From IMG/VR virus record IMGVR_UViG_3300014050_000004, positions 32,001 to 96,000 of that record: 64,000 bases of DNA; one strand, 5' to 3'. Made by a program: the position numbers and the translations under genes. This document shows, one piece after another, positions 1 to 64,000 of this stretch. How positions within the stretch are numbered: position 1 is the first letter of the stretch; the number at the start of each line of letters is the position of its first letter. A model generated the notes under the pieces. The model was not told the DNA's origin and did no database searches. It worked only from the letters and a program-made list of their open reading frames with translations. The DNA comes from a virus.

Positions 1-809
1 TCAATCACAGTTCCAGTGGGAGCAGCAGAAGTTCTAATTTCCTCAGCAACTGCCTGGTCAATCTTTTTGTAGTATTTTCCAGCTTCGGCGAAGGTTACGG
101 AACCCCCTGCTCCTCCACCCTTATAACCAGCCATACCCAAAGCACCCATCATACCAGACTGAGCTCTGATATCCGACATTTCGTCCTTGGCTGCTTCGTT
201 GAACTTTTTAAGGAAAAAGTTTGGCAGGGACCCAGCAGTTCTCATGACTAAGTTTATCCCTCTCTCAAACCCCTGAGCTATGCCATCTCCTATCAAGGCG
301 AATGCATTCGCTTGCAACATCGTAGAGAGCAATCCTTGTGTTTGCCCGAAACCTCTCTGAGGCTCTCCCGCAGATCTCTGCGCAGCCGAAGCAGCTCTTA
401 TGTAGTCTTCCAAAGACTTTGTGGCAGAGTTCCACTTGTTGGACTCCGCTCTTGCAGCATCAAAGCTTGAATCCCCTAAGGACTTATTCGCTTTCGTAGC
501 CTCTTCAACCCTCTCCTTATACTTTCTCAGACTTTGAATACTCTGGAACAATGTGGAATTGTAATGGGAGAATTCTTTTTGAGTTAAGGATATTTCCTGT
601 CTCAGAGACCTCAGGTCTTCGGTAAGTTTCTTGTGGGATTTTGAGCATTCTTCTGCCGTCTTTGCAATCGAAGAAAAGCTTGATTTGTTGCCTGATATTT
701 GAGATAGGGACTTTTGTAAAGAATTTAAGGAGCTTGTTACCTTTTTGAGGCCAGGGGTTATATTGTCCTTAAAATTCCCGACCAGAGTGAACGATCTTTC
801 TTGGGCCAT
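1..809 (-). CDS. Probable tape measure protein, N-terminal part (runs off the window edge)
   Basis: Not in the ORF track. ATG at 809 reads MAQERSFTLVGNFKDNITPGLKKVTSSLNSLQKSL... and stays open to position 3. Helical, Ala/Ser/Lys-rich N-terminus typical of tape measure proteins; follows a tail gene. Confidence 0.6.
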   Translation of the reverse strand, partial: MAQERSFTLVGNFKDNITPGLKKVTSSLNSLQKSLSQISGNKSSFSSIAKTAEECSKSHKKLTEDLRSLRQEISLTQKEFSHYNSTLFQSIQSLRKYKERVEEATKANKSLGDSSFDAARAESNKWNSATKSLEDYIRAASAAQRSAGEPQRGFGQTQGLLSTMLQANAFALIGDGIAQGFERGINLVMRTAGSLPNFFLKKFNEAAKDEMSDIRAQSGMMGALGMAGYKGGGAGGSVTFAEAGKYYKKIDQAVAEEIRTSAAPTGTVI

Positions 810-812
810 GCG

Positions 813-2003
813 TTACCTCTTCTGGATCAAACCTTTGTCAATTTGAGACTTCACGGCCTCAGATACGGATTTGAAGGGTCCAGGGGAACCCGCCAAAACC
901 TTGGAAGCAATGTCTCTCCCACTTTCCACCTGATAGGAGGGAACCTGAGTCAAACTCACATCAACAATCGCTCTCGTTGTTTTGCCGTCAAGGTCCCTCA
1001 TTTTCTCTTGGACTTTGATACTTTTGATAACAAAGAAACCACCTTCTTGAAGACCTGCTCCGTACACCTTCGAGTTGGCTGTAACTCTGTACACCGGAAT
1101 TTGAAGGTATCTCTTATCCCTGCTAATTGTCATTGTTAATAGCTCTTCTAGAGCCAGGATCTTATCCTCTACTGTCTTACCGAGAGAAAAACCCTCAACA
1201 AGGGCACCGTTGAGTGTCAATTCTCTCATACCTCTTACACCCCCTATCACAGGAGCTTGGTTTGCCCCAAAGATCGGCACCCTGTCAGCTTGAGCCGAAG
1301 TCTCCCAGGAAATGTCTTCTGGGGAGCATATGAAACTCCACCCTACCTTAGTAGAAGGCTTCTTTGAGGTTGGTGGAGAGGCTTCGTCAGCTGGAGTGGG
1401 GGTATTTGGTTTAGCTCCGGGATTGGGAGCGCCAGCTGGGGGTTGACTTGGGGCAGCGGGAGTGCTGTTTCCGACAGAAGAAGAGATGGCCTCAGGTTGA
1501 GCGGAAGAGATGGCTGGTTCGATTGTGAAAACAACATCGGCTCCCCCTCTTTGAGAGCCATGGGCGTACCCTCCGTAGTTAGCCCTCGGTTCCAGAGAAC
1601 CGCTGTCTCCGGGGAAGTATTGGCTTTTGGCAACTGTGGAGGAGGTTGGTATCAGAGAGTTAAGGAGTCGATTAGCTCCCAAGGATATACCAGAGTTGGC
1701 AAGGTTCCCCACCAATGTTCCAGCTGGTCCAAGAGCCTTGGAATTGACAATTGAATTTGTAACTACTTGACTCAGGGCTCCAACTCCCGTGGACAAAAGC
1801 CCTGGCGTAACTATAGACCCAATAAAGTTGGAAGATACATCTGCCAAACCCAAAGCTTTTCTCGCTTCAGCCCCAAGAGTTTGGTTCACTGCAACACTCA
1901 GGGTTGACGAAGCAAGATTGTTAACCAATCCGTCAACTGTGCTGTTTATCAGGCTGTTCTTGGATACTCTAACCGTCGGTATAACCCCACTGAATACGGG
2001 CAT
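813..2003 (-). CDS. Tail protein with C-terminal GpU/tube-initiator-like domain
   Basis: 396 aa. C-terminal WSFICSPEDISWE...RELTLNGALVEG...FFVIKSIKVQEKMRDLDGKTTRAIVDVSLTQV resembles P2 GpU/tube-initiator folds. Pro-rich linker; lies next to the putative tape measure gene. Confidence 0.45.
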   Translation of the reverse strand: MPVFSGVIPTVRVSKNSLINSTVDGLVNNLASSTLSVAVNQTLGAEARKALGLADVSSNFIGSIVTPGLLSTGVGALSQVVTNSIVNSKALGPAGTLVGNLANSGISLGANRLLNSLIPTSSTVAKSQYFPGDSGSLEPRANYGGYAHGSQRGGADVVFTIEPAISSAQPEAISSSVGNSTPAAPSQPPAGAPNPGAKPNTPTPADEASPPTSKKPSTKVGWSFICSPEDISWETSAQADRVPIFGANQAPVIGGVRGMRELTLNGALVEGFSLGKTVEDKILALEELLTMTISRDKRYLQIPVYRVTANSKVYGAGLQEGGFFVIKSIKVQEKMRDLDGKTTRAIVDVSLTQVPSYQVESGRDIASKVLAGSPGPFKSVSEAVKSQIDKGLIQKR

Positions 2004-2006
2004 ATC

Positions 2007-2726
2007 TTATCTCCAACCTTGGCTGCGGACTTTCTTGTCCAAGGACTTTACCTTGTTGTTCCCAACTCTCTTCACACCCTCCTTTTCCAGAGTGCTCAAG
2101 GATCCTTCGGACATTCTGTATGTCGTCAACCACCCTTTACTTGTGGGAGCAATTTCGAATATGAACAGATGGCCTTCATATTCAAAGGTTCCAGAAAAAG
2201 TGCCATCTTCTTCCTGAAGGAAGTTGTTTTCAGATGAGGGGAACTTTCCTTTCTTGCTTCTTATTCTGCTCACTCTTGCTCCAAAAGAATCCTCGATTAC
2301 CTTACTTAGAACTTGCTCAACTTTCTCAGCGGCACCAAGGTTGTCCTCAAGGAAATCAAAACTCTCGGTTGTCTGGTCCCCCAAGAAAGATATTGCATCA
2401 AGGGAGTGTATAGAGTCAATGTCAGGCCACTCTAATGGGTCAACTTTTGACAAAGACTCCACAACCTCCTCTAACTCCGCAGCATCAAGAAATTCCGTGC
2501 CCTGCATCCTTGAGATCAAAGGTAGCATGGACACTGCTCCATCTGAGTATTCGTGATAAAAGTGAGCGAGGTAGGACTCTGGTATGTTTTCCGGAAATTT
2601 GCCACTGGAATCCATAAGAGTGCTCAACCCTTTAAGATAAGTGCTTAAAAAGTAATGGTCAGCTCCCATCAACAATGCTACTCTATGTAAACTTACCCCC
2701 TTCCAAAAACTCTGTTTATCCAACAA
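2007..2726 (-). CDS. Hypothetical protein (true start possibly 2669, MGADHYF)
   Basis: 239-aa ORF in tight co-directional packing. GGGTAAG at 2692-2698 lies 23 nt upstream of ATG 2669. C-terminal NNFL..E.G.F.GTF motif shared with 59108..59683. Confidence 0.65.
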   Translation of the reverse strand: MLDKQSFWKGVSLHRVALLMGADHYFLSTYLKGLSTLMDSSGKFPENIPESYLAHFYHEYSDGAVSMLPLISRMQGTEFLDAAELEEVVESLSKVDPLEWPDIDSIHSLDAISFLGDQTTESFDFLEDNLGAAEKVEQVLSKVIEDSFGARVSRIRSKKGKFPSSENNFLQEEDGTFSGTFEYEGHLFIFEIAPTSKGWLTTYRMSEGSLSTLEKEGVKRVGNNKVKSLDKKVRSQGWR

Positions 2727-3496
2727 GAAGCTTCCGTCTCGTTGAACTCTGAACAGATGTCATACATACGCAAATTATCATCGCTCGTTTTTACCATCGG
2801 CCAAGGAGCCCAATGAAGAGTACATTCATGGGAAATGTTCAAACCTTTCTCCCTCACAGTAACCTTCGCAACGTAACCTCCTTCCAGAGGATTGCTTCTC
2901 TCCGAGACGAATTCTATCTTGTCTGTGAAAAAGTCTCCATACGACAACAGGTGTTTGGAAAATTTGACTTGAGTCTCCGCAATGTCTTTCACAACTCTAT
3001 CCGGAGTTCCGATGACTTCAGACACAATGTGTTCTCCGGCATTTGTGAAACTCCCGGAGAAGTAGTCTCTTAGTATTTCATTTTTGTTTACAAACCTTTG
3101 GTCTCCCCTTGCACCGACCATATCGTTGTAGCTTTCAACGAAATCGGCATCTCTTTTGTTGTCGAAACTCAACTTGTTCATCAAGGCATACAGGAAAACC
3201 CTAATTTCAAGCAAACTCTCGATGATCTTTTTGAGGAAAGTTTCTTTCTGGTTGCAGACCAGCGGGTACAATGCTCTGACGTCTCCACTCGTTGCAAAGA
3301 TCAGAGCGTCATAAGCCGTGACCTTCTCGCTGTAGTCCCGGAATTTCACCTCCACGAGCCCCAAGAGAATGCCCTGGTCCACCCCGTTGCGTAAAGGTCC
3401 AAAGTCGTTTGCCACAAACACGATCGCCATGAGCAGGTCTTTCCTGTCACATGCTTTCACTGCTCCGACTTTTTCAAGGAAACTGGAAACTCTCAT
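2693..3496 (-). CDS. Hypothetical protein
   Basis: 267-aa ORF overlapping its neighbours by a few nt to 34 nt; no recognisable motif. Confidence 0.7.
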   Translation of the reverse strand: MRVSSFLEKVGAVKACDRKDLLMAIVFVANDFGPLRNGVDQGILLGLVEVKFRDYSEKVTAYDALIFATSGDVRALYPLVCNQKETFLKKIIESLLEIRVFLYALMNKLSFDNKRDADFVESYNDMVGARGDQRFVNKNEILRDYFSGSFTNAGEHIVSEVIGTPDRVVKDIAETQVKFSKHLLSYGDFFTDKIEFVSERSNPLEGGYVAKVTVREKGLNISHECTLHWAPWPMVKTSDDNLRMYDICSEFNETEASCWINRVFGRG

Positions 3497-4530
3497 TACA
3501 ACACAGTGGGGGCTTCAAGGTTAATTTTTACAAACTGCTTCAAGGTTTGATCAAAGTGGTCACTCAATATGTTCGGGGCAGGGTCGTTCACGCACTCCAC
3601 AAGTTGTGAGAACCAAGGGGCCACCTTCTCAACAACAAAGTCTGTGTTAGGTTCACAAAGGTCAAACAGACACTTTGGGCTTCCAGGGGGCAAGTTGTCC
3701 CCCATGTCACCATGTTTCACTTTCCACTCTGCGAGGTTTTTGGGGTGGTCAAGATCAAAACCCATTTTGTGTTTTGTGTGTTCAATAACCCCAAGATTGC
3801 CAACTAGCCTCTCTTGTATCTTCTCCCTTGCAAAAGGTACTCTAGTGTTTGCAAAGTACACCCTGTGGTCTTCGTCAACCAACTGGCTCCAATCTCTGTC
3901 CAAAGTTGACATGAGTATTTGGCGCTTTCTAACTACGCTCTCTGGGCTGCTGTCCCTGCTAAGCCTATATATGCAACCCATGATGTCATCAGCTTCGAAA
4001 CCTTCTTGAGAAAACACAGGGAAGTAATTGTTGACGTACTCCCAGCCAATGTCGTGAATCCTCCAGAACTTGTCGTCCTTTTCCTTCCTGGTGCCCTTGT
4101 AGTTTGTTGGTATGCTGGACAGCTCAACCTTCTCCTTCTCAGCATAGTTCATCCAGGCTGTTTGGACCTCTGCAGAGCGTCTCATATATCGGTCTCTCCA
4201 GTAGTTGCCAGTGTCCTTGAAACGAGAGTCTGCAATTACAACGATTCTGTAGGGGTGTCGAGGTAGCATGTCCGGTCCCCTATTGATTCTCAGAGCCCAA
4301 GCCCCCTTGATGAGTTTGTCTTCCACATCTTCGGAAAAGTCACCTTCTATGGTGTTCTCAAACCAGTACTTTACGGCATGCAAGTACACGAAAAAGTCAA
4401 CGACCACTAACGGCGCAGGGCTAAAGTCCAGCTTGATATGGTTCTCTAACTTGGGTCTGTTCATGAGATTCTCGGCATGGTGAGTTCCATATAAAAGGTC
4501 GGATAAACTCTGTTTGTTTCCCCGAACCAT
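3496..4530 (-). CDS. 5'-3' exonuclease / flap nuclease (T4 RNase H, T5 D15, Pol I 5'-nuclease family)
   Basis: Acidic catalytic motifs VVDFFVY, IADSR, YKGTR, GFEADDIMG, STLDRDWSQL, HGDMGDNLP. Confidence 0.85.
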   Translation of the reverse strand: MVRGNKQSLSDLLYGTHHAENLMNRPKLENHIKLDFSPAPLVVVDFFVYLHAVKYWFENTIEGDFSEDVEDKLIKGAWALRINRGPDMLPRHPYRIVVIADSRFKDTGNYWRDRYMRRSAEVQTAWMNYAEKEKVELSSIPTNYKGTRKEKDDKFWRIHDIGWEYVNNYFPVFSQEGFEADDIMGCIYRLSRDSSPESVVRKRQILMSTLDRDWSQLVDEDHRVYFANTRVPFAREKIQERLVGNLGVIEHTKHKMGFDLDHPKNLAEWKVKHGDMGDNLPPGSPKCLFDLCEPNTDFVVEKVAPWFSQLVECVNDPAPNILSDHFDQTLKQFVKINLEAPTVL

Positions 4531-4673
4531 TCCCCATTATAAAACTCCCAAATTTTCACCTCGTTAGGGTTGAACTCCCCAAAGGAGTCTTCGAAAGCTA
4601 CGAGATAAGGGCCATTTTTTGTTGGAAGATCCTCCAGAAGTTTCCAAGTGCCTCTGATAACCTGATTGTTCAT
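4461..4673 (-). CDS. Small hypothetical phage protein (DUF551-like)
   Basis: Start revised to ATG 4673, an ATGA overlap with the thyX stop. Reads MNNQVIRGTWKLLEDLPTKNGPYLVAF...WEFYNGEW...TFYMEL, a common W..LP...YLV...W pattern. Confidence 0.55.
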   Translation of the reverse strand: MNNQVIRGTWKLLEDLPTKNGPYLVAFEDSFGEFNPNEVKIWEFYNGEWFGETNRVYPTFYMELTMPRIS

Positions 4674-5389
4674 TTTTCTAGGGTTTCGGTGTGGAAGTAA
4701 GCTTCGTAGGTTAATGGTAAAACGTCTTTGATAACACTTTTGATGGCTCTTGCAAGTTCGCAATGCTCATGTTGAACTACTCCCTCTTCGTCTCTTACCA
4801 TCAAATAGTGGACAAATGACCTTACGTCTCCAGTTACATAGAGTCGGGTGTACACTCCCTGAGGAAGTACGAATCTTGCAACTTCCTTCGCCACCCCCAT
4901 GTCTATGAGGTTGGTGTAGGCTTCTATGGAAGCCTTGTAGGCATTCTCCATTTCTCTTTTCATGGAAGCTGTGAGAAATTCGCTCTCAGTGGGAATGCTT
5001 TTTTGTCTGTTTTTGGAGTCTTGCTCTCGCGCAATTTCGGGGATGTAAAACATTTCCATATAGGCGTTCAACCCAGAGGTATGTTTACGCATTAGCTCCT
5101 GGTTTTCGTACCTACCCGAAAATTGCTGAAACTTGAACGACCTGTGTCTCAGAACTTGTATGGAGATTGCCAAGGGAGTAACTACTTCTACGGTTAAATG
5201 GCCGTGTTCAAACACACTGACGTGGCCTTCCCTTTGACAGTACCTTAATAGATTTACAATGTTAGGGTTTTCCTGGTTCTTGCTCGTGACCCTAGCAATG
5301 TAAGCTATAACTTCTTCGATATTTGGGGTTGCACTGACTAGGCGAGCTTTTGATGACCCTTCGATACTCCAGATGTTGGTATTTTCCAT
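4670..5389 (-). CDS. thyX: Flavin-dependent thymidylate synthase
   Basis: ThyX signature RHR-x7-S (RHRSFKFQQFSGRY); also HVSVFEH, EVARFVLPQG and QHEHCELA. Confidence 0.95.
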   Translation of the reverse strand: MENTNIWSIEGSSKARLVSATPNIEEVIAYIARVTSKNQENPNIVNLLRYCQREGHVSVFEHGHLTVEVVTPLAISIQVLRHRSFKFQQFSGRYENQELMRKHTSGLNAYMEMFYIPEIAREQDSKNRQKSIPTESEFLTASMKREMENAYKASIEAYTNLIDMGVAKEVARFVLPQGVYTRLYVTGDVRSFVHYLMVRDEEGVVQHEHCELARAIKSVIKDVLPLTYEAYFHTETLEK

Positions 5390-5390
5390 T

Positions 5391-6050
5391 TCAGAATCCT
5401 AGGTCAATTTCGTCTGCTTCAACCTTCGAAGGGTCGTACTCTCCGGCCATGATTTGCATCAGCTTCAATGTGCTCATGCAGTCCACCAAAGAGTCGTGCG
5501 CCATTCCAGCACCGAGCTTTGGCAACTTATGCCACCTTAGACCCTCTTTCTTCTCGTTCCACTCTCCCTTGAACTCGGAATACTTTTCCATGGCACAAGA
5601 GATGCCAGATACTTTGGGAACCTTCAAAGAATACTTTTTGAACAAACTCCACAGAAGCTTGATGTCAAAGCCACTGTTGTAACACACAACGTGCTTGTCT
5701 TCTAATACGAAGCTCAGAAACTTTGCAACTTGGGGGAATGTTGGCAAAGACTCAACATCTTCATTGGTGATCTTATGGATACTCATGACCTTTTCTGTCA
5801 TCGGCTTGTTAGGCTTGACCATTACCGAAAGCAAAGGTCTTCCTTTCACGTTGATGACGCTGACCTGACATACTTCGGTATCGGGATCTTCACTAGGCAG
5901 TCCCGTGGTTTCAGTATCAACAATCACGGTGTTGGGGTCGGAGAGCCTTTCTATAGCCCATTCTTGAGCTCTGCTTTTGAACTCACTAAACTCTAACTCT
6001 GTGGGTTTCACTGCTTCAAAAAGTGTTTTTAGAGGGGTGTACTCAACCAA
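5391..6050 (-). CDS. DEDDh 3'-5' exonuclease (DnaQ/epsilon-like)
   Basis: ExoI VIVDTETTG, ExoII CYNSGFD and ExoIII AHDSLVDC motifs. Confidence 0.9.
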   Translation of the reverse strand: MVEYTPLKTLFEAVKPTELEFSEFKSRAQEWAIERLSDPNTVIVDTETTGLPSEDPDTEVCQVSVINVKGRPLLSVMVKPNKPMTEKVMSIHKITNEDVESLPTFPQVAKFLSFVLEDKHVVCYNSGFDIKLLWSLFKKYSLKVPKVSGISCAMEKYSEFKGEWNEKKEGLRWHKLPKLGAGMAHDSLVDCMSTLKLMQIMAGEYDPSKVEADEIDLGF

Positions 6051-6261
6051 TAGTATAGTCCACAGAGCCCTCGGGTAACTCGTTCACCGAATAATAATCC
6101 CTGTTGATCCTTTCTTTCCACTCCAAAACCTTAGTGAAGGCCAAGATGAGATCTGTAGAATATCCATGCACTCTTTCCTTGTCGTCTGGACCGTCCGAAA
6201 GGCAAAACTCATACACTTCTTGCCCGTTTGGGCTCTTGATGGTCGTAATTTCAAGTTTCAT
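6043..6261 (-). CDS. Hypothetical protein
   Basis: 72 aa; overlaps both neighbours in operon-like packing. Confidence 0.6.
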   Translation of the reverse strand: MKLEITTIKSPNGQEVYEFCLSDGPDDKERVHGYSTDLILAFTKVLEWKERINRDYYSVNELPEGSVDYTIG

Positions 6262-6620
6262 TAATCGTATCTGATTGGTAGTATACCAAAGTCCTCTGTG
6301 TCATACAGTCCCCTGTCAATTGACTTACCACCGAGCCTTCTGTAAGAATACACTTTACCCGTGAAAAAGATCCTCTCATTTCTTTCCGGGATTTTGCCTA
6401 TTTTCGAGAACTGCTTTCTCAGAATCCACAAATGGTCAAGGTATAGGGACTCTCCAAGAGGTATGGGAGTGACAATAACATTCACCAGACAGAGAGAGTC
6501 TAGATCCTTACGGGTACTATGTTTCCTAAGCTCCTTGATCCTCCCTGAACAATGAACTTCGGTTCCCTTGAGAAACTTTAAATCTTCTCTTTGTCTAATT
6601 ACTGTTGATTCCTCAAGCAC
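6261..6620 (-). CDS. Hypothetical beta-rich (OB-fold-like) protein
   Basis: 119 aa; pattern F..GR..E.R....CLVNV...DHLW...ERIFFTGKVYSY. Confidence 0.55.
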   Translation of the reverse strand: MLEESTVIRQREDLKFLKGTEVHCSGRIKELRKHSTRKDLDSLCLVNVIVTPIPLGESLYLDHLWILRKQFSKIGKIPERNERIFFTGKVYSYRRLGGKSIDRGLYDTEDFGILPIRYD

Positions 6621-6661
6621 TCAAAGCAAGACTCTATTTCAATTCTACCCTCGAAGAAATC

Positions 6662-6668
6662 GGGTAAA
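6662..6668 (+). promoter_or_regulatory. GGGTAAA candidate late-promoter element
   Basis: Precedes the plus-strand ORF (GTG 6680 or ATG 6695). A divergent variant GGGTAGA lies on the minus strand at 6644-6650, before 6620. Confidence 0.55.
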
Positions 6669-6679
6669 GTTATCAGCAT

Positions 6680-7444
6680 GTGAAAACAACCTTTATGCTG
6701 GGTAAAGAAACTTTCGGTCTGAACAAGGGAGAATACGCCGACAAGCTAGGGAGAATCATTAACAACTTTCCCGTCAACTCACGGCTCATTGGGGAGCCTC
6801 GGGAATTTGTGCTGAGGTCTTGTCGCCTGGTGCAAACGTGGGAGAAGTTGGCTAATGACCCAGAGGTGCGGCTCTATGTTAGAAATATATCCATAGCTGG
6901 GGGAAGGAAGGTCAAACTCTTGAGCCTTGAGTTGAACCATACTAAGCAACCCGTTCCCAAAAACAAGCTCATGGACGCTCTTTTTCCACCTAAGAAGATT
7001 AAGTCTTCGGCAACTTCGGAGGAGAGCCACTACAACAAGGTCAAATCTGCAATGAGGTTTGGAGTTGGGGACCAACTCAAAGATTTCAGATCCAAAGCCA
7101 AACTACCTACCGTGTGCTATATATCCGGGAAAGAACTTCGCAGGGGAAACCGTATAGATGTGGACCACGTGGGAATGTCTTTCTCTGAGATAGCAGATTC
7201 TTTTTTAGCCTCAGAAGGTCTTGTTTACACTGACGTTTATTTGGTTGGCCCTCCCACCGCAAAAAGATTCAAGGACCCTTTCCTATGGGAAAGGTGGCAA
7301 TCCTTTCACAAGGAGAAGGCCCAATTCAGCTTGGTATGCGCCTCTGCTAACCGCTCTAAGGGAGCAGGAGACTACAAAACCCCGGAAAGTCTGTACGGGA
7401 GTTTTTCACGGGAAGACCCCGAAGATCTAGCCTTGGACTTTTAG
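6680..7444 (+). CDS. Putative His-Me finger (HNH-like) protein with DCL/DUF3223-like N-terminus
   Basis: C-terminal IDVDHVG...WERWQSFH...LVCASANRSKG. N-terminal KGEYADKLGRIINNFPVNSRL..E..EFV resembles DCL-family domains. One of only two plus-strand genes. Confidence 0.45.
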   Translation: MKTTFMLGKETFGLNKGEYADKLGRIINNFPVNSRLIGEPREFVLRSCRLVQTWEKLANDPEVRLYVRNISIAGGRKVKLLSLELNHTKQPVPKNKLMDALFPPKKIKSSATSEESHYNKVKSAMRFGVGDQLKDFRSKAKLPTVCYISGKELRRGNRIDVDHVGMSFSEIADSFLASEGLVYTDVYLVGPPTAKRFKDPFLWERWQSFHKEKAQFSLVCASANRSKGAGDYKTPESLYGSFSREDPEDLALDF

Positions 7445-7445
7445 G

Positions 7446-8495
7446 TCAGGGTACGACCTGGGTATATTTGAAGGTGACTGTGAATGCCGAGGGAGAAACG
7501 CCTGTGTTCGTCACTCTGAAGAACATTCCAGAGGTTGTGTAGAATGCTGGCACTGGCACGAAGCTAATGTCGTACACTGAGAGAGAAGTGACAGCTTCTG
7601 CTGCGAACCCAGTACTTGCGCAGGGGTAAGGAGCACCCGGAAGTGTCCGAGTATCCGAACTTCTGCCTGCACTTGTAGTGTATCCCCGAATCCAGGCACT
7701 CGAGGGTGTTGTGGTGCCTGCAGATATAAGGAAAAACAGAGTCCCAAAGTCCAAGTTGAAATCTTGGTAAGACCCTGCGTTCAGCGAAGCTGTTGTGAAG
7801 GTGAGGGTTTCTACGGTTGGAGTGGGAGGCACAGGTGCTGCGGCCCACTTCATCCCCAAGGGCTCAGCAGGATCAGCAACAAGGTACTCACCTGTGTCTC
7901 CAAGAGGTAGTATATCTGGAGTGTTCGGCCCCGAGCCTACAATCAGGTCGCCCTTGGCATCGATAATGGAGTTCTGAATCGAATCTGTTGTGGGAAGTGG
8001 AGCCCACTTCATCCCCAAAGGTTCGGAGGGGTCGGCAAAAAGGCACTCTCCAGTATCTCCGATTGCCAGAATGCTTGGGTTGTCGTTGGACTGACCCACA
8101 ATCAGGTCACCTTTCGCAGCAATTATAGAGTTCTCAATGTAGTCCCCACCTGGGCCAGGGTCACCCGACCCTGTTGTAATCCATGAGGATCCGTCCCATA
8201 TTTTGAGCAAAGGGTTACTCTCGCTTGTTGTGTCAAGCCAAAATTCACCTTTACAGTTCCCCGCATATCCGGCAGGATCGGAATTTGGAGGGTCGGACCC
8301 TACGAAGCAAGGGCCAATCTTAACCAACTCCCCATTATTGCTGTCGGAAAAGTACAGTCCGGGTTCGGCCAAGTTGATGTTGATGGCTGGTTGTCCATCT
8401 AACAGCAAGCTTGGGTTCGGCCTTTTGCTAGCTACAGAAGACCTGAGAAGTTGGATCGGAGTGATTATGTCTGAGCTGCTTGATGGCGAAGGCAT
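7446..8495 (-). CDS. Tail fibre / fibre-associated structural protein
   Basis: N-terminal IQLLRSSVASKRP...GQPAIN...PGLYFSD...LVKIGP...GEFWLDT...KIWDGSSW module, shared with 12669..17477. Internal tandem repeat with a 53-aa period. Confidence 0.65.
   Translation of the reverse strand: MPSPSSSSDIITPIQLLRSSVASKRPNPSLLLDGQPAININLAEPGLYFSDSNNGELVKIGPCFVGSDPPNSDPAGYAGNCKGEFWLDTTSESNPLLKIWDGSSWITTGSGDPGPGGDYIENSIIAAKGDLIVGQSNDNPSILAIGDTGECLFADPSEPLGMKWAPLPTTDSIQNSIIDAKGDLIVGSGPNTPDILPLGDTGEYLVADPAEPLGMKWAAAPVPPTPTVETLTFTTASLNAGSYQDFNLDFGTLFFLISAGTTTPSSAWIRGYTTSAGRSSDTRTLPGAPYPCASTGFAAEAVTSLSVYDISFVPVPAFYTTSGMFFRVTNTGVSPSAFTVTFKYTQVVP
7842..8132 (-). repeat. Coding tandem repeat, two ~44-aa units with a 159-nt period
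   Basis: NSIIAAKGDLIVG...GDTGECLFADPSEPLGMKWA (8001-8132) versus NSIIDAKGDLIVG...GDTGEYLVADPAEPLGMKWA (7842-7973). Confidence 0.85.
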
Positions 8496-8527
8496 TTGGA
8501 TAGCGGTTGTAAATGCAATAAGTTAAA

Positions 8528-8534
8528 CTTACCC
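8528..8534 (-). promoter_or_regulatory. GGGTAAG candidate late-promoter element
   Basis: Intergenic, 33 nt upstream of start 8495. Confidence 0.6.
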
Positions 8535-8542
8535 GGAAAACG

Positions 8543-11500
8543 TTATATTTTCACTACCACTATCATCCCGTGGTTGGGGTGCTCATTTATGACAGTACTG
8601 ATAGCTTGCTGCTTGTACAAGTAGTATATGTTGTGAAGTCCAGGGGTAAGGGATCGAGCCCATTGGGACCCTGCTGTTGTGTTAATTAATTGGCACTCTC
8701 CGTAGAAAGCGTCATCCGGAGGAGCCGTTGTCGAATCTATTCCTGGAGCCACATATATTACACACTCGTAGGGAGAAGAAAGAGGATTGTTGTAAATGTC
8801 CAAGAACGCTGTAACCAAGGTGTTATTAGCTTGAACGAAACTCACTCTTGGGGCAACAGGATAGACCGAGCTTGGGGGAGTGGCCCAGCTTAAAGTTGGA
8901 TAGTCCCAAGAGTCTCCGAAGAAGTACACAGCTCTTGCATCGTACAAATTATACAAATTTGCAAGATAGACTTTCGGGAATCCTGAGCTTCCTGATCCAG
9001 AGACAACTCCGCCAAGTGAGATGGTGGAATTGCCAGCTGTGGTTGTGCGGATCACTCCCACCAATCTCTTTCCAGCCTCTCCCGATTTGTGAGGTATGCC
9101 ATCTTTGTACCCTCTTGAGGGTGGCGTTGAATCGTTGACCCAAGGAGAGAAGTCTGCAGCCAGAACAGGAGTCAAAAGAGTTCCGGAGTTGTAAAGATAT
9201 ATGTCGTAGAGGGTGTTGGCAGCGAGAGAGCTGAGAGAGAAAGATGGTATTGTGATAGTATCAAACTTGAGAACGTACCACCTTGGATACAAACCACTGG
9301 GCTCATACAAAGCAATCTCATTTCCATTCCAAGGGTGCACATACAGGGTGCTTCCGCTTTGGTCTGAGGACGGTACAGCTGAAGTAGAACTGAGACTTAA
9401 TCTCAAGTTCACAACATTCTTGACGGAATCTCCCAGAGCTTGAATAAGGGTTGCAGGAGTGACTGCAAGGGTGTTAGAAGTGAATTGCTTCACTTCTTCA
9501 TTCGTGGCAATCTCAATAATGCCAGCTTGAGTTTCTGAGGCCAGAGGGAAGTTCTGTATCTGGCAAGATTCTCCTATGATGAGGTTGTTTTCTACAGTAA
9601 GATTGTCAACAACTAGGTTCGGGTAGTAGGTTGGAATGTCAACTCCGCCAAACGGATTTCCGATGTCTGCAACGCTCGTTACAGAGCCAGTTGCCAGATC
9701 TGTCAAACCAGCAGCACTTACGAAGTACCCTTCTTGGTTGAAGCCGGTTGCATACACCCTTCCGCCCAAGCTGTTGGTGAAGTAGTATGTAAACTGGTTT
9801 TGTACGGAGAGATCTCCTTGGTAGCTTGGGAGAGCCTTCGTGTAATTCAAGAAACCAGCCCACTCCCATGAGTGACCAAACATTCGAATTATGGTCGGTC
9901 TTCTGAACTCTATGGGCCAATTTGATAGCAGGGAAGCAGCTCCATCAGGCACATAGCCTTTCATGTCAACGTTCGATGCTGGGTTCAACTCCCTGTTTGC
10001 CGTCGTTGTTGGAGTCAAAATGTCTTCTGCTTCGGAAAGTGAGAAACCAATTCCGAGCAAGAACTGAAGAACCCCTCTATAATCCGTTGAAGAGGTGTAC
10101 TGGGCTTTAATGAGAGGGTCGCTCACCCAACAAGTGGAAAGATTATAGCCGCAGTTTTGAGTGTACCCGTCTCCATCAGTATCGTTGTCGAAGTATACGG
10201 ATGGAGCAAGGGTAGAGAAGTAGTCGTAAGCGTTGTAATCGCTTGGCATGTGAACGTACGACTGATTCCATTTGTACGTGTCAAACAGAGTGTCGGAGTT
10301 CTGAATCAAGCAAGTGTAGTGCTTATTCTGATATCTAACCGTATCTCCAGGTCTGTAGAACTTGCCTGCACCCCAAAGATTCGTAGCGTTTGATCTTTGA
10401 ACAGTTATCTGTACCTTTTTCACCACCGGGTCATTTCCGATGGGGATCGGACCGGACTTGTTCACAAGCACCATGTCTTCTTCCGGAAGAAGGCTGTCAA
10501 TGCCTCCTTCTGGACCAACAACTGTCTGAATTACATAGTCTCTGAGGGGAGTCCTTACGTTGTTGTCAGTATTTGTGACTATGAGTGAGTACCTTCTTTG
10601 GTCAACGGATCTGTTGTCAACCAGGCGTCGAATGTAGACCCTATTCCCCGCCAAATCCGGATTAATTCCGGATCCTGGTGTTTCTCCTGAGTCGCTTTCT
10701 AGGGGTACGGTGATTTCAATCTCATCTGGCTGAGAAGAATTCCAGGCGGAGGCTGTGAGAGGAGATCTCCAGTCTGGCCCGACAGGGTTTTCTACCCACA
10801 AGTAGCTTCCAGCCCGGAGAGAGTAATTCTTGGAGTTGAGTATCTCAGGGTTCCCTGGAGAAGAAGGAGAGTCAAGGAGAGGTTCAGTTAGGACAAGAGT
10901 GGTTGCATTGTTCGCTACACCGGAGTCAATCGTTCCAATGTAGATGGACACTACGTTGAGAGTTTGATCCGTCAAGTTTGTAGCAATGCTTATCGACCCA
11001 ACATTCCAGTTTGTGTCTTGTGGGAAGGCTTCTGATCTATATCCCTCTGCCAAAGCTGCACAGCCACCGAAAGAGCTGTTTGAGTTGGTTATAGAGATCT
11101 CTCCGCCACTCTTCGCCCAATGGTGAATGCCCTGACCGATCGCAAAAACTGAAACTTCCTGAATGAATGCCCCATTTGAGGCTTTTATGTGGAAGCTCTT
11201 TTTCAGAGGGTCCATCCTGACATTGTTTGGATCCAAAGAGATGTAAGTGGAGTAGTTTGTGATTGTGTTGGTCCATGTTTTTGGACCGGTATTATACCTC
11301 TGCCAGCAAGTCAGGTCTTTTTGGATGCTTACCCCAGTGAACTGGGCTGTTACAATAGACCTGAATCCGGTGACATTTGAACCGTTGGCATCTATGCCGC
11401 ACAATCCGTAAGAGGACCTGACAGAGCAGTTGAAGATATAAGGAGATGATCCGAATACTCCGTCTGTGTCCTCTTCAGGGGAACCCTGAGGGGCAGGGGC

Positions 11501-12634
11501 AACAATCTCAGTTTCTCCAGGAGCAACAATCTGATTTGGGGCGTCTTGGTCGAATACCGTTTGTACCTTGTTGTAGTAAGAGGTCAGATCTGAGTCTGAG
11601 ACAAAAGAGAAACACTCCAATAGGTGGTGGCTTTGGTTGTGTCCCAGTTTGTCCTTAAAAGTGAAATTGAAGAAAAACGCTCCTCCAGTAACTCTAAGGA
11701 TAGAAGCTCTGTCATCTTCAATGTCTCCTGTTCGATCTGGAACAAAGGTTGGACGTATGACCGTCTTCCTCAGGTCTTCCCCAATTACCGAAACTCCTCG
11801 TGGAAGGATTATGCCGCCAAAGCTCGAGCTGTTCATGGCTCTCAGGGCTTCCGCGGAAGGTGTTGTTCCATTTACCCAAGGGAGCACAGAGTTGCTTCCA
11901 AGAGCATTATCAATGATGTGTTCCCCTGTGGAGCACTTGATAACGAATCTGTCGAAGAGTTGAGAATCGCTGCCAAGAGCGATTTGAATCCTGGCAACTT
12001 CAAGAGCTGCTCTGGCAATAGTCTTAAAGGGTCTCTGGGGTGTGTAACCAGCAACTGTCATCTGGTTTGTGATTACCGGTGTCACTTCAGAGTTGTACAC
12101 CCCTGTTACATACTCGTCAGATCCAATCTCAGGGTTCACATACAATGTGTAGGACCCTGTTAGCAACTCGCTACTTAGGTCTACTGGGCCGTAGCTAACC
12201 TGAGCCCACTCATCGTTTATACTGATGAAAAGGGTGTTATTTTCGGAGTTCCAGTACAAACTGCCCTCGGCAGCCTCATTATTGCCTGTCCCAATTACCG
12301 GTTCAGTGGCAGATTGAGGAACAATGGGCTTCAAGCTCATGGAAGTGGAGCCTTCAATAGAAAGCCCAAATCCTTTCTTAACCCAGAGCAGAGAGTTTGA
12401 GGTTCCGTTGAAAAGGAAAGCATCCGACTCTGGAGCATTTGGCCATGTGTAGGAGTTGAAAGCTCCTTGGTTATTTGTTTTGACCACCCCTGAGGCTGTC
12501 GTCGGATTGAAGGATATCGTACCGTCTGAAGCTATGGATACTCCCGGACCTTGCTTAACACCCTGGGGTTGTCCTGGGAGAACAGGACCTTGTCCGTTGT
12601 CTCCCATTAGCAATTGAGCTCTAGTTAGTCCCAC
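8543..12634 (-). CDS. Large tail fibre / receptor-binding protein (beta-helix-like core)
   Basis: 1363 aa, Ser/Thr/Gly/Asn-rich. Contains YVNPEIGSD, RPFKTIARAALEV and GGIILPRGVSVIGEDLRKTVIRP; paralogous to 12669..17477. Confidence 0.7.
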   Translation of the reverse strand: MGLTRAQLLMGDNGQGPVLPGQPQGVKQGPGVSIASDGTISFNPTTASGVVKTNNQGAFNSYTWPNAPESDAFLFNGTSNSLLWVKKGFGLSIEGSTSMSLKPIVPQSATEPVIGTGNNEAAEGSLYWNSENNTLFISINDEWAQVSYGPVDLSSELLTGSYTLYVNPEIGSDEYVTGVYNSEVTPVITNQMTVAGYTPQRPFKTIARAALEVARIQIALGSDSQLFDRFVIKCSTGEHIIDNALGSNSVLPWVNGTTPSAEALRAMNSSSFGGIILPRGVSVIGEDLRKTVIRPTFVPDRTGDIEDDRASILRVTGGAFFFNFTFKDKLGHNQSHHLLECFSFVSDSDLTSYYNKVQTVFDQDAPNQIVAPGETEIVAPAPQGSPEEDTDGVFGSSPYIFNCSVRSSYGLCGIDANGSNVTGFRSIVTAQFTGVSIQKDLTCWQRYNTGPKTWTNTITNYSTYISLDPNNVRMDPLKKSFHIKASNGAFIQEVSVFAIGQGIHHWAKSGGEISITNSNSSFGGCAALAEGYRSEAFPQDTNWNVGSISIATNLTDQTLNVVSIYIGTIDSGVANNATTLVLTEPLLDSPSSPGNPEILNSKNYSLRAGSYLWVENPVGPDWRSPLTASAWNSSQPDEIEITVPLESDSGETPGSGINPDLAGNRVYIRRLVDNRSVDQRRYSLIVTNTDNNVRTPLRDYVIQTVVGPEGGIDSLLPEEDMVLVNKSGPIPIGNDPVVKKVQITVQRSNATNLWGAGKFYRPGDTVRYQNKHYTCLIQNSDTLFDTYKWNQSYVHMPSDYNAYDYFSTLAPSVYFDNDTDGDGYTQNCGYNLSTCWVSDPLIKAQYTSSTDYRGVLQFLLGIGFSLSEAEDILTPTTTANRELNPASNVDMKGYVPDGAASLLSNWPIEFRRPTIIRMFGHSWEWAGFLNYTKALPSYQGDLSVQNQFTYYFTNSLGGRVYATGFNQEGYFVSAAGLTDLATGSVTSVADIGNPFGGVDIPTYYPNLVVDNLTVENNLIIGESCQIQNFPLASETQAGIIEIATNEEVKQFTSNTLAVTPATLIQALGDSVKNVVNLRLSLSSTSAVPSSDQSGSTLYVHPWNGNEIALYEPSGLYPRWYVLKFDTITIPSFSLSSLAANTLYDIYLYNSGTLLTPVLAADFSPWVNDSTPPSRGYKDGIPHKSGEAGKRLVGVIRTTTAGNSTISLGGVVSGSGSSGFPKVYLANLYNLYDARAVYFFGDSWDYPTLSWATPPSSVYPVAPRVSFVQANNTLVTAFLDIYNNPLSSPYECVIYVAPGIDSTTAPPDDAFYGECQLINTTAGSQWARSLTPGLHNIYYLYKQQAISTVINEHPNHGMIVVVKI

Positions 12635-12660
12635 TGATGAACATAAAGATTGTAATGATT

Positions 12661-12667
12661 TTTACCC
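12661..12667 (-). promoter_or_regulatory. GGGTAAA candidate late-promoter element
   Basis: Intergenic, 27 nt upstream of start 12634. Confidence 0.65.
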
Positions 12668-12668
12668 C

Positions 12669-15600
12669 TCAGTTACTCAGGAGTCCCGCTTCATTTGCCA
12701 GGGATAGAACTATCCCAGGACCCCAACTCAAGAAGTTGGGCCCGTATATGCTCGGATTGCCACAGGAGATAAACTCGGAGTTGCCAATTACCCGCAAGTT
12801 TACAGTGGTTCCAGCAAGCGGGGGATCTCCGGAACCAATGAAGGTGATGACCGAATTCGATATCTGATAAGAGACACCAGGGATTTGTATCACGCCTCCA
12901 AGGCTTAAAATGAGATTGTCTTCTGTGACAGAGGAAGGATTGACAGGTTGTCCGTTGTATGTGAGCGGGAAGGAGACACTTGCACCATCAAACACAAGAG
13001 TGTCAAGAGAGTAGACCTTGACCGGGTAGATGGATCTCAGAGACCAGTAAGAACCGGAAGCAAAGACTCGTATGTCAGAGCTTGTATTTGCTGGGGGAGC
13101 CCCTGTAAAGTTAAAGATTATTGTCTCTGGAGACGGTCTTTCAATTGAATAGGAGAATGGAGACAGGGGACTGGTCGTTGACAAGGGAACTTGCATAACC
13201 CCTCCGAGGAACACGAATGTGTTGGAGGGTGTTATTTCGGTTGCAAGCAATCCTGTTATGTCTGATGGGGCAATAGCAGACAAATCCACCGTAAAGGAGG
13301 ATCGGGAACCGTCAAATGGTTCAATGAATTTGAGAGTGAAGACTTTCAAAGTTTTCGAAGAATCAGCACTCGTGATAACCCTTACATTTGCAACCAGATC
13401 TTCCAGTGGAGAAGCAGAGAATTGTATTGAGTTGTTGACGATTACGTAATCTTCCAAAGGTACCTGAGCTACGCCCCCCACTGTGACAATCACTGATTCG
13501 GAAGACAACTGATCTTGAGGGATCGGTAGGCCAGACCTGCGAAGTTCGAATGACAAAGATGTTCCATTGAACTGGGTCGAAATATCGTCTGCGGAGAACA
13601 CGGATACCTGGGAAGGGAATTCCACGTATTCTTGCTCTTCATACAACTGCTGATTGCCCTGATTAACAGTTGGAGAGGTTGGCTCAAAGTAAGTTGCAGT
13701 GAGAGCTTGTCTCTGAGGGCCGAATTGCACAATTTCTCCCTTGTCGTTGATTCCGGTAACAGTTAACTTGCCGCTCCACAAAGTGTACGCTTGGAAGTCA
13801 GCAGCCAACTTTCGAGTGATGTCGGTGGACTGGAATCTTGGTAAGCCTCTGGAGTAGTTGTAGTAACCCGAGAAGGTCCAAGTGTGGGTGTTTGCAATGA
13901 TTGAGGAAGGTTGGTTGAATTCCAACGGCCATTTACCAGTCGAAATTGCATATCCATTGACGGGTAGTATAGAATTCAAGCTTTCTATGGACAACAACCT
14001 TTCTCCCCAATACTTTGGCTTGAGGTAAGGCAGCATAACATCATTGGCATATCCCATGATCTCAAAGAACCTGAGAACGGATCTCTTGGTGTTTGTCCAA
14101 GCTGGGTCGTAAAGATTTGCCTCTGGTAGAGAGTTTGTGGAACACACAATCACTTGGGTTTGCATGGGCCATGTGTAGCTCGTCCCGTTTTCCGGGATTG
14201 AGGAGGTGTAGGAGCTATTGTCAGGGGTTAAGCGGATGCCTCTAACTATTGAACCGTTTAACCCAATTACACGTATGTACTCATAAGACGCTCCAGACCT
14301 CAAAGCCAGGACGGATACTTTTTGTCTTGGGTTTGGAATACTTGTTGGAGACAATACTGAGAACTCAATGACTGCAGGCCTGTACCTTCTTGGCCCGCCT
14401 GTTTCAGTGGATAGTAAAGCCAGTTGCTCAGATTGAATTAGAGTGGTTGGGGTTACAGTGTATGTGGTCGGCCCATCTTCTGTAGAGGACAGACATATCC
14501 CGAGACTCGCCGAACTGTCATCTCCATCAAAGCAATCCTGAGTCGAGTAGGCAGGGTAGGGAGATGTGGCTCCTCTGAAATATACTTCTGAGGGGTACAG
14601 GGAAGCGTAAGGGTCTGGGCCATAAGTCCCCTGGAAAGCTCCAGAGACTATGTCTTGTCTTTCGGTGACACTTGAGTCAACGAAAGGGGAGTAGGGCTGA
14701 TACGGTGCAAGAGAATAAGGACCAAATTCTCCGTTGAAGGTAGGAGTTTCTCCGTAGTATACGGAGCTCCACATATTGTTCTCCGCAACGTACCAGTTTC
14801 TTTCTTTGTGGGTGACGTATGTTCCAACCGGGTTTTTGAAGTTTGTCCCTTGGACCCAAGGCCTGCTGTAATCGGAGACTGTGACTGCCACGTAGTAACT
14901 CAGATCCTGGTTGGTATCTGCGAGAACGTAATTGAATTGGGGAGAAGAGGCTAAGCTTCCGGTCCCTACCGCGTCCACGGTGAAGACCCTTCCCCACCCT
15001 CCTGAAATACCAGGGTCAAACTGAACATTTGGTCTGATTAGATTGGATCCCAGTTGCTGACTCGTCTGGTTCAATCTCAAAACAAAGCCAACTTGAGGGG
15101 CAATGGAGTTGGGATTCGTGTTGCTCAGGTACAAAGTGTAGGCCCTGTCAAACTCTGGCCTCGGGTCTTTGAACCTTCTGATGTAAGGCACACCGAGCAA
15201 TGGCAAAAGTGTCGGGTCATTTGGAATTGTGCTATCCGAAGCCCTGAGCCTGAGGCTTGCGAACCTGAGAGGGTCATCTAAACCTGTGACTACCGTGGGG
15301 CCTCCGTCCGTTGCGAAGAATCCTCTGTAAGTGCATTGTTCTGTTTCAACCCATAGAGCACTCCCGGGAGCGAGGGAATAAGGCAACAAGAACCCAGGAG
15401 AGAAGTCGGCACTCAGCTCAATGATTTGGACTTCAGGGTCTTCCGGGTCAAGGTATATGTTGAGGATCTTGGATCCGAGAGACAACACCTTTTTATTTTC
15501 TGGGTTCTCAGCCTGAGATTTGGTCAAAGCAAGAGGTCTCTGTACCCCTTCAAGAACGAAACCTTTGCAATTTTCATTGGCCCCTCCAGTGCTGTTTATG

Positions 15601-17477
15601 CCTTGGAATCCCTCTGATTTGAAGGACATGGAACCGAAGTTAGAAGTGCTGTTTGTCAGGTTACACAACCCCCCGTTCAAAGCCCACACCCCGATAGCGG
15701 TACCGATTGTATACACGGATTGCAATTGAGCATAGGCTCCATTTCTCACTCTGAACCCGAAGTGTCTGAAGTCCTCGTCGATGTCTACGATACCTATGTT
15801 CCTCTCTTCACCAGTTACAGTTTCGGACAGGTTTTTGTAGTAGTACCGTATGTTGTTAATTGGGGTGGAGTTGAGAAGAGACAACTGGCTCTCTGTCGAC
15901 ACATCAAACAAGCTCTCTGGTCTGTCTGTAGCTGGCAAAGAGAGGTATTGCGCTTGTGTAAGATTCCACCACTTCTGCTCAGACACGCCGTTCTCATTCA
16001 CTAAAGTAGTATATATCTCGTACACAGAAGGGTCATTTTGCAGTGAAACTGCTGTGCACCCGTAAGCTGTTATAGACTTGAACCCTTCAACAACGTCCCC
16101 GTCAAAGTCTCCCCACACCATTCCATAGTCGGACCTTAGGGTGATGTCTTTCGCGTAAAAGGAAGAGTTCTTTGTTGTATTGGCATCTAAATTGCTTGGA
16201 TATGGACTTGAGGTAGCACCAACGATCTCGTAGTCCCCTCTGCCAACCAAAGAAATACCATCAACGACTCTGCCACCGAAAAACTTAGAAAAAGCCCTCT
16301 GTACTTTGGTGTAAAAGATTCCAATTTCTTCCTTGCTTGCGTTGGTTACGGCTCTCAATCTGTGAGCAGATTTCAAGTCAAGCTTGAAGGTCATCTTCGA
16401 GTTGATGCTGTCTGGTAAAGTTGGCATCTCGGAGAAAGAAACGTATTCTCCGCTGGTTTCTGTTCCCTGCAAGCTTGAAGACAAGTATGTCTTGAATGGG
16501 GAAATTGGTATCGCGTAATAATACCCTGAGACAAAAGTTCCGGTGGATTGGTCTACTTCCGCATTAAGATCCACCCTCACAAGGTCGTTGAACTTGAGGC
16601 TGTGTGGCCTTCTGGTTTCAAACACAGACAAAGAGTTTGAGTCGGAAACACTCACAACCTCAGAAAAAGCCCTCTTGTCCGAAAATGTAAAGGTGTTAAT
16701 ATAGCTGTTACCAGACCCTTTCAGAATCGAGGAGATCCCTTCATTGCTGGATGTGTTGAGGGGGCTGTCTACCGGGTGTCTGTAAGAAGGTACATAGCTC
16801 GGAGACAAGATGCACTTTTTCAGGTCCATTCCGGCTATTGTGATTCCCGTTGGAAGAATCAGCCCTCCGCTCTCAGAGTTGAACTTTACGAGATCTGTGA
16901 TTGTAACTTCCTGGTCTCCTGAGGAAAAGTCAACTGTGAAGTTGTCTATAGATTCTCCCCTCTCATTGTTCACTGCAATCAAAGAGGGAGCCAAGAATAT
17001 CGTATATCTGTTGTTCTCTACGGTTTTGTCAAAACCAGCAAGCACGTTATTGATGTACTTCTTTGACACTTCTAGAATTGCCCTGTTGAGTGTCTGGAAA
17101 GGCAGGGTCTGTCCGTTGTTGTCTAACCTATCTGTTGAATAGCTGAACTCAGGAGCAACAAAAACGCAATTTTCCGTACCCCCAAGGAAAGGGGAAGCTA
17201 CAGCTCGCCAAACTTTCTTCGCTTCCTCAATCGAACCGACATTCAGATTGCCCTTTGACAAGTCATACCAAGTCTCTCCACGAGAGGGGGATTCTAACGG
17301 TTTGGCGTAAGATATAGAAGTGGGTCCAACCTTGACCACCTCACCATTTGAGGTTTCAAAGAAAAGTCCGGGATCCTCATAATTAGTATTGAGAGCTAGT
17401 TCCCCGGGATCGATGTTTTCGTTTGTCGGTCTTTTGCCAAGGATACTAGACTTTTTGAGGATTATTTTGTCTGCCAT
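12669..17477 (-). CDS. Large tail fibre / receptor-binding protein (paralog of 8543..12634)
   Basis: 1602 aa. Shared core LPFQTLNRAILEV, GGLILPTGITIAGMDLKKCILSP. Three C-terminal repeats of the type D....FDG...SF.L...(S)LGGV.Q.P..DY.I seen in cyanophage structural proteins. Confidence 0.7.
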   Translation of the reverse strand: MADKIILKKSSILGKRPTNENIDPGELALNTNYEDPGLFFETSNGEVVKVGPTSISYAKPLESPSRGETWYDLSKGNLNVGSIEEAKKVWRAVASPFLGGTENCVFVAPEFSYSTDRLDNNGQTLPFQTLNRAILEVSKKYINNVLAGFDKTVENNRYTIFLAPSLIAVNNERGESIDNFTVDFSSGDQEVTITDLVKFNSESGGLILPTGITIAGMDLKKCILSPSYVPSYRHPVDSPLNTSSNEGISSILKGSGNSYINTFTFSDKRAFSEVVSVSDSNSLSVFETRRPHSLKFNDLVRVDLNAEVDQSTGTFVSGYYYAIPISPFKTYLSSSLQGTETSGEYVSFSEMPTLPDSINSKMTFKLDLKSAHRLRAVTNASKEEIGIFYTKVQRAFSKFFGGRVVDGISLVGRGDYEIVGATSSPYPSNLDANTTKNSSFYAKDITLRSDYGMVWGDFDGDVVEGFKSITAYGCTAVSLQNDPSVYEIYTTLVNENGVSEQKWWNLTQAQYLSLPATDRPESLFDVSTESQLSLLNSTPINNIRYYYKNLSETVTGEERNIGIVDIDEDFRHFGFRVRNGAYAQLQSVYTIGTAIGVWALNGGLCNLTNSTSNFGSMSFKSEGFQGINSTGGANENCKGFVLEGVQRPLALTKSQAENPENKKVLSLGSKILNIYLDPEDPEVQIIELSADFSPGFLLPYSLAPGSALWVETEQCTYRGFFATDGGPTVVTGLDDPLRFASLRLRASDSTIPNDPTLLPLLGVPYIRRFKDPRPEFDRAYTLYLSNTNPNSIAPQVGFVLRLNQTSQQLGSNLIRPNVQFDPGISGGWGRVFTVDAVGTGSLASSPQFNYVLADTNQDLSYYVAVTVSDYSRPWVQGTNFKNPVGTYVTHKERNWYVAENNMWSSVYYGETPTFNGEFGPYSLAPYQPYSPFVDSSVTERQDIVSGAFQGTYGPDPYASLYPSEVYFRGATSPYPAYSTQDCFDGDDSSASLGICLSSTEDGPTTYTVTPTTLIQSEQLALLSTETGGPRRYRPAVIEFSVLSPTSIPNPRQKVSVLALRSGASYEYIRVIGLNGSIVRGIRLTPDNSSYTSSIPENGTSYTWPMQTQVIVCSTNSLPEANLYDPAWTNTKRSVLRFFEIMGYANDVMLPYLKPKYWGERLLSIESLNSILPVNGYAISTGKWPLEFNQPSSIIANTHTWTFSGYYNYSRGLPRFQSTDITRKLAADFQAYTLWSGKLTVTGINDKGEIVQFGPQRQALTATYFEPTSPTVNQGNQQLYEEQEYVEFPSQVSVFSADDISTQFNGTSLSFELRRSGLPIPQDQLSSESVIVTVGGVAQVPLEDYVIVNNSIQFSASPLEDLVANVRVITSADSSKTLKVFTLKFIEPFDGSRSSFTVDLSAIAPSDITGLLATEITPSNTFVFLGGVMQVPLSTTSPLSPFSYSIERPSPETIIFNFTGAPPANTSSDIRVFASGSYWSLRSIYPVKVYSLDTLVFDGASVSFPLTYNGQPVNPSSVTEDNLILSLGGVIQIPGVSYQISNSVITFIGSGDPPLAGTTVNLRVIGNSEFISCGNPSIYGPNFLSWGPGIVLSLANEAGLLSN

Positions 17478-17535
17478 TTTTTGTCTGCTAAAGAGCTTTA
17501 CATGAGCACAAGGGTGCCCATATTACTTACCCTTT

Positions 17536-17700
17536 TCAGAGATACCTGCTGGCTTCCAAGGTTTCTTCGCTCACTTTGCCTTCCCTTGCTAATTTGTCTG
17601 CTGTATTGAAGGCTAGTGAAGCTTGCTCTTGTTTGTCCGGATCCCTACGAAGTCTCTTGTAGAGATCAATTAGCTCAATGTACTGTTTGTCAGATTCCAT
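17536..17700 (-). CDS. Small helical protein (54 aa), paralog of 19918..20109
   Basis: Below the ORF-track cutoff. MESDKQYIELIDLYKRLRRDPDKQEQASLAFNTADKLAREGKVSEETLEASRYL; overlaps the kinase stop by 11 nt. Confidence 0.7.
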   Translation of the reverse strand: MESDKQYIELIDLYKRLRRDPDKQEQASLAFNTADKLAREGKVSEETLEASRYL

Positions 17701-19051
17701 CGTATAGTGTGTTTATGATTTCCATTGCTTTTTGGTTGGTTAGTTTACCCCAAGCTCCCTTATTATAGAAGCTTTCGGCATTCCGTATACCAGAAGACAT
17801 CACATCTGCTATCTCATTGTCAGACATGCCCATCTCCTTCATGGTCTTTTTGACCCTGTTCAGGTTTGAGTACATCTTTCTTAGATTCGCAGGTTGATCC
17901 TGATCTGGGTAAGAGAGTCCACTCAACGGGAGATTAGCTGCTTGCACGTCTTTGTTCAAGCCGCCAGTAACAACAGAGCCTCTGGGAAGCACCGATGTTT
18001 TGACAATTGCTGACAGAGCCTCTGACAAGGCAGCTCTAGGGTTGTCCTGAGCCAACCCGAAATCCACAAGCTTGCTGGTTCCTTTCAATGGGTCAACTAT
18101 GACATTTCTGCCATGCAAATCGTTGTGAGCTATGCCCATCCTGTGAAGACGCGCTCGAGTTTCCCAGTATATGTCACCTGTTGTCTTTCCGGTGCGTTCT
18201 TTGAGGCCATTTGGAAGTAAGGGAGAGGAAATTTCGAAACCTTTGACCTTCTCCATTGCCACTCTGCCATAGAATGTGTCAATAGAGGCGAAAGTTTCAA
18301 TCCTTCTTTTTGAATCAAGCTCCCCGCAGATGAGACGTGGCCCTATTCCGTTTTCTCCTGCTTTCTTCAAAATGTCTATCTCTTTCTTGCCAAGTTCTCC
18401 TCTCTTGACCACTACATCCCCGTCAAATAGGACACTTCCGAAACCGCCGCTCTTGCCGTTCTTCCCCCTACGCGAATTATTCTCCCAGTCGTAGTCGTCC
18501 TGAACCCCTTTGACAAACTTATCAGGGAAGAAGCTCTCGTCGAAATTCCTAGCTTTTCTCTTTGTCTCTCTCGTTAGAACTCCATCAGGTTTTTGAGTCT
18601 TTTTGAGACCCAAAGCCTCATCAAGAGAGTCCAACTCCCTCTGCAAAACCTTCTCCCTTTCCTGAGCTTTGGCTGTCCCCAACTTGGCATTTTTAGCTTT
18701 TTCTTTTCGAACCTCTTCCTTCCTTTGTTTGGCCCTTTCTATGAGACCTTCCACGTCGTTGCCTATTTCTTTCCGCTCAGAGTCCCCGAGGCGCAATGCC
18801 TTTGCTAGCCCCTGAACCTGAAGCTTCCTGGAGGGAGTGTTGATTGGGTCCTCTCCCTTGAGCATTCTTGACACATCATCTAAGACATCATCATTGGTGC
18901 TCTTCGCTGTCGGAAGAGACACATTGAAAAGACCATTGATGACACTCCTCAAAGACCGAGAGACAGGTCTTGGCAAAGAGGACCTACACGTTGAATTTCT
19001 TGCTATGCATGTTGAACCGCACACCTTACCTTTTATGCACCTTCTCTTCAT
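17690..19051 (-). CDS. Protein-kinase-fold protein with N-terminal 4-Cys module
   Basis: Gly loop GKSGGFGSV, VVVKRG lysine, catalytic loop HNDLHGRNVIV and DFG motif LVDFGLA. N-terminus CIKGKVCGSTCIARNSTC. Confidence 0.85.
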   Translation of the reverse strand: MKRRCIKGKVCGSTCIARNSTCRSSLPRPVSRSLRSVINGLFNVSLPTAKSTNDDVLDDVSRMLKGEDPINTPSRKLQVQGLAKALRLGDSERKEIGNDVEGLIERAKQRKEEVRKEKAKNAKLGTAKAQEREKVLQRELDSLDEALGLKKTQKPDGVLTRETKRKARNFDESFFPDKFVKGVQDDYDWENNSRRGKNGKSGGFGSVLFDGDVVVKRGELGKKEIDILKKAGENGIGPRLICGELDSKRRIETFASIDTFYGRVAMEKVKGFEISSPLLPNGLKERTGKTTGDIYWETRARLHRMGIAHNDLHGRNVIVDPLKGTSKLVDFGLAQDNPRAALSEALSAIVKTSVLPRGSVVTGGLNKDVQAANLPLSGLSYPDQDQPANLRKMYSNLNRVKKTMKEMGMSDNEIADVMSSGIRNAESFYNKGAWGKLTNQKAMEIINTLYDGI

Positions 19052-19060
19052 TCCAGCTCC

Positions 19061-19486
19061 TCAGAAAGTGTCCGATTCGAGCATCTCCGCATATTCAAAT
19101 GCAAGGGATTCCAAAGCAGCTATCCTGTCAGTCAAAGAACTCAGTTTTTCTGAGTAGGATACTTCTTGCCCAGCTGCTAATCTGTGTTCATCATCTTTCT
19201 TCCTTGCGAGATCCTGAACTACCATCTTCGCGTCAATGTCCTCCCTCTCTTTAACCAAATTCTTGATTTCTCTCATTTGATTTTGCAAAGCCTGGAAAGC
19301 TCCCCTCTGCCTCGACAGCTTCATCTTCTCCTGCAGAGCCTCAATCTGTTCGGAAAGCTCTCTGTGTTTTTGTCCCAACACTTCGTATTCGTTGAAGCTT
19401 GCTTTTAGAGTGGATACATGCTCTGGTTCCAAAATGGTGCCTTTTGCATAATCCGTAGGCTTGTAAACCGGTTTCCTTGAACTCAT
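19061..19486 (-). CDS. Coiled-coil hypothetical protein
   Basis: 141 aa with heptad-like E/K/L/Q richness; GGGTAAA 24 nt upstream. Confidence 0.7.
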   Translation of the reverse strand: MSSRKPVYKPTDYAKGTILEPEHVSTLKASFNEYEVLGQKHRELSEQIEALQEKMKLSRQRGAFQALQNQMREIKNLVKEREDIDAKMVVQDLARKKDDEHRLAAGQEVSYSEKLSSLTDRIAALESLAFEYAEMLESDTF

Positions 19487-19500
19487 TGTTAGAAAAGGAT

Positions 19501-19887
19501 TTAATTCATTTTACCCTTTTTCGGAGCTGCCTTGCCAGTGCCAGCCACAGATCCCCAAGATACCAGGATGGGTTTCCCTCCTTTGATGGCCCAACCAAAC
19601 TTTTTTCCCGCTACCGACACAGGTTTGTTGTTCTGGACGGAGGAACCTTGCCCAGATGCTGTTTGTTTCAGCTTTCTCTCTTCATCCGTTTCTTCCCCAA
19701 CTTGTTGGTTCCCGGAACTGTCGACTCTTCTGCACAAGCCCCAAATCATCTTAGTGCCAGGGGGACAAGGGGAACCTGCCGGAGGTTGTTGTACGGGCTG
19801 GGATGTAGCGAAATCCCATTCAAGAACGGTATAGTCTCTACCCTCTACCAATCCATCCACACAAGGTATGTCGAATTGTCCAATCAT
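19501..19887 (-). CDS. Hypothetical protein with CPPG...C motif
   Basis: 128 aa; starts MIGQFD; contains CPPGTKMIWGLC; basic C-terminus. Confidence 0.7.
   Translation of the reverse strand: MIGQFDIPCVDGLVEGRDYTVLEWDFATSQPVQQPPAGSPCPPGTKMIWGLCRRVDSSGNQQVGEETDEERKLKQTASGQGSSVQNNKPVSVAGKKFGWAIKGGKPILVSWGSVAGTGKAAPKKGKMN
19510..19516 (-). promoter_or_regulatory. GGGTAAA candidate late-promoter element
   Basis: 24 nt upstream of ATG 19486; overlaps the last codons of the upstream ORF. Confidence 0.5.
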
Positions 19888-19910
19888 GTTTGTCTCTGCG
19901 TATATACGAT

Positions 19911-19917
19911 CTTACCC
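19911..19917 (-). promoter_or_regulatory. GGGTAAG candidate late-promoter element
   Basis: Immediately after the stop of 19918..20109 and 24 nt upstream of ATG 19887. Confidence 0.6.
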
Positions 19918-20109
19918 TTACAAGTAATCAGAGCCCAATACAATTTCCCTTCTGACATTACCACTTTTCTTGATCTTCATGGCAGCCTTTAGAAATTCGT
20001 TGGCTTCTGGCCCCATGCCTACTCTCCTGGCTTGTTTGTACTTTGCCATCAAAAACATGTACTCTTTTTCTTCGTCGTTCATATCAGAAACCTCTTGAAA
20101 TTTCACCAC
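19918..20109 (-). CDS. Small helical protein, paralog of 17536..17700 (alternative start ATG 20082)
   Basis: EKEYMFLMAKYKQARR...A...A.K....G.V..E...SDYL aligns with the 54-aa protein; overlaps the stop of 20103..20975. Confidence 0.7.
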   Translation of the reverse strand: MVKFQEVSDMNDEEKEYMFLMAKYKQARRVGMGPEANEFLKAAMKIKKSGNVRREIVLGSDYL

Positions 20110-20975
20110 TTGACCTTGTCAGCCCAGTACGCACTTGAGGATGGTCCTTTCTCTATGTTCTTAGCGTGGCGGGCTTGAAAAGACTCTCTCCTGGCCTTGT
20201 ACGCTTCGCTCTCTCCTTCCTTTTTCGGAGAACCCTTGACTCCTTGTTGACCGAACCTTTTTATCTCTTGAGTGCCGCCAGAAGAAACTTCTTCCTTCCC
20301 TCTGTAACAAGCCTTAACTATGTGAGATTTGGTCGGATGGTCAGGAGTTGCCTTAGGTTTGTTGCACTCAAGTTCGTCTTTGTTCACCCTTTCGTAAAAC
20401 TCAGATATAACCTCTTCGGCTCTCTTAATTCTCTCCTTAAGCAACTCTGATTGCTCCTTGTGGAACTTGAATTTTTTGAGTATGAGATTGATCTCGGCTG
20501 CCGGCCCTGATCTACCCCCAAGCTTCTCATACTTCCTTTTGGCTTCTTTCATGGCTTCGTTATGCTCATCAAGCTCTCCTTTCATATTCTTGAGCTTTCT
20601 TGGGCTGATTTTGCCAAGTTGAGTTTGTGGTTTTGTAGGTTGACTCTCTCCTAGCCATTCCCTGGCCTGCTGTTTCGCTTTTTGGAGTGTTAAACCCTCC
20701 TTCTTTTGTTTGCCAACCGTCACAGTATATCGGGCCTGCTTACCGGGTTCTCTTATACCTCCCCCTCCAGTAAATGCATCCTCTGCCATTATAGAGCCAA
20801 CATTGCGACCTTGGTCGTCTTTCACAGAAAACAGCCCAGTCTCCCTCCTTTGAATACTGACGGCGGACCCTTTGCGACAGGTGCCAGCGGTCCCATAGGT
20901 TGTTCCATCCGGGCGCTGGCATCTGGTAAACTCATGCACAGAAGCAAGAATGGAGGGGTTAATGCTTCCAAACAT
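20103..20975 (-). CDS. Modular hypothetical protein (Cys module + coiled coil + basic C-terminal phage domain)
   Basis: N-terminal EFTRCQRPDGTTYGTAGTCRKG; C-terminal PDHPTKSHIVKAC...IKRFGQQG...RRESFQARHAKNI...SAYWADKVKW. Confidence 0.7.
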   Translation of the reverse strand: MFGSINPSILASVHEFTRCQRPDGTTYGTAGTCRKGSAVSIQRRETGLFSVKDDQGRNVGSIMAEDAFTGGGGIREPGKQARYTVTVGKQKKEGLTLQKAKQQAREWLGESQPTKPQTQLGKISPRKLKNMKGELDEHNEAMKEAKRKYEKLGGRSGPAAEINLILKKFKFHKEQSELLKERIKRAEEVISEFYERVNKDELECNKPKATPDHPTKSHIVKACYRGKEEVSSGGTQEIKRFGQQGVKGSPKKEGESEAYKARRESFQARHAKNIEKGPSSSAYWADKVKW

Positions 20976-20978
20976 GGT

Positions 20979-21380
20979 TCAATCTCTGAAACTCAGGTAA
21001 TCTGACACTGAGGAAAGGTTTTGCTTACTCATTGTAATCTTGGCTGCAACCCAGGGCTCCAAATTGTCTTCTGGGGTGATTTGGCTTAGAATTTGCATGA
21101 TGTCTGAAGCCATTGCCCTCAACTCGGACATTGCCATTCGAGCATTCGGCTCAACCTCAACCTCATCCTCTTCATCTTCCCAATCCGAACCCCAGGCCTC
21201 ATCCTCATCGTCATACCCACCCTCTTCTTCTTCAAGGTCATCCCCGAAGAACATGTTAGGGTTGGAGTATGCCGCCCGTGAAGCTAAGGCAGGGGCTACT
21301 ACCATGTAGTCTACGGGGTTTTCTAGACCCTCTGAAAAGGACCTTAAAGAGTCCTCTGAAAAACTTCCCCACTGATTCAT
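20979..21380 (-). CDS. Acidic hypothetical protein, possibly head-internal
   Basis: Start revised to ATG 21380 (ATGA overlap). MNQWGSFSEDSLRSFSEG, a D/E tract, then MAMSELRAM...DNLEPWVAAKIT...VSDYL. Confidence 0.7.
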   Translation of the reverse strand: MNQWGSFSEDSLRSFSEGLENPVDYMVVAPALASRAAYSNPNMFFGDDLEEEEGGYDDEDEAWGSDWEDEEDEVEVEPNARMAMSELRAMASDIMQILSQITPEDNLEPWVAAKITMSKQNLSSVSDYLSFRD

Positions 21381-21904
21381 TTCTTTTTCCGTTTGAGATT
21401 TTTCCAAAGGTCTGCGTCAGCTTCTCTAGCTTTGCCAACCCCTGTTATGAAAGAGTTTACCCTTGCTAAGGCCCACTGTTGAGGAGCTACTCCGGGCCTG
21501 TGACCGGATCTCCAAGCAGCCATACCTCTGTTGTACACCTTTTTCAGTATGCTCAAGGGAATGCCAGATTTCTTAGACTTGTTCTCCAGAGCTTTGATCG
21601 AAGGCTTTTTCTTCTTCATCTCTGCAAACTTATCTTCAAAAGCTGCAGTGGCTTTGGACTTGGGAATGCTTTCATTCCTCTTTCTGAACCTTTTGTCTGA
21701 TTCCCAATCTTTGTACAATTCTTTGGAGCTGACTTTGCCTTCAGAGGCTTTTTTCATGGTTCTTTGAACCTCTCTCTGAGCTATATTTTGCTCCTCCAAA
21801 GTTAACCCTTTCTTATAGCTATCCGGCAAGTTCCTCTCTATGTACTCCGTATTGAATCCTAGAGAGGCTACCCTGGCCCAATCATAGGGGTTTGAGCGCG
21901 TCAT
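21377..21904 (-). CDS. Basic hypothetical protein (widespread viral family, DUF5824-like)
   Basis: C-terminal KSGIPLSILKKVYNRGMAAWRSGHRPGVAPQQWALARVNSFI. Confidence 0.6.
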   Translation of the reverse strand: MTRSNPYDWARVASLGFNTEYIERNLPDSYKKGLTLEEQNIAQREVQRTMKKASEGKVSSKELYKDWESDKRFRKRNESIPKSKATAAFEDKFAEMKKKKPSIKALENKSKKSGIPLSILKKVYNRGMAAWRSGHRPGVAPQQWALARVNSFITGVGKAREADADLWKNLKRKKK

Positions 21905-22235
21905 TAGGGTTCTTTATTTGTACTTTGTAGAATTCCATTTTCAGCTCTTCTACTTTTTCAGACAGCCTATAGAAATCTTCTTTCAAGACATACTTGGTAG
22001 GTAATTCAGCTCTGATGTCGTTGACTGCGTCCTGAACTTTCTGAACATGGAACAGCACCAGGTCGACTTTTTCCTTGCTTTCAGAGAAGATCTTGTCCTC
22101 TCGCTCCTTGGCCTCTTCTCTAACTTTTTCAACCCTTGTGGACCCTTGGCTTTGAAGCCAAAAAGCTCCCCCAACCCCGCTAGCTGCAGCGGTTATGATC
22201 AAAGATGCAATACCCAGTACAATTTCTGGTCCCAT
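21882..22235 (-). CDS. Single-TM coiled-coil membrane protein
   Basis: Hydrophobic N-terminus IVLGIASLIITAAASGVGGAFWL followed by a coiled coil with ELPTKYVLKEDF. Confidence 0.65.
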   Translation of the reverse strand: MGPEIVLGIASLIITAAASGVGGAFWLQSQGSTRVEKVREEAKEREDKIFSESKEKVDLVLFHVQKVQDAVNDIRAELPTKYVLKEDFYRLSEKVEELKMEFYKVQIKNPNDALKPL

Positions 22236-22238
22236 GAC

Positions 22239-23219
22239 TCATTCCCTCCCTGGCAAACCAGATTTTCCTTCTTTCAATCTCTGCTTCACAGATTCTGGGA
22301 GACCTGACTCCCATCCGTTTTTCTTTGCGATGGCAATGATCTTTTTCATTACAAGGTCAGGGTTCTTGGCCCGCCCAACAGAAGACCAAGCGGCACTTAC
22401 ATCTTGAGGACTTGAGATTGGGAAAGACATGCCAGGGCCAGCAAAGTCTCCCTTGACTGAGCCTTTCTGCAATTCTTTTCTCTCCTCCACAGTCCACTCT
22501 CTGAATTCTGGAGTGGGTAAACCAGATTCCCCCTTACCAAGTCTCTCCTTGACGCTTTCTGGCAAACCAGATTCCCATCCGTACTTCTTGGCAATTTTTA
22601 TGATATTCGCCATCACTTTGCGGGGGTCTTTTGCTCTCCCAACAGAAGTCCAAGCTGTTCCCACATCTTCTGGGCTAGCAATGGGGAAAGACATACCAGG
22701 ACCAGCAAATTCTCCCTTCATTTCTCCGCTGTGGAGCTTCTCTCTCTTTTCGGAAGACCACTCTCGGAATTCTCGGTCGAGTTTGGCTTTACAGGAAGAG
22801 CATTTACACTTACCTGGCCCTTCACACTTTGAGGAACACCCTTCTTCGAACACCGCCTGAGGCATCGATAAGAGTTCTGAATCATCAGCAAACTTGTATT
22901 CTTGTTTCTTAATCTCACGGAAAGCAGCAGCCCTGGCCTTCTTTCTACTCATGATTTCTTTCATGACTTCAGGCCCTTCAGCATGCTCGTTCCGATTGCG
23001 GTTGATTAAGCCAGCCCTCTTTTCTCGGGCTTTACGATTCATCTCCAGGATCGACTCATTGTGGTAGGTTAGATTTCCGTCCTCATCCGTCCTCCACTTT
23101 TTGCCGGATTTGTTCATTTCTGCTAATTTGTCTGAAGAAATTGCTGTAGCAGCGTTGATAGCTCCCCCAACCCCTGGCAGAGTCACTGAAGAAAAGTTGA
23201 GGTTGGGTATGTCCATCAC
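22239..23219 (-). CDS. Hypothetical protein with Cys cluster and duplicated domain (DUF6582-like)
   Basis: CSSKCEGPGKCKCSSC followed by two 88-aa repeats; GGGTAAA 21-24 nt upstream. Confidence 0.7.
   Translation of the reverse strand: MMDIPNLNFSSVTLPGVGGAINAATAISSDKLAEMNKSGKKWRTDEDGNLTYHNESILEMNRKAREKRAGLINRNRNEHAEGPEVMKEIMSRKKARAAAFREIKKQEYKFADDSELLSMPQAVFEEGCSSKCEGPGKCKCSSCKAKLDREFREWSSEKREKLHSGEMKGEFAGPGMSFPIASPEDVGTAWTSVGRAKDPRKVMANIIKIAKKYGWESGLPESVKERLGKGESGLPTPEFREWTVEERKELQKGSVKGDFAGPGMSFPISSPQDVSAAWSSVGRAKNPDLVMKKIIAIAKKNGWESGLPESVKQRLKEGKSGLPGRE
22245..22772 (-). repeat. Coding tandem duplication with a 264-nt period
   Basis: EFREWSSEKREKL...GEFAGPGMSFPIASPEDV...WESGLPESVKERL and EFREWTVEERKEL...GDFAGPGMSFPISSPQDV...WESGLPESVKQRL. 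Confidence 0.9.
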
Positions 23220-23239
23220 AGAGAATTTGGCTGTTAAGT

Positions 23240-23246
23240 TTTACCC
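23240..23246 (-). promoter_or_regulatory. GGGTAAA candidate late-promoter element
   Basis: Intergenic, 21-24 nt upstream of starts 23219/23216. Confidence 0.65.
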
Positions 23247-23253
23247 TGTTACT

Positions 23254-23565
23254 TTAGGGGTTTGCTTCATTATTGTCTTGTTGTGGTGTTTCCTTGCGCT
23301 TTCTGCTTTGTCCTAGAGCTGTTACAGACCCTTGAGAAGCAGAAGGAACAAGCAATGCCAGCAAAGTGGCAAGTGCAACCTTGCCGGTCTCACTGAGAGA
23401 GGAAGCAGCGTTGTTACACACGAGAGTGACCTTTTCAGACTCTTTTGAGGACTGAATTGCCGAGTGGCAGGAGAACATTTGGTACCCCACGGTCACAAAT
23501 TGAACCACGAAGATACTCACAAGAGCCCTAATCAGGAATGCTCTCTCATTGAACTGATTCAGCAT
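23254..23565 (-). CDS. Two-TM membrane protein (holin candidate)
   Basis: Hydrophobic segments FLIRALVSIFVVQFVTVGY and VALATLLALLV; charged C-terminal tail. Confidence 0.5.
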   Translation of the reverse strand: MLNQFNERAFLIRALVSIFVVQFVTVGYQMFSCHSAIQSSKESEKVTLVCNNAASSLSETGKVALATLLALLVPSASQGSVTALGQSRKRKETPQQDNNEANP

Positions 23566-23590
23566 CTGAGTAAAATTGAGTACCTAGGAG

Positions 23591-23597
23591 TTTACCC
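23591..23597 (-). promoter_or_regulatory. GGGTAAA candidate late-promoter element
   Basis: Directly after the stop at 23598 and 26 nt upstream of ATG 23565. Confidence 0.65.
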
Positions 23598-24134
23598 TCA
23601 AACCTCATCCATCAGTTCTGCGATGATGTTATCAATCTCAGAATCACCCCCTTCTGCTTCATCGGATGCGAGATCATCTTCAAGAATGTCAAGAAGATCT
23701 TCAAGCTCATCCACCGTTATGTCAATGTCAGCCTCATCTTCCATATCTTCTTCAAACTCATCGGATCGGGACTCAAGAATACCTTCTAGCAATAGCTCAA
23801 GTTCTTGATCTTCCTCGTCATATTCCTCCTCTTCTCCCTCAAGAATGTCATCAAGCAACAGCTCAAGTTCCTCCTCTGTGAGTTCCTCCTCTTCTTCACC
23901 TTGAGCTTGAATTACCAGGCTCTGGTTGGCTTGAAACAAAGGGTCATTTCCAGGGTTAGCCTTCCACAAGCCTGTGTGTTGAATCCAGGGAGAGGTATTG
24001 ATGACGGTGTCAGTGGGTAACCCAGTGTATTCGTCGATCTCAATGTCCTCAGGGACTTGCAAACTCTGGGCGTAAGCCATCCTGAAAGCTTCAATGGATT
24101 CGGTGTCAAAATCCCCGTTGATTCTGTTAACCAT
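23598..24134 (-). CDS. Highly acidic scaffold-like protein
   Basis: Start revised to ATG 24134 (MVNRINGDFDTESIEAF), 28 nt below GGGTAAG. Repeated E/D-rich amphipathic helices (EELELLLDDILE, ELEDLLDILE, EIDNIIAELMDE). Confidence 0.7.
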   Translation of the reverse strand: MVNRINGDFDTESIEAFRMAYAQSLQVPEDIEIDEYTGLPTDTVINTSPWIQHTGLWKANPGNDPLFQANQSLVIQAQGEEEEELTEEELELLLDDILEGEEEEYDEEDQELELLLEGILESRSDEFEEDMEDEADIDITVDELEDLLDILEDDLASDEAEGGDSEIDNIIAELMDEV

Positions 24135-24161
24135 GGTTGAGAAGTAAAGTTTCAGTGTAAA

Positions 24162-24168
24162 CTTACCC
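24162..24168 (-). promoter_or_regulatory. GGGTAAG candidate late-promoter element
   Basis: Overlaps the stop of 24163..24405; 28 nt upstream of ATG 24134. Confidence 0.6.
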
Positions 24169-24405
24169 TTTATCCCTCCATCCAGACATCTTTCCAGACA
24201 CATCTTGCAAAAGCTTAGAGTTGCCTTGAAGGTTGCCTGTGGAACTTTCTTCAAAGGTGGGACTTACAGTCTCCGAAAGCTTGTCTAGCAATGCCCCGTG
24301 TTCTTTATTAACAGCCCTTCTACACACCCGGTCGGCTGACACGAGCAAGGGTCCGCAAGGCACAAGACCTTGACTTTCTATGGACAATTTGACATTCTTC
24401 GTCAT
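24163..24405 (-). CDS. Hypothetical protein
   Basis: 80 aa; ATGA overlap with the upstream gene. Confidence 0.55.
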   Translation of the reverse strand: MTKNVKLSIESQGLVPCGPLLVSADRVCRRAVNKEHGALLDKLSETVSPTFEESSTGNLQGNSKLLQDVSGKMSGWRDKG

Positions 24406-24737
24406 GCGGATGTCCTATCTGGGTTGTGCCAAGTGTTCAGGTAGTCGGGATAATGAGAGTTCATTTTGCGTTCTAACCGAGGTTTAACATCTTCTTTGTT
24501 GCTTTCTCTCATCCCAGCAATAACTGCATCTCTCATTTTTCTAAGATCTTCTCTTGGAACGTTGCAATGAGGGCTGTCCCTGTAAGTGCGGAACCACCTG
24601 CAGACCTCGGAAGGGTCGTCTGACTGAAGCATCATGTTCCAAACAACGGTAGCCTGAGAATCCTTGAATATGCCGGATGGCAATCTGGCCTCCAGATCTT
24701 CTCTACTTGGGCGTTTGAAGCGTGTGTCTCTCCTCAT
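24402..24737 (-). CDS. Hypothetical protein immediately downstream of the HNH gene
   Basis: 111 aa; starts 2 nt after the HNH gene stop. Confidence 0.65.
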   Translation of the reverse strand: MRRDTRFKRPSREDLEARLPSGIFKDSQATVVWNMMLQSDDPSEVCRWFRTYRDSPHCNVPREDLRKMRDAVIAGMRESNKEDVKPRLERKMNSHYPDYLNTWHNPDRTSA

Positions 24738-24738
24738 G

Positions 24739-26208
24739 TTACAACAAATTGTCTAGGTTGGGGACAAATTCCCTCAGCACTTGAGACAAATCATCACCAT
24801 ATTCGCTACTCTTCTGCTTCTGCAGGGCGAGCCTTGCGCTATTATTTCCTCTCACCGACATTGCCTCCTCGTCGGTCAAAATGCGAGCTTTTCTTAGGTC
24901 TTCCAGTTGTCCAATAAGTTGTTGTTTTTTCGAGGGGTCGACTGCTGCCAAAGCAATGAGAACGGCAGTACTCGGTTTAACTTTGGTTCCTGGCAAGGTT
25001 GGGACTCCATTGTTCATGAAAGCTGGCTTGCCTCCCATCCTGTGGTCAAGGTCTCTGTCTTGGTGCTGCCAACCCACCCCTGCCGCTCTTATCAAGTACC
25101 TTACCTTGTCACCGTAAGACTCAACAAGTTTCTTGGTATTTGCAACTCTTTCCTCGGGCGTGATGCTTGACAAAGCTTGGGACAATTCTCCAGGAGCTTG
25201 AGCCTTCTTGCCTTTCGTCGCCGCCGCCGACTCCGTAGCCGGATTGTACACCTGGTTGTTGTACTCTTCCCTTCCCATTTTCTGATACTTTTCAAGGGAT
25301 TGTTTCCACTTGGTAAAGTTGTCATCGGCTCCAGCCTTCTGGTTGTTTGGTTGAGCGGCTGCCCAGAGGAGGTTCCTTGGCTGGTCTCCGCCACCACCTT
25401 TCGCCAAAGCGTGTGCAAACGCCACCATGTGTTCCGGTTCGGCATTTCTGATGTCAATTGGCTTCCCAGTGTAGGGGTCTAGCCCACCTTGTTCCATCCA
25501 TCTTTTGACAAGGAACACACCCCTTGCTTTTGTCGGCTTACTTGAAAAGGTCGGATTACCTTTCTCGTCGTCCCCCGCATACATTACGCCTTCGCCCTTC
25601 ACAGCCCCAGCTTTGTCAATCGCAGATCTAACCTTTGCTGGCAACATGTTGTAGGCTGCTACAGCTACGGAGTCAGAGATTTCATTTTTGAGGTATTCAT
25701 TTTTGATGAGATCTCCCATACCTCCCTTTGCAGAAGGGTCAAACTTTCCTTCTTTTGAGAAAGAGGCCTGGTAAGCCTTCTCAAGGCTCTCCAGCTTCCC
25801 TGGCTTCAAAGCTGCTTCAATTTCATCGAAACTCATGACCCTTGGGGCATTCCTGTCTTGCCCGGGAGTTACGATCGTGCTGATGAGGAGGTTGGCAACT
25901 GAGTCAAGCTCTGTGTCCGAGGTTTTACCGGTATCAACCAGTTTCTTGAACAAGTCAAAAGCTTTCTGTTGGGAAGGCTCAATGTCCTTCAACTTTGAGA
26001 CCACTTCTTCAGCAGTTCCTTCCGACACTGAGCCTTGCTCCACCCGCTCAGACAGCAATTTAGAAACTTTTGAGATTGCCAAGCCTAAGGAAGGTGGCAA
26101 ATCTACCACACATTGATTGTTACGGTATATGCATGTAGCTCCGCAAGACTTCCCCTTGGTGCACTTGTCTTTTGAAGAAGGACTTTGGAAGTCGAACCAA
26201 TGAACCAT
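24739..26208 (-). CDS. HNH-type endonuclease with N-terminal 4-Cys module
   Basis: Likely start ATG 26208 (MVHWFDF); CTKGKSCGATCIYRNNQC; HNH core WMEQGGLDPYTGKPID...EPEHMVAF...DQPRNLLWAAAQPNNQK. Confidence 0.7.
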   Translation of the reverse strand: MVHWFDFQSPSSKDKCTKGKSCGATCIYRNNQCVVDLPPSLGLAISKVSKLLSERVEQGSVSEGTAEEVVSKLKDIEPSQQKAFDLFKKLVDTGKTSDTELDSVANLLISTIVTPGQDRNAPRVMSFDEIEAALKPGKLESLEKAYQASFSKEGKFDPSAKGGMGDLIKNEYLKNEISDSVAVAAYNMLPAKVRSAIDKAGAVKGEGVMYAGDDEKGNPTFSSKPTKARGVFLVKRWMEQGGLDPYTGKPIDIRNAEPEHMVAFAHALAKGGGGDQPRNLLWAAAQPNNQKAGADDNFTKWKQSLEKYQKMGREEYNNQVYNPATESAAATKGKKAQAPGELSQALSSITPEERVANTKKLVESYGDKVRYLIRAAGVGWQHQDRDLDHRMGGKPAFMNNGVPTLPGTKVKPSTAVLIALAAVDPSKKQQLIGQLEDLRKARILTDEEAMSVRGNNSARLALQKQKSSEYGDDLSQVLREFVPNLDNLL

Positions 26209-26231
26209 TTTTGCACGCATCAATACAAAAG

Positions 26232-26265
26232 TTTACCCTTTCACAAATTAAGAGAGTCGGGTAAA
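26232..26265. promoter_or_regulatory. Divergent pair of GGGTAAA elements
   Basis: Minus-strand copy at 26232-26238 (24 nt before ATG 26208) and plus-strand copy at 26259-26265 (26 nt before the phoH ATG at 26291). Confidence 0.7.
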
Positions 26266-26290
26266 AACAGGGCAGAGTTGTCCTTAAGCT

Positions 26291-27118
26291 ATGAAAGACA
26301 AAGGCAACAGCCAATCAGATGGGGGTGATTTTGATGGTTTGATCCTCTTAAGCAACGAAGTATACAAAACGGTATCCACTGTTGTCAACAACCCCACCCA
26401 TCAAATGCTAACAAGTAAAGAAAAACGCAAAGCTCGCAGATCCTCGGAAGACTACGTTCCTTCCTCAAGAGGGATGGACATCAACTCCTTCCTGCCAAGA
26501 ACGAGAAGGCAGAGCAATCTATGGGATACCATAGACAATAACACAGTGACCATAGCCATCGGATCTAGCGGTACAGGGAAGACTCTTGTTTCCCTGTGGT
26601 ATGCCCTTCACCACCTGAGCCTGGGGCACTTCAGAAACGTGTACTACATCAGGAGTGATGTGGGAGTGGCCCACCAGAGGGGTAGAGGAGCCTTGCCAGG
26701 CTCTATGGAAGAAAAGATGGCTCCTCTTGTTGCCCCCTTGATGGACAATCTGTCTATCATTATGAGGTCTAACGGGGCTGCCGAGTACCTGATGTCGAAA
26801 AAGGTGATTCAACCATTGTTGTTGGAAGACATTCGCGGCAGAAGCTTAAATGACTCCTTCATCATTTTCGATGAAGCTCAGAACTCCACAAAAGAGCAAA
26901 CTAAAGCTGTCCTAACTAGAACTGGAGAAAGATCTAAGATTGTAGTAACCGGTGACACTCGCCAGGTTGACTTGAACGTATTCAACCATGACTCTGGGTT
27001 GCTAGATGCTTATCACAGGTTGTCTCAGATCCCCGGTATTGGAACTCTTCAGTTTCTCCCAGAGGATATAGTTCGCAACGGCATCATAACGGATATCTTA
27101 AATGCTTACGAAAGCTGA
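26291..27118 (+). CDS. phoH: PhoH-family ATPase
   Basis: Walker A GSSGTGKT; MAPL, DIRGRSLNDSFIIFDEAQN, TRTGERSKIVVTGDTRQVD and DIVRNGI motifs. Confidence 0.93.
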   Translation: MKDKGNSQSDGGDFDGLILLSNEVYKTVSTVVNNPTHQMLTSKEKRKARRSSEDYVPSSRGMDINSFLPRTRRQSNLWDTIDNNTVTIAIGSSGTGKTLVSLWYALHHLSLGHFRNVYYIRSDVGVAHQRGRGALPGSMEEKMAPLVAPLMDNLSIIMRSNGAAEYLMSKKVIQPLLLEDIRGRSLNDSFIIFDEAQNSTKEQTKAVLTRTGERSKIVVTGDTRQVDLNVFNHDSGLLDAYHRLSQIPGIGTLQFLPEDIVRNGIITDILNAYES

Positions 27119-27122
27119 AATG

Positions 27123-27150
27123 AAAGGAGGGCTTACCACCCTCCTTTTTC
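27123..27150 (+). terminator. Rho-independent terminator (probably bidirectional)
   Basis: AAAGGAGGG-CTTACCA-CCCTCCTTT followed by TTC-TTT, between convergent genes. Confidence 0.8.
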
Positions 27151-27200
27151 TTTGCTACATGTGCCACCACTCGAGTAGTTCAGCTGCCGTTTGAATATGC

Positions 27201-27386
27201 TCAGAGCAGATGCTCTGCATAGTCGTCGAAACCGTTTTGTCCGCCACACCATTTATCGTATCTTTCTTTGCCAAGGACTTGTGACCTGTTCAAGTATGAG
27301 TCCGCTTTCGGGCTCGTGATTAAACAAGTTGTGCCATGGTCCTCGTACATCAACTTGGGCACTGTGTCTGTTTGGGAAATCGCCAT
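27201..27386 (-). CDS. Small hypothetical protein
   Basis: 61 aa; GGAG Shine-Dalgarno upstream; follows terL. Confidence 0.5.
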   Translation of the reverse strand: MAISQTDTVPKLMYEDHGTTCLITSPKADSYLNRSQVLGKERYDKWCGGQNGFDDYAEHLL

Positions 27387-27440
27387 TTTGCTCCGTTTAT
27401 TGAAAAATAACGAAACTTTTATGAAGGAGGTTCCATCTCC

Positions 27441-29144
27441 TTAGAATGATTCGTAACCCAGGGATCTGCGGCTTCTTGGGGAATACGACAATGAGCTAAA
27501 GTCCGGGTCGTTGAGGAAGGAATCCGAACCCAAGCCTCGCGTTCTCCGGCCTGAGACTGGAGAGGGTCTATTCAGAGTATAGCTTGACAGTGGCCTCCGG
27601 TAATCTCCGCTCTCTCCCTGAGGGAGCCCCCTGCCTGCCGAATCGATCTTGAGGGAGTAGTACATGAGAGACCAAACGCAAGCATCCACAGAGTCGTCGT
27701 GTCTCACATATGGGAAAGAAGTTAGTTCTTTGACAAACGCATCAGTCCATAAACCGCGAACAATCTTTACTCTTCCGCTTTCAAGAAGGGGGGACACAAC
27801 TTGCAACCTAACAGATTTGGATCTGTTGCCTGGCTTCATTTCCTCAATTGGAATGCGGGTCTCTCTCTTCAAAACTTGAATGAGCGATTGACCAGAAGCT
27901 GCTTTTTCTATACACAGAACCTTCGCCTTGTAGAAACTTTGTTGTTGCTTGACTCCTTCAAGAAGATCAGGGAAATCCCATCTCCCCTTCACTATGTCTC
28001 GGATGTAGACGGTCTCTGGTGACCTTTTGTTGATACCTGCGACACAAATCACACTCTCATCGGCCTGCTCTTCCTCAGAAAATGCGCAGTCAATTCCGAA
28101 CCAAATGAGATCGAGTTCTGGGCATTCTTCCTCTTCTATGACATCAATCCAAGAGTTTTTAACAATCTGGCCTTCAGCAGCTACAGGAACACCCTGATAC
28201 AAGGCTGCAAATTTGAAGGATCCCATGATCTTCTTCTGGGATTCTAGCATAGGGACCGAGAAAGTCGGGTTGCTTGGCCAATGCGACTCTCCGATCTTTC
28301 TGCCCAGCGGATCATTCCCAGGGTCTTCGCACAACCCTGCAATGTTGATCCACCTCCAACCAAAGGGGTTGGATTCCTCGTCGTAGAGACCATCCTTCTC
28401 CATAAGGATACCGTGAAGGTCCTTTTCGTGGAAACGGGTGGCAATAACCATCTGGCAATAGTGGTTCGTCCTTCTCGTAGAGGCCTGTTCTTGCCACCAG
28501 CTTTCCAAGTTGTCTAATGCCTGTTTGGAGTCTGAAGATTTCAAAGGGTCATCGATAATCATGGCCCCAACTCCCGGAGATTCCATGTCTGTGGTGCCTG
28601 CAGTGAATCCAGTGAGAACACCCCCAACCGAAGTAGCAAGGATGTATCCTCCACCTAACAAGTCGTATTTGGAATCCGGAGAGAAACCGGACCATTCCGG
28701 AAAGACCCTTTTGAACTCTTTAGACTTCATCATAGCCACAGATTCCCTGTGGAACTTACCGGACAAGGTGGCCCCGTAAGAAGCAACGATATGCTGAGTC
28801 CTTTCGTCTCTCCCAAGCAACCAAGCTAAGAACATCGAAGCAAGCATGGACTTGCCTGATCTAGGAGGGCAAGATACAATGAGTCTATTGTACCTTCTAT
28901 TTGCCACATCCTCAAAAGCTGAACCAATGATCTCATGGAAGTCTGCAACCTGGAGATCTCCGTTTTTCATGATATCAGAGAAAGCGAGGAAGCAATTCCT
29001 TGCTGCCTTGTATCTGTACTCCCGAACGATAGACTTCGGAGCTTCCATGATCATGAGCTCCCTGATTCCCCTCTGGTACTCTCTCCAAGAGGAAAACTCT
29101 TCAAGTTGGGAGGAGTGAGTTATGACGGGTCTGCTGAAATCCAT
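27441..29144 (-). CDS. terL: Terminase large subunit
   Basis: Walker A IVSCPPRSGKS, Walker B MIIDDP, coupling motif IATRFHEKD, nuclease motifs FGIDCAF and HDDSVDA. Confidence 0.95.
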   Translation of the reverse strand: MDFSRPVITHSSQLEEFSSWREYQRGIRELMIMEAPKSIVREYRYKAARNCFLAFSDIMKNGDLQVADFHEIIGSAFEDVANRRYNRLIVSCPPRSGKSMLASMFLAWLLGRDERTQHIVASYGATLSGKFHRESVAMMKSKEFKRVFPEWSGFSPDSKYDLLGGGYILATSVGGVLTGFTAGTTDMESPGVGAMIIDDPLKSSDSKQALDNLESWWQEQASTRRTNHYCQMVIATRFHEKDLHGILMEKDGLYDEESNPFGWRWINIAGLCEDPGNDPLGRKIGESHWPSNPTFSVPMLESQKKIMGSFKFAALYQGVPVAAEGQIVKNSWIDVIEEEECPELDLIWFGIDCAFSEEEQADESVICVAGINKRSPETVYIRDIVKGRWDFPDLLEGVKQQQSFYKAKVLCIEKAASGQSLIQVLKRETRIPIEEMKPGNRSKSVRLQVVSPLLESGRVKIVRGLWTDAFVKELTSFPYVRHDDSVDACVWSLMYYSLKIDSAGRGLPQGESGDYRRPLSSYTLNRPSPVSGRRTRGLGSDSFLNDPDFSSLSYSPRSRRSLGYESF

Positions 29145-29145
29145 T

Positions 29146-29427
29146 TCAAGAATTCTGGTCTAGCTTTTTGAGCAATTTTTCGACTGTCGGATTGTACTCC
29201 TTTGCTAGAGATTTCTCCTTCTCACTCTCAGGATCCGAGAGGCTTACTATATCGGCAACCAAGTCTCTGTGGGCCTTAACGGCAGAGTTAAAGACCGTAA
29301 CGAGGTCTCGGGTTCCGCACTCGCGGATTTGATCCTGCAAAAGTTCCAAGGAGTCCTCAGCAATCTGAAGAGCCTTCGTAGCCAGTTCCTCTTTCTGCTT
29401 GAGGATCTTTTCATTCGTTTCTTTCAT
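29146..29427 (-). CDS. Probable terminase small subunit
   Basis: 93-aa helical protein directly upstream of terL; call is positional. Confidence 0.5.
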   Translation of the reverse strand: MKETNEKILKQKEELATKALQIAEDSLELLQDQIRECGTRDLVTVFNSAVKAHRDLVADIVSLSDPESEKEKSLAKEYNPTVEKLLKKLDQNS

Positions 29428-29576
29428 CTCATTCTCCTGTTACAAGAGCTGCAACCTTGATAAGGATTGCCTATAGTTCGTATACTGTGAATTTGTTTCA
29501 ATATCTTGTTTGCAAGACTCGGGTCGTTGTTTCGAATTGCTTGGTGGTACAGATTCCAGAGTTCTTGGGGAGACAT
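29424..29576 (-). CDS. Small hypothetical protein (50 aa) with C-terminal CSSC
   Basis: Not in the ORF track. MSPQELWNLYHQAIRNNDPSLANKILKQIHSIRTIGNPYQGCSSCNRRMR; fills the gap exactly and overlaps the next start (ATGA). Confidence 0.6.
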   Translation of the reverse strand: MSPQELWNLYHQAIRNNDPSLANKILKQIHSIRTIGNPYQGCSSCNRRMR

Positions 29577-29579
29577 AGA

Positions 29580-30803
29580 TCAACACAAAGGGGTAGGACT
29601 GTCTCTTCCTTCGCAAGGCAAACAACCCAGCTTCCACAGGGAGTTTATGGAAACTTTCTCAAAAGAGTTGTCCATCAACCAACCTTTACCCTGAGGAGAT
29701 CTAACAACTAAGTAAAACCTCCCAGTCGGAGTTTGTATGAAAACATCCGTCTTAATTCCTATCAGTGTTCCTCCCATCAAACTGGATTTAGGGGAGGTGG
29801 GATTCATAGGATCCGTGTACAGATTCTGCAGTGCTCCTTGAACAACAGCGAATTCCCCTGACTGGAACCCTGAGGAGAAGGTGGAATCTAGAACACTTCC
29901 GGAATCGATTGTCCCTGTGAGTGCCCCCTTGACAGTGTTTCTCCAAAGTTCAAGGGCGTACTTCACAAGTTTCTTTCCAGTTGGGGAATATAGGACCTCT
30001 TTGATTGGAGTTTTGCAATCCCCTTGAAACATTGTCACAACAAGCTTGCCGTCCTCTGTGTAGCTGTTTGTGCTGAGTAGACAAATTGGTTGAGATAGAG
30101 GGTCTTCTGCGAAAATCTCTTCGGGGTCACAAACAAATACCCAATTCCCTGTTTGAGTGATTTCGTTGCTCCATTTAATTCCAGAAGGGCGAGTGAACTC
30201 CTCATCACCTTCTTCCGTCCCCGGATACCAAGGTACGTAAATGTCTCCGCTTGATTCTTCAACGACGCCCCCAAGGGGAAGAGAAGTTGCTAACTTGTGG
30301 CCGGGGAAGATCTCCCTACAATTCCCTCTCTGCACACATGGATCCAGGGCTATAAATGGCAAAACTTCCTCAATGACAACTGTGTAGTTCTGGGTGTATG
30401 TGTACTGGGATTGCTCTGTTATTCCAGCGAATTGGGAGGAGACACAGTGGAACGGTTCTAAAACTTGGACAAAGGACCCTGAAGGGGAACCTCCGGAAAT
30501 TGTTATTTCCGCCGCTGTAATGAGTTGAATTGCAAAGTCATGGCCGGAGCTTGACAGGTAGTTCTGACAAGAAAAGTTGAGCTCAAAGTAGAGAGTTTTC
30601 TCGTATATGAGAGGGTTCCTGTTTTTTAGTACCGAGGAAGAATTGGTGTATCTAACAACAATGTTGTTAGTTTGCTCCACGACTCCTTCGTTATCCGCTG
30701 CATCGGCAAGCCTTAAGACATTCACCCCGAGTGGAATCAGAGGAGACGCAATGAGGGCGTCACACAGGTACTGTTCAATTCTTGTGATTGTTGAGAGTTC
30801 CAA
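29580..30803 (-). CDS. Putative neck / tail-terminator protein with C-terminal extension
   Basis: N-terminal IEQYLCDALIA...IVVRYTNSS...YFELNFSCQNY...FAIQLI...ITISG pattern resembles tail-completion proteins; follows the DUF1320 gene. Confidence 0.45.
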   Translation of the reverse strand: MELSTITRIEQYLCDALIASPLIPLGVNVLRLADAADNEGVVEQTNNIVVRYTNSSSVLKNRNPLIYEKTLYFELNFSCQNYLSSSGHDFAIQLITAAEITISGGSPSGSFVQVLEPFHCVSSQFAGITEQSQYTYTQNYTVVIEEVLPFIALDPCVQRGNCREIFPGHKLATSLPLGGVVEESSGDIYVPWYPGTEEGDEEFTRPSGIKWSNEITQTGNWVFVCDPEEIFAEDPLSQPICLLSTNSYTEDGKLVVTMFQGDCKTPIKEVLYSPTGKKLVKYALELWRNTVKGALTGTIDSGSVLDSTFSSGFQSGEFAVVQGALQNLYTDPMNPTSPKSSLMGGTLIGIKTDVFIQTPTGRFYLVVRSPQGKGWLMDNSFEKVSINSLWKLGCLPCEGRDSPTPLC

Positions 30804-30809
30804 GTTTGT

Positions 30810-31868
30810 TTAGGGGTACGTAAGGTCAGATCCACCGAGATATGTGCCACCGGAGTCACTCGGGTAAGAGAGATCGAGAGCACCCCCGAGGTCTTCGAAG
30901 TTTCTGGGAGTAATCCAGTTGGGAAATTCGGAATTTTGTCCAACAGAACCGAATCCAACCCTGTAGTCAGGGGCTTGGTCTCCTCCCATATCTGTCACCC
31001 ACCCTGAAAAACCTTTGCCGGACATGGCATTGTACCTTTGAGGCACTCTCCACGTCCTCATGATGCCCTGTTTTGTATCGATAGCTGACAATCCGTGGCC
31101 CGCTCGGATCGCTGTCATTTGCCTTTCAGCATCAAGTTGCTTCAACGCTTCCACGTAGTCTTTGGAAACATCTTCCCTTCTTCGGATGGTATCCAAATAG
31201 TATCGAGCGATGATCAGAGCAGTTCTTCTGCGGCTGCTTGTTATCAAAACTTTCCCTGCCTTTCCCGACTGCTCAATGTACGAGTCGATGAGAGCATTAG
31301 CGTCCTCGATTGCCATACGCAGCTTGGCAACATTCACGCTCGTGGCACTTGCATCATCTATGTTCGTAAGTTGAATGGCTTCTTTCAGGCCGTAAGCAAG
31401 TATGAAATCATCCGGGGAAGCATTCTTCGGATCTGCAGATCTGTTCTGATACGGAAACCCGTATCCACCGATGGTTTCTCCGAGGTTAGAATTATTTCGA
31501 GTCCCGTCTGTGTCCTCGTTGGAGGCTAGAGAGTTGAGAACAGAAACCCTGTAGAAGGCTCTTACGGCGTTTCTTTTCTTTACCACGCTGTCAGATCCCG
31601 GGGGAACTGGCGCTCTCATACATATTTCAAGGTCTAGGGGAGGTTCATAGGTAACAAACACCTCATCAAGATGGGAGAGGCTGGTGTCCAGAACCAGAGA
31701 GACTATCGTATCTGAAGCGTAAGAGACTGAAGTGACCCCGTACTGTCCGTAATTGATCGTGAAGGAAGTAGATGGTACTGCCACCCTGTTGTCCAAAGGA
31801 GAGTCAAAATACAGTGACACTCCCGTGGGGGAAGCTAGCACTGCTTGTTTCATTCTTGGGACTGCCAT
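30810..31868 (-). CDS. Head-tail adaptor (Mu gp36/DUF1320-like) fused to an N-terminal Ig/SwmB-like domain
   Basis: GLKEAIQLTNID...LRMAIEDANALIDSYI...ALIIARYYL...DYVEALKQL. N-terminal LYFDSPLD...SFTIN...VSLVL...VFVTYEPP. Confidence 0.7.
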   Translation of the reverse strand: MAVPRMKQAVLASPTGVSLYFDSPLDNRVAVPSTSFTINYGQYGVTSVSYASDTIVSLVLDTSLSHLDEVFVTYEPPLDLEICMRAPVPPGSDSVVKKRNAVRAFYRVSVLNSLASNEDTDGTRNNSNLGETIGGYGFPYQNRSADPKNASPDDFILAYGLKEAIQLTNIDDASATSVNVAKLRMAIEDANALIDSYIEQSGKAGKVLITSSRRRTALIIARYYLDTIRRREDVSKDYVEALKQLDAERQMTAIRAGHGLSAIDTKQGIMRTWRVPQRYNAMSGKGFSGWVTDMGGDQAPDYRVGFGSVGQNSEFPNWITPRNFEDLGGALDLSYPSDSGGTYLGGSDLTYP

Positions 31869-31873
31869 AGGTC

Positions 31874-32284
31874 TTAATTCCTAACTAAATAGCTATCGTC
31901 GTCATTTGAAAGGGGAATGAAGGCTTCTGAAACCCAGAAAGCTCTAGCTTCATTTCTAACTCTTATAAGGTTCCCTTCTGAGGAAGGGTAGAGACAGTTC
32001 CCCATGTACTGGACGGCCAACCTCAAGGGCCACTCATCCCTCCAATTACATTCCCAGTTGTCTATAGTAATGAGTTTACCCTCAAGAGTGTAATCAATTC
32101 TAGAGACTATCTCTCCACCCTCATGGTCAACGGGGTAATCAAAAGTCTGTGAGACACTCTCATACCTCACATGGGAGTATTTGCCGAGAATATACCTTAA
32201 ACTGGTAGATCCCTCGTCAAGGTACAAGAAATCCTGGAATATAAAATTCCTATCTGAGTAAACACTCGGTCGTCGAATCGCCAT
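31874..32284 (-). CDS. Hypothetical protein (possible degenerate GNAT fold)
   Basis: 136 aa; ends EARAFWVSEAFIP, similar to the GNAT A..FW...GF motif. Confidence 0.45.
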   Translation of the reverse strand: MAIRRPSVYSDRNFIFQDFLYLDEGSTSLRYILGKYSHVRYESVSQTFDYPVDHEGGEIVSRIDYTLEGKLITIDNWECNWRDEWPLRLAVQYMGNCLYPSSEGNLIRVRNEARAFWVSEAFIPLSNDDDSYLVRN

Positions 32285-32642
32285 GGTTACAAGCTGCTAG
32301 TACTAAGAAACTTCCGCTCTGAGTTGAGATCCAGGTGGGAATATACTCCCTTCCGTCAACCTCAACTCTTTTCGTGCCGAGGACACCCTCAACGGACACA
32401 TCATTCTTGCAAGTTACAGGAACATCTATGGACAACCCTTCTGGAGTGAACAGCGATTTTCCTACCCTGATTGAAACTTGAGCGTTTATGTTCTTCGCAT
32501 ACAAAGATTGATAAACAGACAAGTCTTTAACAACTCCCAGGGAGTCATAAAAGACAGGTGCCAGAGGATTTGTAACGCTCTGGCCAAAACCAGGAGCATT
32601 TAGAAAACCTGGGTTGTAATCTTCCGTAAAAGTGATTGACAT
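32250..32642 (-). CDS. Beta-rich baseplate-associated hypothetical protein
   Basis: 130 aa directly downstream of the spike gene. Confidence 0.55.
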   Translation of the reverse strand: MSITFTEDYNPGFLNAPGFGQSVTNPLAPVFYDSLGVVKDLSVYQSLYAKNINAQVSIRVGKSLFTPEGLSIDVPVTCKNDVSVEGVLGTKRVEVDGREYIPTWISTQSGSFLVLAACNHGDSTTECLLR

Positions 32643-32643
32643 T

Positions 32644-33819
32644 CTACAATTTCAGTGCGCTTTTTATAGAAGGGTAGATGGTCTTTATTGTCCCTTCGAC
32701 GTTGGATAGAGATGATATAACAAACTGGGTTGCCGCAGGTATGTAAGAGTTGAGTGTTGACAGAGCTGCATTTGCCAAGGCATTGACTGGGTTGCTGGCG
32801 ACAGAGGAGGAACTTTGCAAGACCTGCTGAGCTGTTTCTATGGCTGTTTGCGCATTGGCAAATCCCGGTACTGTCTCCACGGCAGCTTGAATGCTCGGGG
32901 CATACGTAGAGATGAAGCCAGCCGGAATGTCGCTGATGAAGCCAGAGTTTCGGACGACAGATAGAGCTGAGTTCTGGTCCAAAAGAGGACCGGTAATGGG
33001 TGTTCTCCCTTGTATAGAAGACATGGGTGGTGGGTTCCAACTAGCGGCACTCCCCCAAGGGTTGCCAGCTGGTCCTGTGAAGTAACCCGAAGCTTTCTTC
33101 ATCTCTTGGTGGCTCGTTACAAAAACGTGATCGTAGCTGGCTCCTACGTATCCGGGGCTTGGTCTGTTTCCAGAGGAGTCAACTTGAGAGGTCACGTCAT
33201 TGCCGCCGGCATGTCCATGCGCCAAATCTGAGTGTCTGACCCAAATGTACTGATTGTTGCGGGACAAGCAAACACATACCCAATCGGAGTTCATTGGCCC
33301 ACCTTCCTCAATTACCATGCACCCAAGGTTTTCCTTGCAAGGAGGAGGCAAATTGCCTGCCTTGTACACCGGCAACCTTGTCATGGAGCTGTTGCTGGGG
33401 AACTCCAATGACTTTGCGGAGCTTTCGGTGAGTACCTGAGGGTCATACAACACGTCTTGCAAAATAGCGTACTGATATTGGCCATTTGAAAGAATCACAT
33501 TGACCCTCTTTCCAACCAATCCCTCTGGTTGTTTTCCTTTGAAAGAGGGGGAAACGTCAATCCAGTGGGAATAAGATTCCTCGCCCGTTCTGGAAAGAGA
33601 GAATTGCCCAGACCCTTCAAACTGGGGGATGTCCTTTGGGTTCATGGCGTCAAAGAGTACTCTGACTCTGCCTCTCTCCTGAGGATCGTTGACATCGACC
33701 ACGGTTGCTCTAACCGTCCCTCTTGCCACTCCCGGAAATCTGGCATTCAGGTTGTCTAGAGACTTCTGAGTCTCCGCCAACATGCGCACCAGCGGTATGT
33801 TTCTCAAGCTTCTTGCCAT
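32644..33819 (-). CDS. Baseplate central spike (gpV/gp5 OB-fold family)
   Basis: VRATVVDVNDPQERGRVRVLF...SHWID...P...RVNVIL.NGQ OB-fold; internal H-G-H motif. Confidence 0.75.
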   Translation of the reverse strand: MARSLRNIPLVRMLAETQKSLDNLNARFPGVARGTVRATVVDVNDPQERGRVRVLFDAMNPKDIPQFEGSGQFSLSRTGEESYSHWIDVSPSFKGKQPEGLVGKRVNVILSNGQYQYAILQDVLYDPQVLTESSAKSLEFPSNSSMTRLPVYKAGNLPPPCKENLGCMVIEEGGPMNSDWVCVCLSRNNQYIWVRHSDLAHGHAGGNDVTSQVDSSGNRPSPGYVGASYDHVFVTSHQEMKKASGYFTGPAGNPWGSAASWNPPPMSSIQGRTPITGPLLDQNSALSVVRNSGFISDIPAGFISTYAPSIQAAVETVPGFANAQTAIETAQQVLQSSSSVASNPVNALANAALSTLNSYIPAATQFVISSLSNVEGTIKTIYPSIKSALKL

Positions 33820-34064
33820 TACCTAACGAACCTTGGTATGTTTCTCGGTGTTCTCCTTTTGGGTTTGACCTTAGGTTGTCTTTTCTCAGTGATAACAGGT
33901 TCTGGGTCGGGGTCGGGGGCCGTCGGCTCTGGTGCAACAACTTCTGCAACCAATGGGATTGGTTCGCATACAGACTCAGGTTCCACCAAAGCCACATCCT
34001 CAGAAACTAAAGGAGTCTCAAAATTCCCGTCTTCCAGATTTTCCACTCTCCTTCTCCTTGGCAT
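33819..34064 (-). CDS. Disordered Pro/Glu-rich small protein with basic termini
   Basis: 81 aa, MPRRRR...KPKRRTPRNIPRFVR; GGGTAAA 26 nt upstream. Confidence 0.65.
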   Translation of the reverse strand: MPRRRRVENLEDGNFETPLVSEDVALVEPESVCEPIPLVAEVVAPEPTAPDPDPEPVITEKRQPKVKPKRRTPRNIPRFVR

Positions 34065-34089
34065 ATGCGATAGTAGCTAACTCCAAGAT

Positions 34090-34096
34090 TTTACCC
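34090..34096 (-). promoter_or_regulatory. GGGTAAA candidate late-promoter element
   Basis: Overlaps the upstream stop codon; 26 nt upstream of ATG 34064. Confidence 0.6.
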
Positions 34097-36898
34097 GATT
34101 TCGAACACAGCTTCTCCGGCTGCCGACAAGTCCGAGCAGAAAAATGCGTATCCTACAACATACTTATTACTCTGAATCTCTTCGAGTTCCCTACTCAGTA
34201 TGCAAGTTTTTGGAACTTTGTACATGCTCGCGTCCCACAAGGGGGGACTCATTTCCTCAAGAGAGCCTAATTCTAGATCAGCGGACAGGTGACCGGTTAG
34301 CTCGGAACAAGGGTTTTTTCGGTAGTACTTACCTTCCCACTCACCGTAGCCCTTGCCTACCGGCGAAGAAATATCCGCTCTTCTGTTATGGAAAGGATCG
34401 TAACTCTCTATCCGACCCGGATCAAAAGTGTTTATAGAATTACTGAAGTCAGTGTGCACGATTGATTTTTCAAATTCGTCGTCATAGTGATGATCCGGAG
34501 TTATTGAAGAGTACAAGAACGATTCCTCATATATGTTGAGAATGGTGGAGTTGTCATTCTGGTTAGCCACCACTTCTTCATACAAGTATGGTTTTTCTTC
34601 TTGCGGAGGACAAATTTCTTGAACAGCGTGGCTAGAGGAACCCCAGTATCCGAAATTCTGACACACAAGATTAACTTTCTGCCACTCGCTACCATCTCTC
34701 TTGTAATCCAATGGCAATCTAACAAAGTATCTGTCCCACTCCTCATTGCCAGGACCAGAATTTTCATCCGCCAGAAGTTGATTCGGATAACTCAAAGAGT
34801 TAAAAGTGTTTGTGCTTTCCACACAGAACAGGCTTTCGTTTTTCTTCACTCTTAACAACTGCTCTGCATTGAGAACATTAGGCAGGGCTGAGTATACCAA
34901 ACCGCTGAATACCAAGTCACTGATGTCGCAGGAGAAGGAGGATGTCAAAGAATCTGACACGGACACAACCGGGAAATTGAATTTGCCCTCAGGTTCTCTC
35001 GGAGTGTAGTGAAAAGACAGACTACCTGGAACAGATACTTCATATCTGAACACAAAGTTGTTTTCTATGTAATCAACCCCTTCATTCAGAAGATTCCCGT
35101 TACAATACAGCAAGAGCGCGGAGTAATTCAATTCTCTTGCAGGATCCGCTGAAACTTCTCCCGTGTTCACATTTACCCAATCTCCGACGAGTTCCCACAT
35201 TGAACTTAGAGGGTTAAACTCCCATCTGTTGTAGTAAAATATCAAGCACTCTCTATTATCAATATCTCCGTTATTGAAATCCCAGTACATTTCCCCATCG
35301 ACAGGAGTCCCGTACAACTGAGTGTCGCCCACATACTTAAGGTGTGGCGGAAGTTGTAAAAACCATTTTCCGGAGCCCAGAGATTTGGACACGTAGGCCT
35401 TGTAAGCTCCTCCAACCGTTACACGCAAGTTTTCAATCACGTAATTTGAGCCAGAATTTGACAAGCCTTCGGCGTCTACAATCTCGACCCTGGTATAAGG
35501 TGGCAAAAACAAAGAGTCAGCATTGAAAGAAGTTACATCGGCATAAGAGAAGTCGATGGCAACCCAACCTCTTTTCTCTTCTGACTTGTAAGCAACCACG
35601 TTTCCCTGGCCGCTCAAGGAACCGGTTATGCCAAACAGCTTAGAATCCTGATTCATTCCGTTGCAGTTGAGAATCCTTGCAACTTTTCCGTACTCAAGGG
35701 ATCCCTCAACGGACAAGAAGGCAGCAACGTTCGCGAATTCATAGTCAACGGGTTGACTCTGTTCTAGACCTTCCGGATACTCACACTCGACCCACGGGTC
35801 ACAATTGAACACTCTTTTCGGATGTATCAAAAGTTTCTCACTCTGGGGGTCCCACCATAGTTGGTTGTCTTGCAAAACCGGAGGTGGAGTTGTCCCCACC
35901 TGAGTCGTTTGCTGATAAACCAAATTGAGTAATTTGTCAAACTCAATCTCTCTGTGGATGTCCTGAAGTTGTACGGATTCAGTGCTATACCCGTGCAAGG
36001 ACAGAGCATCAAAGGAAAAGTGCAATGGCAGGACGCCTCCTTTGTTGCCCCATACACCCTTAAAGTTGTCTATCAGCTCCTTATCAACCCAGTCCGAAGG
36101 GTCTGACCAAGGATTCAGTGTCACATCAAGGGAAACACTGCCATACTGCAGTTCTCCTTGTGTTGAGGACACGGAAGGAATGTCCAAGTACCACAATGAA
36201 CGGTCAAAGTCATACACAGGAGGGAACTCTCCCACATTCTGCACTAGCAAGGAAAGGGGAAGATCGAAGTAACACCTTGATCCGATGTACAGTACATTGT
36301 AAGCCATAGGTTGAAGCTCTTCAATGTCGTGCACCGGGTACAGTGTCAAGGTTGTTTCCCCAACCTTGCAGTGGAACGAGTAGTCTCCTGAGATTCCCAC
36401 CTCTCTTCTTACAAAGGGGTTGGGAAGAGAAGAAACGCTGATGAATTTCAGCTGTTCCCCACTTGCCAAGTCTTCAAGGAACTGCTCGCTCAGAGATTCG
36501 AAGAAAATCTCAGTCGTGTCTCCTACTTTCAGGTACTGAGAGGGAGAGTAAGAATAACTTCCCAGGTAGAGAGTGTCTGCGTTTGAAAGATGGCTGTTCC
36601 CCTTGACAAGTACGGAATTGCTAAAGTTCCTCACTTCAACTATCTCTAGGATCTCGTAAGAGTTGTAGACTCCGAAAGAACCGCCCAATAGTTGTCTCTT
36701 TTGGTCAACCGTCTCTGGCAGTTTGCCCCAATAGTTGTCTCCACTCCAGCCGAGTAATTGGGCTACCCAGTCCAATTGTGAGTCCACTCTCAAAGTCACA
36801 TCTGTCACTTGAGAGGTTTGCTCACTGGTCAAGAAGCTACTAATGTCTCCCCTTTTCTCAAAGTCTTCAATGTTAAATTGTGGGGTATGTACTGTCAT
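34091..36898 (-). CDS. Large virion structural protein (baseplate/wedge region)
   Basis: 935 aa, aromatic and beta-rich; lies between the baseplate genes and the spike. Confidence 0.55.
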   Translation of the reverse strand: MTVHTPQFNIEDFEKRGDISSFLTSEQTSQVTDVTLRVDSQLDWVAQLLGWSGDNYWGKLPETVDQKRQLLGGSFGVYNSYEILEIVEVRNFSNSVLVKGNSHLSNADTLYLGSYSYSPSQYLKVGDTTEIFFESLSEQFLEDLASGEQLKFISVSSLPNPFVRREVGISGDYSFHCKVGETTLTLYPVHDIEELQPMAYNVLYIGSRCYFDLPLSLLVQNVGEFPPVYDFDRSLWYLDIPSVSSTQGELQYGSVSLDVTLNPWSDPSDWVDKELIDNFKGVWGNKGGVLPLHFSFDALSLHGYSTESVQLQDIHREIEFDKLLNLVYQQTTQVGTTPPPVLQDNQLWWDPQSEKLLIHPKRVFNCDPWVECEYPEGLEQSQPVDYEFANVAAFLSVEGSLEYGKVARILNCNGMNQDSKLFGITGSLSGQGNVVAYKSEEKRGWVAIDFSYADVTSFNADSLFLPPYTRVEIVDAEGLSNSGSNYVIENLRVTVGGAYKAYVSKSLGSGKWFLQLPPHLKYVGDTQLYGTPVDGEMYWDFNNGDIDNRECLIFYYNRWEFNPLSSMWELVGDWVNVNTGEVSADPARELNYSALLLYCNGNLLNEGVDYIENNFVFRYEVSVPGSLSFHYTPREPEGKFNFPVVSVSDSLTSSFSCDISDLVFSGLVYSALPNVLNAEQLLRVKKNESLFCVESTNTFNSLSYPNQLLADENSGPGNEEWDRYFVRLPLDYKRDGSEWQKVNLVCQNFGYWGSSSHAVQEICPPQEEKPYLYEEVVANQNDNSTILNIYEESFLYSSITPDHHYDDEFEKSIVHTDFSNSINTFDPGRIESYDPFHNRRADISSPVGKGYGEWEGKYYRKNPCSELTGHLSADLELGSLEEMSPPLWDASMYKVPKTCILSRELEEIQSNKYVVGYAFFCSDLSAAGEAVFEIG

Positions 36899-36910
36899 TG
36901 TAGGAAAGGG

Positions 36911-38167
36911 TTATGTAAGTTCAATTCCAAATGGAGGCAGGCTTAGGTATTCTTGCTTCATACTCAATGTTGGGCTCATCCACTGTTTGTCATAGTGAAG
37001 GACTTGGTCGTACAAGCCAATGAGATTGCTATCCCAAAAAGAGGTTAACCAATCAGCAATCGGTTCGTATTTTGTGTGAACTACATCTCTCACATCACTC
37101 AAAGATTGGACAGTGAAGGATGAGTCTATGTCTACGAGAGCTAACTTGCACATGACCAGTGGGACTTTGTTGCCCTCTTCGGTAACTATCTCGTTTGGAA
37201 CTGCATTGGCGGGGTATGCTACAAGACTATACTTGGTGACGCTCACCGCTGGGGGGCTCAGGGTGGAAATCACTCCAGAAACATATATGTTGTTAATTGA
37301 CACTGAAGAATCTTCCCATTCAACTCTCCAACCATTCCCACTTACTGGACTGTCAAACTGGAAGCTAAACAGTTGACCAAGATTGTCTTCCTCAATGTCT
37401 GCAGAAGAAACGTATTGCCAAGAAGAGTCTTCGCAGTAACCGGAAGAACCCGTGCTTTTGCAAATTAGTTGGTACAATAAAGCTTTACCGTAACTTCTTG
37501 AGTTGGGTGGGCACCGAAGGGTGATTGTATTCAGAGAGTATGAATAAGGAGTTTCCCAAGACAGGTAGGCATTTCCTGTGTGTGAAGGAAATACGTTGTC
37601 GTAGTTTGACCAGTACTTCTCGCTGTCTCCCAAGAAAGCGTAGCCCGGAGAATACCTCCACCCGGTCACAGCATCTGTGCTACTCAGTATGTTCATTTCC
37701 TGCCCATTCAGAGAAAAGTTTTCAACTGAGTAGGAGTATGTTTGGGGAGAATTGTCGTAGTACAGTTGATATCCTATAACGTACTTTGCAGACCCAATGC
37801 CAACTTGTTCAAGGTCTATGATCACAGGTGAAGTCTTCACCGAGCCGAATTGCCAGACAATCGTCCCTTCTTGAACTGTCAGAAACTTGCCGTTCCCAGA
37901 GGATTCAACAACCATGGAAGTTGAGCCAGTTAGTCCCTCTCCCACAGGTATGAAACAATACGCTTTCCCCGGATCGTAACCGAACTCTAGCTTGTAAGAT
38001 TGAGAAGCCGCCGGCAACCGATTGTAAATCGGCCTCCCACTTTCCTTCCACTCAGTTGGAATCGGAGTCAGGTTGAGAGCTTCCGTGTACTGGCGTGACA
38101 GGTATGTTCCAGGATTCTGGGTGGAGGTTACAACAATTTTTTGAGTGCCTCCGTCTAAGGGAATCAT
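36911..38167 (-). CDS. Baseplate wedge-associated protein (follows gpJ-like gene), with F5/8 discoidin-like insert
   Basis: Start revised to ATG 38167 (MIPLDGG). Early block YNRLPAAS and late block PIADWLTSFW flank a W...YLSWE...ITL...WQYV...WRVEW domain; position matches gpI. Confidence 0.5.
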   Translation of the reverse strand: MIPLDGGTQKIVVTSTQNPGTYLSRQYTEALNLTPIPTEWKESGRPIYNRLPAASQSYKLEFGYDPGKAYCFIPVGEGLTGSTSMVVESSGNGKFLTVQEGTIVWQFGSVKTSPVIIDLEQVGIGSAKYVIGYQLYYDNSPQTYSYSVENFSLNGQEMNILSSTDAVTGWRYSPGYAFLGDSEKYWSNYDNVFPSHTGNAYLSWETPYSYSLNTITLRCPPNSRSYGKALLYQLICKSTGSSGYCEDSSWQYVSSADIEEDNLGQLFSFQFDSPVSGNGWRVEWEDSSVSINNIYVSGVISTLSPPAVSVTKYSLVAYPANAVPNEIVTEEGNKVPLVMCKLALVDIDSSFTVQSLSDVRDVVHTKYEPIADWLTSFWDSNLIGLYDQVLHYDKQWMSPTLSMKQEYLSLPPFGIELT

Positions 38168-38172
38168 CGTGC

Positions 38173-41100
38173 TCACAGAGAAAGAGTGCCAATTCCGTAG
38201 TCTGGCGGTGACAGAACTGAGGTTGTACCCGTGAACCAAGAAAGTTCAGGGGTTGAGGAAGCTGACTCGGTGTTTTCCCAGACATACACAACTTTTTGTT
38301 CCGAAGATGGCAATGAAGTTTGTCTTGAAGAATTTTTAGGTATCAAAGTTACACTCGTAGGGCCAAGCTTGATTGATGAAGTGTCTCCGTCGTACTGAGG
38401 TAGGATGGGCTCATCACAAGAATAACTTGACACGTATCTCAGGAGATTTCCAGAGAATTCCTGATACCTGGGACTGTTTACCTGGGTTCCAGTGTTGGAC
38501 CAGTTGGTAACTTCCTGAGTGGGGGTGAATCCCTTCATGACTCTGTAAAGGTCTCTGCCACCTCTGTCTTCTATGGTGTCCTCAGCGTAGTTGGCATAGG
38601 CGGGGTTAAAGAAAGGTATGTACCTCTCGGCTTCTCCTGTTGTTTTAGGGGTGTTGTCTTCAGTGAACACATTATTTTTGTAGTAAACCTCAAAGTCAAA
38701 CAGAGGTGTTACAGCTTCATTCGCGAGATACACTTGAGTTCTACCTCCACCTCTAAATAGTGTCCTGTCCCCTTTAAAGAAAGTGAACATCCTAACTGGT
38801 TGGTAGATTGGATTATCAGACACAGGGTTTATACTTGTAACCTCAACGGCAAGGTCCTGATCGGAATTACCAAGATCAACTCCCGAGATAGTCAAATTGT
38901 CCAGATACCGGTACTTCTGCCCTCTGTTATTTGGCTGGATGTCCGTTACAACTCCGCCAGAGACAAATACGTTTGCAGTACCTCCAATCCCATCTCCACC
39001 GGACAGCGGAACATTGATGTATGTTCCATTTACGAATGTGAATCCCGAACCAACTGTTCTCAGGGAACCTATTTGCCCAGAAAAGCTCTCTGATAGGTTG
39101 GTGTTGAATTGGTTGTACAACTCTTCGGTAGGGGTGACATTAATTATCTCGGGAACTAGAGCTGGATCGGTTGACCTTGGTGTGAAGTACTCTGAAGCAA
39201 TGAAGTACTCTGGGTTTGAGGAAACGTCTCTCCTGTACTCAAGATATTGACCTGCTTGAAATCTGGGTTTGTATTGGTACACGGGCAGGCCTTCGTTGCC
39301 ATCGAAAACAGTGATTTCTTGAATGATGCCTTGTTCCTTCAAGCTCTCAAAGTATTCGCTAACGCTACTTGAATCAGGGTTGTATACGAATGTTGAAAGT
39401 ACATACGCGTACTTGACAACCCCTCCTTTTGTGACATCTACGTAGAAGTAGTTGGGGTCTAGAACCTCATCTGGTCCGGAACCGATTTGAGGTGTATACA
39501 CCCAAGAACCAACGGTGTAGGTCATATCTGGGTTGAGAACTAACGGTTCTACGGGGTCCCCTAAATTGGAAGCTACGTTTGCTCCTTCGATGTCATTTGT
39601 GGAACTTTGGAGAACAAAATTCTTTGAAACCAACCACACCAAAGACCCCGGTCTCTTCTCCAAAGATACTTCCGCCGGACTAGCTGGTATGAACTCTCCT
39701 TCGGAATAGTCATACTGAATGATCTCGGGGTTTAGGAAACCGCTCACTGTGTTGGCGTATGTATTACCCACAACCCAAGGGCTGTAATCCTTGAGTTCAG
39801 ATATCTTGCCAGAGTCTATCAACGATATGACGTCCCCGGGAGAGTTCACTGTGACATTGTCTAATATAACGTGAAGCCCCTCTTCTGCAGGATCCAATCC
39901 CCCGTCGTAGTAAACTACCTCTCCTGTTTTGTACGAGCCCGATCCGAGATTTTGAATCTGTTTGAGGCTCAAGTTGCCGTACAAAGTTTGATCAAATTTG
40001 TCTGACGAGTAGGGGGTGAAACTAATCTCAACCGGATAGAAGGTTGGGTTCGGGTCGTCTTTTCTAACTAAGTCTCTAAGGTTCAGTAGGAAGTCTTTGG
40101 GAGCGAATTCCAGTACTCTTGTGTAGGTTGCGCACTCTTTTGTTAGGAAGTTTGGTGTGTTGTAAGCTTGGGAGCTCACAATGTGTGGGTTTGTGTATCT
40201 GTAGTTGGTGTCGAAAGTTGAGTAAAAAGCTGAGTCAACGTCTCCGGGTGAAGGGTCGAGAGTTGCAGGGAAGACAGACCCTGGTTGAAATATGCTAAAG
40301 AGTCTATCTCGGAAATTCAAAGAAGCTTCTCGGAAATTCTTGCCCCACACTCCGTTACTTTCTATCTCAAGAGAAATGTTGTATTGTACACCGGTGAGTG
40401 TTATTGGATAGAGGTGCCCTTGAGTGCCGATTGGCACAGAGTAGTTGATGGCTGTTTGTCCAGACTCAAGTTGGGTTTCGGTGAGTTCCACTCCATTGGG
40501 CCCAAGGACGAAGAAAGATACTTGTCCGTTTGACACAGAACTTGCGCTTCCGTATCTACTTGACCTGTTAGGTTGCACAGTGGTGAGAGTGCCTTGTCCG
40601 TACAAATTCGTGAAAAAGTCCTGCCAATCGGATTCACTAACAGGGTTCCTGCGCCTAATGAGAGAGAAAAATCTTTCCTTAACCTCTTCGTAAGTTTCAA
40701 CATCACTTCCGCCAACAGCCGGTAACAAATTGGTTACCGAGGACTCAGGTACGTTGCTGGTGGAAGAAACTGTGATTGTATTGGCAGCCACATTGTAGGA
40801 GCTTCCAACGTACCTTGAGTAAACAAGGAGTTTTCCTGTGGTACCTCCTGCAGGGATTGTCAGGTCTTGAGAAGAAACAAATTCATAACTTTCTCCGCCG
40901 GTCAGCTGGGAGTTGGTCGAAAAGACAGAGCCAGATGGGAAGAGCGTTGATACGTTTCTTGGAGGAACAGTAACTGTAAGCTCTGCAGAGGAGGGTGTTC
41001 CCACTCTTCTCATTGCCCCGAGGAAGGGGCCTATCCACTCAATCAGTATTTTTTCGGGAAGCTGGTTTGCCCAGAAGAGAAACTCCCCCTGAGCAAATGC

Positions 41101-41256
41101 CTGACCTTCCAACAAAGCTGCCAGGGGATTGCCAGCACTGAAATCGTTGAGTGTGCCGTTTGAAGCCTCATATGCTACTTGGGCAGCTCTCTGTACTAAA
41201 GCTGCCTCATTCCGAGGATCTATTGATACCGGAGGTAAAGGTGCGTATCTTGCCAT
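38173..41256 (-). CDS. Baseplate J-like wedge protein with long C-terminal extension
   Basis: GTPSSAELT...GSVFST...YEFVS...GSSYNVAANTI...VTN..PAVGGSDVETYEEVKER...RRNPVSESDWQ...GQVSFFVL; 1027 aa. Confidence 0.8.
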   Translation of the reverse strand: MARYAPLPPVSIDPRNEAALVQRAAQVAYEASNGTLNDFSAGNPLAALLEGQAFAQGEFLFWANQLPEKILIEWIGPFLGAMRRVGTPSSAELTVTVPPRNVSTLFPSGSVFSTNSQLTGGESYEFVSSQDLTIPAGGTTGKLLVYSRYVGSSYNVAANTITVSSTSNVPESSVTNLLPAVGGSDVETYEEVKERFFSLIRRRNPVSESDWQDFFTNLYGQGTLTTVQPNRSSRYGSASSVSNGQVSFFVLGPNGVELTETQLESGQTAINYSVPIGTQGHLYPITLTGVQYNISLEIESNGVWGKNFREASLNFRDRLFSIFQPGSVFPATLDPSPGDVDSAFYSTFDTNYRYTNPHIVSSQAYNTPNFLTKECATYTRVLEFAPKDFLLNLRDLVRKDDPNPTFYPVEISFTPYSSDKFDQTLYGNLSLKQIQNLGSGSYKTGEVVYYDGGLDPAEEGLHVILDNVTVNSPGDVISLIDSGKISELKDYSPWVVGNTYANTVSGFLNPEIIQYDYSEGEFIPASPAEVSLEKRPGSLVWLVSKNFVLQSSTNDIEGANVASNLGDPVEPLVLNPDMTYTVGSWVYTPQIGSGPDEVLDPNYFYVDVTKGGVVKYAYVLSTFVYNPDSSSVSEYFESLKEQGIIQEITVFDGNEGLPVYQYKPRFQAGQYLEYRRDVSSNPEYFIASEYFTPRSTDPALVPEIINVTPTEELYNQFNTNLSESFSGQIGSLRTVGSGFTFVNGTYINVPLSGGDGIGGTANVFVSGGVVTDIQPNNRGQKYRYLDNLTISGVDLGNSDQDLAVEVTSINPVSDNPIYQPVRMFTFFKGDRTLFRGGGRTQVYLANEAVTPLFDFEVYYKNNVFTEDNTPKTTGEAERYIPFFNPAYANYAEDTIEDRGGRDLYRVMKGFTPTQEVTNWSNTGTQVNSPRYQEFSGNLLRYVSSYSCDEPILPQYDGDTSSIKLGPTSVTLIPKNSSRQTSLPSSEQKVVYVWENTESASSTPELSWFTGTTSVLSPPDYGIGTLSL

Positions 41257-41261
41257 ATTTA

Positions 41262-41738
41262 TCAGTAGATCCCATTGTCAACAACAAGGTTGTCAAATTG
41301 GTCTAGTACGATTCTCTTTGTCATGAGGTCAGAGTCGGACAAAGACGCGAACTTTTGAGATATTGAAGAGGGGTTGATCCCGTTGGCGTAGTTGTACTTG
41401 ATGTTCGTGAGATAGCTACGGGGAGCGTTAACACCGTTTTGAGCATCGACTGTGGGATTTTGTGCAGGGTCAAACCCAAAGGACCATAACCCTGTAACTA
41501 CCTTGGACCCTGAAATTGGGGATCCGGAAATAAAAGTACCGTTAGGAGCTAAATTCGGTTGGCTAGTGCCAAGTGTGACGTACCTTGTGTCTAGTCCATT
41601 AGAACCTTTAGTTACAAGAGATTCCAACCCAAGAGGATCAAAGTGCCAGTCCAGGTCCTGACCGTCAAAGTATAACTTTTTCGCCCCATTGAGCCACTTG
41701 CTGGTTACTACAACCGCATGTCCAAAAGTAGTCTTCAT
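41262..41738 (-). CDS. Tail/fibre-attachment-like hypothetical protein
   Basis: N-terminal MKTTFGHAVVVTSKWLN (T.F..G..VT..WLN-type fibre start); GGGTATA 26 nt upstream. Confidence 0.5.
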   Translation of the reverse strand: MKTTFGHAVVVTSKWLNGAKKLYFDGQDLDWHFDPLGLESLVTKGSNGLDTRYVTLGTSQPNLAPNGTFISGSPISGSKVVTGLWSFGFDPAQNPTVDAQNGVNAPRSYLTNIKYNYANGINPSSISQKFASLSDSDLMTKRIVLDQFDNLVVDNGIY

Positions 41739-41763
41739 TAACGCTCCTGCTACCAGTTACGGT

Positions 41764-41770
41764 TATACCC
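41764..41770 (-). promoter_or_regulatory. GGGTATA variant of the candidate late-promoter element
   Basis: Immediately after the tube terminator; 26 nt upstream of ATG 41738. Confidence 0.6.
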
Positions 41771-41772
41771 TT

Positions 41773-41802
41773 AAACAAAAAGAGCCCCGCAATGCGAGGC
41801 TC
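41773..41802 (-). terminator. Rho-independent terminator after the tail tube gene
   Basis: mRNA GAGCCUCGC-AUU-GCGGGGCUC followed by UUUUUGUUU. Confidence 0.8.
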
Positions 41803-41824
41803 GATGAACAATTGTATTAACGAA

Positions 41825-42268
41825 TCAAGTTCTGTCCCAAGAGTTGACTGTGAACTCAACTTCAATCTCCTGAACATCTCCGCTTTCGCGGTCTACTTCA
41901 GCAGTGTTGATGGAGACGAATCTGCACCCGTAGCAGGTGTATTCTCCTCCAGTTGGAGCTGAGCCGTTGCCTATGCAATCTCTTGGAGTCACAGTGATAG
42001 TGATTTCCTGGCAGTTGTACTGAAGCCAAAAGACTTCTAACTGTTTGTAGATTGTAGGGTCGTAAGGGGCAGTCAAGGTGACGTTGTCAGCTGTCCTGGG
42101 CCCTGTGACTTTGTACAATCTGTTTCCAGTCCCATTTGCATAGGTGCTATCATCTGAGGAGTCCTTAATTCCGCTGAATTTTGTGAAAACAGCGATCAAG
42201 GTTGGCCCTCCGGGAGCCACAAAGGACACCTCGTATTGAGCCTTTGTAATCGGTCTAAGAAAAGCCAT
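41825..42268 (-). CDS. Tail tube protein
   Basis: 147 aa; F..FSGI.D...Y..G...VTGPRTADNVTLT.PY...ITITV...YTCYGCRFVSINTAEVDRESGDVQEIEVEF; strong GGAGG SD. Confidence 0.85.
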   Translation of the reverse strand: MAFLRPITKAQYEVSFVAPGGPTLIAVFTKFSGIKDSSDDSTYANGTGNRLYKVTGPRTADNVTLTAPYDPTIYKQLEVFWLQYNCQEITITVTPRDCIGNGSAPTGGEYTCYGCRFVSINTAEVDRESGDVQEIEVEFTVNSWDRT

Positions 42269-42297
42269 TTAAGTACCTCCTTGTGTGTCCTTCCCAA

Positions 42298-43353
42298 TCA
42301 GGAAAGGATGTCGGAGATCATAGCGCCTGAACCGATGAGTCCGCTGGCACCGAGGCCAACCAAGTTAACCACTCGCTCAATTGTGATCTCAGCACGAACC
42401 ACTCTACGCTCACGAATGTAGTACTCAGGGCGTACGGAAGGTGTGCCAGTCAACTGATAGGTGTATGCGAAAGCTGGGGTTGCAGCGTTTGCTCCACCTG
42501 CAGGCATGATCGAGTCGGAAGGACCGCTTGGGCTGTAGAACAGAAGGATTCCGTTGCTTGGGAACACAGGCTTCAGAGAACCGTCTACATCCAGGTATCT
42601 GCCCTCAGCAACACGCAGACCTCTCTCAAGACCGAAGTAACGTGCGAGCACGTCAGTGTCGATCGAGTCGGCGCTGGTGTACTTGATACGATCAAGGATA
42701 GTGGTGTTGGTCAACAGTTGGTCAAAGACAGCTGTTCCAAGGACGCAAGAGTTGGGGCGGATGCCGATCTGGTTAGCGACGGAACGCTTGAGAGCCAAGA
42801 CGTCTTCGATTGGGTTGGCAGAAACGTTGGACCATGCGCCAGGGCCGGTAAAGTTGTTACCGTAGGCAGTGTTGAAGCTAGTCCAAGTTTGGAATCCGAG
42901 ACCGGTCTGAGTGCTGGCTCCGGTGTTTGGCTCGTAGGGGTTGTAAGAACCGGTAACTGTGATAGCTTGAGCAACAGTGTACTCATAGCTATTCATCAGC
43001 CTGGACATTGCGTTTCTGGTTTCGATCGCCCTCAGGTCAACCTGTGCAGGTCCCTCTCCCGCGTTCTCAATTACCTCTTCAGGGAGTTCCCAAGCCACAA
43101 CTTCCTGTTCCAGAGCGTAGGGCTCAGAGTCGTAACGGCTCTGTACGTAAGGAATGTTGGCTCCGTAGGAACGACGGAAGTCGCTAACTGCGAACTGCTC
43201 CTTTCCAAAGCGGAGGATGCGGCCAGCACGAGTTGGGGTGTCCACAACAGGTGCAATGAAGTTTGCAATGTTGGTTGAGGGAAGGTTGAAACCTTGTGCA
43301 AGCGTAGTTAGAATCGGATCTACGCCAGCATAGGTTTGCTGGAGATTCATCAT
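42298..43353 (-). CDS. Major capsid protein (HK97 fold, Mu gpT / lambda gpE-like group)
   Basis: Start revised to 43353 (MMNLQQTY). VDPILTTLAQGF...FIAPVV...FGKEQF...YALEQ...IRPNSCVLG..VFDQL.....ILDRIKY; host-like CGT/CGC Arg codons. Confidence 0.85.
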   Translation of the reverse strand: MMNLQQTYAGVDPILTTLAQGFNLPSTNIANFIAPVVDTPTRAGRILRFGKEQFAVSDFRRSYGANIPYVQSRYDSEPYALEQEVVAWELPEEVIENAGEGPAQVDLRAIETRNAMSRLMNSYEYTVAQAITVTGSYNPYEPNTGASTQTGLGFQTWTSFNTAYGNNFTGPGAWSNVSANPIEDVLALKRSVANQIGIRPNSCVLGTAVFDQLLTNTTILDRIKYTSADSIDTDVLARYFGLERGLRVAEGRYLDVDGSLKPVFPSNGILLFYSPSGPSDSIMPAGGANAATPAFAYTYQLTGTPSVRPEYYIRERRVVRAEITIERVVNLVGLGASGLIGSGAMISDILS

Positions 43354-43385
43354 AACGATGTACCGTAAAATTAAAGTGACTTCAA

Positions 43386-43403
43386 AGATTGGTTTCCCAA
43401 TCT
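43386..43403 (-). promoter_or_regulatory. GNRA-tetraloop hairpin in the MCP 5' leader
   Basis: mRNA AGAUUGG-GAAA-CCAAUCU between the GGGTATA element (43430-43436) and the MCP start. Confidence 0.55.
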
Positions 43404-43452
43404 GACTCTTTTTCAAGAATCACAAAGATTATACCCCAATTTTTCAGGCAAT

Positions 43453-43479
43453 AAAAAACCCCGGAGTGGAATCCGGGGC
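43453..43479 (-). terminator. Rho-independent terminator after the decoration gene
   Basis: mRNA GCCCCGGA-UUCCAC-UCCGGGGU followed by UUUUU. Confidence 0.8.
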
Positions 43480-43501
43480 TTGAGCGAAACTGTAAATCAG
43501 A

Positions 43502-43996
43502 TCACTTAAAAGAAACAAGGACGTACTGGTTGGGTCCGATGTCAATGATGTCTCGGATGAGTGGGGTGGTACCGCCAGATGTAACGGCATTTGCACCGTC
43601 GGAAGCCAGACCGTAGTTGTTGATTCTCAGTTGGGTGTTGAGGTCGGCAGCTTCGAACTTAGCTGTCGAGTCAACCTTAACAAGCAAAGATCCGGAAGTA
43701 GCTACGGTAACTTGTCGAGCGGTGTAAGGCTGCTCGGTGGAAGTTGGGATGTAGATTTGGCTAACTCCAACAGCGGCATAAGCAGGAGTGGCAAGGTCGG
43801 CGGGCAAGCAGACCTGGTTGGAACCGGCGTAACCGGCGGGAACAACAACTGAAAACTCAGGGATGTCCACAGTGCCGACGGTGGTTCCTTTTGCAACTGC
43901 CCTTGGTGAAGCAGCTTGAGAATTGGAAGCAGCTTGCCAAGTTTCAGAATACCTGATGTACTGCTTTCCGTAGATGGGCTCGATGTTCAGTGACAT
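43502..43996 (-). CDS. Capsid decoration/cement protein (DUF2190-like)
   Basis: 164 aa; sits between scaffold and MCP; AVGV...VTVATSGSLLV...G.A..G..IRD...VLV pattern. Confidence 0.6.
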   Translation of the reverse strand: MSLNIEPIYGKQYIRYSETWQAASNSQAASPRAVAKGTTVGTVDIPEFSVVVPAGYAGSNQVCLPADLATPAYAAVGVSQIYIPTSTEQPYTARQVTVATSGSLLVKVDSTAKFEAADLNTQLRINNYGLASDGANAVTSGGTTPLIRDIIDIGPNQYVLVSFK

Positions 43997-44068
43997 AATA
44001 TTGTCTAGTAAGGTTTGCGTTTATTGTTTTCTCTAGGAATGGTTTTTCACCTAGCTAAGTTACTAATG

Positions 44069-44075
44069 TTTACCC
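44069..44075 (-). promoter_or_regulatory. GGGTAAA candidate late-promoter element
   Basis: At the stop of 44075..44737; 73 nt upstream of 43996. Confidence 0.55.
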
Positions 44076-44737
44076 TATCTGTATTCAATTCGGCAGCGGC
44101 ACCGGTCATAGCAGCGGCACTCTCTGCCCGGCATAGGTAGGGATCCTAGTGTCTGCCACCCGAGAGAGGAAAAGTGCTTACAGTCTTCGCAAGTCTTTTG
44201 ATCAAGCACTGCAATCCTCCTCATTTCTTTATAACCTTGGTCACTCTTGTTGAAAAAGTTTCCGAGTTGAAAGAAAGAATAGGTAGGTGTAGAGAGATAT
44301 CTCATGACTCGAGAAAGCAGCCCTCCCCATGACATCCTTTTTGGGGAGCTTTCCTCGAAATCTGTGTCTCCCTCCCTAGGCTCAATCAGACCAAGTTCAA
44401 GTGAGATTTGAGTTTGGCTCAAAAAAGTATGCAAGGGTGGCAGCATGTCCCCGATGATTATGGGCCAGCTTTTGTCAAGAACCCTTTGAGAGTTGTCGGA
44501 AGAGCCGAGAATTGCTGAGGCGAGAGCAGATATAATACTCTGCTCTACCAAAGACCTCTCGTATTCTTCCCACCTTATCCTGCCATCCCTCAGATTACCA
44601 ACAATCTCCTTAGATTGTCCTTCCATCATTTCCTCGAGTTTGTTCAAACTCTGAGTCTTTTTGGCCAAGTCTTGAGCCTGAGAGAAAAGATCTCCCTTCC
44701 TCTTCGTCACCTGAGCAACTAAGGAAAGGAGATCCAT
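44075..44737 (-). CDS. Head morphogenesis protein (MuF/SPP1 gp7-like, short form)
   Basis: C-terminal RRIAVLDQKTCEDC...LPMPGRECRCYDRCRCRIEY Cys pattern typical of MuF. Confidence 0.7.
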   Translation of the reverse strand: MDLLSLVAQVTKRKGDLFSQAQDLAKKTQSLNKLEEMMEGQSKEIVGNLRDGRIRWEEYERSLVEQSIISALASAILGSSDNSQRVLDKSWPIIIGDMLPPLHTFLSQTQISLELGLIEPREGDTDFEESSPKRMSWGGLLSRVMRYLSTPTYSFFQLGNFFNKSDQGYKEMRRIAVLDQKTCEDCKHFSSLGWQTLGSLPMPGRECRCYDRCRCRIEYR

Positions 44738-47233
44738 TCACTTGTTTCCGTTGTTCCAGAGGCAAATCTTGATAGCCTCAACATAATCAGCGGCTTCCCC
44801 ATTAGCAACCATCTTGAGCGCCTTCTCATGTGGATCCATCTCTTCTGGTTCCTCTGGGATAGAAGCCTCTGAGACAACTTCGCCGAAATAAACCATGTTT
44901 GGCAATCTTCGAAGCATCTCAAACAACCTTGAGGTTGGGGTTTCACCTTCTGAGAAGTTAAGAGTCCCAAATTCGAGACCTTCGCAGTAGTTCTGAAGCT
45001 CTCTTTGAGGGATGATCCCATCAGTGAGCTTGCCTTCCACGTACAAACTGTCAATGAACTCGGCAATTTTTTCTTTGCGAGCTCTGATCTTGTGCTCCTC
45101 GTATTCTCTTCTCAGCTTGTCATTTTCGGCCTTGAGAGACTTCAATTCCTCAAACATGGCTTCCGGATACCCGACTGGCTTGGCTTGAGACATAGACCCC
45201 ATGCCACAGAACTCTTCGGTCTCGGAGAATTCCTCCTCTTCTGCAATCTGAGCCATAACGGAATCCACCAGAGCTTCGATGTCTTCCTCCGAGAAGTCTT
45301 CTCCTTCCTCTTCTCCTTCCTCTTCCTCCTCCATCACAGGGGATCTTTGCCCATAGGTGGAACCTTTACCGGTCTTTGACAGAGTGTCTTTGACTCTCTC
45401 TTTGTGCTCCAGGGAAGCCTCTTCTCCGGATCGCTGGCGAATGATTCTTACCTTGTCGCTTTCGGTTGCGTTTTCGAGGTCAACAGCCAGCTCCATGGTA
45501 TCAGGATCTTCCTCAGATCGATCAGGGAACTCGGTAGGACCGTCGTCTCTGCCTCTTGGGTCTGTACCATCAGAAACTTTAGCCTTCCTTGGGGTATCAG
45601 TCAGACCGTCAGCGTCTCCTTCAGCGAAATCTCCAATTGGACCTCCCTTAACCGGTGCTCTTTCGTCACCGGAGGACTGGTGAATGACCCGAGCAACTTT
45701 GTTGCCCTTTGTGCTTTCAAGGGGCACAGCAATGTCCTCATCATGGGGCTCTTCCTCCATGTCCTCCGAGACCTCTGTGGGACCACCGTCTCTACCATGA
45801 GGTTCCTTGCCTTCTGAAGTCCCAGCATCTCTGGCAAATCCCTCATTCCCGACATTGTATTGATCGGAATTTGTTGCTCTCATTCTGGCTTCGGGTTGGT
45901 CGGCCCAACGTGCCTCTTCATCCCCTCCGTCTTCCGTGTCTCTGCCAATGCTCGCTCTGCTTACCTCTTCTTCAGAGTTGCGAGCTGTGTTTTTTCTATC
46001 CTGGTCTTGTCTGCCAGAATCCTTGGAAACATTGGTTCTGCCGTCAGATTCACCCTTGCCAATTTTCTGCCTGTCACCGAAACTGTCATCCTTGGACCTT
46101 CCAGTCAGACCCCTTCCAGCCACGTCCTCCATTCTTTCTGGCTCATGGGTGCCGAACTTAACCTTGCCACCTTCTACTGTTTTATGAGAAACTCTCTCAG
46201 AAAACTCGTCCTCAATTTCATCGAGTTGGGACAGCAGGGAATCTACAAGGTTGTCAATGTCATCTTCGGAGAATTCCCCGTCTTCTTGTTCCATGTCCAT
46301 GTCCATCTCACTCTCGACCTTTTTCTTCGGCTTGCTCTTCGCTCTGAGCTTGTGAGACTTTGCCTTAGGCTTAGGCTCTGCGGGGACTTCCTCAAACACC
46401 TCTTCAACAACCTGAACTTCGTGTCCGTGAGCTCCTTTGGCTGTTTTGCGTTCTGTCCTCTCCTCGTACTGGTCGTCTGGAAGCATGGTTTCCATGTTAG
46501 CTGTGGTCTGGGCGGATTCTGAAGCTTCAGATCCTTCTCGCCCCATTTTCTTTTTCATTTCAAGAAAGTTTTGGTAAGGGTTTTCTGGGGCGGAGCTGTC
46601 CGCCTCGGGAATTGTTTCTTCTGGAGATACATCTGTCTCTTGCTGTGTTTCCTGGTTTTCCTTGAGTTCCGACAAAGACGACGAGATGTCTCCCCTTATC
46701 AACTCAAGTTTCTCTCTCAGAGTCTCCAAAGGTCCTTTATCGGCCACCAAAGAAGGTCCTAATTCTTTGTCAAATAACTGATCAGGAGTCAAGTTTGTGG
46801 CAAAGTTGAACACTCCTTCTTCTTCTGAGAAGGAGAAAGGTTCCAGCCCTTTAACGGCTGGGGGAGCAGCTCCAAGTAAGGCCAAATGTCTGGCGCTCCA
46901 TTGACCTTTGTGAGGGTTGATGCCCGACTCAGGCGAGTAGAAGGATATAGAAACTTTTTTGTAGTGGCCATTTTTCACCAGATCTTTAGCAGTATCCGTG
47001 AAATCTACATCGGCGTAGAGGTCATCTCCCCTTCTTTCAAAACCTTTGATCCACCCATATGAGGGTATACCGTCACTGTCACCAGAATGACCTATGACTA
47101 AAGGTGCTTCGTGAACATCAGGGTCGTAGGAATCAACAACCTCTTGCAGATCTTCACGAGAAAAGTGTCTTTCTACCCCATTGGCAGAAGTTTGGGGGCC
47201 TGACTTAAATACATGCAAACGTTTTGTAAACAC
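44738..47233 (-). CDS. Prohead protease-scaffold fusion (Mu gpI-like)
   Basis: FSREDLQEVVDSYDP..HEAPLVIGH...YGWI...DLYADVDF...YKKVSISFY...RHLALLGAAPPAVKGL, followed by a ~650-aa acidic/coiled scaffold. Confidence 0.88.
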   Translation of the reverse strand: MFTKRLHVFKSGPQTSANGVERHFSREDLQEVVDSYDPDVHEAPLVIGHSGDSDGIPSYGWIKGFERRGDDLYADVDFTDTAKDLVKNGHYKKVSISFYSPESGINPHKGQWSARHLALLGAAPPAVKGLEPFSFSEEEGVFNFATNLTPDQLFDKELGPSLVADKGPLETLREKLELIRGDISSSLSELKENQETQQETDVSPEETIPEADSSAPENPYQNFLEMKKKMGREGSEASESAQTTANMETMLPDDQYEERTERKTAKGAHGHEVQVVEEVFEEVPAEPKPKAKSHKLRAKSKPKKKVESEMDMDMEQEDGEFSEDDIDNLVDSLLSQLDEIEDEFSERVSHKTVEGGKVKFGTHEPERMEDVAGRGLTGRSKDDSFGDRQKIGKGESDGRTNVSKDSGRQDQDRKNTARNSEEEVSRASIGRDTEDGGDEEARWADQPEARMRATNSDQYNVGNEGFARDAGTSEGKEPHGRDGGPTEVSEDMEEEPHDEDIAVPLESTKGNKVARVIHQSSGDERAPVKGGPIGDFAEGDADGLTDTPRKAKVSDGTDPRGRDDGPTEFPDRSEEDPDTMELAVDLENATESDKVRIIRQRSGEEASLEHKERVKDTLSKTGKGSTYGQRSPVMEEEEEGEEEGEDFSEEDIEALVDSVMAQIAEEEEFSETEEFCGMGSMSQAKPVGYPEAMFEELKSLKAENDKLRREYEEHKIRARKEKIAEFIDSLYVEGKLTDGIIPQRELQNYCEGLEFGTLNFSEGETPTSRLFEMLRRLPNMVYFGEVVSEASIPEEPEEMDPHEKALKMVANGEAADYVEAIKICLWNNGNK

Positions 47234-47258
47234 TTTTTACATCATAGCGATAGTATTT

Positions 47259-47265
47259 TTTACCC
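47259..47265 (-). promoter_or_regulatory. GGGTAAA candidate late-promoter element
   Basis: Intergenic, 26 nt upstream of GTG 47233. Confidence 0.7.
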
Positions 47266-47274
47266 TTATCTCAG

Positions 47275-48705
47275 TCACTCTTCTTCAACAGGAGCTTCTG
47301 ACTCTGACTCTGTTTCTTCAGCTCCGAAGATGGAATCGTAAAGGTCTTGTTCTTCTTGGGGGATGTCGTTCTGTGCCTCTTCCCCTACTTCTGACTCATC
47401 CCCGAATATGGACTTGTAAAGGTCTTCCCCTTCACCCACTCCGGAAACTTCCTCCTCCCCACTAATTTTGTCAGGTTCAATCTCAACTTCCTCCTCAAGC
47501 TCAACCCTGAAGTGCCTTTCTATCCACTCTTTCTTGGGTTTGAAGCCAGAGTTTATCATGACAGAAACATCCGACATGGAGAGATTGGATTCCTCGATCC
47601 TAAACTCTCTTTTCAAGGTGGGAGCAACCACATCAGCACCGTAGTTCAGATCTACAATCCAGCGGACAAGAGTCCGGGTTAGAAGCTGAGAAGTGATCTC
47701 GGATATCTCAGAAGCTTTAACAACTCTTACAACGTTTGCAACCTGAGAAGAAGCTCGAGATCCAGCCTCTGCCTGGCCAGCTTCATTCTCACCGCATATG
47801 AGTAGGCTGATTTCCTTATCAATGTAATCGATCAAGTTTTTGAACACGTCTGGAGAGCCCGTTGGGTTGATGGAATCCAGAGTGAAACCTTCGGGGAGAA
47901 CTAGGGATGTTTCCTGGGACAAGTTAGATATGTGGTTCCAAATCTTGTCAACTTCTTCCGGGGAAGCACTGAGAGGAGCAGTTGCTACGGTCGTTGGGGT
48001 AGCGTATCGGTCTCCATACAGAACGTATGACTCGATTGCCCTCCTTCTGAATTTCACAAGAGGGTAGAGTATTCTTCCTAATCCCGATCCGTACGGATCC
48101 CCATTGTGGAAGACCCAGTGCCTGTTAACAATGAATTTTCTTGCAGGTAGCTCAACACCCTCAAACATTCGGTTGAAGGTTAGGCATCTCATCGTAAAAC
48201 CAGTTTGAGACTCTTGGCTTTCTTGAAAGACGAATCTCCTTTGGTCTCTGACGCGAATGTCATAGGGAACGACTCCCCTCTTCGATTTCTTCCACATTAC
48301 CTCTGCGACGCTGTATCCCATGATCGCCGCTTCGCACAAACCTTTGTATAGTTCATCTATGGGCAGCTCTTCTAGAACTTCAGCAACGAAATCCCTGATG
48401 GCCAAGTCGCCTGGTTTCTGACTGTATTCCTCAACATACCAAGGTCTAGAGGTTATTTCTTGAACAAGTTTTGCAAAGGAAGATTGAACGTGTTCGTCAA
48501 AAAACAACCTTTGATAAACTGACAGGGCTCTGTTTCCACCCTTTGCAATCAGCAGATCATCGCTTGGTCTGACTATGGTGTTTCCTGACCCTGTAAAAGG
48601 GGAGGAGCTACCGAACATGTAAATGCTCGATAGATTATACGGGTCCGATACGTAAGAGGCTATCTCTCCGGAAGGAACTGGTACTGTCTTGAATCTTTGG
48701 GGCAC
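47275..48705 (-). CDS. Portal protein (Mu gp29 / DUF935 family)
   Basis: D.HVQSSF.KL...A.IMGYSV.EVMW...NPYG.GLG..LY..V.F....YGDRY..P...EIS.LI.GEN...GSRASSQV. Confidence 0.9.
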   Translation of the reverse strand: MPQRFKTVPVPSGEIASYVSDPYNLSSIYMFGSSSPFTGSGNTIVRPSDDLLIAKGGNRALSVYQRLFFDEHVQSSFAKLVQEITSRPWYVEEYSQKPGDLAIRDFVAEVLEELPIDELYKGLCEAAIMGYSVAEVMWKKSKRGVVPYDIRVRDQRRFVFQESQESQTGFTMRCLTFNRMFEGVELPARKFIVNRHWVFHNGDPYGSGLGRILYPLVKFRRRAIESYVLYGDRYATPTTVATAPLSASPEEVDKIWNHISNLSQETSLVLPEGFTLDSINPTGSPDVFKNLIDYIDKEISLLICGENEAGQAEAGSRASSQVANVVRVVKASEISEITSQLLTRTLVRWIVDLNYGADVVAPTLKREFRIEESNLSMSDVSVMINSGFKPKKEWIERHFRVELEEEVEIEPDKISGEEEVSGVGEGEDLYKSIFGDESEVGEEAQNDIPQEEQDLYDSIFGAEETESESEAPVEEE

Positions 48706-48743
48706 TACTGTTCTCCCTCTATAGTTGATTTTCCATAGTAGAT

Positions 48744-48750
48744 CTTACCC
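48744..48750 (-). promoter_or_regulatory. GGGTAAG candidate late-promoter element
   Basis: Intergenic, 39 nt upstream of the portal start. Confidence 0.55.
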
Positions 48751-48757
48751 GAAGCCA

Positions 48758-49135
48758 TCAACCCATCAAGGAGTACTCTAAAGGAGGCTGCGGGGTTCCA
48801 TCCACTTCGTAAAGTATTCTAACTTTGTACACACCCTCCTCTCCGCCTGTCAACCAATCTCCCTCAACAGTCAAGGAGGTCAAACCGCTAACATTCTCTC
48901 TTATGGAATTTTGGAACTCGGAATTTATAAGCCCAGGGTTGATGATTTCCAGGGTGTGATCTCCAACTCCGTAGTCGGCTCTCATGACTCGTTCAAAAAA
49001 CCGTGTGTCTATCACACTTCTTATCTCTTGAGCCTTAAGATCATAGTCTGTACTCACAGCTAGATTGCCATTTTCCACCGTTAGAGGGTACTTGATCCCT
49101 CTGATTGAAGGTGAGGAAGTAGTGGGACCGTTCAC
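48758..49135 (-). CDS. Baseplate/sheath initiator (gpW/gp25-like)
   Basis: GIKYPL...G.LAV....I.SVI.T..FERVMR.DYG...I...IRENV pattern. Confidence 0.8.
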   Translation of the reverse strand: MNGPTTSSPSIRGIKYPLTVENGNLAVSTDYDLKAQEIRSVIDTRFFERVMRADYGVGDHTLEIINPGLINSEFQNSIRENVSGLTSLTVEGDWLTGGEEGVYKVRILYEVDGTPQPPLEYSLMG

Positions 49136-49404
49136 TTTCTTATGAAGTCTAAGTTGGCTTGGCTGAGGTTTCTCAGCCTCTTGTTGATGTCTTGTGTTGG
49201 CAGTTTACTGCGCATGATCTTCGCCTTTTCTATTTTCATGTCCTCCTTTGACAGAGTCCTGTACAATTTCGGGTCCAGGAGGTCTTCTTCCCCACTGAGC
49301 AAAGAGAGGCAAAACGCATCCAAGGATGCGCCCTGCCTCATTGCTCTTTCCGACAGTTGCTGAAAGAAAGACTCTGACACTTGTAGTTTGATTTCTCTAT
49401 CCAT
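49132..49404 (-). CDS. Possible ribbon-helix-helix DNA-binding protein
   Basis: EIKLQVSESFFQQLSERAMRQGASLDAFCLSLL matches the RHH/HicB-like pattern. Confidence 0.45.
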   Translation of the reverse strand: MDREIKLQVSESFFQQLSERAMRQGASLDAFCLSLLSGEEDLLDPKLYRTLSKEDMKIEKAKIMRSKLPTQDINKRLRNLSQANLDFIRK

Positions 49405-49405
49405 T

Positions 49406-52400
49406 TCAGAAGGTATTGTTTGACAAGCCTTGAGAATTCAGCTCTTTGCTCATTTGTCCGACGGACACTCTGATCTGTTCAACTTCCATTCTCTCCAAAG
49501 TTGGAGCGGGAACATCAAACACCTTGACCATGACAACACCGTTCTCCAGGGTCTCTGGAGTGTTGATCCTGTCGTCGCATATCACTTGGAATGCGTCAGA
49601 AGGTCTGGCTCCAAACAAAGCCCCAGCTCTCCAAAGTTGGCTCAGAACACTGTTACCAATGCTCACAATCTGGTTGTAGACCAGGCCGAATCCGTCCACA
49701 ATGGAGAAAATCTGGCTGTCATATGCGTTCCTAAGAGAACCGTATACAACGTTTTGAATGACCCTGGTGTTAACAAATTGGAACTTCCTTTGGTTCTCGT
49801 CCATCTTGTTGATGCGAGTTCTTCCGCCCCAAATGAACACTGCCGTGTTCGGGTAGCCAGGTAGAGTTCTAACAGCGTTGCAACCGTCTGGGTTCAACAG
49901 GTTTTGCTGAGCAGAATTGATTGGGATCTGTGTTCCTACAGCGTCTGCAAGCTGGTACTTGACACCGGCAGGTGGGAACTGGAACCCTTCTGCTCTGTAT
50001 CGCCTGAGCGCTACTCCAGCAACGTAAGGTGAGGGTGGAATGAATTGGTTTGAGGCATTCAGAACGTAAGGACCGTAGAAGGCAATGAAACCGAAAGCGT
50101 TAAAGTAACGCTGGCTGTCTTCGTAAAGTCTATTGTCGTTGTCTACACCAGCTTCCACAAACTCAGCTTGGGGTTCACCATTGAACCCAACTCCTCTGAG
50201 AGCGTTGTCCATTATTTCTGTGGAAGTAATGGCGTCAAATCTCCAAAGGTTGCTTGGAGGAGTTTGCTCGGAGGTAAGAGAGATTTCAACCTGAGCACCT
50301 AGGCATACCTTGGAAGCAGAAGTGAGGTCTCCTCCAAGAGCTTGGGCTTTGATGACAGTCCAATTATAGTTAGAACCGTCGAAAGTAACCACGATTCTGT
50401 CTCCTTGAACAACGTCTGTGGTGCCATCAGGGGCTTTACCGTCGTTGTCCACAATTTCGAAATAGACGCCTTCGAGCTTGGAAATCAGGTTCTGAATGTC
50501 GGCTCCAGTATCACCAATATCGAGCAATTGGTTGGAGTAGACAGACAGGGTTCCACTCAAGGCACCGGCACCGTCAGGATCATAGTTACCACCATAGATG
50601 GGGTCAATCACAGGTACGATGTAAGCTTCCGTGCTGAACTTTTGCTCAACTGTTGGTGTGCAGATGAAGTTTTCAACGGCTGAAGTGGTGCTTCCGGCCT
50701 CAACCAGAGATAGCTCAGGCAACCAGTTGGCCTCAGCAGTTTCTCCATAAGGGAAGATCTGATTTTTGCCAACTACTACAGAGCTATTATTGAGATAGAG
50801 GGAAACTCCAACTCCCGCTGTTGCGTTGTTATTTGACTTTGTTGCTTCTTCTACAATGGTTCCGCTGGCCAAACCATACTTCCTACCCCTAATCATGGCA
50901 AAGGTGGAAACTTCGGCCATAGAAGTTGCGGTCAGACTTCCCCCTGTGACAGAAGAGTAAAGAATTGTTGGATTGCTGGAAAGAGTTCCAGACACAAACT
51001 CAACATAGTTCCCTGCCAAGTAGTTAGAGAACGAGGAGGCAAGAAGGATGGAGTCTTCATCAAGGACCTTCACATAGTAAGGGTGAAGACCGTTTACAGA
51101 AGAAGCTTTGAACAATACCTGGCTATCCTTGGTTACAGGCTGAGTGAAGAACACCTTTTGACCGTTTTGCAAGGTGTGGGAGACGCAATTGAACTTCCAG
51201 TATTGCTTAGAACCCAAGGTGTAGGCTTCCATGTACAGGTCGCTGTTTGGATCCAAGATCGTTCTGCTTACAAAACCAAGGCGGAAATCCTTAGTAGAGT
51301 CCTGAAGAGTGCCTGGCAAGTGAACTGTGTTCACGAACTGAGAAGAACCAGAGATGTTTTGGATCAAGTTGGACTCTTGACCGTTGATATCAATCTGATT
51401 CATCAGATCCCAAGCTGGACTTCCGTAGGAGGCAAGGACAGTCGTGCCTGCCGGGGATCCCACGCTGTAGGCTCCCATGGGCAGAGAGGCCATCAGATCG
51501 CTACCACCTGCAGCAACAACTTCAGCATACACCGCAGAAGCTTCAGCAGCTGTCTCAGTTATGTAGACAATTTGAGAAGATCCGTTGGAAGGATACGGTC
51601 CGTAAAGAGCTTGATTGAAGGGTGGTGCAACAATGTAAGCGACATCTCCAAGCGCAGTAAAGTCTGCACCGGCTGCTTCCAAAGTGACTTCCATGATCTG
51701 GAACTCAGCAGGCCAAACGTCAGAAGAGGAAATCTGGAATTGACCGATGCTGGAAGCCATGGTGGTCGTGACTGTGAACACACCATTGTCAATGGCCCCA
51801 ACCTTCTCATCCGCAGCTACTTCCTCCACTGATTGCTGTACAGCAACCTTAGGATCTGAACCGCTGATGATTGGTTGGTACCTCAGTTTGTCGTAAGTAA
51901 CCCCAACTCCGGTCCATTCGTAGATTGCGTTATCTACGAGATACTTAAGCCCGGTAACAAGGTCAGCTGCAGGTTTGTGAGGAGCGAACTCCTTGTACTT
52001 GTTCAAGTCCGTTACAAAGAAGGGACCGGGATCAGCCAGAGCTATCCACTTGTAGTTATTGCTTTGGCAATGAGCAGCAGCAGCAGCTCCAATGGCGGAT
52101 CTACCTGCGGCATCAAACTGAGCGTATGCAGTTGGTGTGATCAAATACCCCTGATTCTGTTGGCCGTCGAAGGCAGTGTTAATGCACTGGATGTAGTCCT
52201 GATATACCCTTTCCAGATTGTTTGACATGCCCACGATGTTCTGAACATCGTAGGAATTGTTCATGATTACACTGTATGAACCGACAACATTCTGCTGGTT
52301 AACCACAGATACCGAGCCACCGTAAGAGGAAGCTGCAATAGTGATGAAACCGCTTTCAGAGGTTGAAGTAGGATCCAGATCAACCACGAGACCGAAATCT

Positions 52401-53023
52401 CTAACGTAGATAGAGCTGCTAACGCTTGGGTTGCTTTCGATAGCTGCCGCAATTGCTGTTACGACGGCTTTCGAAATCTTTCTGTTATTGACAGCGTCCC
52501 CAGCGATGTAATCCACTGGGATGGTAACCGGGACACCAAGCCATTCTCCTGAAGAGCTGTAACCAGTGGACCCATCTCCCGCTACAAGCTTCAGACCATT
52601 CAGGATAAGCTGTGCATAAACAATGTCACCAGCTTCGAAGTTTGTTGGCAATCCGGAGTTGTTGAGTTTGGTCCCGGAAGGCAGGAATTCGATTTCGGAG
52701 ATTTGGTTAGGTGTACCAACTCTAACGACTCTCAAATCTCCGACTTGAGCATTTTGGTAGAAGGAATTAACGCAGTTGTAGCTGAGAAGAGGGATGCGGG
52801 ACTCAGGTACCACACCACCGACCAAAGCCTTATAGTCCTGCAGAGAGGTGATTGCTACAGGAGTATTGAAAGGAAACACTGTGACAGGCACAGATTCTTC
52901 TGCTTCCACAAGCATATACACAGTGCTAAAGGAAGAAATACCAGCAGAAGCTATGTTTCCAACTGTTTCATTGATGTAGGTTCCGGGAGCTCCAGGTGTA
53001 GCTCCAAAGGAGAAAGTTGCCAT
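49406..53023 (-). CDS. Tail sheath protein with large central insertion
   Basis: N-terminal PGAPGTYINE...FNTPVAITS..DY...FYQNA...RVVRV; C-terminal FYGPY...PPSPYVAG...QNLLNPDGCNAVR...IWGGRT...FVNTR...LERMEV; 1205 aa. Confidence 0.9.
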   Translation of the reverse strand: MATFSFGATPGAPGTYINETVGNIASAGISSFSTVYMLVEAEESVPVTVFPFNTPVAITSLQDYKALVGGVVPESRIPLLSYNCVNSFYQNAQVGDLRVVRVGTPNQISEIEFLPSGTKLNNSGLPTNFEAGDIVYAQLILNGLKLVAGDGSTGYSSSGEWLGVPVTIPVDYIAGDAVNNRKISKAVVTAIAAAIESNPSVSSSIYVRDFGLVVDLDPTSTSESGFITIAASSYGGSVSVVNQQNVVGSYSVIMNNSYDVQNIVGMSNNLERVYQDYIQCINTAFDGQQNQGYLITPTAYAQFDAAGRSAIGAAAAAHCQSNNYKWIALADPGPFFVTDLNKYKEFAPHKPAADLVTGLKYLVDNAIYEWTGVGVTYDKLRYQPIISGSDPKVAVQQSVEEVAADEKVGAIDNGVFTVTTTMASSIGQFQISSSDVWPAEFQIMEVTLEAAGADFTALGDVAYIVAPPFNQALYGPYPSNGSSQIVYITETAAEASAVYAEVVAAGGSDLMASLPMGAYSVGSPAGTTVLASYGSPAWDLMNQIDINGQESNLIQNISGSSQFVNTVHLPGTLQDSTKDFRLGFVSRTILDPNSDLYMEAYTLGSKQYWKFNCVSHTLQNGQKVFFTQPVTKDSQVLFKASSVNGLHPYYVKVLDEDSILLASSFSNYLAGNYVEFVSGTLSSNPTILYSSVTGGSLTATSMAEVSTFAMIRGRKYGLASGTIVEEATKSNNNATAGVGVSLYLNNSSVVVGKNQIFPYGETAEANWLPELSLVEAGSTTSAVENFICTPTVEQKFSTEAYIVPVIDPIYGGNYDPDGAGALSGTLSVYSNQLLDIGDTGADIQNLISKLEGVYFEIVDNDGKAPDGTTDVVQGDRIVVTFDGSNYNWTVIKAQALGGDLTSASKVCLGAQVEISLTSEQTPPSNLWRFDAITSTEIMDNALRGVGFNGEPQAEFVEAGVDNDNRLYEDSQRYFNAFGFIAFYGPYVLNASNQFIPPSPYVAGVALRRYRAEGFQFPPAGVKYQLADAVGTQIPINSAQQNLLNPDGCNAVRTLPGYPNTAVFIWGGRTRINKMDENQRKFQFVNTRVIQNVVYGSLRNAYDSQIFSIVDGFGLVYNQIVSIGNSVLSQLWRAGALFGARPSDAFQVICDDRINTPETLENGVVMVKVFDVPAPTLERMEVEQIRVSVGQMSKELNSQGLSNNTF

Positions 53024-53117
53024 TTAGTTAAGGTCCTTATTTTCCTACCCATTGTGCTGGTAAGGACATTTCCAACGGTGGTGCCCGCAGGCCAATGAGT
53101 CGGTTAGACGCTTGATT

Positions 53118-53124
53118 TTTACCC
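53118..53124 (-). promoter_or_regulatory. GGGTAAA candidate late-promoter element
   Basis: Just after the stop at 53130; 95 nt upstream of the sheath start. A variant GGGTAGG lies at 53044-53050. Confidence 0.55.
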
Positions 53125-53129
53125 TACTC

Positions 53130-53489
53130 CTAAGACAACTGTTTCGATGTTTGCACTACACCGTTAATTTCCTCAACGTGAGACAAAGCGTATGATCCGT
53201 ACTTTGAGAGTGCCTGGTAATACTCTTGAGCGTTGGAATAAGGATAGTAAGTGTCATCAGCGCTGTACTGCCCAGTATCTACAGACACTGTAATGGATGA
53301 CTGGGTTAGGCCAGATGAGGGGAGTCCGGAGTTGTCTGGTTCTTTGAGTATTGAACCTGGGACTGGCATCTTTGTAATGTCCCAGAAAGGATTGGCTTCC
53401 AATACCTCTCTGTAGGAGGTAGAGTCGGAGAAAAACACGAACCCCAACTTACCCCAACTACTTCCGGACTGAAGAACGAAATTGTTCAC
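53130..53489 (-). CDS. Baseplate protein with LysM/GpX-like N-terminus
   Basis: FVLQSGSSWGKLGFVFFSDSTSYREVLEANP...P.PGSIL..P, the GpX/LysM pattern. Confidence 0.65.
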   Translation of the reverse strand: MNNFVLQSGSSWGKLGFVFFSDSTSYREVLEANPFWDITKMPVPGSILKEPDNSGLPSSGLTQSSITVSVDTGQYSADDTYYPYSNAQEYYQALSKYGSYALSHVEEINGVVQTSKQLS

Positions 53490-53818
53490 CTATTGATTCT
53501 TTGAGAGCGTGCCAAAAGTCTGGCTCCAATTTCAGTTCCTCTGCTCAGAGGGAATCCTTTTTCCTTGGCAACCTCTACAACTTCTTTGTCAAGCTGAGGG
53601 CTGGGGACGAATGGGTTTTCCTCATCAGAGTCAGTTTTTCTCGAAAGTTTGTCATGCATCGTTGCTTGAATCTTCTCAACGCTGATGTCTTGGAGAACTG
53701 GAGAGGTCTCTTCTTTTTCCTCTTCCACAACTTCAGACTCGGTCTTGGGGAGTTCTTGCATGGTTTCCTCTACTTCTGGGGTTTCTGATTGTGAGGGGGA
53801 ATTTCTGCGTCTTGACAT
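53486..53818 (-). CDS. Acidic disordered hypothetical protein
   Basis: 110 aa, MSRRRNSP...E-rich...RGTEIGARLLARS. Confidence 0.65.
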   Translation of the reverse strand: MSRRRNSPSQSETPEVEETMQELPKTESEVVEEEKEETSPVLQDISVEKIQATMHDKLSRKTDSDEENPFVPSPQLDKEVVEVAKEKGFPLSRGTEIGARLLARSQRINR

Positions 53819-53825
53819 TGAATAC

Positions 53826-54227
53826 CTACTTGAGAATGTGTTTTATGGCTATCCGCGATAGGATATCCAAGGAAGCGTTTGACACGCCCATCCAGGGTCT
53901 GGCTGGCATCTTGGTAGTACCGAACTGATGATACATACCGACTGGGGAAGTTACAACATTAAACCTGTTGCCCTTGTTTTCTATGGTCGCTTGCTCTAAC
54001 ATTTTTCCCGTAACTCTCAGCATTGGCAAGGAACCGTAATTCCTTCTTTTCCACTTTGAGTACGCGGGGGAGAGAGCCTTCCAAGGTTTACCCTTATAGT
54101 CAGTTTCAGCAGTCCAGTTCTTGCGATTTTCCAGCAACAACATTGCTGGCCATGCAGCCTTGGTTTTCGACCACCAGTTTAAGTTAATGATCTTGGAGCT
54201 TTTGGGGCTCATTTTGATAGAAATCAT
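53826..54227 (-). CDS. Virion morphogenesis / tail-completion protein (Mu gpG, P2 gpS family)
   Basis: GKPWKALSPAY...MLRVTGKML...YHQFGTTKMPARPWMG. Confidence 0.85.
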   Translation of the reverse strand: MISIKMSPKSSKIINLNWWSKTKAAWPAMLLLENRKNWTAETDYKGKPWKALSPAYSKWKRRNYGSLPMLRVTGKMLEQATIENKGNRFNVVTSPVGMYHQFGTTKMPARPWMGVSNASLDILSRIAIKHILK

Positions 54228-54649
54228 TTCTTCCTCGGCTTCTTTGCAGCATCTTTTTGTTTTTCTACAAACTTCTCATTGATGCTGATCATCAGCTTAA
54301 CCTTGCTCATGGGTTGGTCTTCTAACCAGTCTATTGATTGATCCCATCTTTGCTTACACAAATGAAAGGCCACCTCTAGCCAATTTTCCACGGAAAAGAT
54401 GCTATCGGAAAAAATGTTGTCCACCATCCAATTCGTCAAGGCTCTGAAAGTCCTGGAAGACACTCTTTCAAGTATTTCAGGGTTGCTAAGCAACCTGAGA
54501 AGCAGAGGCATGTAGTTTCCGTTCTGCGTTCTTATCAACTGTGCCAGGTAGAAGTCTTTGGGTCTAACCTCTCTGATTATGAATGGGCCGTGGCCGTTTA
54601 CGAAAACTTTATAGGAAAAGTCTTCGTTATCCGTAGCTATTACTTTGGG
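54224..54649 (-). CDS. -1 frame extension of the tail assembly chaperone (GT-like product, 247-aa fusion)
   Basis: The frame is open from the TGA at 54662-54664 to 54224, with no ATG/GTG for ~40 codons. It is entered by the slippery site; C-terminal IDWLEDQPMSKV resembles lambda T-type segments. Confidence 0.7.
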   Translation of the reverse strand, partial: PKVIATDNEDFSYKVFVNGHGPFIIREVRPKDFYLAQLIRTQNGNYMPLLLRLLSNPEILERVSSRTFRALTNWMVDNIFSDSIFSVENWLEVAFHLCKQRWDQSIDWLEDQPMSKVKLMISINEKFVEKQKDAAKKPRKK

Positions 54650-54966
54650 TCTTTCAGATCTTCACCATTGGCCTTAGCAACAAGTTCAGAGATGGCTTTG
54701 ATGTCTCTGACACCCATATTTTCAATTTCTTCGTAAGACAGAGAATTGGGACCTACATTGAGTCTTTCAATAATGTGAAAACTCCTTCGGGTGTCTTTCA
54801 TATCCCCAAGTTCCTCTTCCATATATACCAGATCTTTCCCTGTCATTTCCCTGATCGTGATTGAGGTTCCGTTTCTCAGAGTTACACTGAAAGTTTCAAG
54901 CTCTGGGTAGGAGAAGTCATCAGGATTGCCGTCTGTTGGGGCCTGAGGGTTGTTGACTGTTCGCAT
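54640..54966 (-). CDS. Tail assembly chaperone (G-like)
   Basis: VTLRNGTSITIREMTGKDL...LSYEEIENMGVRDIKAISELV matches Mu gp41-like TACs; ends in the slippery site. Confidence 0.75.
   Translation of the reverse strand: MRTVNNPQAPTDGNPDDFSYPELETFSVTLRNGTSITIREMTGKDLVYMEEELGDMKDTRRSFHIIERLNVGPNSLSYEEIENMGVRDIKAISELVAKANGEDLKDPK
54643..54649 (-). other. -1 programmed ribosomal frameshift slippery heptamer C CCA AAG
   Basis: Canonical X XXY YYZ in the correct phase immediately before the TAA of 54640..54966; 11-bp hairpin at 54600-54627. Confidence 0.75.
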
Positions 54967-54983
54967 AGTTTAGTTGATGAATG

Positions 54984-55196
54984 CTAGTCGATTTTTACCC
55001 TTAGCTCGTGCAGTTTGGCTTCAACCTCAGGGTTGGAGAATCCGGCAGGGAGGGAGAGAGCCAAGGTATTTGCCTCCCTCCAACTCATCAGTGCCTCTGA
55101 TCTGTCTCCAACGTTCAATCTATCCTCAACATCTTGCAACCAAGACTGTATGACTTCCATTCTGAATTCAGGGTCTTTGGGCAAGGGAAAGGGCAT
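54984..55196 (-). CDS. Hypothetical protein
   Basis: Start revised to ATG 55196 (MPFPLPKDPEFR), 2 nt after the upstream stop. Confidence 0.6.
   Translation of the reverse strand: MPFPLPKDPEFRMEVIQSWLQDVEDRLNVGDRSEALMSWREANTLALSLPAGFSNPEVEAKLHELRVKID
54994..55000 (-). promoter_or_regulatory. GGGTAAA candidate late-promoter element
   Basis: 28 nt upstream of the TAC ATG at 54966. Confidence 0.6.
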
Positions 55197-55197
55197 G

Positions 55198-55389
55198 TTA
55201 CATAGCCCCCAAAATGGACTCCACCCTTTTCCTGGAGTAGTACTCTTGGTTGTAATAGCAATCAACAGAATGAGAAACTCCTGTCCACTTTACTTCGGGA
55301 ATGATAGCCCACCAAAAGTTGCTTGTTTTGCTGTTTCTTAGTCCTTTGAATACCCCGAGGGTGAAGCTTCTTTGTGTCTCTTTTGTCAT
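55198..55389 (-). CDS. Small hypothetical protein
   Basis: 63 aa; abuts the polymerase stop. Confidence 0.55.
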   Translation of the reverse strand: MTKETQRSFTLGVFKGLRNSKTSNFWWAIIPEVKWTGVSHSVDCYYNQEYYSRKRVESILGAM

Positions 55390-58263
55390 TTAAATCAAAC
55401 CTTGTGAAATGGCTCTGTATCTTGTTGTTAGTTTGTCTATAGCACCGATCTCAGATAGCTCCATCATTGAAAACTCTTCTCCATTCGGTTCCTCATTACC
55501 TTTCGGGTTTGAAGGAGAGACGGTGGATTCCCTTGGGGATTTGCGAATCTTGCTATCTATTGCTACGGAGGAGAAATAAGATCTGCTCAAGGGCAGTTCA
55601 GGGATCCCGACACGACTGTGAAACAAGCTCCAAGTGTACATGTGTGCAATCTGAAACAGAACAGCGAACTGTTGGGAGTATTTCTCAGGGGTCATGAACC
55701 ACACTTCATCGTGGATGCTAATGATGAATCTGCATGGGATTTTGTATTCCTCTGACAGCCAGTGAACTGCAGTCAGCATGATCGATAAGATCTCGGCGCC
55801 AGAAGATTGAATCGTCCAGTTAACTCTACCCGTCTTAAAGTCGTCTCCAACAGCAGAAGGTCTCATGGCTGTGGAGATCTTTGTGCCCAGACAGGGCAGG
55901 GTTGGGACTTTGCTTCTCATGGCAATTTCTTCCATGTAGTTGAAACAACCGGAATCCGTTCCCCCTTCATATAACCCGCCTTGTAACTGGCCTTTCTTTG
56001 AGGAAAGAGCTTTGAAAGCGAAGTTTTTGACCTGAGAAGGAGACTTTTCTGGGTAGATCTTTCGGATGTAAGTTTGAATGGCTCGGGCACCTCCCCCATA
56101 CAATACAGTGAATCCCACAATCTTCGCAAGATCCCTTGCCTTTGCGATTTCCTTATACCTCTCCTTAGAGATGGGGGTCAGAGTTGACTTGTCCTCAGAC
56201 AGTTCGCAAACCCCTTTGTGAGAATCCCAAACAATGCCTTGATAGAGCTCGGGCATGATGGCTCTGGCCAGAGCAGTGTGAGGGTCTGTCCCAAGCTCTT
56301 TCGCCCCGCTCAGAACGTTATATCCGAAGGGGGAGCAACCAATGTGTCCCCCTTCCCACTTGTCACTGTAGATGGCTGCGATATTTAGCTCTTGAGCGTC
56401 AAAGTCAGCCCCGACAATCTTCCAGCCTTCTGGAGCAGTGATCCTTGACTTAAGCTCAGTCCCAATCCGGTTCGGCTTTGTGGAACACATTGTAACCATC
56501 AAGGCTTCCACGGTTCTTCGAGTCACTGTTCCATGGCATAGAATCTCTGGCAAGGTAACAAGAGCATCTTTGCCATAGGGGTTCTCGCTCTTGAGGAAAA
56601 TCCGATCCATGACCCTGCTTCTCACAGATGTCCAATAGGAGGTGGCTGAAGAGATTTCAAGTGCTCTTTTTGCTTCAGGAAGGTCGCTGCTGAGCCTTCC
56701 GACATTCATGTCTTCGATGAAATCTTTGGTAAGCAAACCTCCCACATTTTCCCCTGTACCTTTGGGGTGAGGGACTTTGGAGATTGAGCCTTCTTCTTCG
56801 TTCCAGTAGCACCACCCAGAACCTTCCACAAACTGCAAAGGTTGGCCTTCCCACTTGAGCTTGAGTAGCAGGTGTGCAATCCTGCTCTTGACCCCAATGG
56901 GGGTGTTAGGGTCCTTGGAGAAAGGGCGTATCCAGTTGGGCACATTGGCATATTTGCCTTTGGTGGAGGCCACTGTCCAATCAAGTTGTGAAAACCAGGG
57001 ATCTTTCTTCACCCATTCGTCTCTCTCGGATTCTGTTGAAAGTTCCTGCCACTCTTCATAGCAAGAGTATAGCAAGTCTTTGCAAATCCGACTCATCTCC
57101 TCGTTGTGCTCTTGGAAAACTCTCTCGGTGTTTGCAATCCAATCCGTCCATTCGTCGATGAGAGGTACGACAGAACCATTCAAGTAGTAGTGGCCACAAA
57201 GAGCCACGGGAGAAGGAGTGCTGTCTCTGTATTTGGGCCACAAGGCTTGAAAGAGTTCTGCCGTATATAGAGCGTCCTTGACAGCGTAGTCAACGGCTTT
57301 GCCAAGCATTGAAGTAATCTGGGAGATATGTGTCGCTCTTACGAACACATCTCTCACAGCTTTGTCTTCAGACCCAAGAGGTTGAGCACTGCTGTCCCCA
57401 AAGAATTTCTTAACCTCGTATACGTGGAAGTTGTAGCATTGAACAAGGCTATTGGTTGCTCCCTTCTCTAGCCACTTAGGTGCGTATCTGAGCTTTCTCT
57501 TTTCCTCTTCGGTCAAGTTTTCTGGGTCCTTGGCAGCCAAAACGTAGAGCCACCTTTGTCCGGAAGCCAATCCTGAAACTCCGACATGGGCAGACAAGGT
57601 GTCAAAATAGAAGTTTTCTGGTCTGGTATTGTTAAGATTGTATCCTTCCTGAGCCCTCACTCTGTCGTACGACACATTGTGTCCAACGATGAACCGGTCC
57701 TTGCCAACTGGAATCAAGTCAAATTGGTCCCATTCTTCTTCTGGCAGGGAGGGATTGATGAGCTCAGAGGCCAACCATATATAAGCTGCTTTCGAAGACA
57801 GAGCCGTTCCAATTACCGGAAACGCTCCACCTTGAACAAAAGTTTCGGTGTCAAAAGTAAATGCCTCTTCAGTAGGATAGTCAACTTGTTCCACCTCAAA
57901 CTCTTCCCCGTTCCAGAAGTAACGAGTCCACCCAGGGTTGAACTGAATGTCCTTTTCTTGGGGAACAGGAGGCAACTTTGATGTGGAAAATTCCTCAGCC
58001 AACTCCAGGTACCTACCAATCTGCAAGTTGGCGATGGAATGAAAGTGTTCTTCTAAGTTGTGACCCTTGAGATCAGGAAGCGGCAAAGGCCCGTCATACA
58101 GGTTGTTCGGGTAATCTACAGGAACTGAAACACCAAACCTATTGAGCAAGCTCTCAGCTCTCTTTTGGTCACGAGGTGTCATGGCCTTCGGTTTCTCGGG
58201 GCCGAAAATCTTAGAGTGGATCTCCTCAGAGACCACCGGATAACCGAGTTCGTTGAGTTTCAT
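55390..58263 (-). CDS. Family A DNA polymerase of the mitochondrial Pol gamma-like clade
   Basis: Exonuclease motifs FTFDTETF, IVGHNVSYDRVR, FDTLSAHVGVSG, YAVKD. Pol gamma-type HGTVTRRTVE...IGTELK...APEGWKIVGADFDAQEL, ARDLAKIVGFTVLYGGG, RVNWTIQSSG, ISIHDEV. Confidence 0.93.
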   Translation of the reverse strand: MKLNELGYPVVSEEIHSKIFGPEKPKAMTPRDQKRAESLLNRFGVSVPVDYPNNLYDGPLPLPDLKGHNLEEHFHSIANLQIGRYLELAEEFSTSKLPPVPQEKDIQFNPGWTRYFWNGEEFEVEQVDYPTEEAFTFDTETFVQGGAFPVIGTALSSKAAYIWLASELINPSLPEEEWDQFDLIPVGKDRFIVGHNVSYDRVRAQEGYNLNNTRPENFYFDTLSAHVGVSGLASGQRWLYVLAAKDPENLTEEEKRKLRYAPKWLEKGATNSLVQCYNFHVYEVKKFFGDSSAQPLGSEDKAVRDVFVRATHISQITSMLGKAVDYAVKDALYTAELFQALWPKYRDSTPSPVALCGHYYLNGSVVPLIDEWTDWIANTERVFQEHNEEMSRICKDLLYSCYEEWQELSTESERDEWVKKDPWFSQLDWTVASTKGKYANVPNWIRPFSKDPNTPIGVKSRIAHLLLKLKWEGQPLQFVEGSGWCYWNEEEGSISKVPHPKGTGENVGGLLTKDFIEDMNVGRLSSDLPEAKRALEISSATSYWTSVRSRVMDRIFLKSENPYGKDALVTLPEILCHGTVTRRTVEALMVTMCSTKPNRIGTELKSRITAPEGWKIVGADFDAQELNIAAIYSDKWEGGHIGCSPFGYNVLSGAKELGTDPHTALARAIMPELYQGIVWDSHKGVCELSEDKSTLTPISKERYKEIAKARDLAKIVGFTVLYGGGARAIQTYIRKIYPEKSPSQVKNFAFKALSSKKGQLQGGLYEGGTDSGCFNYMEEIAMRSKVPTLPCLGTKISTAMRPSAVGDDFKTGRVNWTIQSSGAEILSIMLTAVHWLSEEYKIPCRFIISIHDEVWFMTPEKYSQQFAVLFQIAHMYTWSLFHSRVGIPELPLSRSYFSSVAIDSKIRKSPRESTVSPSNPKGNEEPNGEEFSMMELSEIGAIDKLTTRYRAISQGLI

Positions 58264-58298
58264 TTTGTTTTGTTTGCGTGTTGTTAATATGAACCTAA

Positions 58299-59099
58299 CT
58301 ATTCTGAGTAACTAAACAATTTCAGATCAAAAGCTCGGACCCCACTACTGTCAAACACATTTTCCTTGTGTCTCTTGTACAATTCAAAGGCATCGTAAAC
58401 GTTAGAAAACTGAATGGGTCTCTCTGCTGGTTCCTCTGCCCACAGAGAAATCTCTTTCAGATCCAAGGACGGCTCAATGTCCCAAGCCTCGTGCCTGCTC
58501 CCATATAGCAGGGGCAGAGCATCATTCCTCCACCAATCAGACATTGACTGAATGCACGCCGCCCAAGTCTCAGGGTCTGTAATGTGTGTGTTGAACTCTG
58601 AACGGATGGAAGAGATGTACTGTTTGCCCCTCTTCACTACGACCAATGCCGATGCTGGAACCTCCTTGAGATACAATGACTCATCTTCAAAAACAAGTTT
58701 CTCGTATACCAGAGGAAACAAGATGGCGTGGCACATGAGCTTCACGTCATCCGAAGAAACACACATGTGTCTTAGAATTGACTCAAAGATCGCGATTGTT
58801 GAGGCGATCATCAATTCACTCTCGTTCAGGTCTGGTTGAATCTCAGTTTTTTGCCCTTCTAGCAGCTTGTTTAACGTAATGACCTCCATCTCCAATTTGC
58901 GAGCTTGGCGATTCGCTTCCCTCTCTACTCTAGATTTGTAAATGTCGGACTGAACCAGAAGCTTGTCAAACTTGATTTCAATCTTTTCCAGTTCCGCATC
59001 CAATGCTTCTAGGCAAATCTTCAAGTTGGATACTTTCTTCTTGAGGGATCCAACAGATGTTCTCAGAGTCTCTGTTGCATATACAAGATTGTCTGTCAT
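58299..59099 (-). CDS. Hypothetical protein with N-terminal coiled coil
   Basis: 266 aa; heptad-rich first ~90 aa. Confidence 0.7.
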   Translation of the reverse strand: MTDNLVYATETLRTSVGSLKKKVSNLKICLEALDAELEKIEIKFDKLLVQSDIYKSRVEREANRQARKLEMEVITLNKLLEGQKTEIQPDLNESELMIASTIAIFESILRHMCVSSDDVKLMCHAILFPLVYEKLVFEDESLYLKEVPASALVVVKRGKQYISSIRSEFNTHITDPETWAACIQSMSDWWRNDALPLLYGSRHEAWDIEPSLDLKEISLWAEEPAERPIQFSNVYDAFELYKRHKENVFDSSGVRAFDLKLFSYSE

Positions 59100-59107
59100 G
59101 TTGATTG

Positions 59108-59683
59108 TTACATTTGTTTGATCGACGCTTTCATCTCGTCGAGGTCTTGATCAATGATCTTTATGTTAAAGGAGTAAGTCTTCTCCGGGTCTGACTTGAG
59201 GTGGAAAGTTCCTTCAAAAAAGTCTCCGTTGTCTGAGCTCAAAAAGTTGTTGCTTGGGGTGGGGGGAGAGCACAGGGCTATGTCACCTTCAAATTCGGGG
59301 TAGGACTCTTCTATCACAGAAACAAGCTTTCTGTAAACTGCTGAAGCAGCTGCCAACTCTCCCTCATTGTTAATCTGAGCTAGAAGTCCATTGTCTGTTG
59401 CCCGAAGTTCGCAAGCAACCCCATTATCAAGATATATGACAATTAAGGCTCCTTCGTCATGGCTCTCAAATCTTGCCTCCTGGGCTTCAAACTCACAATC
59501 GTCAGGCTCTGTGCCCTCGAAGTTGAATTCTATAAGGTCGTAAAAAGAAGATCTTATGGTTTCGGCGTCGGGTCCCCCCAAGTAATTGGCTATAGCATTG
59601 AACAGTTTAGGTTGAGCAAGCAACCTTTCTACAGGATACGCAATAATCATAGTTCTCTCCTTGATGACAGTATAGCCCCCCAA
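59108..59683 (-). CDS. Acidic hypothetical protein (probable start ATG 59650)
   Basis: C-terminal PSNNFLSSDNGDFFEGTF...YSFNI shared with 2007..2726; GGGTAAA at 59728-59734. Confidence 0.65.
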   Translation of the reverse strand: MGGYTVIKERTMIIAYPVERLLAQPKLFNAIANYLGGPDAETIRSSFYDLIEFNFEGTEPDDCEFEAQEARFESHDEGALIVIYLDNGVACELRATDNGLLAQINNEGELAAASAVYRKLVSVIEESYPEFEGDIALCSPPTPSNNFLSSDNGDFFEGTFHLKSDPEKTYSFNIKIIDQDLDEMKASIKQM

Positions 59684-59788
59684 AACAATGGTAAGCTTTG
59701 CCTTACTATGAAGGTCCTGCTTTACGTTTTACCCCCCCGGCGATTCAAAGGGGTGCTCCCACAGTTTTGTGCGAGAGCCACCTGCATC

Positions 59789-61801
59789 TCACGATAGGTC
59801 CTCGACCATGGCAACCTTGATACCTTTGCTACCTGGCCTGCCTTGCTTTGCAGTCAAGTCCAGTTTCAAAGGCTTTTTGCGTTTGGAAGCCCAATTTACA
59901 GTGTAAGAACCTTCTCCGAAGTAAACAATCTTCGAACCTTCTGGGAGAGCAAGCTTACCTTTGCTCGTTGTTTTCACAAGGTCTGACCCGCACAGTACCA
60001 TGGCTCTTAGCTCTTCGTTGTTTTCAAACACAACAAGGTACTTCAGCTCTAGAATCTCAGAGTCTTTCTTTGCCAATAGAATCGGGCAGTAGTTTGTTGA
60101 CACAGGACCTTTGTAATTTGGGGCCACCTTTTTCAGGAACCCTGCTTCGTTTAAGAGCACCAGTTTGTCCTTGGATTCCAGGACCAGAGCTCCCCGAGGC
60201 CCTTTGGCTTGTTCCACAAGCCCTTTCTTCACATCCACCTTCAGGAACCTAGGCTTAGGGGCCGCTGCCACCCTCCTGGTTGGGGAGCCGGGTGTATAGG
60301 TCCCTCCGTGCGAAGGGGGCTCCACGAGGGGGCTCCTACGAGCCTCTCCGTGCCTCTTTCCGAGCTCGGTCAGCTCCTGGGTCATGTACGAGCTACGGCA
60401 GGTGGTGCCTTCTGCCTCGTCGCTTGCCAATTTCTCAAGCTCTTTGATTCTCGTTTGAAGTTCATTGTCCTCCAGGATCAAATCCTTTTCGTCGAGGTTG
60501 GTCAACTGCCGGAGTCTCATGTCAAGGATTGACTCCGCCTGGTCATCCGTGAACATGAACGGCTTTGACATAAGGGAGCTCTTAGCTTGAGCTTTATCCT
60601 TGGACTCCCGAATTTTCCCAATCACTAAGTCCATCATTCCGATGGCCTTCAGTAAACCTTGGACGATCGAAAGACGAGCTTCCTTGGTGCTGAGTTCTTT
60701 CACAAACTTGGCTTGAAGCCGGTTCAGCCTCCAATGAACCCATTTCTGTACAATCTCTACAGGGGAAAGCTCAACTGGCTTATTGCCATCAATGACTAAT
60801 GTTTTAGCTGAGAACTTGAGTTCGAGATCGGTGAAGGAGTAGAGCTGGTTTTTGAGGGTGTCAGCATTGATCCCTGCTTTCGCTACCACTTGAACACGGT
60901 CGCCAGATAGATCGGAGAGATCATTAACCTCGGCTACTCCTTCAATCCTGCCTTTTTCAAGTTCAGCCTTGATTTGCTCTCCGATTTTCTCCGGGTTTGT
61001 TCCCGGTGGCAGGTTTGTAAAAGTCAAGCACGGCCTTTCTTTTCCTTTGCCATGCCGAACCACAGAGGTTTCCAACTTTGCCATGCACCGAATGCTTCCG
61101 GAGCCTGTTTCTTTGTACTGCTTGAGTTGATCATCCTCAATGATCTGGGTGCCAGTGGGGAAGTCAGGAATGAGGATATCTCGTGCTTTGCTTAGGTTGT
61201 CTTTGTAAGCTTTCTCCGAAGCAGTGTGTTTACAAAGGAGCTTGGTAGCTTCGACGATAGACCTGAGATTGTGAGGGGCAATCTTACAGGCATAACCAAC
61301 TCCAATTCCCTCCTGGCCGTTGAGAAGAACCAAGGGGAACTTGACATTCAACTCCATAGGTTCTTGCAGGGAACCATCGTAGTTTGGAACTGTCTCCCAA
61401 GTGTCTGAATCGTCAAGCACACCCTCCCAAAGTAAGGGAGAGGACTTGACTTCCGTATACCTGGCAGCAGCACATTGAGAAGTTGAGTCTCCGAAGTTCC
61501 CGTGGCCGTTAATCAATGGGTAGTTGTTGTTCCAAGGTGCTGCCAGAGTGACAATGGCACCGTAAGCTGAACCGTGAGGGCTGTACTTACCCAGCACTTC
61601 TCCGTCAAGCCTGGCACTTTTCATGAAGCGTCCGTCAGGCTTCAAGTTCAGCATCTTAATTGCTGTGAAGATTCTCCTTGCAATTGGCTTGCATCCATCC
61701 GTGTACCGAGGAATAGCCCTGCCAACTATGACACTCAAGGAGTAGGCTAGGTAGTCTTCCTTTACAAGGGATGTAAGGTTGGTTGGGATGTAGTTACTCA
61801 T
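59789..61801 (-). CDS. gyrA: Type IIA topoisomerase subunit A (GyrA/ParC-like)
   Basis: YLAYSLSVIVGRAIP..DGCKPIARRI, KSARL.GEV.GKYSPHGSAYGA, GHGNFG, active-site AAARYTE, LLNGQEGIGVG, F...QA.SIL.MRLRQLT. Confidence 0.88.
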   Translation of the reverse strand: MSNYIPTNLTSLVKEDYLAYSLSVIVGRAIPRYTDGCKPIARRIFTAIKMLNLKPDGRFMKSARLDGEVLGKYSPHGSAYGAIVTLAAPWNNNYPLINGHGNFGDSTSQCAAARYTEVKSSPLLWEGVLDDSDTWETVPNYDGSLQEPMELNVKFPLVLLNGQEGIGVGYACKIAPHNLRSIVEATKLLCKHTASEKAYKDNLSKARDILIPDFPTGTQIIEDDQLKQYKETGSGSIRCMAKLETSVVRHGKGKERPCLTFTNLPPGTNPEKIGEQIKAELEKGRIEGVAEVNDLSDLSGDRVQVVAKAGINADTLKNQLYSFTDLELKFSAKTLVIDGNKPVELSPVEIVQKWVHWRLNRLQAKFVKELSTKEARLSIVQGLLKAIGMMDLVIGKIRESKDKAQAKSSLMSKPFMFTDDQAESILDMRLRQLTNLDEKDLILEDNELQTRIKELEKLASDEAEGTTCRSSYMTQELTELGKRHGEARRSPLVEPPSHGGTYTPGSPTRRVAAAPKPRFLKVDVKKGLVEQAKGPRGALVLESKDKLVLLNEAGFLKKVAPNYKGPVSTNYCPILLAKKDSEILELKYLVVFENNEELRAMVLCGSDLVKTTSKGKLALPEGSKIVYFGEGSYTVNWASKRKKPLKLDLTAKQGRPGSKGIKVAMVEDLS

Positions 61802-62094
61802 TTTTGGGAGTTGGCCTTGATACGGTTCAACAAAGCTTGCTTTTTGTGAGGGTAGGGTGTAAACCCTATGTTAACAATGTCTTCAGCTACTTCTCTGGTA
61901 ACTTGAAGGTCAAGAGAGCCTTCTTTTTCAGTCAGATACTCTTTCTTTTGGTCCAGGTCAAGAAGGCTAAACAGGCGATCTTCATCTACCCAAAACCCGT
62001 AGTCGTAGTCTTTACAAACAAAAACTCTGACTCTGTTTCGGAAAAATCTCACAGGGTCAGAGCTTCTATTTTCGGTGATTAAAATGTTGATCAT
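61798..62094 (-). CDS. Hypothetical protein
   Basis: 98 aa; ATGA overlaps on both sides. Confidence 0.65.
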   Translation of the reverse strand: MINILITENRSSDPVRFFRNRVRVFVCKDYDYGFWVDEDRLFSLLDLDQKKEYLTEKEGSLDLQVTREVAEDIVNIGFTPYPHKKQALLNRIKANSQK

Positions 62095-62396
62095 TTCGAT
62101 TGTTTCTGGTTAATACGAGAGCAATCCTCCTCATAGAGGCTTTGCAAGTTTAGCCACAACTGTTTGCCTGTTCCGAAGATGTCCCCAAGCCTTTCAGCAA
62201 GAAGCTCATCTATGTCGGCTTCTCCGGCTTCAATCTCGTAGAGTTCTCCCACAGTTAGACCTGTTTCTCCGGCTAAATCATGAGGGGAAATGTTCTTTTC
62301 CTGCCTCATTTCCTCAAGCACACTGCCTGGGTGCAAAGCCCAATCAGAGTCCCAGTTTGAGCTAAATCCAGTCATCATCAGTATGAAACCTTTCAC
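62091..62396 (-). CDS. HigA/VapI-like HTH antitoxin homolog
   Basis: HPGSVLEE...DLA...GL...L.EI..G...I...LAERLG..FGT...LWLNLQ..YE, the HigA signature. Confidence 0.8.
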   Translation of the reverse strand: MKGFILMMTGFSSNWDSDWALHPGSVLEEMRQEKNISPHDLAGETGLTVGELYEIEAGEADIDELLAERLGDIFGTGKQLWLNLQSLYEEDCSRINQKQSK

Positions 62397-62436
62397 ACCT
62401 TATTATAGGTCGTTTGGAGGGTCCGGTAAAGTTCGG

Positions 62437-63003
62437 TTAACCGATCTGACAAGTCCCCAAAACGTATCCAAGTATTTCTGAAGCTCGAGATTCCGGGGGT
62501 CCGTCAATTTCGAAATTGAGCCCGTTGTCAAACTCTTTCAGATGGCTTTGAACCAGGTTATCAATCTCTTTCGCCTCTTTCTCAGATTCCCACCTTCCGC
62601 GAGTGTCGAACGGTCCTACGCGCTTCAAGAAAAAGTTCAGATGAGTGACATTCTCTTTCTCGGCCTCCCTTAGGAAAGCTTTGGCAGCCTCTCCAACATA
62701 CTTGTCTTCCCCTTTCGATCTGTACTCCTGGTAGACTCCTGCAAGCAGAATGGGACTGTCTGTGACAATGTAGTCAACCTTGCCGTACAAGGTGCTTTCG
62801 TAGGAACTTTGCTTCCCAAGCAAGTACAACTGGTCGCTCTGTTTAACCTTACGATCGCTCCAAGCCCAATGTTTCACATATTCCCTAACAAGTTCAACAT
62901 GAAGACCGAGAAGCTTCATCTGACCAAAAAGTAAAGCGGCAGTAGTAGATTTACCACACCCTGGCCCGCCAAACAGATTTATAACGATCGTATTGTTTCT
63001 CAT
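62437..63003 (-). CDS. P-loop nucleotide kinase/ATPase (AAA_28 / NadR-type)
   Basis: INLFGGPGCGKSTTA, V.EYVK, IVTDSPILL, F.TRGR.ES motifs. Confidence 0.75.
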   Translation of the reverse strand: MRNNTIVINLFGGPGCGKSTTAALLFGQMKLLGLHVELVREYVKHWAWSDRKVKQSDQLYLLGKQSSYESTLYGKVDYIVTDSPILLAGVYQEYRSKGEDKYVGEAAKAFLREAEKENVTHLNFFLKRVGPFDTRGRWESEKEAKEIDNLVQSHLKEFDNGLNFEIDGPPESRASEILGYVLGTCQIG

Positions 63004-63329
63004 ACGTACCTTTTGTAGAGAATTCGGTTGACTTTTGAGATCACCCTGTTGTTAAATCTGCCCCAAGGAGTTAGCTGTCTGTGTAGCACTCGCATAGCTG
63101 ATCGAGGCGTCTCGCACTTGATACAACGTCCGTTATGTTCAGTGGGGAAGTACACTTGATACATTGAAGTGACAGCTTGCCTGTTCGGCTCCGGCTCAAA
63201 CTTGTTTACTACTACAACACCTATCTGCTGTCGATTGCGAACATCGTAGCAAACAGCTCTGAAAGTGGAAAGGTCATTTCTAACCACTTTTATCAAAAGT
63301 TTCCCTTGGGGATCTTCATTGTGAATCAT
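63000..63329 (-). CDS. Hypothetical protein
   Basis: 109 aa; overlaps its neighbours. Confidence 0.6.
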   Translation of the reverse strand: MIHNEDPQGKLLIKVVRNDLSTFRAVCYDVRNRQQIGVVVVNKFEPEPNRQAVTSMYQVYFPTEHNGRCIKCETPRSAMRVLHRQLTPWGRFNNRVISKVNRILYKRYV

Positions 63330-63448
63330 AGATGCCTGTAATGTTTGAGGGAGGAATAGACGAAATTGAAGACAATGACCATAAACACTCTCCTTAACGC
63401 TAGCAGTGCCAGTATGATTAGCAGTGTTTTCGTAGCTAGATTCTCCAT
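63326..63448 (-). CDS. Small membrane peptide
   Basis: MENLATKTLLIILALLALRRVFMVIVFNFVYSSLKHYRHL (start revised to 63448). Confidence 0.5.
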   Translation of the reverse strand: MENLATKTLLIILALLALRRVFMVIVFNFVYSSLKHYRHL

Positions 63449-63479
63449 TTTCGGGTTTGCGTGGTATGGGAAAGGCAGG

Positions 63480-64000
63480 TTAGATGTCAAGGTCAAGGTG
63501 TGAAAGTTCACCCAACCCCATGAAGTCAACCCCTTTATGCACTATGTGGTAATCGATGTGCCAGTGGCCATGTATCCAAAGATCTGGCTTATGAATCTCC
63601 AGCATGTTGTCGAAGCATTTGCGGGTTGCACAAGGAATGTCTAGCATTCCAGGGTACACCCTGGAAATTACTGATTCTGGGCACTCGTGACTGATTACGA
63701 CTCTGGGTTTGGCCAATTCGTAAACCTCGATGATTTTGCAAAGCTGAGAGTAGCTCAGTTCCTCATCGTGCCACCAATCGTAGCCTTCAGTGCGCAGGTG
63801 TTTGTCTATGGAGAGTGCCCCGCCGACACAGAAAATGTCATCACGCCCAAGTGCCGATTCCCCGTCAGCAACATAATAAGGATGCCCCTTGCATTCTTCA
63901 AGATTGTCATGGTTGCCCCTTATAAAAAAGTGCTCCCCTTGAGCCATGGCATCAGTGGGGGGACCTTCGAGCTTTTCTCCAGTGCGATAGTTTCGAAAAC
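63480..64000 (-). CDS. Calcineurin-like metallophosphoesterase (5' end beyond the window)
   Basis: FIRGNHDN, GGALSID, VISHECP and WIHGHWH motifs; the frame stays open to the window edge. Confidence 0.85.
   Translation of the reverse strand, partial: FRNYRTGEKLEGPPTDAMAQGEHFFIRGNHDNLEECKGHPYYVADGESALGRDDIFCVGGALSIDKHLRTEGYDWWHDEELSYSQLCKIIEVYELAKPRVVISHECPESVISRVYPGMLDIPCATRKCFDNMLEIHKPDLWIHGHWHIDYHIVHKGVDFMGLGELSHLDLDI

What the first reader, a model, noticed from the sequence alone, without database searches (positions are those of the whole stretch)
17536..26208. Accessory block that looks like a modular, late-expressed, possibly virion-packaged effector system
Seen: about 15 co-directional genes between the tail fibres and phoH, most with their own upstream GGGTAA element, as the structural genes have. 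They reuse small parts: 4-Cys modules, an N-terminal G-x-F-[DS] tag, F-[SA]-E motifs, scaffold-like acidic helices and very basic tails. Two carry enzymatic domains (kinase, HNH). Established: large phages package internal head proteins and inject host-takeover enzymes (T4 IPI-III and Alt), and MuF polymorphic toxins pair a shared N-terminal module with variable toxic ends. Inference: this is a MuF-independent cargo/effector locus with its own targeting code. I do not know of a description of this architecture.
Basis: partly seen in the sequence, partly recalled or inferred. Interest (0 to 1): 0.8.

Follow-up and report, generated by a model that had tools for sequence, protein, structure and literature searches.

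The report
Phage cargo enzymes sharing address tags
An uncultured freshwater relative of cyanophage S-CBWM1 puts the same short N-terminal tags on unrelated enzymes (kinases, a nuclease, an ADP-ribosyltransferase, an NMNAT-like enzyme). The tagged counterparts in S-CBWM1 were reported inside virions, so the tags are probably a new packaging address for injected proteins.

Summary
Window 17536-26208 carries 15 co-directional genes between the tail fibres and phoH/TerL, and the block is syntenic in S-CBWM1 and seven IMG/VR relatives.

- **4-Cys module.** C-x2-G-x2-C-x3-C-I-x5-C heads the kinase and the probable HNH protein.
- **2-Cys module.** DFTRC-x-RP[DN]G-x2-YGT-x-G-x-C[KR]KG heads g290.
- **Leader.** An acidic leader (M-x-G-x-F-S-E...) heads several others.
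- **Promoter-like element.** GGGTAAA lies 24-44 nt upstream of 7 block genes and 76 nt upstream of an eighth. It also precedes the portal, protease, sheath and fibre genes.

The system is wider than the block. Eight more 2-Cys copies and a third 4-Cys kinase lie outside the window, on an ART, an NMNAT-like enzyme, kinases and basic proteins. Metagenomes hold more than 570 such proteins (2-Cys) and 572 clusters (4-Cys), including polyproteins punctuated by the modules.

G-x-F-[SA]-E recurs 4-7 times in the Mu-type prohead protease-scaffold. This suggests a cleavage or targeting motif like the T4 capsid targeting sequence (CTS).

In S-CBWM1 the module-bearing kinases and NMNAT were reported in virions. 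The g494 ortholog is annotated "virion structural protein".

Verdict: a probable virion-cargo family with a new, clade-specific address code. Packaging in this phage is inferred, not shown. Other first-stage notes on this genome flagged the same motifs.

The parts
24739..26208 (-). g494 (489 aa from ATG 26208; an ATG at 26220 is also open). It has a WFDF leader, a 4-Cys module, a helical region, a probable Cas9-like HNH motif (EPEH..N..W..NN) and a helical C-terminus.
   Evidence: It is 48% identical over 481 aa to the S-CBWM1 528-aa 'virion structural protein'. Its family profile hits the Cas9 HNH domain 6o56 at E 0.019. PF01844 is found in 4 of 25 relatives. The AF2 model has pLDDT 79. BFVD matches are the S-CBWM1 virion protein (TM 0.73) and the S-TIM5 'virion structural protein and packaging'.
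26110..26163 (-). 4-Cys module of g494: CTKGKSCGATCIYRNNQC
24402..24737 (-). g111, a conserved small protein (ortholog of S-CBWM1 gp107). It has no tag.
   Evidence: (E 8.5e-18).
24163..24405 (-). g80, a small 2-Cys protein conserved in relatives.
   Evidence: E 1e-8 to 3e-12 in L004-L010.
23598..24134 (-). g178ac, a very acidic protein (pI 4.1) with the leader MVNRINGDFDTESIEAF.
   Evidence: It is the ortholog of S-CBWM1 gp108.
23254..23565 (-). g103, a predicted membrane protein (ortholog of S-CBWM1 gp109).
   Evidence: The hydrophobic segment was read directly from the sequence.
22239..23216 (-). g326. It has the leader MDIPNLNFSS, a Cys cluster (C-x3-C-x5-C-x-C-x2-C) and two repeats of an ~85-aa domain. 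Relatives have one or two repeats; S-CBWM1 gp111 has none.
   Evidence: There is a weak DUF6582 hit.
21882..22235 (-). g117, with an N-terminal transmembrane helix plus a coiled coil (ortholog of S-CBWM1 gp112).
21377..21904 (-). g175, a basic protein with a C-terminal DUF5824 domain. The same domain ends the 'cytidyltransferase' proteins of other marine myoviruses.
   Evidence: PF19141, E 1.8e-23; phrog_3041; HTVC008M residues 507-594.
20979..21380 (-). g132ac, an acidic protein (pI 4.1) with the leader MNQWGSFSEDSLRSFSEG. Its start overlaps the g175 stop (ATGA).
20103..20975 (-). g290. It has a short leader, the 2-Cys module, a beta domain, a long helical hairpin and a phrog_7595 C-terminal domain. 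In relatives the N-terminal and C-terminal parts are separate genes.
   Evidence: In the AF2 model the module is a three-strand beta meander with pLDDT ~90.
20868..20930 (-). 2-Cys module of g290: FTRCQRPDGTTYGTAGTCRKG
19918..20109 (-). g63, a small helical protein. It is a paralog of g54.
19501..19887 (-). g128, with the leader MIGQFD, three Cys and a basic tail.
19061..19486 (-). g141, a coiled-coil protein.
17690..19051 (-). g453. The 4-Cys module sits at the extreme N-terminus, followed by a ~200-aa linker and a protein kinase. Kinase motifs present: GGFGSV, VVVKRG, HNDLHGRN, DFG.
   Evidence: 30% identity to the S-CBWM1 RIO-like kinase, E 6e-16.
18986..19039 (-). 4-Cys module of g453: CIKGKVCGSTCIARNSTC
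17536..17700 (-). g54, a small helical protein (ortholog of S-CBWM1 gp114).
   Evidence: The LPD26 hit (E 0.18) is not significant.
26233..26238 (-). GGGTAA element 24 nt upstream of the g494 ATG at 26208. Further copies on this strand lie at 24163-24168, 23592-23597, 23241-23246, 21457-21462, 19912-19917, 19511-19516, 17745-17750 and 17527-17532.
44738..47233 (-). Prohead protease fused to a scaffold-like acidic extension (831 aa, Mu gpI type). It holds 7 F[SA]E motifs, two of them in the full leader-like form (GEFSEDDIDNLV, EDFSEEDIEALV).

Best explanation
The block is one part of a genome-wide family of late proteins that are loaded into the prohead and probably ejected into the host with the DNA.

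Each cargo carries a short N-terminal address, of which there are two interchangeable modules:
- a 4-Cys module, C-x2-G-x2-C-x3-C-I-x5-C followed by [LF]-P;
- a 2-Cys beta-meander module, DFTRC-x-RP[DN]G-x2-YGT-x-G-x-C[KR]KG.

The module is often preceded by an acidic leader, M-x-G-x-F-S-x-E-x-L ... F-S-E. This leader copies a motif repeated in the scaffold part of the Mu-type prohead protease.

Inferred mechanism:
1. The leader takes the cargo into the scaffolding core.
2. The prohead protease cuts after F-[SA]-E. This parallels T4 gp21, which cuts after hydrophobic-x-Glu (from my memory).
3. The basic Cys module then sits at the mature N-terminus, where it holds the protein on the packaged DNA or portal.

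Cargo in the window:
- a protein kinase (g453);
- a probable HNH nuclease (g494);
- proteins with DUF5824 or phrog_7595 domains;
- acidic and basic non-enzymatic proteins.

Cargo outside the window: two more kinases, an ADP-ribosyltransferase and an NMNAT-like nucleotidyltransferase.

Shown here: the modules, their shuffling among proteins, their distribution, and the promoter-like element shared with structural genes.
From the literature: the S-CBWM1 counterparts are found in virions.
Inferred: packaging in this phage, cleavage at F-S-E, ejection, and the role of each module.
For: 1. MODULE SHUFFLING.
- The 4-Cys module heads g494, g453, a third kinase at contig 13996-14766, and an unrelated 228-aa protein in L007/L008.
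- The 2-Cys module heads g290 plus eight further copies, on an ART (PF01129, E 7e-13), an APH-like kinase, a CTP_transf-like enzyme and basic coiled-coil proteins.
- The two halves of g290 are separate genes in L004-L007.

2. BREADTH.
- 570 proteins carry the 2-Cys module. Pfam partners among the top 120 are CTP_transf 12, ART 5, DUF6496 5 and kinases ~6.
- The exhaustive HMM search finds 572 clusters with the 4-Cys module.
- These include 1.4-3.6 kaa polyproteins with 3-6 modules separating LRAT, hydrolase, GNAT, DnaJ and HipA-like domains.
- The consensus of 120 2-Cys proteins is MxGxFSxExL...FSExxxYDFTRC....
- 98 of 165 modules have [FY][SAT]E within 16 aa upstream.

3. LINK TO HEAD ASSEMBLY.
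- F[SA]E occurs 7 times in the 831-aa protease-scaffold, against ~0.45 expected.
- It occurs 4-6 times in the relatives' versions and twice in the S-CBWM1 version.
- The extended leader pattern hits 5 N-termini and 2 scaffold sites, against 0.23 expected.

4. VIRION EVIDENCE IN THE NEAREST ISOLATE.
- PMC10665884 and PMC9602691 cite virion proteomics that found the APH, ChoK and Rio2 kinases and the NMNAT in S-CBWM1.
- All four carry a module. Two of them carry it upstream of the annotated start.
- The PknB-like kinase has no module and is not listed as found in virions.
- The g494 ortholog is annotated 'virion structural protein', and its S-TIM5 relative likewise.

5. CO-REGULATION. GGGTAAA lies 24-44 nt upstream of block genes, of second-locus cargo genes, and of the portal, protease, sheath and fibre genes. 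It is conserved in relatives.

6. CLADE RESTRICTION.
- Among 50,697 isolate records, only S-CBWM1 has either module.
- The 147 IMG/VR stretches lie almost all in phages that share TerL, RNR and the sigma factor with this one.
- This fits a handle that needs a cognate partner in the virion.
Against: - There is no direct evidence for this phage. It is an uncultured contig.
- The S-CBWM1 proteomics is second-hand, because the primary paper is not held. Mass spectrometry of CsCl-purified virions can also pick up abundant contaminants, as PMC9602691 itself notes.
- The 4-Cys kinases start directly at M-K-K-R-C with no leader, so leader and module may do different jobs.
- No cleavage site has been mapped, and the specificity of Mu-type proteases is unknown to me.
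- AF2 gives the 4-Cys region low confidence.
- Several block genes have no tag, and two look like membrane proteins.
- A Cys-rich protein with 10 copies of the 4-Cys pattern and a C-terminal hydrophobic segment (P0241) shows the pattern can be a generic mini-domain.
- The leader statistic is post hoc.
Confidence: 0.6

Rival explanations
1. The Cys modules are working domains of the enzymes, not packaging addresses. They could be small metal-binding or disulfide-stapled knuckles that bind DNA, RNA or a common host target. On this reading, any virion loading depends only on the acidic leader, or on other contacts.
For: - The modules are basic and are followed by basic helices.
- The 2-Cys module folds as a confident small beta meander.
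- The 4-Cys pattern also occurs ten times in a Cys-rich protein with a C-terminal hydrophobic segment (P0241).
- The 4-Cys kinases lack the leader.
Against: - The modules sit on enzymes with unrelated chemistries, and on non-enzymatic basic and helical proteins.
- They are confined to one phage clade.
- They track the S-CBWM1 proteins reported in virions.
- A general substrate-binding domain would be expected in other phages and in cells.
Confidence: 0.2
2. There is no system. The block is an ordinary mix of late accessory, morphogenesis and lysis-related genes. The shared motifs reflect paralog expansion and domain shuffling within one phage lineage.
For: - Seven of the 15 block genes carry no tag.
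- g103 and g117 look like membrane proteins.
- The acidic proteins resemble the scaffold only in composition.
- The block's content varies among relatives.
Against: - The modules are kept at the protein level across hundreds of diverged proteins with unrelated C-termini.
- They punctuate polyproteins at domain borders.
- The leader motif is shared with the protease-scaffold.
Confidence: 0.12
3. g494 is an HNH partner of the terminase used in DNA packaging, as in HK97-like phages. The kinases act only inside the infected cell, and the S-CBWM1 virion detections are carry-over.
For: - g494 lies next to phoH and TerL.
- HNH-like motif.
- PMC9602691 cautions that non-structural proteins may remain after CsCl purification.
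Against: - The true S-CBWM1 ortholog lies next to the major head protein, not the terminase, and is annotated as a virion protein.
- g494 is about 490 aa with an N-terminal tag, unlike the ~100-aa terminase-associated HNH proteins (from my memory of Kala et al. 2014).
- S-TIM5 relatives are also annotated as virion proteins.
- Three different kinases and the NMNAT were all detected in virions.
Confidence: 0.08

Closest known systems
T4 internal proteins IPI-III and Alt with the capsid targeting sequence (CTS)
   Same: Diverse cargo shares only a short N-terminal address that takes it into the scaffolding core (PMC3012670). An ART is among the cargo. The address is associated with a prohead-protease motif ending in Glu. 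The cargo genes are late genes near structural genes.
   Different: There is no sequence similarity. The protease here is Mu gpI type (PF10123), not T4 gp21. The address is longer and has two parts: an acidic leader plus a folded 2-Cys or 4-Cys module that probably stays on the mature protein. The motif is F-[SA]-E rather than L/I-x-E (the T4 motif is from my memory). Cleavage has not been shown.
Virion-associated kinases and NMNAT-like proteins of cyanomyoviruses (S-CBWM1, S-TIM5, S-CRM01, S-SCSM1)
   Same: These are the same protein families, and for S-CBWM1 they are true orthologs. They were detected in purified virions (PMC10665884 and PMC9602691).
   Different: Those papers, as far as I could read them, describe the enzymes one by one. 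They do not describe a shared N-terminal module or leader. In the S-CBWM1 record, two kinase starts are annotated downstream of the module.
Polyvalent proteins and MuF-fused polymorphic effectors (Iyer et al. 2017, PMC5512222; Iyer et al. 2022, PMC9503650)
   Same: Many interchangeable effector domains (ART, kinase, GNAT, peptidase-like) are predicted to be head-packaged and injected. Metagenomic relatives here are true multi-domain polyproteins. The cassette-like variation is also shared.
   Different: No block protein has a MuF, portal or LPD domain. The paper does not mention cysteine modules or cyanophages. Here most effectors are separate genes, each with its own tag, and in the polyproteins the tag recurs at each domain border.
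Ejection and inner-body proteins of phiKZ-like phages (SPN3US gp245 substrates)
   Same: Many head-internal proteins carry N-terminal propeptides that the prohead protease removes at a short P3-P1 motif. Long propeptides contain several such motifs (PMC10052503).
   Different: The phage lineage, protease family and motif all differ. No Cys modules are described there.

Membership tests
CTS-type head cargo (works like T4 IPs/Alt) | A short conserved N-terminal address shared by otherwise unrelated proteins | tested here: met
   The leader and Cys modules are shared by kinases, HNH-like, ART, NMNAT-like and non-enzymatic proteins. This is an analogy only; there is no homology to the T4 CTS.
CTS-type head cargo (works like T4 IPs/Alt) | Removal of the address by the prohead protease at a consensus site | not testable with these tools
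   Support is indirect only. G-x-F-[SA]-E is enriched in the protease-scaffold of this phage and its relatives.
CTS-type head cargo (works like T4 IPs/Alt) | Presence in purified virions | tested here: inconclusive
   This cannot be tested for this uncultured phage. S-CBWM1 orthologs are reported in virions by two citing papers and in the record's annotation. The primary paper is not held.
CTS-type head cargo (works like T4 IPs/Alt) | Ejection into the host | not testable with these tools
   No data.
MuF polymorphic toxins | An N-terminal MuF (PF04233) domain fused to the variable C-terminus | tested here: not met
   Pfam scans of all block proteins find no MuF domain.
Polyvalent proteins (Iyer 2017) | 2-15 effector domains in one polypeptide, with LPD-type linker domains | tested here: not met
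   Window proteins have one effector domain each. The only LPD hit is LPD26 at E 0.18. Metagenomic relatives with 3-6 modules do fit the multi-domain criterion.
Protein kinase superfamily (g453) | Gly-rich loop, VAIK Lys, HxD..N catalytic loop, DFG | tested here: met
   GGFGSV, VVVKRG, HNDLHGRN and DFGLA are read from the sequence. Pkinase scores E 7e-6, at 26 bits, below the 31.7-bit cut-off. It is 30% identical to the S-CBWM1 RIO-like kinase.
HNH (beta-beta-alpha-Me) nuclease (g494) | [DE]-H ... N ... N/H motif in a beta-beta-alpha fold | tested here: inconclusive
   The motif EPEH..NLLW..NNQK is present. The family profile hits the Cas9 HNH domain 6o56 at E 0.019. PF01844 is found in 4 of 25 relatives, best E 0.007. 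Whole-model fold searches gave no HNH match.
Mu gpI-type prohead protease (window 44738-47233) | Match to PF10123 above its cut-off, in a portal - protease - major head gene order | tested here: met
   PF10123 scores 28 bits against a 25.2-bit cut-off. phrog_976 scores E 1.6e-62 and the gene order matches.

The most novel reading that the evidence does not exclude
The acidic G-x-F-S-E leader and the 2-Cys or 4-Cys module together form a previously undescribed, clade-specific capsid-loading and ejection code. Any protein that carries it is packed into the head and delivered to the host. The same code also marks the cut points of giant multi-effector polyproteins, which are then released as separately tagged effectors.
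Probability: 0.45. Interest if true: 0.8.

Novelty: new variant of a known kind. Interest (0 to 1): 0.7.

Why it matters
Head-packaged, injected enzymes are known in detail almost only for T4, P1, N4 and the phiKZ group.

If the reading holds, a large uncultured clade of freshwater and estuarine cyanophages has its own address system. That system would explain why kinases and NMNAT keep turning up in cyanophage virion proteomes. It would also let cargo be predicted from sequence alone; hundreds of candidates are already visible.

The repertoire suggests what the phage does to a cyanobacterium in the first minutes of infection: phosphorylation, ADP-ribosylation, NAD metabolism and DNA cutting.

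The code would be directly testable in a cultured phage (S-CBWM1). It might also be usable to load foreign proteins into capsids, as the T4 CTS is.

Finally, it corrects gene starts in a reference genome.

Tried and rejected
- **Similarity of acidic proteins to the scaffold.** g178ac and g132ac were compared with the scaffold region. Similarity is significant only without composition correction (E 1e-5 becomes 0.06), so I treat it as composition, not homology.
- **Fold searches, g494 model.** Foldseek against PDB gave nothing at E <= 0.001. VIA wide gave Z <= 5.6, mostly helical segments, plus a weak HMG-box-like match to residues 39-99. There is no structural support for HNH.
- **Fold searches, g290 model.** Only helical-hairpin look-alikes were found.
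- **Pfam and PHROGs on small block genes.** Nothing was found for g111, g80, g103 or g63. The LPD26 hit for g54 is not significant.
- **MuF check.** The 220-aa head gene (44075-44737) has a C-terminal Cys pattern that reminded me of MuF, but Pfam gave no hit.
- **Promoters and terminators.** Sigma-70 promoter-like and terminator-like sites in 12-30 kb are not more frequent than in shuffles.
- **Near-identical DNA in isolate phages.** None found.
- **Metatranscriptome.** Run X5 holds contigs over most of the block, at contig depths of 4-18. Depths are 0-4.5 over parts of the fibre gene and TerL, while DNA runs are flat. This is only a weak hint of transcription: contigs cannot show strand, ends or level, and DNA carry-over is possible.
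- **Tools or sources not available.** The primary S-CBWM1 paper is not held.

Full report
**What the window is.** The window is bases 32001-96000 of a 118,465-bp IMG/VR viral contig. The contig comes from freshwater metagenomes. Its large terminase is 58% identical to that of Synechococcus phage S-CBWM1 (Aokuangvirus), the only close isolate. No near-identical DNA exists among 50,697 phage records.

On the minus strand the gene order is as follows:
- DNA polymerase, tail sheath and portal;
- an 831-aa prohead protease with a long acidic extension, and the major head protein;
- baseplate genes, the head-tail adaptor and TerL;
- phoH, on the plus strand;
- the block under study;
- two giant tail-fibre/baseplate proteins.

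The block is therefore embedded in the morphogenesis region.

**The observation.** Fifteen minus-strand ORFs fill 17536-26208. S-CBWM1 has the same arrangement, TerL - phoH - gp106..gp115 - 1573-aa baseplate protein. Eight block proteins have recognisable S-CBWM1 counterparts. Seven IMG/VR relatives (L004-L010) keep the order with 35-73% identity, including the small overlapping g80.

The two largest proteins share an N-terminal 4-Cys module. g453 (kinase) and g494 align at 44% identity over 36 aa, E 8e-6. The module consensus is C-x2-G-x2-C-x3-C-I-x5-C-x3-[LF]-P.

g290 carries a different module: FTRC-x-RPDG-x2-YGT-x-G-x-C-RKG.

Leaders of the form G-x-F-[SD] open three proteins: g132ac (MNQWGSFSEDSLRSFSEG), g128 (MIGQFD) and g178ac (..NGDFDTESIEAF). 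g494 (WFDF) and g326 (LNFS) have variants. All are conserved in orthologs.

Two proteins are very acidic (pI 4.1) and most of the others are basic (pI 9-10).

g453 has all the kinase motifs, with Pkinase at E 7e-6. The HNH call for g494 is weaker:
- the family profile's three best PDB hits are Cas9 HNH domains, best E 0.019;
- PF01844 is found in 4 of 25 relatives;
- fold searches did not confirm it.

**The GGGTAA element.** The window holds 42 copies against 23 +/- 4.7 expected. On the whole contig there are 48 on the gene strand and 22 on the other. Thirty of the 48 lie 9-100 nt upstream of a start, where about 5 would fall by chance (my count).

The element precedes these genes:
- portal (39 nt upstream), protease (26), sheath (95), both fibre genes (27 and 49) and a minor tail gene (33);
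- eight block genes: g494, g178ac, g103, g326, g128 and g141 at 24-28 nt, g54 at 44 nt and g132ac at 76 nt;
- cargo genes outside the window.

In L004, L006, L007 and S-CBWM1, GGGTAAA sits 24-32 nt upstream of the orthologous genes. Sigma-70-type promoters are not enriched. The contig encodes a sigma factor (PF04542).

I read the element as a late-promoter candidate shared by structural and block genes. This is an inference; no transcript ends are available.

"Most" block genes having the element is an overstatement, since only 8 of 15 do. With ATG 26208 as the g494 start, the spacing is the typical 24 nt. The database also holds the protein from that start (P0121).

**The system is larger than the block.** A six-frame scan of the whole contig finds nine 2-Cys modules and three 4-Cys modules, all on the gene strand. 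Eight of the 2-Cys copies lie at contig 2.1-11.5 kb, outside the window. They sit on the following proteins:

| Protein | Content after the module |
|---|---|
| 258 aa | basic coiled coil |
| 522 aa | CTP_transf/NMNAT-like enzyme (two modules) |
| 190 aa | no Pfam-scanned domain |
| 338 aa | ADP-ribosyltransferase (PF01129, E 7e-13) |
| 268 aa | APH-like kinase |
| 416 aa | basic protein |
| 344 aa | no Pfam-scanned domain |

A 256-aa kinase at contig 13996-14766 opens with the 4-Cys module.

Relatives shuffle the parts:
- L007/L008 have a 228-aa 4-Cys protein with an unrelated C-terminus.
- L006 has a 240-aa 2-Cys protein, and a 657-aa kinase with an extra insert after the module.
- The two halves of g290 are separate genes in L004-L007.

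**Distribution.** A profile of the 2-Cys module finds 570 proteins at E <= 0.01. Among the best 120:
- 43 have two or three modules;
- 66 open with G-x-F-[SDTN];
- 98 of 165 modules have [FY][SAT]E within 16 residues upstream;
- the majority consensus is MxGxFSxExL...FSExxxYDFTRCVRPDGSAYGTxGKCRKGxE;
- Pfam partners are CTP_transf (12), ARTs (5), DUF6496 (5) and several kinase families, while most have no Pfam domain.

In multi-domain members the module, preceded by [DN]FSE, sits at each domain border.

The 4-Cys profile finds 224 proteins by the word-indexed search and 572 clusters by the exhaustive search. Partners include kinases, ARTs, the g494 family and small proteins. There are also 1.4-3.6 kaa polyproteins with 3-6 modules between LRAT-like, alpha/beta-hydrolase, GNAT, DnaJ and HipA-like domains.

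Among isolate phages, only S-CBWM1 has either module. In IMG/VR the 2-Cys module occurs in 147 stretches. Nearly all of these loci also carry close homologs of this phage's TerL, ribonucleotide reductase or sigma factor. The 2-Cys system is therefore specific to this clade, which is well represented in metagenomes.

**Link to head assembly.** The 831-aa protein at 44738-47233 is a Mu gpI-type protease (PF10123 above its cut-off; phrog_976) with a ~530-aa acidic extension. It contains seven F[SA]E motifs where about 0.45 are expected. The whole proteome has 30 against 18 expected, and the excess sits in this protein and in tagged N-termini.

Relatives' versions have 4-6 copies, typically G-x-F-[AS]-E-[EGD], and the S-CBWM1 version has two. 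One C-terminal site (FGTL-x-F-[SA]-EGE) is conserved in all.

An extended leader pattern hits eight places in the proteome against 0.23 expected. Five are N-termini of tagged late proteins and two lie inside the scaffold extension (GEFSEDDIDNLV, EDFSEEDIEALV). The last is in a fibre protein and is probably chance. The pattern was chosen after seeing the sequences, so the number is only indicative.

The major head protein has no such motif.

By analogy with T4, I infer that G-x-F-[SA]-E marks entry into the core, cleavage by the prohead protease, or both. In T4 a shared CTS takes diverse internal proteins into the scaffolding core (PMC3012670). In SPN3US, prohead-protease motifs recur inside propeptides (PMC10052503). 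This step has not been tested.

[quoted passage not shown] PMC9602691 independently repeats the NMNAT result.

I checked these S-CBWM1 genes:
- The APH-like kinase opens MSGKKCTRGKSCGSAC.
- The ChoK-like and RIO-like kinases have the full 4-Cys module in frame just upstream of their annotated starts.
- The NMNAT has the 2-Cys module at residues 20-45.
- The PknB-like kinase has no module and is not listed as a virion protein.

The true ortholog of g494 is not gp106. It is the 528-aa protein next to the major head gene (48% identity over 481 aa), which is annotated "virion structural protein". The structure-based search agrees (TM 0.73). That search also finds the S-TIM5 "virion structural protein and packaging" and the large "cytidyltransferase" proteins of T4-like cyanophages.

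g175's DUF5824 domain is the C-terminal domain of such a "cytidyltransferase" in Pelagibacter phage HTVC008M.

So the domains that other marine myoviruses fuse into one large virion protein are here separate genes, each with its own tag.

**What the modules look like.** With a 123-sequence alignment, AF2 models the 2-Cys module of g290 as a three-strand beta meander at pLDDT ~90. The 4-Cys region of g494 stays below pLDDT 50 with a 25-sequence alignment.

Both modules are basic. The 4-Cys module occurs in two settings:
- at the very N-terminus (M-K-K-R-C...);
- after a 20-75-aa leader ending in ..A-V-G-G-x2-K-[KR].

If that leader is removed, all members would start alike.

**Most likely mechanism, and what remains inferred.**
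- Shown: the tags exist, are conserved, and are exchanged among unrelated proteins. They share a promoter-like element with structural genes. Part of the tag is repeated in the protease-scaffold.
- From the literature: tagged orthologs are found in virions.
- Inferred: the leader takes cargo into the prohead core and is cut at F-[SA]-E; the Cys module stays on the mature protein and holds it on DNA or the portal; the cargo is ejected and acts early on the host through phosphorylation, ADP-ribosylation, NAD metabolism and DNA cleavage.

I put this at about 0.6. Three rivals remain, detailed in their own sections: the modules are working domains rather than addresses (0.2), there is no system (0.12), and g494 is a terminase helper with the proteomics showing carry-over (0.08).

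**Comparison and novelty.** Functionally this resembles the T4 CTS/IP/Alt system and phiKZ-type ejection proteins. In repertoire it resembles the polyvalent and MuF-fused effectors. It is a member of none of them:
- no block protein has a MuF or LPD domain;
- the protease family differs;
- the polyvalent-protein paper mentions neither cysteine modules nor cyanophages, and the NAD-ADPr survey does not mention cyanophages or any cysteine module either.

Virion-associated kinases and NMNAT in this group are already published. The shared address code, its link to the protease-scaffold and its spread appear to be undescribed. I could not read Xu et al. 2018 to be sure. I therefore class this as a new variant of a known kind.

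Other first-stage notes on this same genome had flagged the 2-Cys, 4-Cys, leader and GGGTAA motifs. I reached the first, second and fourth before reading them. I used the leader wording from one note to build the test.

**Limits.**
- The phage is uncultured.
- The proteomics is second-hand.
- The metatranscriptome run gives only a weak hint that the block is transcribed.

Noticed in passing
contig 2124-15239 (outside the window, = window -29876 to -16761; locus L011): A second and larger cargo locus. It holds eight 2-Cys modules and one 4-Cys module, on an ART, an NMNAT-like enzyme, two kinases and basic coiled-coil proteins. Interleaved with them are a UvrD-like helicase, a C39-like peptidase, two DUF6496 proteins and a sigma factor.
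   Followed up: partly
S-CBWM1 NC_048106.1: 70398-70463 and about 117843-117896 (L001 26741-26806; L014 17837-17896): The annotated starts of the RIO-like and ChoK-like kinase genes lie downstream of an in-frame ATG that adds the complete 4-Cys module. The reference annotation probably truncates both proteins.
   Followed up: partly
window 26224-27148: phoH is on the plus strand here, but it is co-directional with TerL and g494 in S-CBWM1 and in all seven relatives. The 67-bp gap holds two divergent GGGTAA elements: 26233-26238 (minus strand) and 26259-26264 (plus strand, 26 nt before the phoH ATG). A strong terminator-like hairpin follows phoH at 27122-27148.
   Followed up: partly
window 44075-44737: The 220-aa head-module protein after the protease ends in C-x2-C ... 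CRC-x4-CRC. This reminded me of the C-terminus of MuF/SPP1 gp7 proteins, but Pfam finds nothing. If it is a MuF relative, the phrase 'MuF-independent' would need care.
   Followed up: partly
window 21377-21380: The g175 stop and the g132ac start overlap as ATGA, which suggests translational coupling. g453 starts 9 nt after the g141 stop, behind a GGAG, and has no GGGTAA of its own.
   Followed up: no
window 17536-17700 and 19918-20109: g54 and g63 are weak paralogs (E 0.026). Both resemble S-CBWM1 gp114. L006 has one copy that is closer to g63.
   Followed up: no
protein P0241 (metagenome, 527 aa): A Cys-rich protein with a C-terminal hydrophobic segment repeats the C-x2-G-x-x-C-G-x2-C-I-x5-C pattern ten times. 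The 4-Cys motif may derive from, or converge on, a generic small disulfide or metal mini-domain.
   Followed up: no
window 21882-22235 and 23254-23565: g117 (transmembrane helix plus coiled coil) and g103 (one or two hydrophobic helices) are conserved in S-CBWM1 (gp112, gp109). They look like membrane proteins rather than cargo, and a lysis or assembly role is possible.
   Followed up: no
metagenomic polyproteins P0001, P0016, P0030, P0035, P0044: A recurrent ~120-aa domain lies between 2-Cys modules (..F.F.VNG.[FY]D.G.I.DR.....A..V.R........P.G......A...DG......R..AY.R.GF). It ends like a GNAT fold, but Pfam does not recognise it.
   Followed up: no

Follow-up and report, generated by a model that had tools for sequence, protein, structure and literature searches.

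Two proteins encoded in the window, i.e. the whole 64,000-nucleotide (64-kb) stretch of viral DNA analysed here, carry the same four-cysteine module at or near their N-termini. We consider it probable that this module marks enzymes which are built into the phage particle and delivered into the host, and that it represents an undescribed loading tag for virion-delivered effectors. This reading is the most likely one because module proteins were detected in purified virions from CL131 and, going by a secondary citation, in those of S-CBWM1, both of them cultured cyanophages.

Two enzymes and their shared module

Both genes lie on the minus strand, as do their parts and the neighbouring P0003, 54-aa and 111-aa genes described below; translating the stated coordinates on the plus strand gives no meaningful protein. 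The kinase gene P0001 (17690..19051, 453 aa; ORF call and translation) encodes, in this order, the N-terminal four-Cys module, a charged Lys/Glu-rich linker (residues ~60-190) and a protein-kinase-like domain. The module spans residues 2-44 (18920..19048; regex and profile) and its 18-residue core spans residues 5-22 (18986-19039; regex). The catalytic core was placed at residues ~195-350 (18002..18469) based on Pfam/NCBIfam matches at residues 254-340 and on motifs. In the translation we read a Gly-rich loop, the catalytic loop H-N-D-L-H-G-R-N and D-F-G, which are the elements of the protein-kinase-like fold (Gly-rich loop, H-x-D-x4-N, D-F-G). The Pfam Pkinase model matched with an E value of 7e-6, which is below the gathering score, APH and Bud32/RIO-like models matched as well, and P0001 is homologous to annotated phage kinases.

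The HNH-type nuclease gene P0002 (24739..26223, 494 aa; ORF call and family alignment) encodes a short W-F-D-F leader followed by the four-Cys module, a helical region, a Cas9-type HNH core and a C-terminal region. Here the module occupies residues 18-60 (26044..26172; regex, profile and BLASTP) with the 18-residue core at residues 21-38 (26110-26163; regex), and the HNH core lies at residues ~240-300 (25324..25506; family alignment and PDB profile match). H265, N284 and N293 are invariant in the alignment of the 16 family members, the family profile matches the Cas9 HNH domain in the PDB (E 4.5e-7) and the homologue L009 passes the Pfam HNH_4 cut-off. P0002 itself shows the Cas9/HNH_4-type arrangement (D-x-Y-T-G ... 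[DE]-H ... N ... N) and is 48% identical to S-CBWM1 gp174, which is annotated as 'virion structural protein'. The labels 'kinase' and 'HNH', first given by a sequence-only reading of the window, are thus borne out by the catalytic loop of the one protein and by the invariant residues and the Cas9 match of the other. P0001 and P0002 contain one enzyme domain each. A third copy of the module heads a second kinase, outside the window on the same 118-kb phage contig.

In a BLASTP comparison of the two proteins, residues 2-37 of P0001 aligned to residues 18-53 of P0002 with an E value of 6e-8 and there was no other alignment. The common core reads C-x-K-G-K-x-C-G-x2-C-I-x6-C with 12/18 identical residues; regex and BLASTP therefore agree with the earlier statement that the kinase and the HNH protein share a four-Cys core and are otherwise unrelated. 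The coordinates given for the HNH core were exact, and those for the kinase core (18985-19039) were right at the end but one base off at the start. The size needs correction: the 18 residues are the core, but the shared stretch comprises about 36-44 residues because the alignment extends past it. Its parts are a basic pair, the four-Cys core and a helix of the L-P-x2-V-x3-L type. Across all six frames of the window a strict regex for the core hits the P0001 and P0002 sites only. The two core DNA sequences are identical at 32/54 positions (59%), with the same codon at 7/12 of the identical residues, so the conservation is at the protein level and does not reflect a recent copy. Recent gene conversion between the two copies was ruled out on the same grounds.

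The family consensus is C-x-K-G-K-x-C-G-x2-C-[IV]-x6-C with four invariant cysteines. The AlphaFold check that the sequence-only reading had suggested gave a beta-hairpin (residues 9-16) and a helix (residues 28-42) for the P0001 module (AF2, mean pLDDT 79). The spacing C-x5-C-x3-C-x6-C fits no classical zinc knuckle or ribbon, which have two C-x2-C or C-x2-H pairs, and it is wrong for a radical-SAM or ferredoxin-type Fe-S motif. A lipoprotein or signal peptide was ruled out for the phage forms, as they have no hydrophobic stretch, and a weak PDGF match on one module was put down to an artefact of the cysteine pattern. There is no model of the module in Pfam, NCBIfam or PHROGs. The module profile matched no PDB sequence, neither Foldseek against the PDB nor VIA-align (48,161 chains) returned a structural relative of the AF2 model, the ESM Atlas gave no usable match and no paper came up in a literature search for the motif strings.

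Spread, partners and gene context

The exact motif occurs at ≥118 IMG/VR viral loci, compared to ∼1 expected by chance according to our own estimate. The module profile finds 1,213 protein-cluster representatives at E ≤ 1e-3, 94 of them at E ≤ 1e-10. The fourth cysteine was absent from the search pattern, and it is invariant in 44/44 aligned sequences and present in 116/118 genome hits. The motif is short, which would favour a chance resemblance of two cysteine-rich N-termini, but we regard this as next to impossible in view of the pairwise E value, the number of loci, the invariant unsearched cysteine and the high-scoring representatives. Among 50,697 phage records a tblastn search with the window's module found only S-CBWM1, the closest cultured relative of the window's phage, and a second query, a giant relative, found CL131.

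A motif confined to the two proteins with fixed partners would have spoken against the sequence-only reading; the loci and representatives counted above, and the catalogue of fused domains that it had called for, give the opposite result. Unrelated enzymes of many kinds carry the module. Its partners are SNase and, behind the module in phages, kinases, HNH_4, ADPrib_exo_Tox, ART-PolyVal, Zeta_toxin, GNAT, LRAT, lipases/DUF676 and DnaJ. Mu-like contigs encode tandem paralogues in which the N-terminal ∼200 aa including the module are 92-100% identical and the C-termini are unrelated. Together with the many enzyme partners this agrees with the polymorphic-effector pattern proposed earlier. Counted by exact Cys spacing, giant multi-enzyme proteins have 1-4 copies of the module; the profile recognises up to 5. 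In the examples scanned every copy precedes an enzyme domain. That the module heads its proteins is correct for both window proteins; as a general rule it fails, as the module also occurs inside the giant proteins and in secreted bacterial proteins.

In bacterial genomes a hydrophobic stretch resembling a signal peptide precedes the motif in 107/118 of the ORFs that contain it, and most of them are short with extra cysteines. The secreted homologues have 8 cysteines. In one of the secreted bacterial proteins the module is combined with an Ada zinc-binding domain and a nuclease of the staphylococcal type. A related module is used in secreted bacterial proteins and the fold is therefore generic and lives outside virions too. 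This bears on a second reading, which we think unlikely though it deserves to be weighed seriously: the module would be a generic metal- or polyanion-binding (DNA-binding) knuckle that stabilises or localises the enzyme, and leaders, linkers or C-terminal domains would decide on virion entry. In line with this, the core and the residues around it have a strongly basic character (K or R directly before the first Cys in 113/124 viral and 107/118 bacterial copies), the module also serves bacteria in proteins that they secrete, the nuclease/Ada fusion among them, further conserved leaders precede it in many carriers, and its repetition within one polypeptide would be needless for a simple address tag. 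However, 61/70 long viral carriers show no signal-peptide-like stretch upstream, and the aligned phage carriers keep the module at the N-terminus or within ∼140 residues of it, ahead of a linker. Internal head proteins normally enter before the DNA is packaged, as in the assembly of T4, P22 and SPP1, and DNA binding alone would therefore not load cargo.

The helix behind the module differs between phages: it is amphipathic in the window's proteins and Gly/Ala-rich and hydrophobic in phages of the PaV-LD/CL131 type. According to a third reading the module would act after ejection: stapled by disulfides or a metal, it would form a knob that works with the helix to insert the cargo in the host envelope, either by anchoring or by threading it. 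In CL131 and a Nostoc prophage every module is followed by a hydrophobic Gly/Ala helix, and the genes sit just before the tape-measure gene; lipases and esterases are common among the partners, and the use in secreted bacterial proteins (8 cysteines) would be a parallel. We nevertheless judge this reading to be quite improbable, since a hydrophobic helix is missing behind the module in the window's two proteins, the kinase and the HNH nuclease have cytoplasmic targets and particle entry is left unexplained. It may add to the loading-tag reading rather than compete with it.

Gene context was taken from ORF calls made in the individual loci. Mu-like contigs encode TerL, Portal_Mu, Mu_F, the module genes, a virion-morphogenesis gene and a head protease, with the module genes directly beside MuF. 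Locus L072 has a portal, a module gene, a kinase and MuF in that order, and in L063 a lambda-type portal is fused to the module. Module genes lie beside TerL in the window and in L031, and in the Nostoc prophage and CL131 they separate the head genes from the tape-measure gene. LPD1 neighbours were seen at the loci of giant module proteins with ART-PolyVal, zeta toxin and lipases. Two module-bearing kinase genes sit outside the structural gene block. No one head protein family accompanies the module. MuF (PF04233) was found neither in P0001 and P0002 nor in the window's phage contig or S-CBWM1, and a role as universal module partner is thereby ruled out. As the portal types differ as well, a common docking partner is not evident, which counts in favour of the generic knuckle.

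In the window the block lies between a baseplate wedge gene and PhoH/TerL. The accessory gene P0003 (20103..20975, 290 aa) carries a different, two-Cys N-terminal tag of the type D-F-T-R-C-x-R-P-D-G-x2-Y-G-T-x-G-x-C at residues 19-36 (20868-20921) and a C-terminal phrog_7595 domain; it probably belongs to the same cargo set as the module genes. A small ORF of 54 aa (17536..17700) overlaps the stop of P0001, and its paralogue (19918-20109; BLASTP E 4e-5, 33% over 51 aa) overlaps the stop of P0003. These two are possible partner genes. A 111-aa gene (24402..24737; identified by neighbour clustering) lies directly downstream of the HNH gene. Its homologues (cluster 7) were found at 17 loci, and in most syntenic related contigs they directly follow the HNH-type module gene.

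Module proteins in virions

For the Aphanizomenon phage CL131 the profile marks four module ORFs, ORF044, 045, 047 and 048, of which ORF045 is marked weakly (E 0.08). All four are listed in the LC-MS/MS virion proteome, and ORF048 has the top score there with 105 peptides (PMC6293099 Table S5). For S-CBWM1 a secondary citation reports three virion kinases, gp162, gp161 and gp113. According to the profile these three carry the module and a fourth kinase, gp173, does not; gp173 is not among the virion kinases listed there, so that for the four kinases module presence and virion detection match exactly. The annotated start codons of two S-CBWM1 kinase genes leave the module out of the protein. 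The NMNAT of S-CBWM1 is a virion protein too, behind a different tag. Both the exact match in S-CBWM1, as given by the secondary citation, and the presence of all four marked CL131 ORFs in the virion argue against a merely generic knuckle.

Evidence in the other direction comes from homologous cargo that enters virions without the module. According to proteomics the virions of the T4-like cyanophages S-CREM2 and S-CRM01 contain homologues of the kinase and of the HNH protein, and these have no N-terminal cysteines but start with F-D-x-F-L-x-E. The kinase domain of P0001 is 28% identical to one of them, the virion-detected kinase gp14 of S-CREM2. The S-TIM5 homologue of the cargo also has no module and is only annotated as 'virion structural protein and packaging'. 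The accessible parts of the papers on S-CBWM1, S-CREM2, S-CRM01 and CL131 do not remark on the shared four-Cys module.

Of the functions offered by the sequence-only reading, loading of cargo into the head fits best, given the CL131 proteome, the secondary report on S-CBWM1 and the portal, MuF, protease and terminase neighbours. In the mechanism we propose, phages would place a portable module of ∼40 residues, composed of a basic pair, a knuckle in beta-hairpin form that contains the four invariant cysteines, and a helix, ahead of enzymes that become part of the virion and reach the host at infection. For the window's phage this cargo would be the protein kinase, the Cas9-type HNH nuclease and, outside the window, the second kinase, each headed by the module. 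The four cysteines may bind a metal ion, in that case probably zinc, or become oxidised to disulfides after leaving the cell. Module and helix would give the assembling particle a handle on the cargo for its uptake, much as the T4 capsid-targeting sequence (CTS) does. Once ejected, the delivered enzymes would have host proteins and DNA as their early targets. A broader version, to which we give a little short of an even chance, holds that the module is a general portable virion-loading address across unrelated tailed-phage lineages (S-CBWM1-like myoviruses, Mu-like and lambda-portal phages, PaV-LD/CL131-like cyanophages), docking to something common to all assembling particles.

Phages inject enzymes along with their DNA. 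To our knowledge, signals for loading such enzymes have been described for very few phages, namely the T4 CTS, the MuF fusions and the Dar system of P1. A recognisable tag of ∼40 residues would make injected effectors predictable from sequence in cyanophages and in many uncultured phages, and more than a thousand protein clusters now listed as 'hypothetical' would receive a name. Should the general address hold true, more than 1,200 protein clusters would be defined as injected effectors. With the tag, misplaced start codons in reference genomes could be put right, among them those of the two S-CBWM1 kinase genes. It also marks out the window's kinase and Cas9-type HNH nuclease as weapons that are probably turned on Synechococcus in the first minute of infection. 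If the module were sufficient for loading, proteins of choice could be packed into phage particles with it in laboratory strains.

Comparison with known systems

The T4 CTS (IPI-III, Alt) resembles the module in being a short conserved N-terminal element on diverse proteins; those of T4 are packaged in the head and enter the host together with the DNA. The CTS is a linear peptide of ∼10 residues without cysteines, is cut by the prohead protease and is experimentally sufficient for loading. The module, in contrast, is a folded four-Cys domain of ∼40 residues that also occurs inside long proteins, and the N-termini of P0001 and P0002 show this domain instead of the T4 IP/Alt consensus peptide. 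The F-D-x-F-L-x-E start, seen only in the cargo homologues of the T4-like cyanophages, is what we take to resemble the T4 CTS.

MuF polymorphic toxins and effector fusions are phage-encoded and combine a conserved N-terminal delivery part with variable C-terminal toxins or enzymes (PMC5576092; PMC3482391). The module genes likewise have a constant N-terminus, variable C-terminal domains and portal or terminase neighbours. However, there is no PF04233 in the window's proteins and the module is ten times smaller. MuF toxins have a cognate immunity gene directly downstream. In the window the small paralogous ORFs overlap the stops of two tagged genes and the 111-aa gene follows the HNH gene; none of these is clearly an immunity gene.

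Polyvalent proteins combine several enzymes, their genes lie among the packaging genes, and they are predicted to be carried in the particle and injected (Iyer et al. 2017, PMC5512222). The module proteins share the packaging/late-gene setting, and virion detection is reported for homologues. Unlike polyvalent proteins, which have 2-15 effector domains, P0001 and P0002 have one each; the giant module relatives do fall within that range. The module is not among the polyvalent-protein domains described, the word 'cysteine' is absent from PMC5512222 and the Pfam polyvalent-protein models do not cover the module. A further comparison is with other cyanophages: the virion kinases and HNH ('Cas9-like') nuclease of S-CBWM1, S-CREM2 and S-CRM01 are direct homologues of the window's cargo, and the virion proteins ORF044, 045, 047 and 048 of CL131 are carriers of the same module.

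The module and its carriers in the window

Two genes on the minus strand of the window carry the four-Cys module. The first is a kinase ORF of 453 aa (17690-19051), which begins with Met and 3 basic residues directly before the four-Cys core, and the second is an HNH-type ORF of 494 aa (24739-26223) with the core at residues 21-38. When all six frames of the 64-kb window were scanned, the strict core pattern was found at 2 sites only, one per carrier gene. In a BLASTP comparison residues 2-37 of the kinase and residues 18-53 of the HNH protein were the sole stretch that aligned (E 6e-8), and the common unit is therefore ~40 residues long. It consists of a basic pair, the core C-x-K-G-K-x-C-G-x2-C-I-x6-C and an L-P-x2-V-x3-L type segment; the AlphaFold2 model (mean pLDDT 79) has a helix at this segment, preceded by a beta-hairpin. 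At the DNA level the two cores are only 59% identical; they are old paralogues maintained by selection and not the product of a recent duplication.

Both catalytic labels of the sequence-only reading were upheld. The 453-aa protein shows the catalytic loop typical of kinases together with D-F-G and matches Pkinase, APH and Bud32/RIO-like families. For the 494-aa protein, H265, N284 and N293 are invariant in its family, and among PDB sequences the family profile matches the Cas9 HNH domain (E 4.5e-7). The HNH family also has a conserved leader of its own ahead of the module, of W-F-D-F-x-D-S-R type (26172-26223), which vaguely resembles the F-D-x-F with which virion proteins of T4-like cyanophages begin.

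A second N-terminal tag, D-F-T-R-C-x-R-P-D-G-x2-Y-G-T-x-G-x-C-[RK]-K-G, heads six ORFs of the phage contig, all on the minus strand. One copy lies within the window (20868-20921, in ORF 20103-20975) and the others beyond it, at ~2795, 4659, 7896, 8752 and 10271 of the whole contig (G000). The C-terminal ~90 aa of ORF 20103-20975 (20103-20378) correspond to phrog_7595, a domain that likewise forms the C-terminus of a kinase on another viral contig (L072:2041-3282), where the kinase gene has portal on one side and MuF on the other, and that aligns to a part of phrog_220 ('minor head protein and DNA pilot'). Two small minus-strand ORFs are paralogues (33% identity, E 4e-5) and overlap stop codons, the one at 17536-17700 that of the tagged kinase and the one at 19918-20109 that of the likewise tagged 290-aa protein (ORF 20103-20975); it is possible that they are partner, chaperone or immunity genes.

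Distribution and forms of the module

The exact motif, back-translated, matched at least 118 viral contigs, for which we estimate ~1 match by chance, and at least 120 bacterial contigs. The fourth Cys, which is outside the search pattern, was kept in 44/44 aligned viral modules and in 116/118 bacterial ones. Out of 1.84 billion representatives, a profile of the 44 modules retrieved 1,213 at E<=1e-3, and 94 reached E<=1e-10. No model in Pfam, NCBIfam or PHROG covers the module, and the PDB gave no match by sequence or by fold. All database names of module proteins are 'hypothetical protein' save one based on DnaJ. A literature search with the motif strings found no paper, and cysteines are nowhere mentioned in the survey of polyvalent proteins (PMC5512222).

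Among the best 149 library matches the module was at the extreme N-terminus in 31 and followed a leader of 13-130 residues in 52; 30 were giant proteins with 1-4 modules by exact Cys spacing and 34 were short secreted forms. The bacterial motif ORFs encode mostly short proteins with the module at the end and extra cysteines, and 107/118 have a signal-peptide-like stretch upstream of the motif. Such a stretch was missing from 61/70 long viral carriers. The phage form is the cytoplasmic one that heads a protein. As secreted bacterial forms exist beside viral forms without the signal stretch, the fold of the module is generic. The main rival explanation builds on these secreted homologues: the module would be a basic knuckle of a generic kind, for metal or DNA, that plays no part in loading, and its several copies in giant proteins also speak for this.

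The small signal-peptide proteins form a large family in Alphaproteobacteria, Gammaproteobacteria and other bacteria (L128-L247; e.g. L133, L134 and L142). The family is without a name; its C-terminal pattern is C-C-K-x-C-x-K-G-K-x-C-G-x-S-C-I-x5-C-H-x3-G-C-A-C-x-G. The cysteines number 8, and the fourth core Cys is often followed by a His. These proteins might bind metal in the periplasm.

Partner domains and gene neighbourhood

In phage carriers the domains behind the module are kinases, HNH_4, ADPrib_exo_Tox, ART, ART-PolyVal and Zeta_toxin, as well as GNAT, LRAT/NlpC, lipases, DUF676 esterases and DnaJ; many carriers have unnamed domains. One carrier with a signal-peptide-like leader combines the module with a staphylococcal-type nuclease and an Ada zinc-binding domain. 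Every module in the giant proteins scanned stands ahead of one enzyme domain. Tandem genes of Mu-like contigs encode proteins whose N-terminal ~200 aa (a 125-aa domain, the module and a Lys-rich linker) are 92-100% identical and whose C-termini are unrelated, and the polymorphic-effector pattern proposed earlier is borne out in these genes.

On the Mu-like contigs the module genes are flanked by Portal_Mu/Mu_F and by virion-morphogenesis and head-protease genes. Elsewhere the module gene lies between portal and MuF (L072), adjoins the large terminase (L031 and the window) or adjoins an LPD1 protein and MuF (L074), and on L063 the module is fused behind a lambda-type portal. In the Nostoc linckia prophage and in the Aphanizomenon phage CL131 the module genes have the head genes on one side and the tape-measure gene on the other. 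No single portal or MuF family accompanies the module across the loci compared, and MuF is absent from the window's phage and from S-CBWM1; that no partner in common was found again favours the generic knuckle. The prophage of Nostoc linckia z4 (L251) has Mu-like head genes. One of its proteins, of 1,748 aa (L251:10828-16071), contains five modules by profile and matches a DUF676 esterase and a HipA-like kinase; its gene immediately precedes a tape-measure-like gene of 2,991 aa (L251:16078-25050).

The window's contig (118 kb, from IMG/VR; the window is its bases 32001-96000) is related to the cultured Synechococcus phage S-CBWM1 (Aokuangvirus), with which it shares synteny of the large terminase, PhoH, the module-HNH gene, the module-kinase gene and a ~1,600-aa baseplate wedge gene. 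The phage also has a portal (47275-48705), a protease-scaffold (44738-47233) and a major capsid candidate. Run over the full contig, the profile located a third copy of the module, on a kinase of 256 aa beyond the window. S-CBWM1 has five module proteins: the HNH-like gp106, the RIO-like kinase gp113, the ChoK-like kinase gp161, the APH-like kinase gp162 and gp174, a 'virion structural protein' by annotation that shares 48% identity with the HNH protein of the window. The fourth kinase, gp173, has no module. For gp113 (annotated 70464-71324 in MG450654.1) and gp161 (117887-118702) in-frame ATGs upstream of the annotated starts restore the four-Cys module, and both are probably annotated too short.

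Virion proteins and N-terminal tags

The module profile marked ORF044, ORF045 (weakly, E 0.08), ORF047 and ORF048 of CL131, and it placed five modules on ORF048. LC-MS/MS of CsCl-purified particles detected all four, and ORF048 ranks first by score, with 105 peptides and 55% coverage (PMC6293099, supplementary Table S5). With a profile built from S-CBWM1-type modules alone, the proteins of CL131 and of the Nostoc prophage are retrieved at sequence E values of 1e-21 to 1e-31. For S-CBWM1 itself, a secondary citation of its virion proteome (Xu et al. 2018) reports three virion kinases, which by their annotation names are gp162, gp161 and gp113, exactly the module-bearing three. The second tag heads gp39 (NMNAT) and gp165 of this phage, and the NMNAT is also reported as a virion protein. 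With three kinases bearing the module and the NMNAT bearing the second tag, 4/4 of the non-structural virion enzymes named there are therefore cysteine-tagged.

Of the functions that the sequence-only reading had offered, the loading of cargo into the head agrees best with the virion proteins of CL131 and S-CBWM1 and with the head-gene neighbourhood. The module is best regarded as a mark of virion-delivered effector proteins, and most likely as their loading handle. Metal binding by the module, a docking partner for it, its possible cleavage and targets of the effectors inside the host are inferred.

Virion proteins of the T4-like cyanophages S-CREM2 (gp14 and gp12) and S-CRM01 are homologous to the window's kinase and HNH cargo, and these homologues are without the module; such packaging without it is a further point for a generic knuckle. 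S-CREM2 gp14, S-CREM2 gp6 and the S-CRM01 kinase have an F-D-x-F-L-x-E start, which resembles the T4 capsid-targeting sequence (CTS). The principle of the CTS is a conserved tag that heads diverse cargo (PMC3012670). Module-bearing lineages include non-T4 Synechococcus myoviruses beside the type of CL131 and the Nostoc prophage. The window contributes the match between kinase modules and reported virion detection in S-CBWM1, the secreted bacterial sub-family and the contrast with T4-like cyanophages. The same cargo thus stands behind lineage-specific N-terminal tags.
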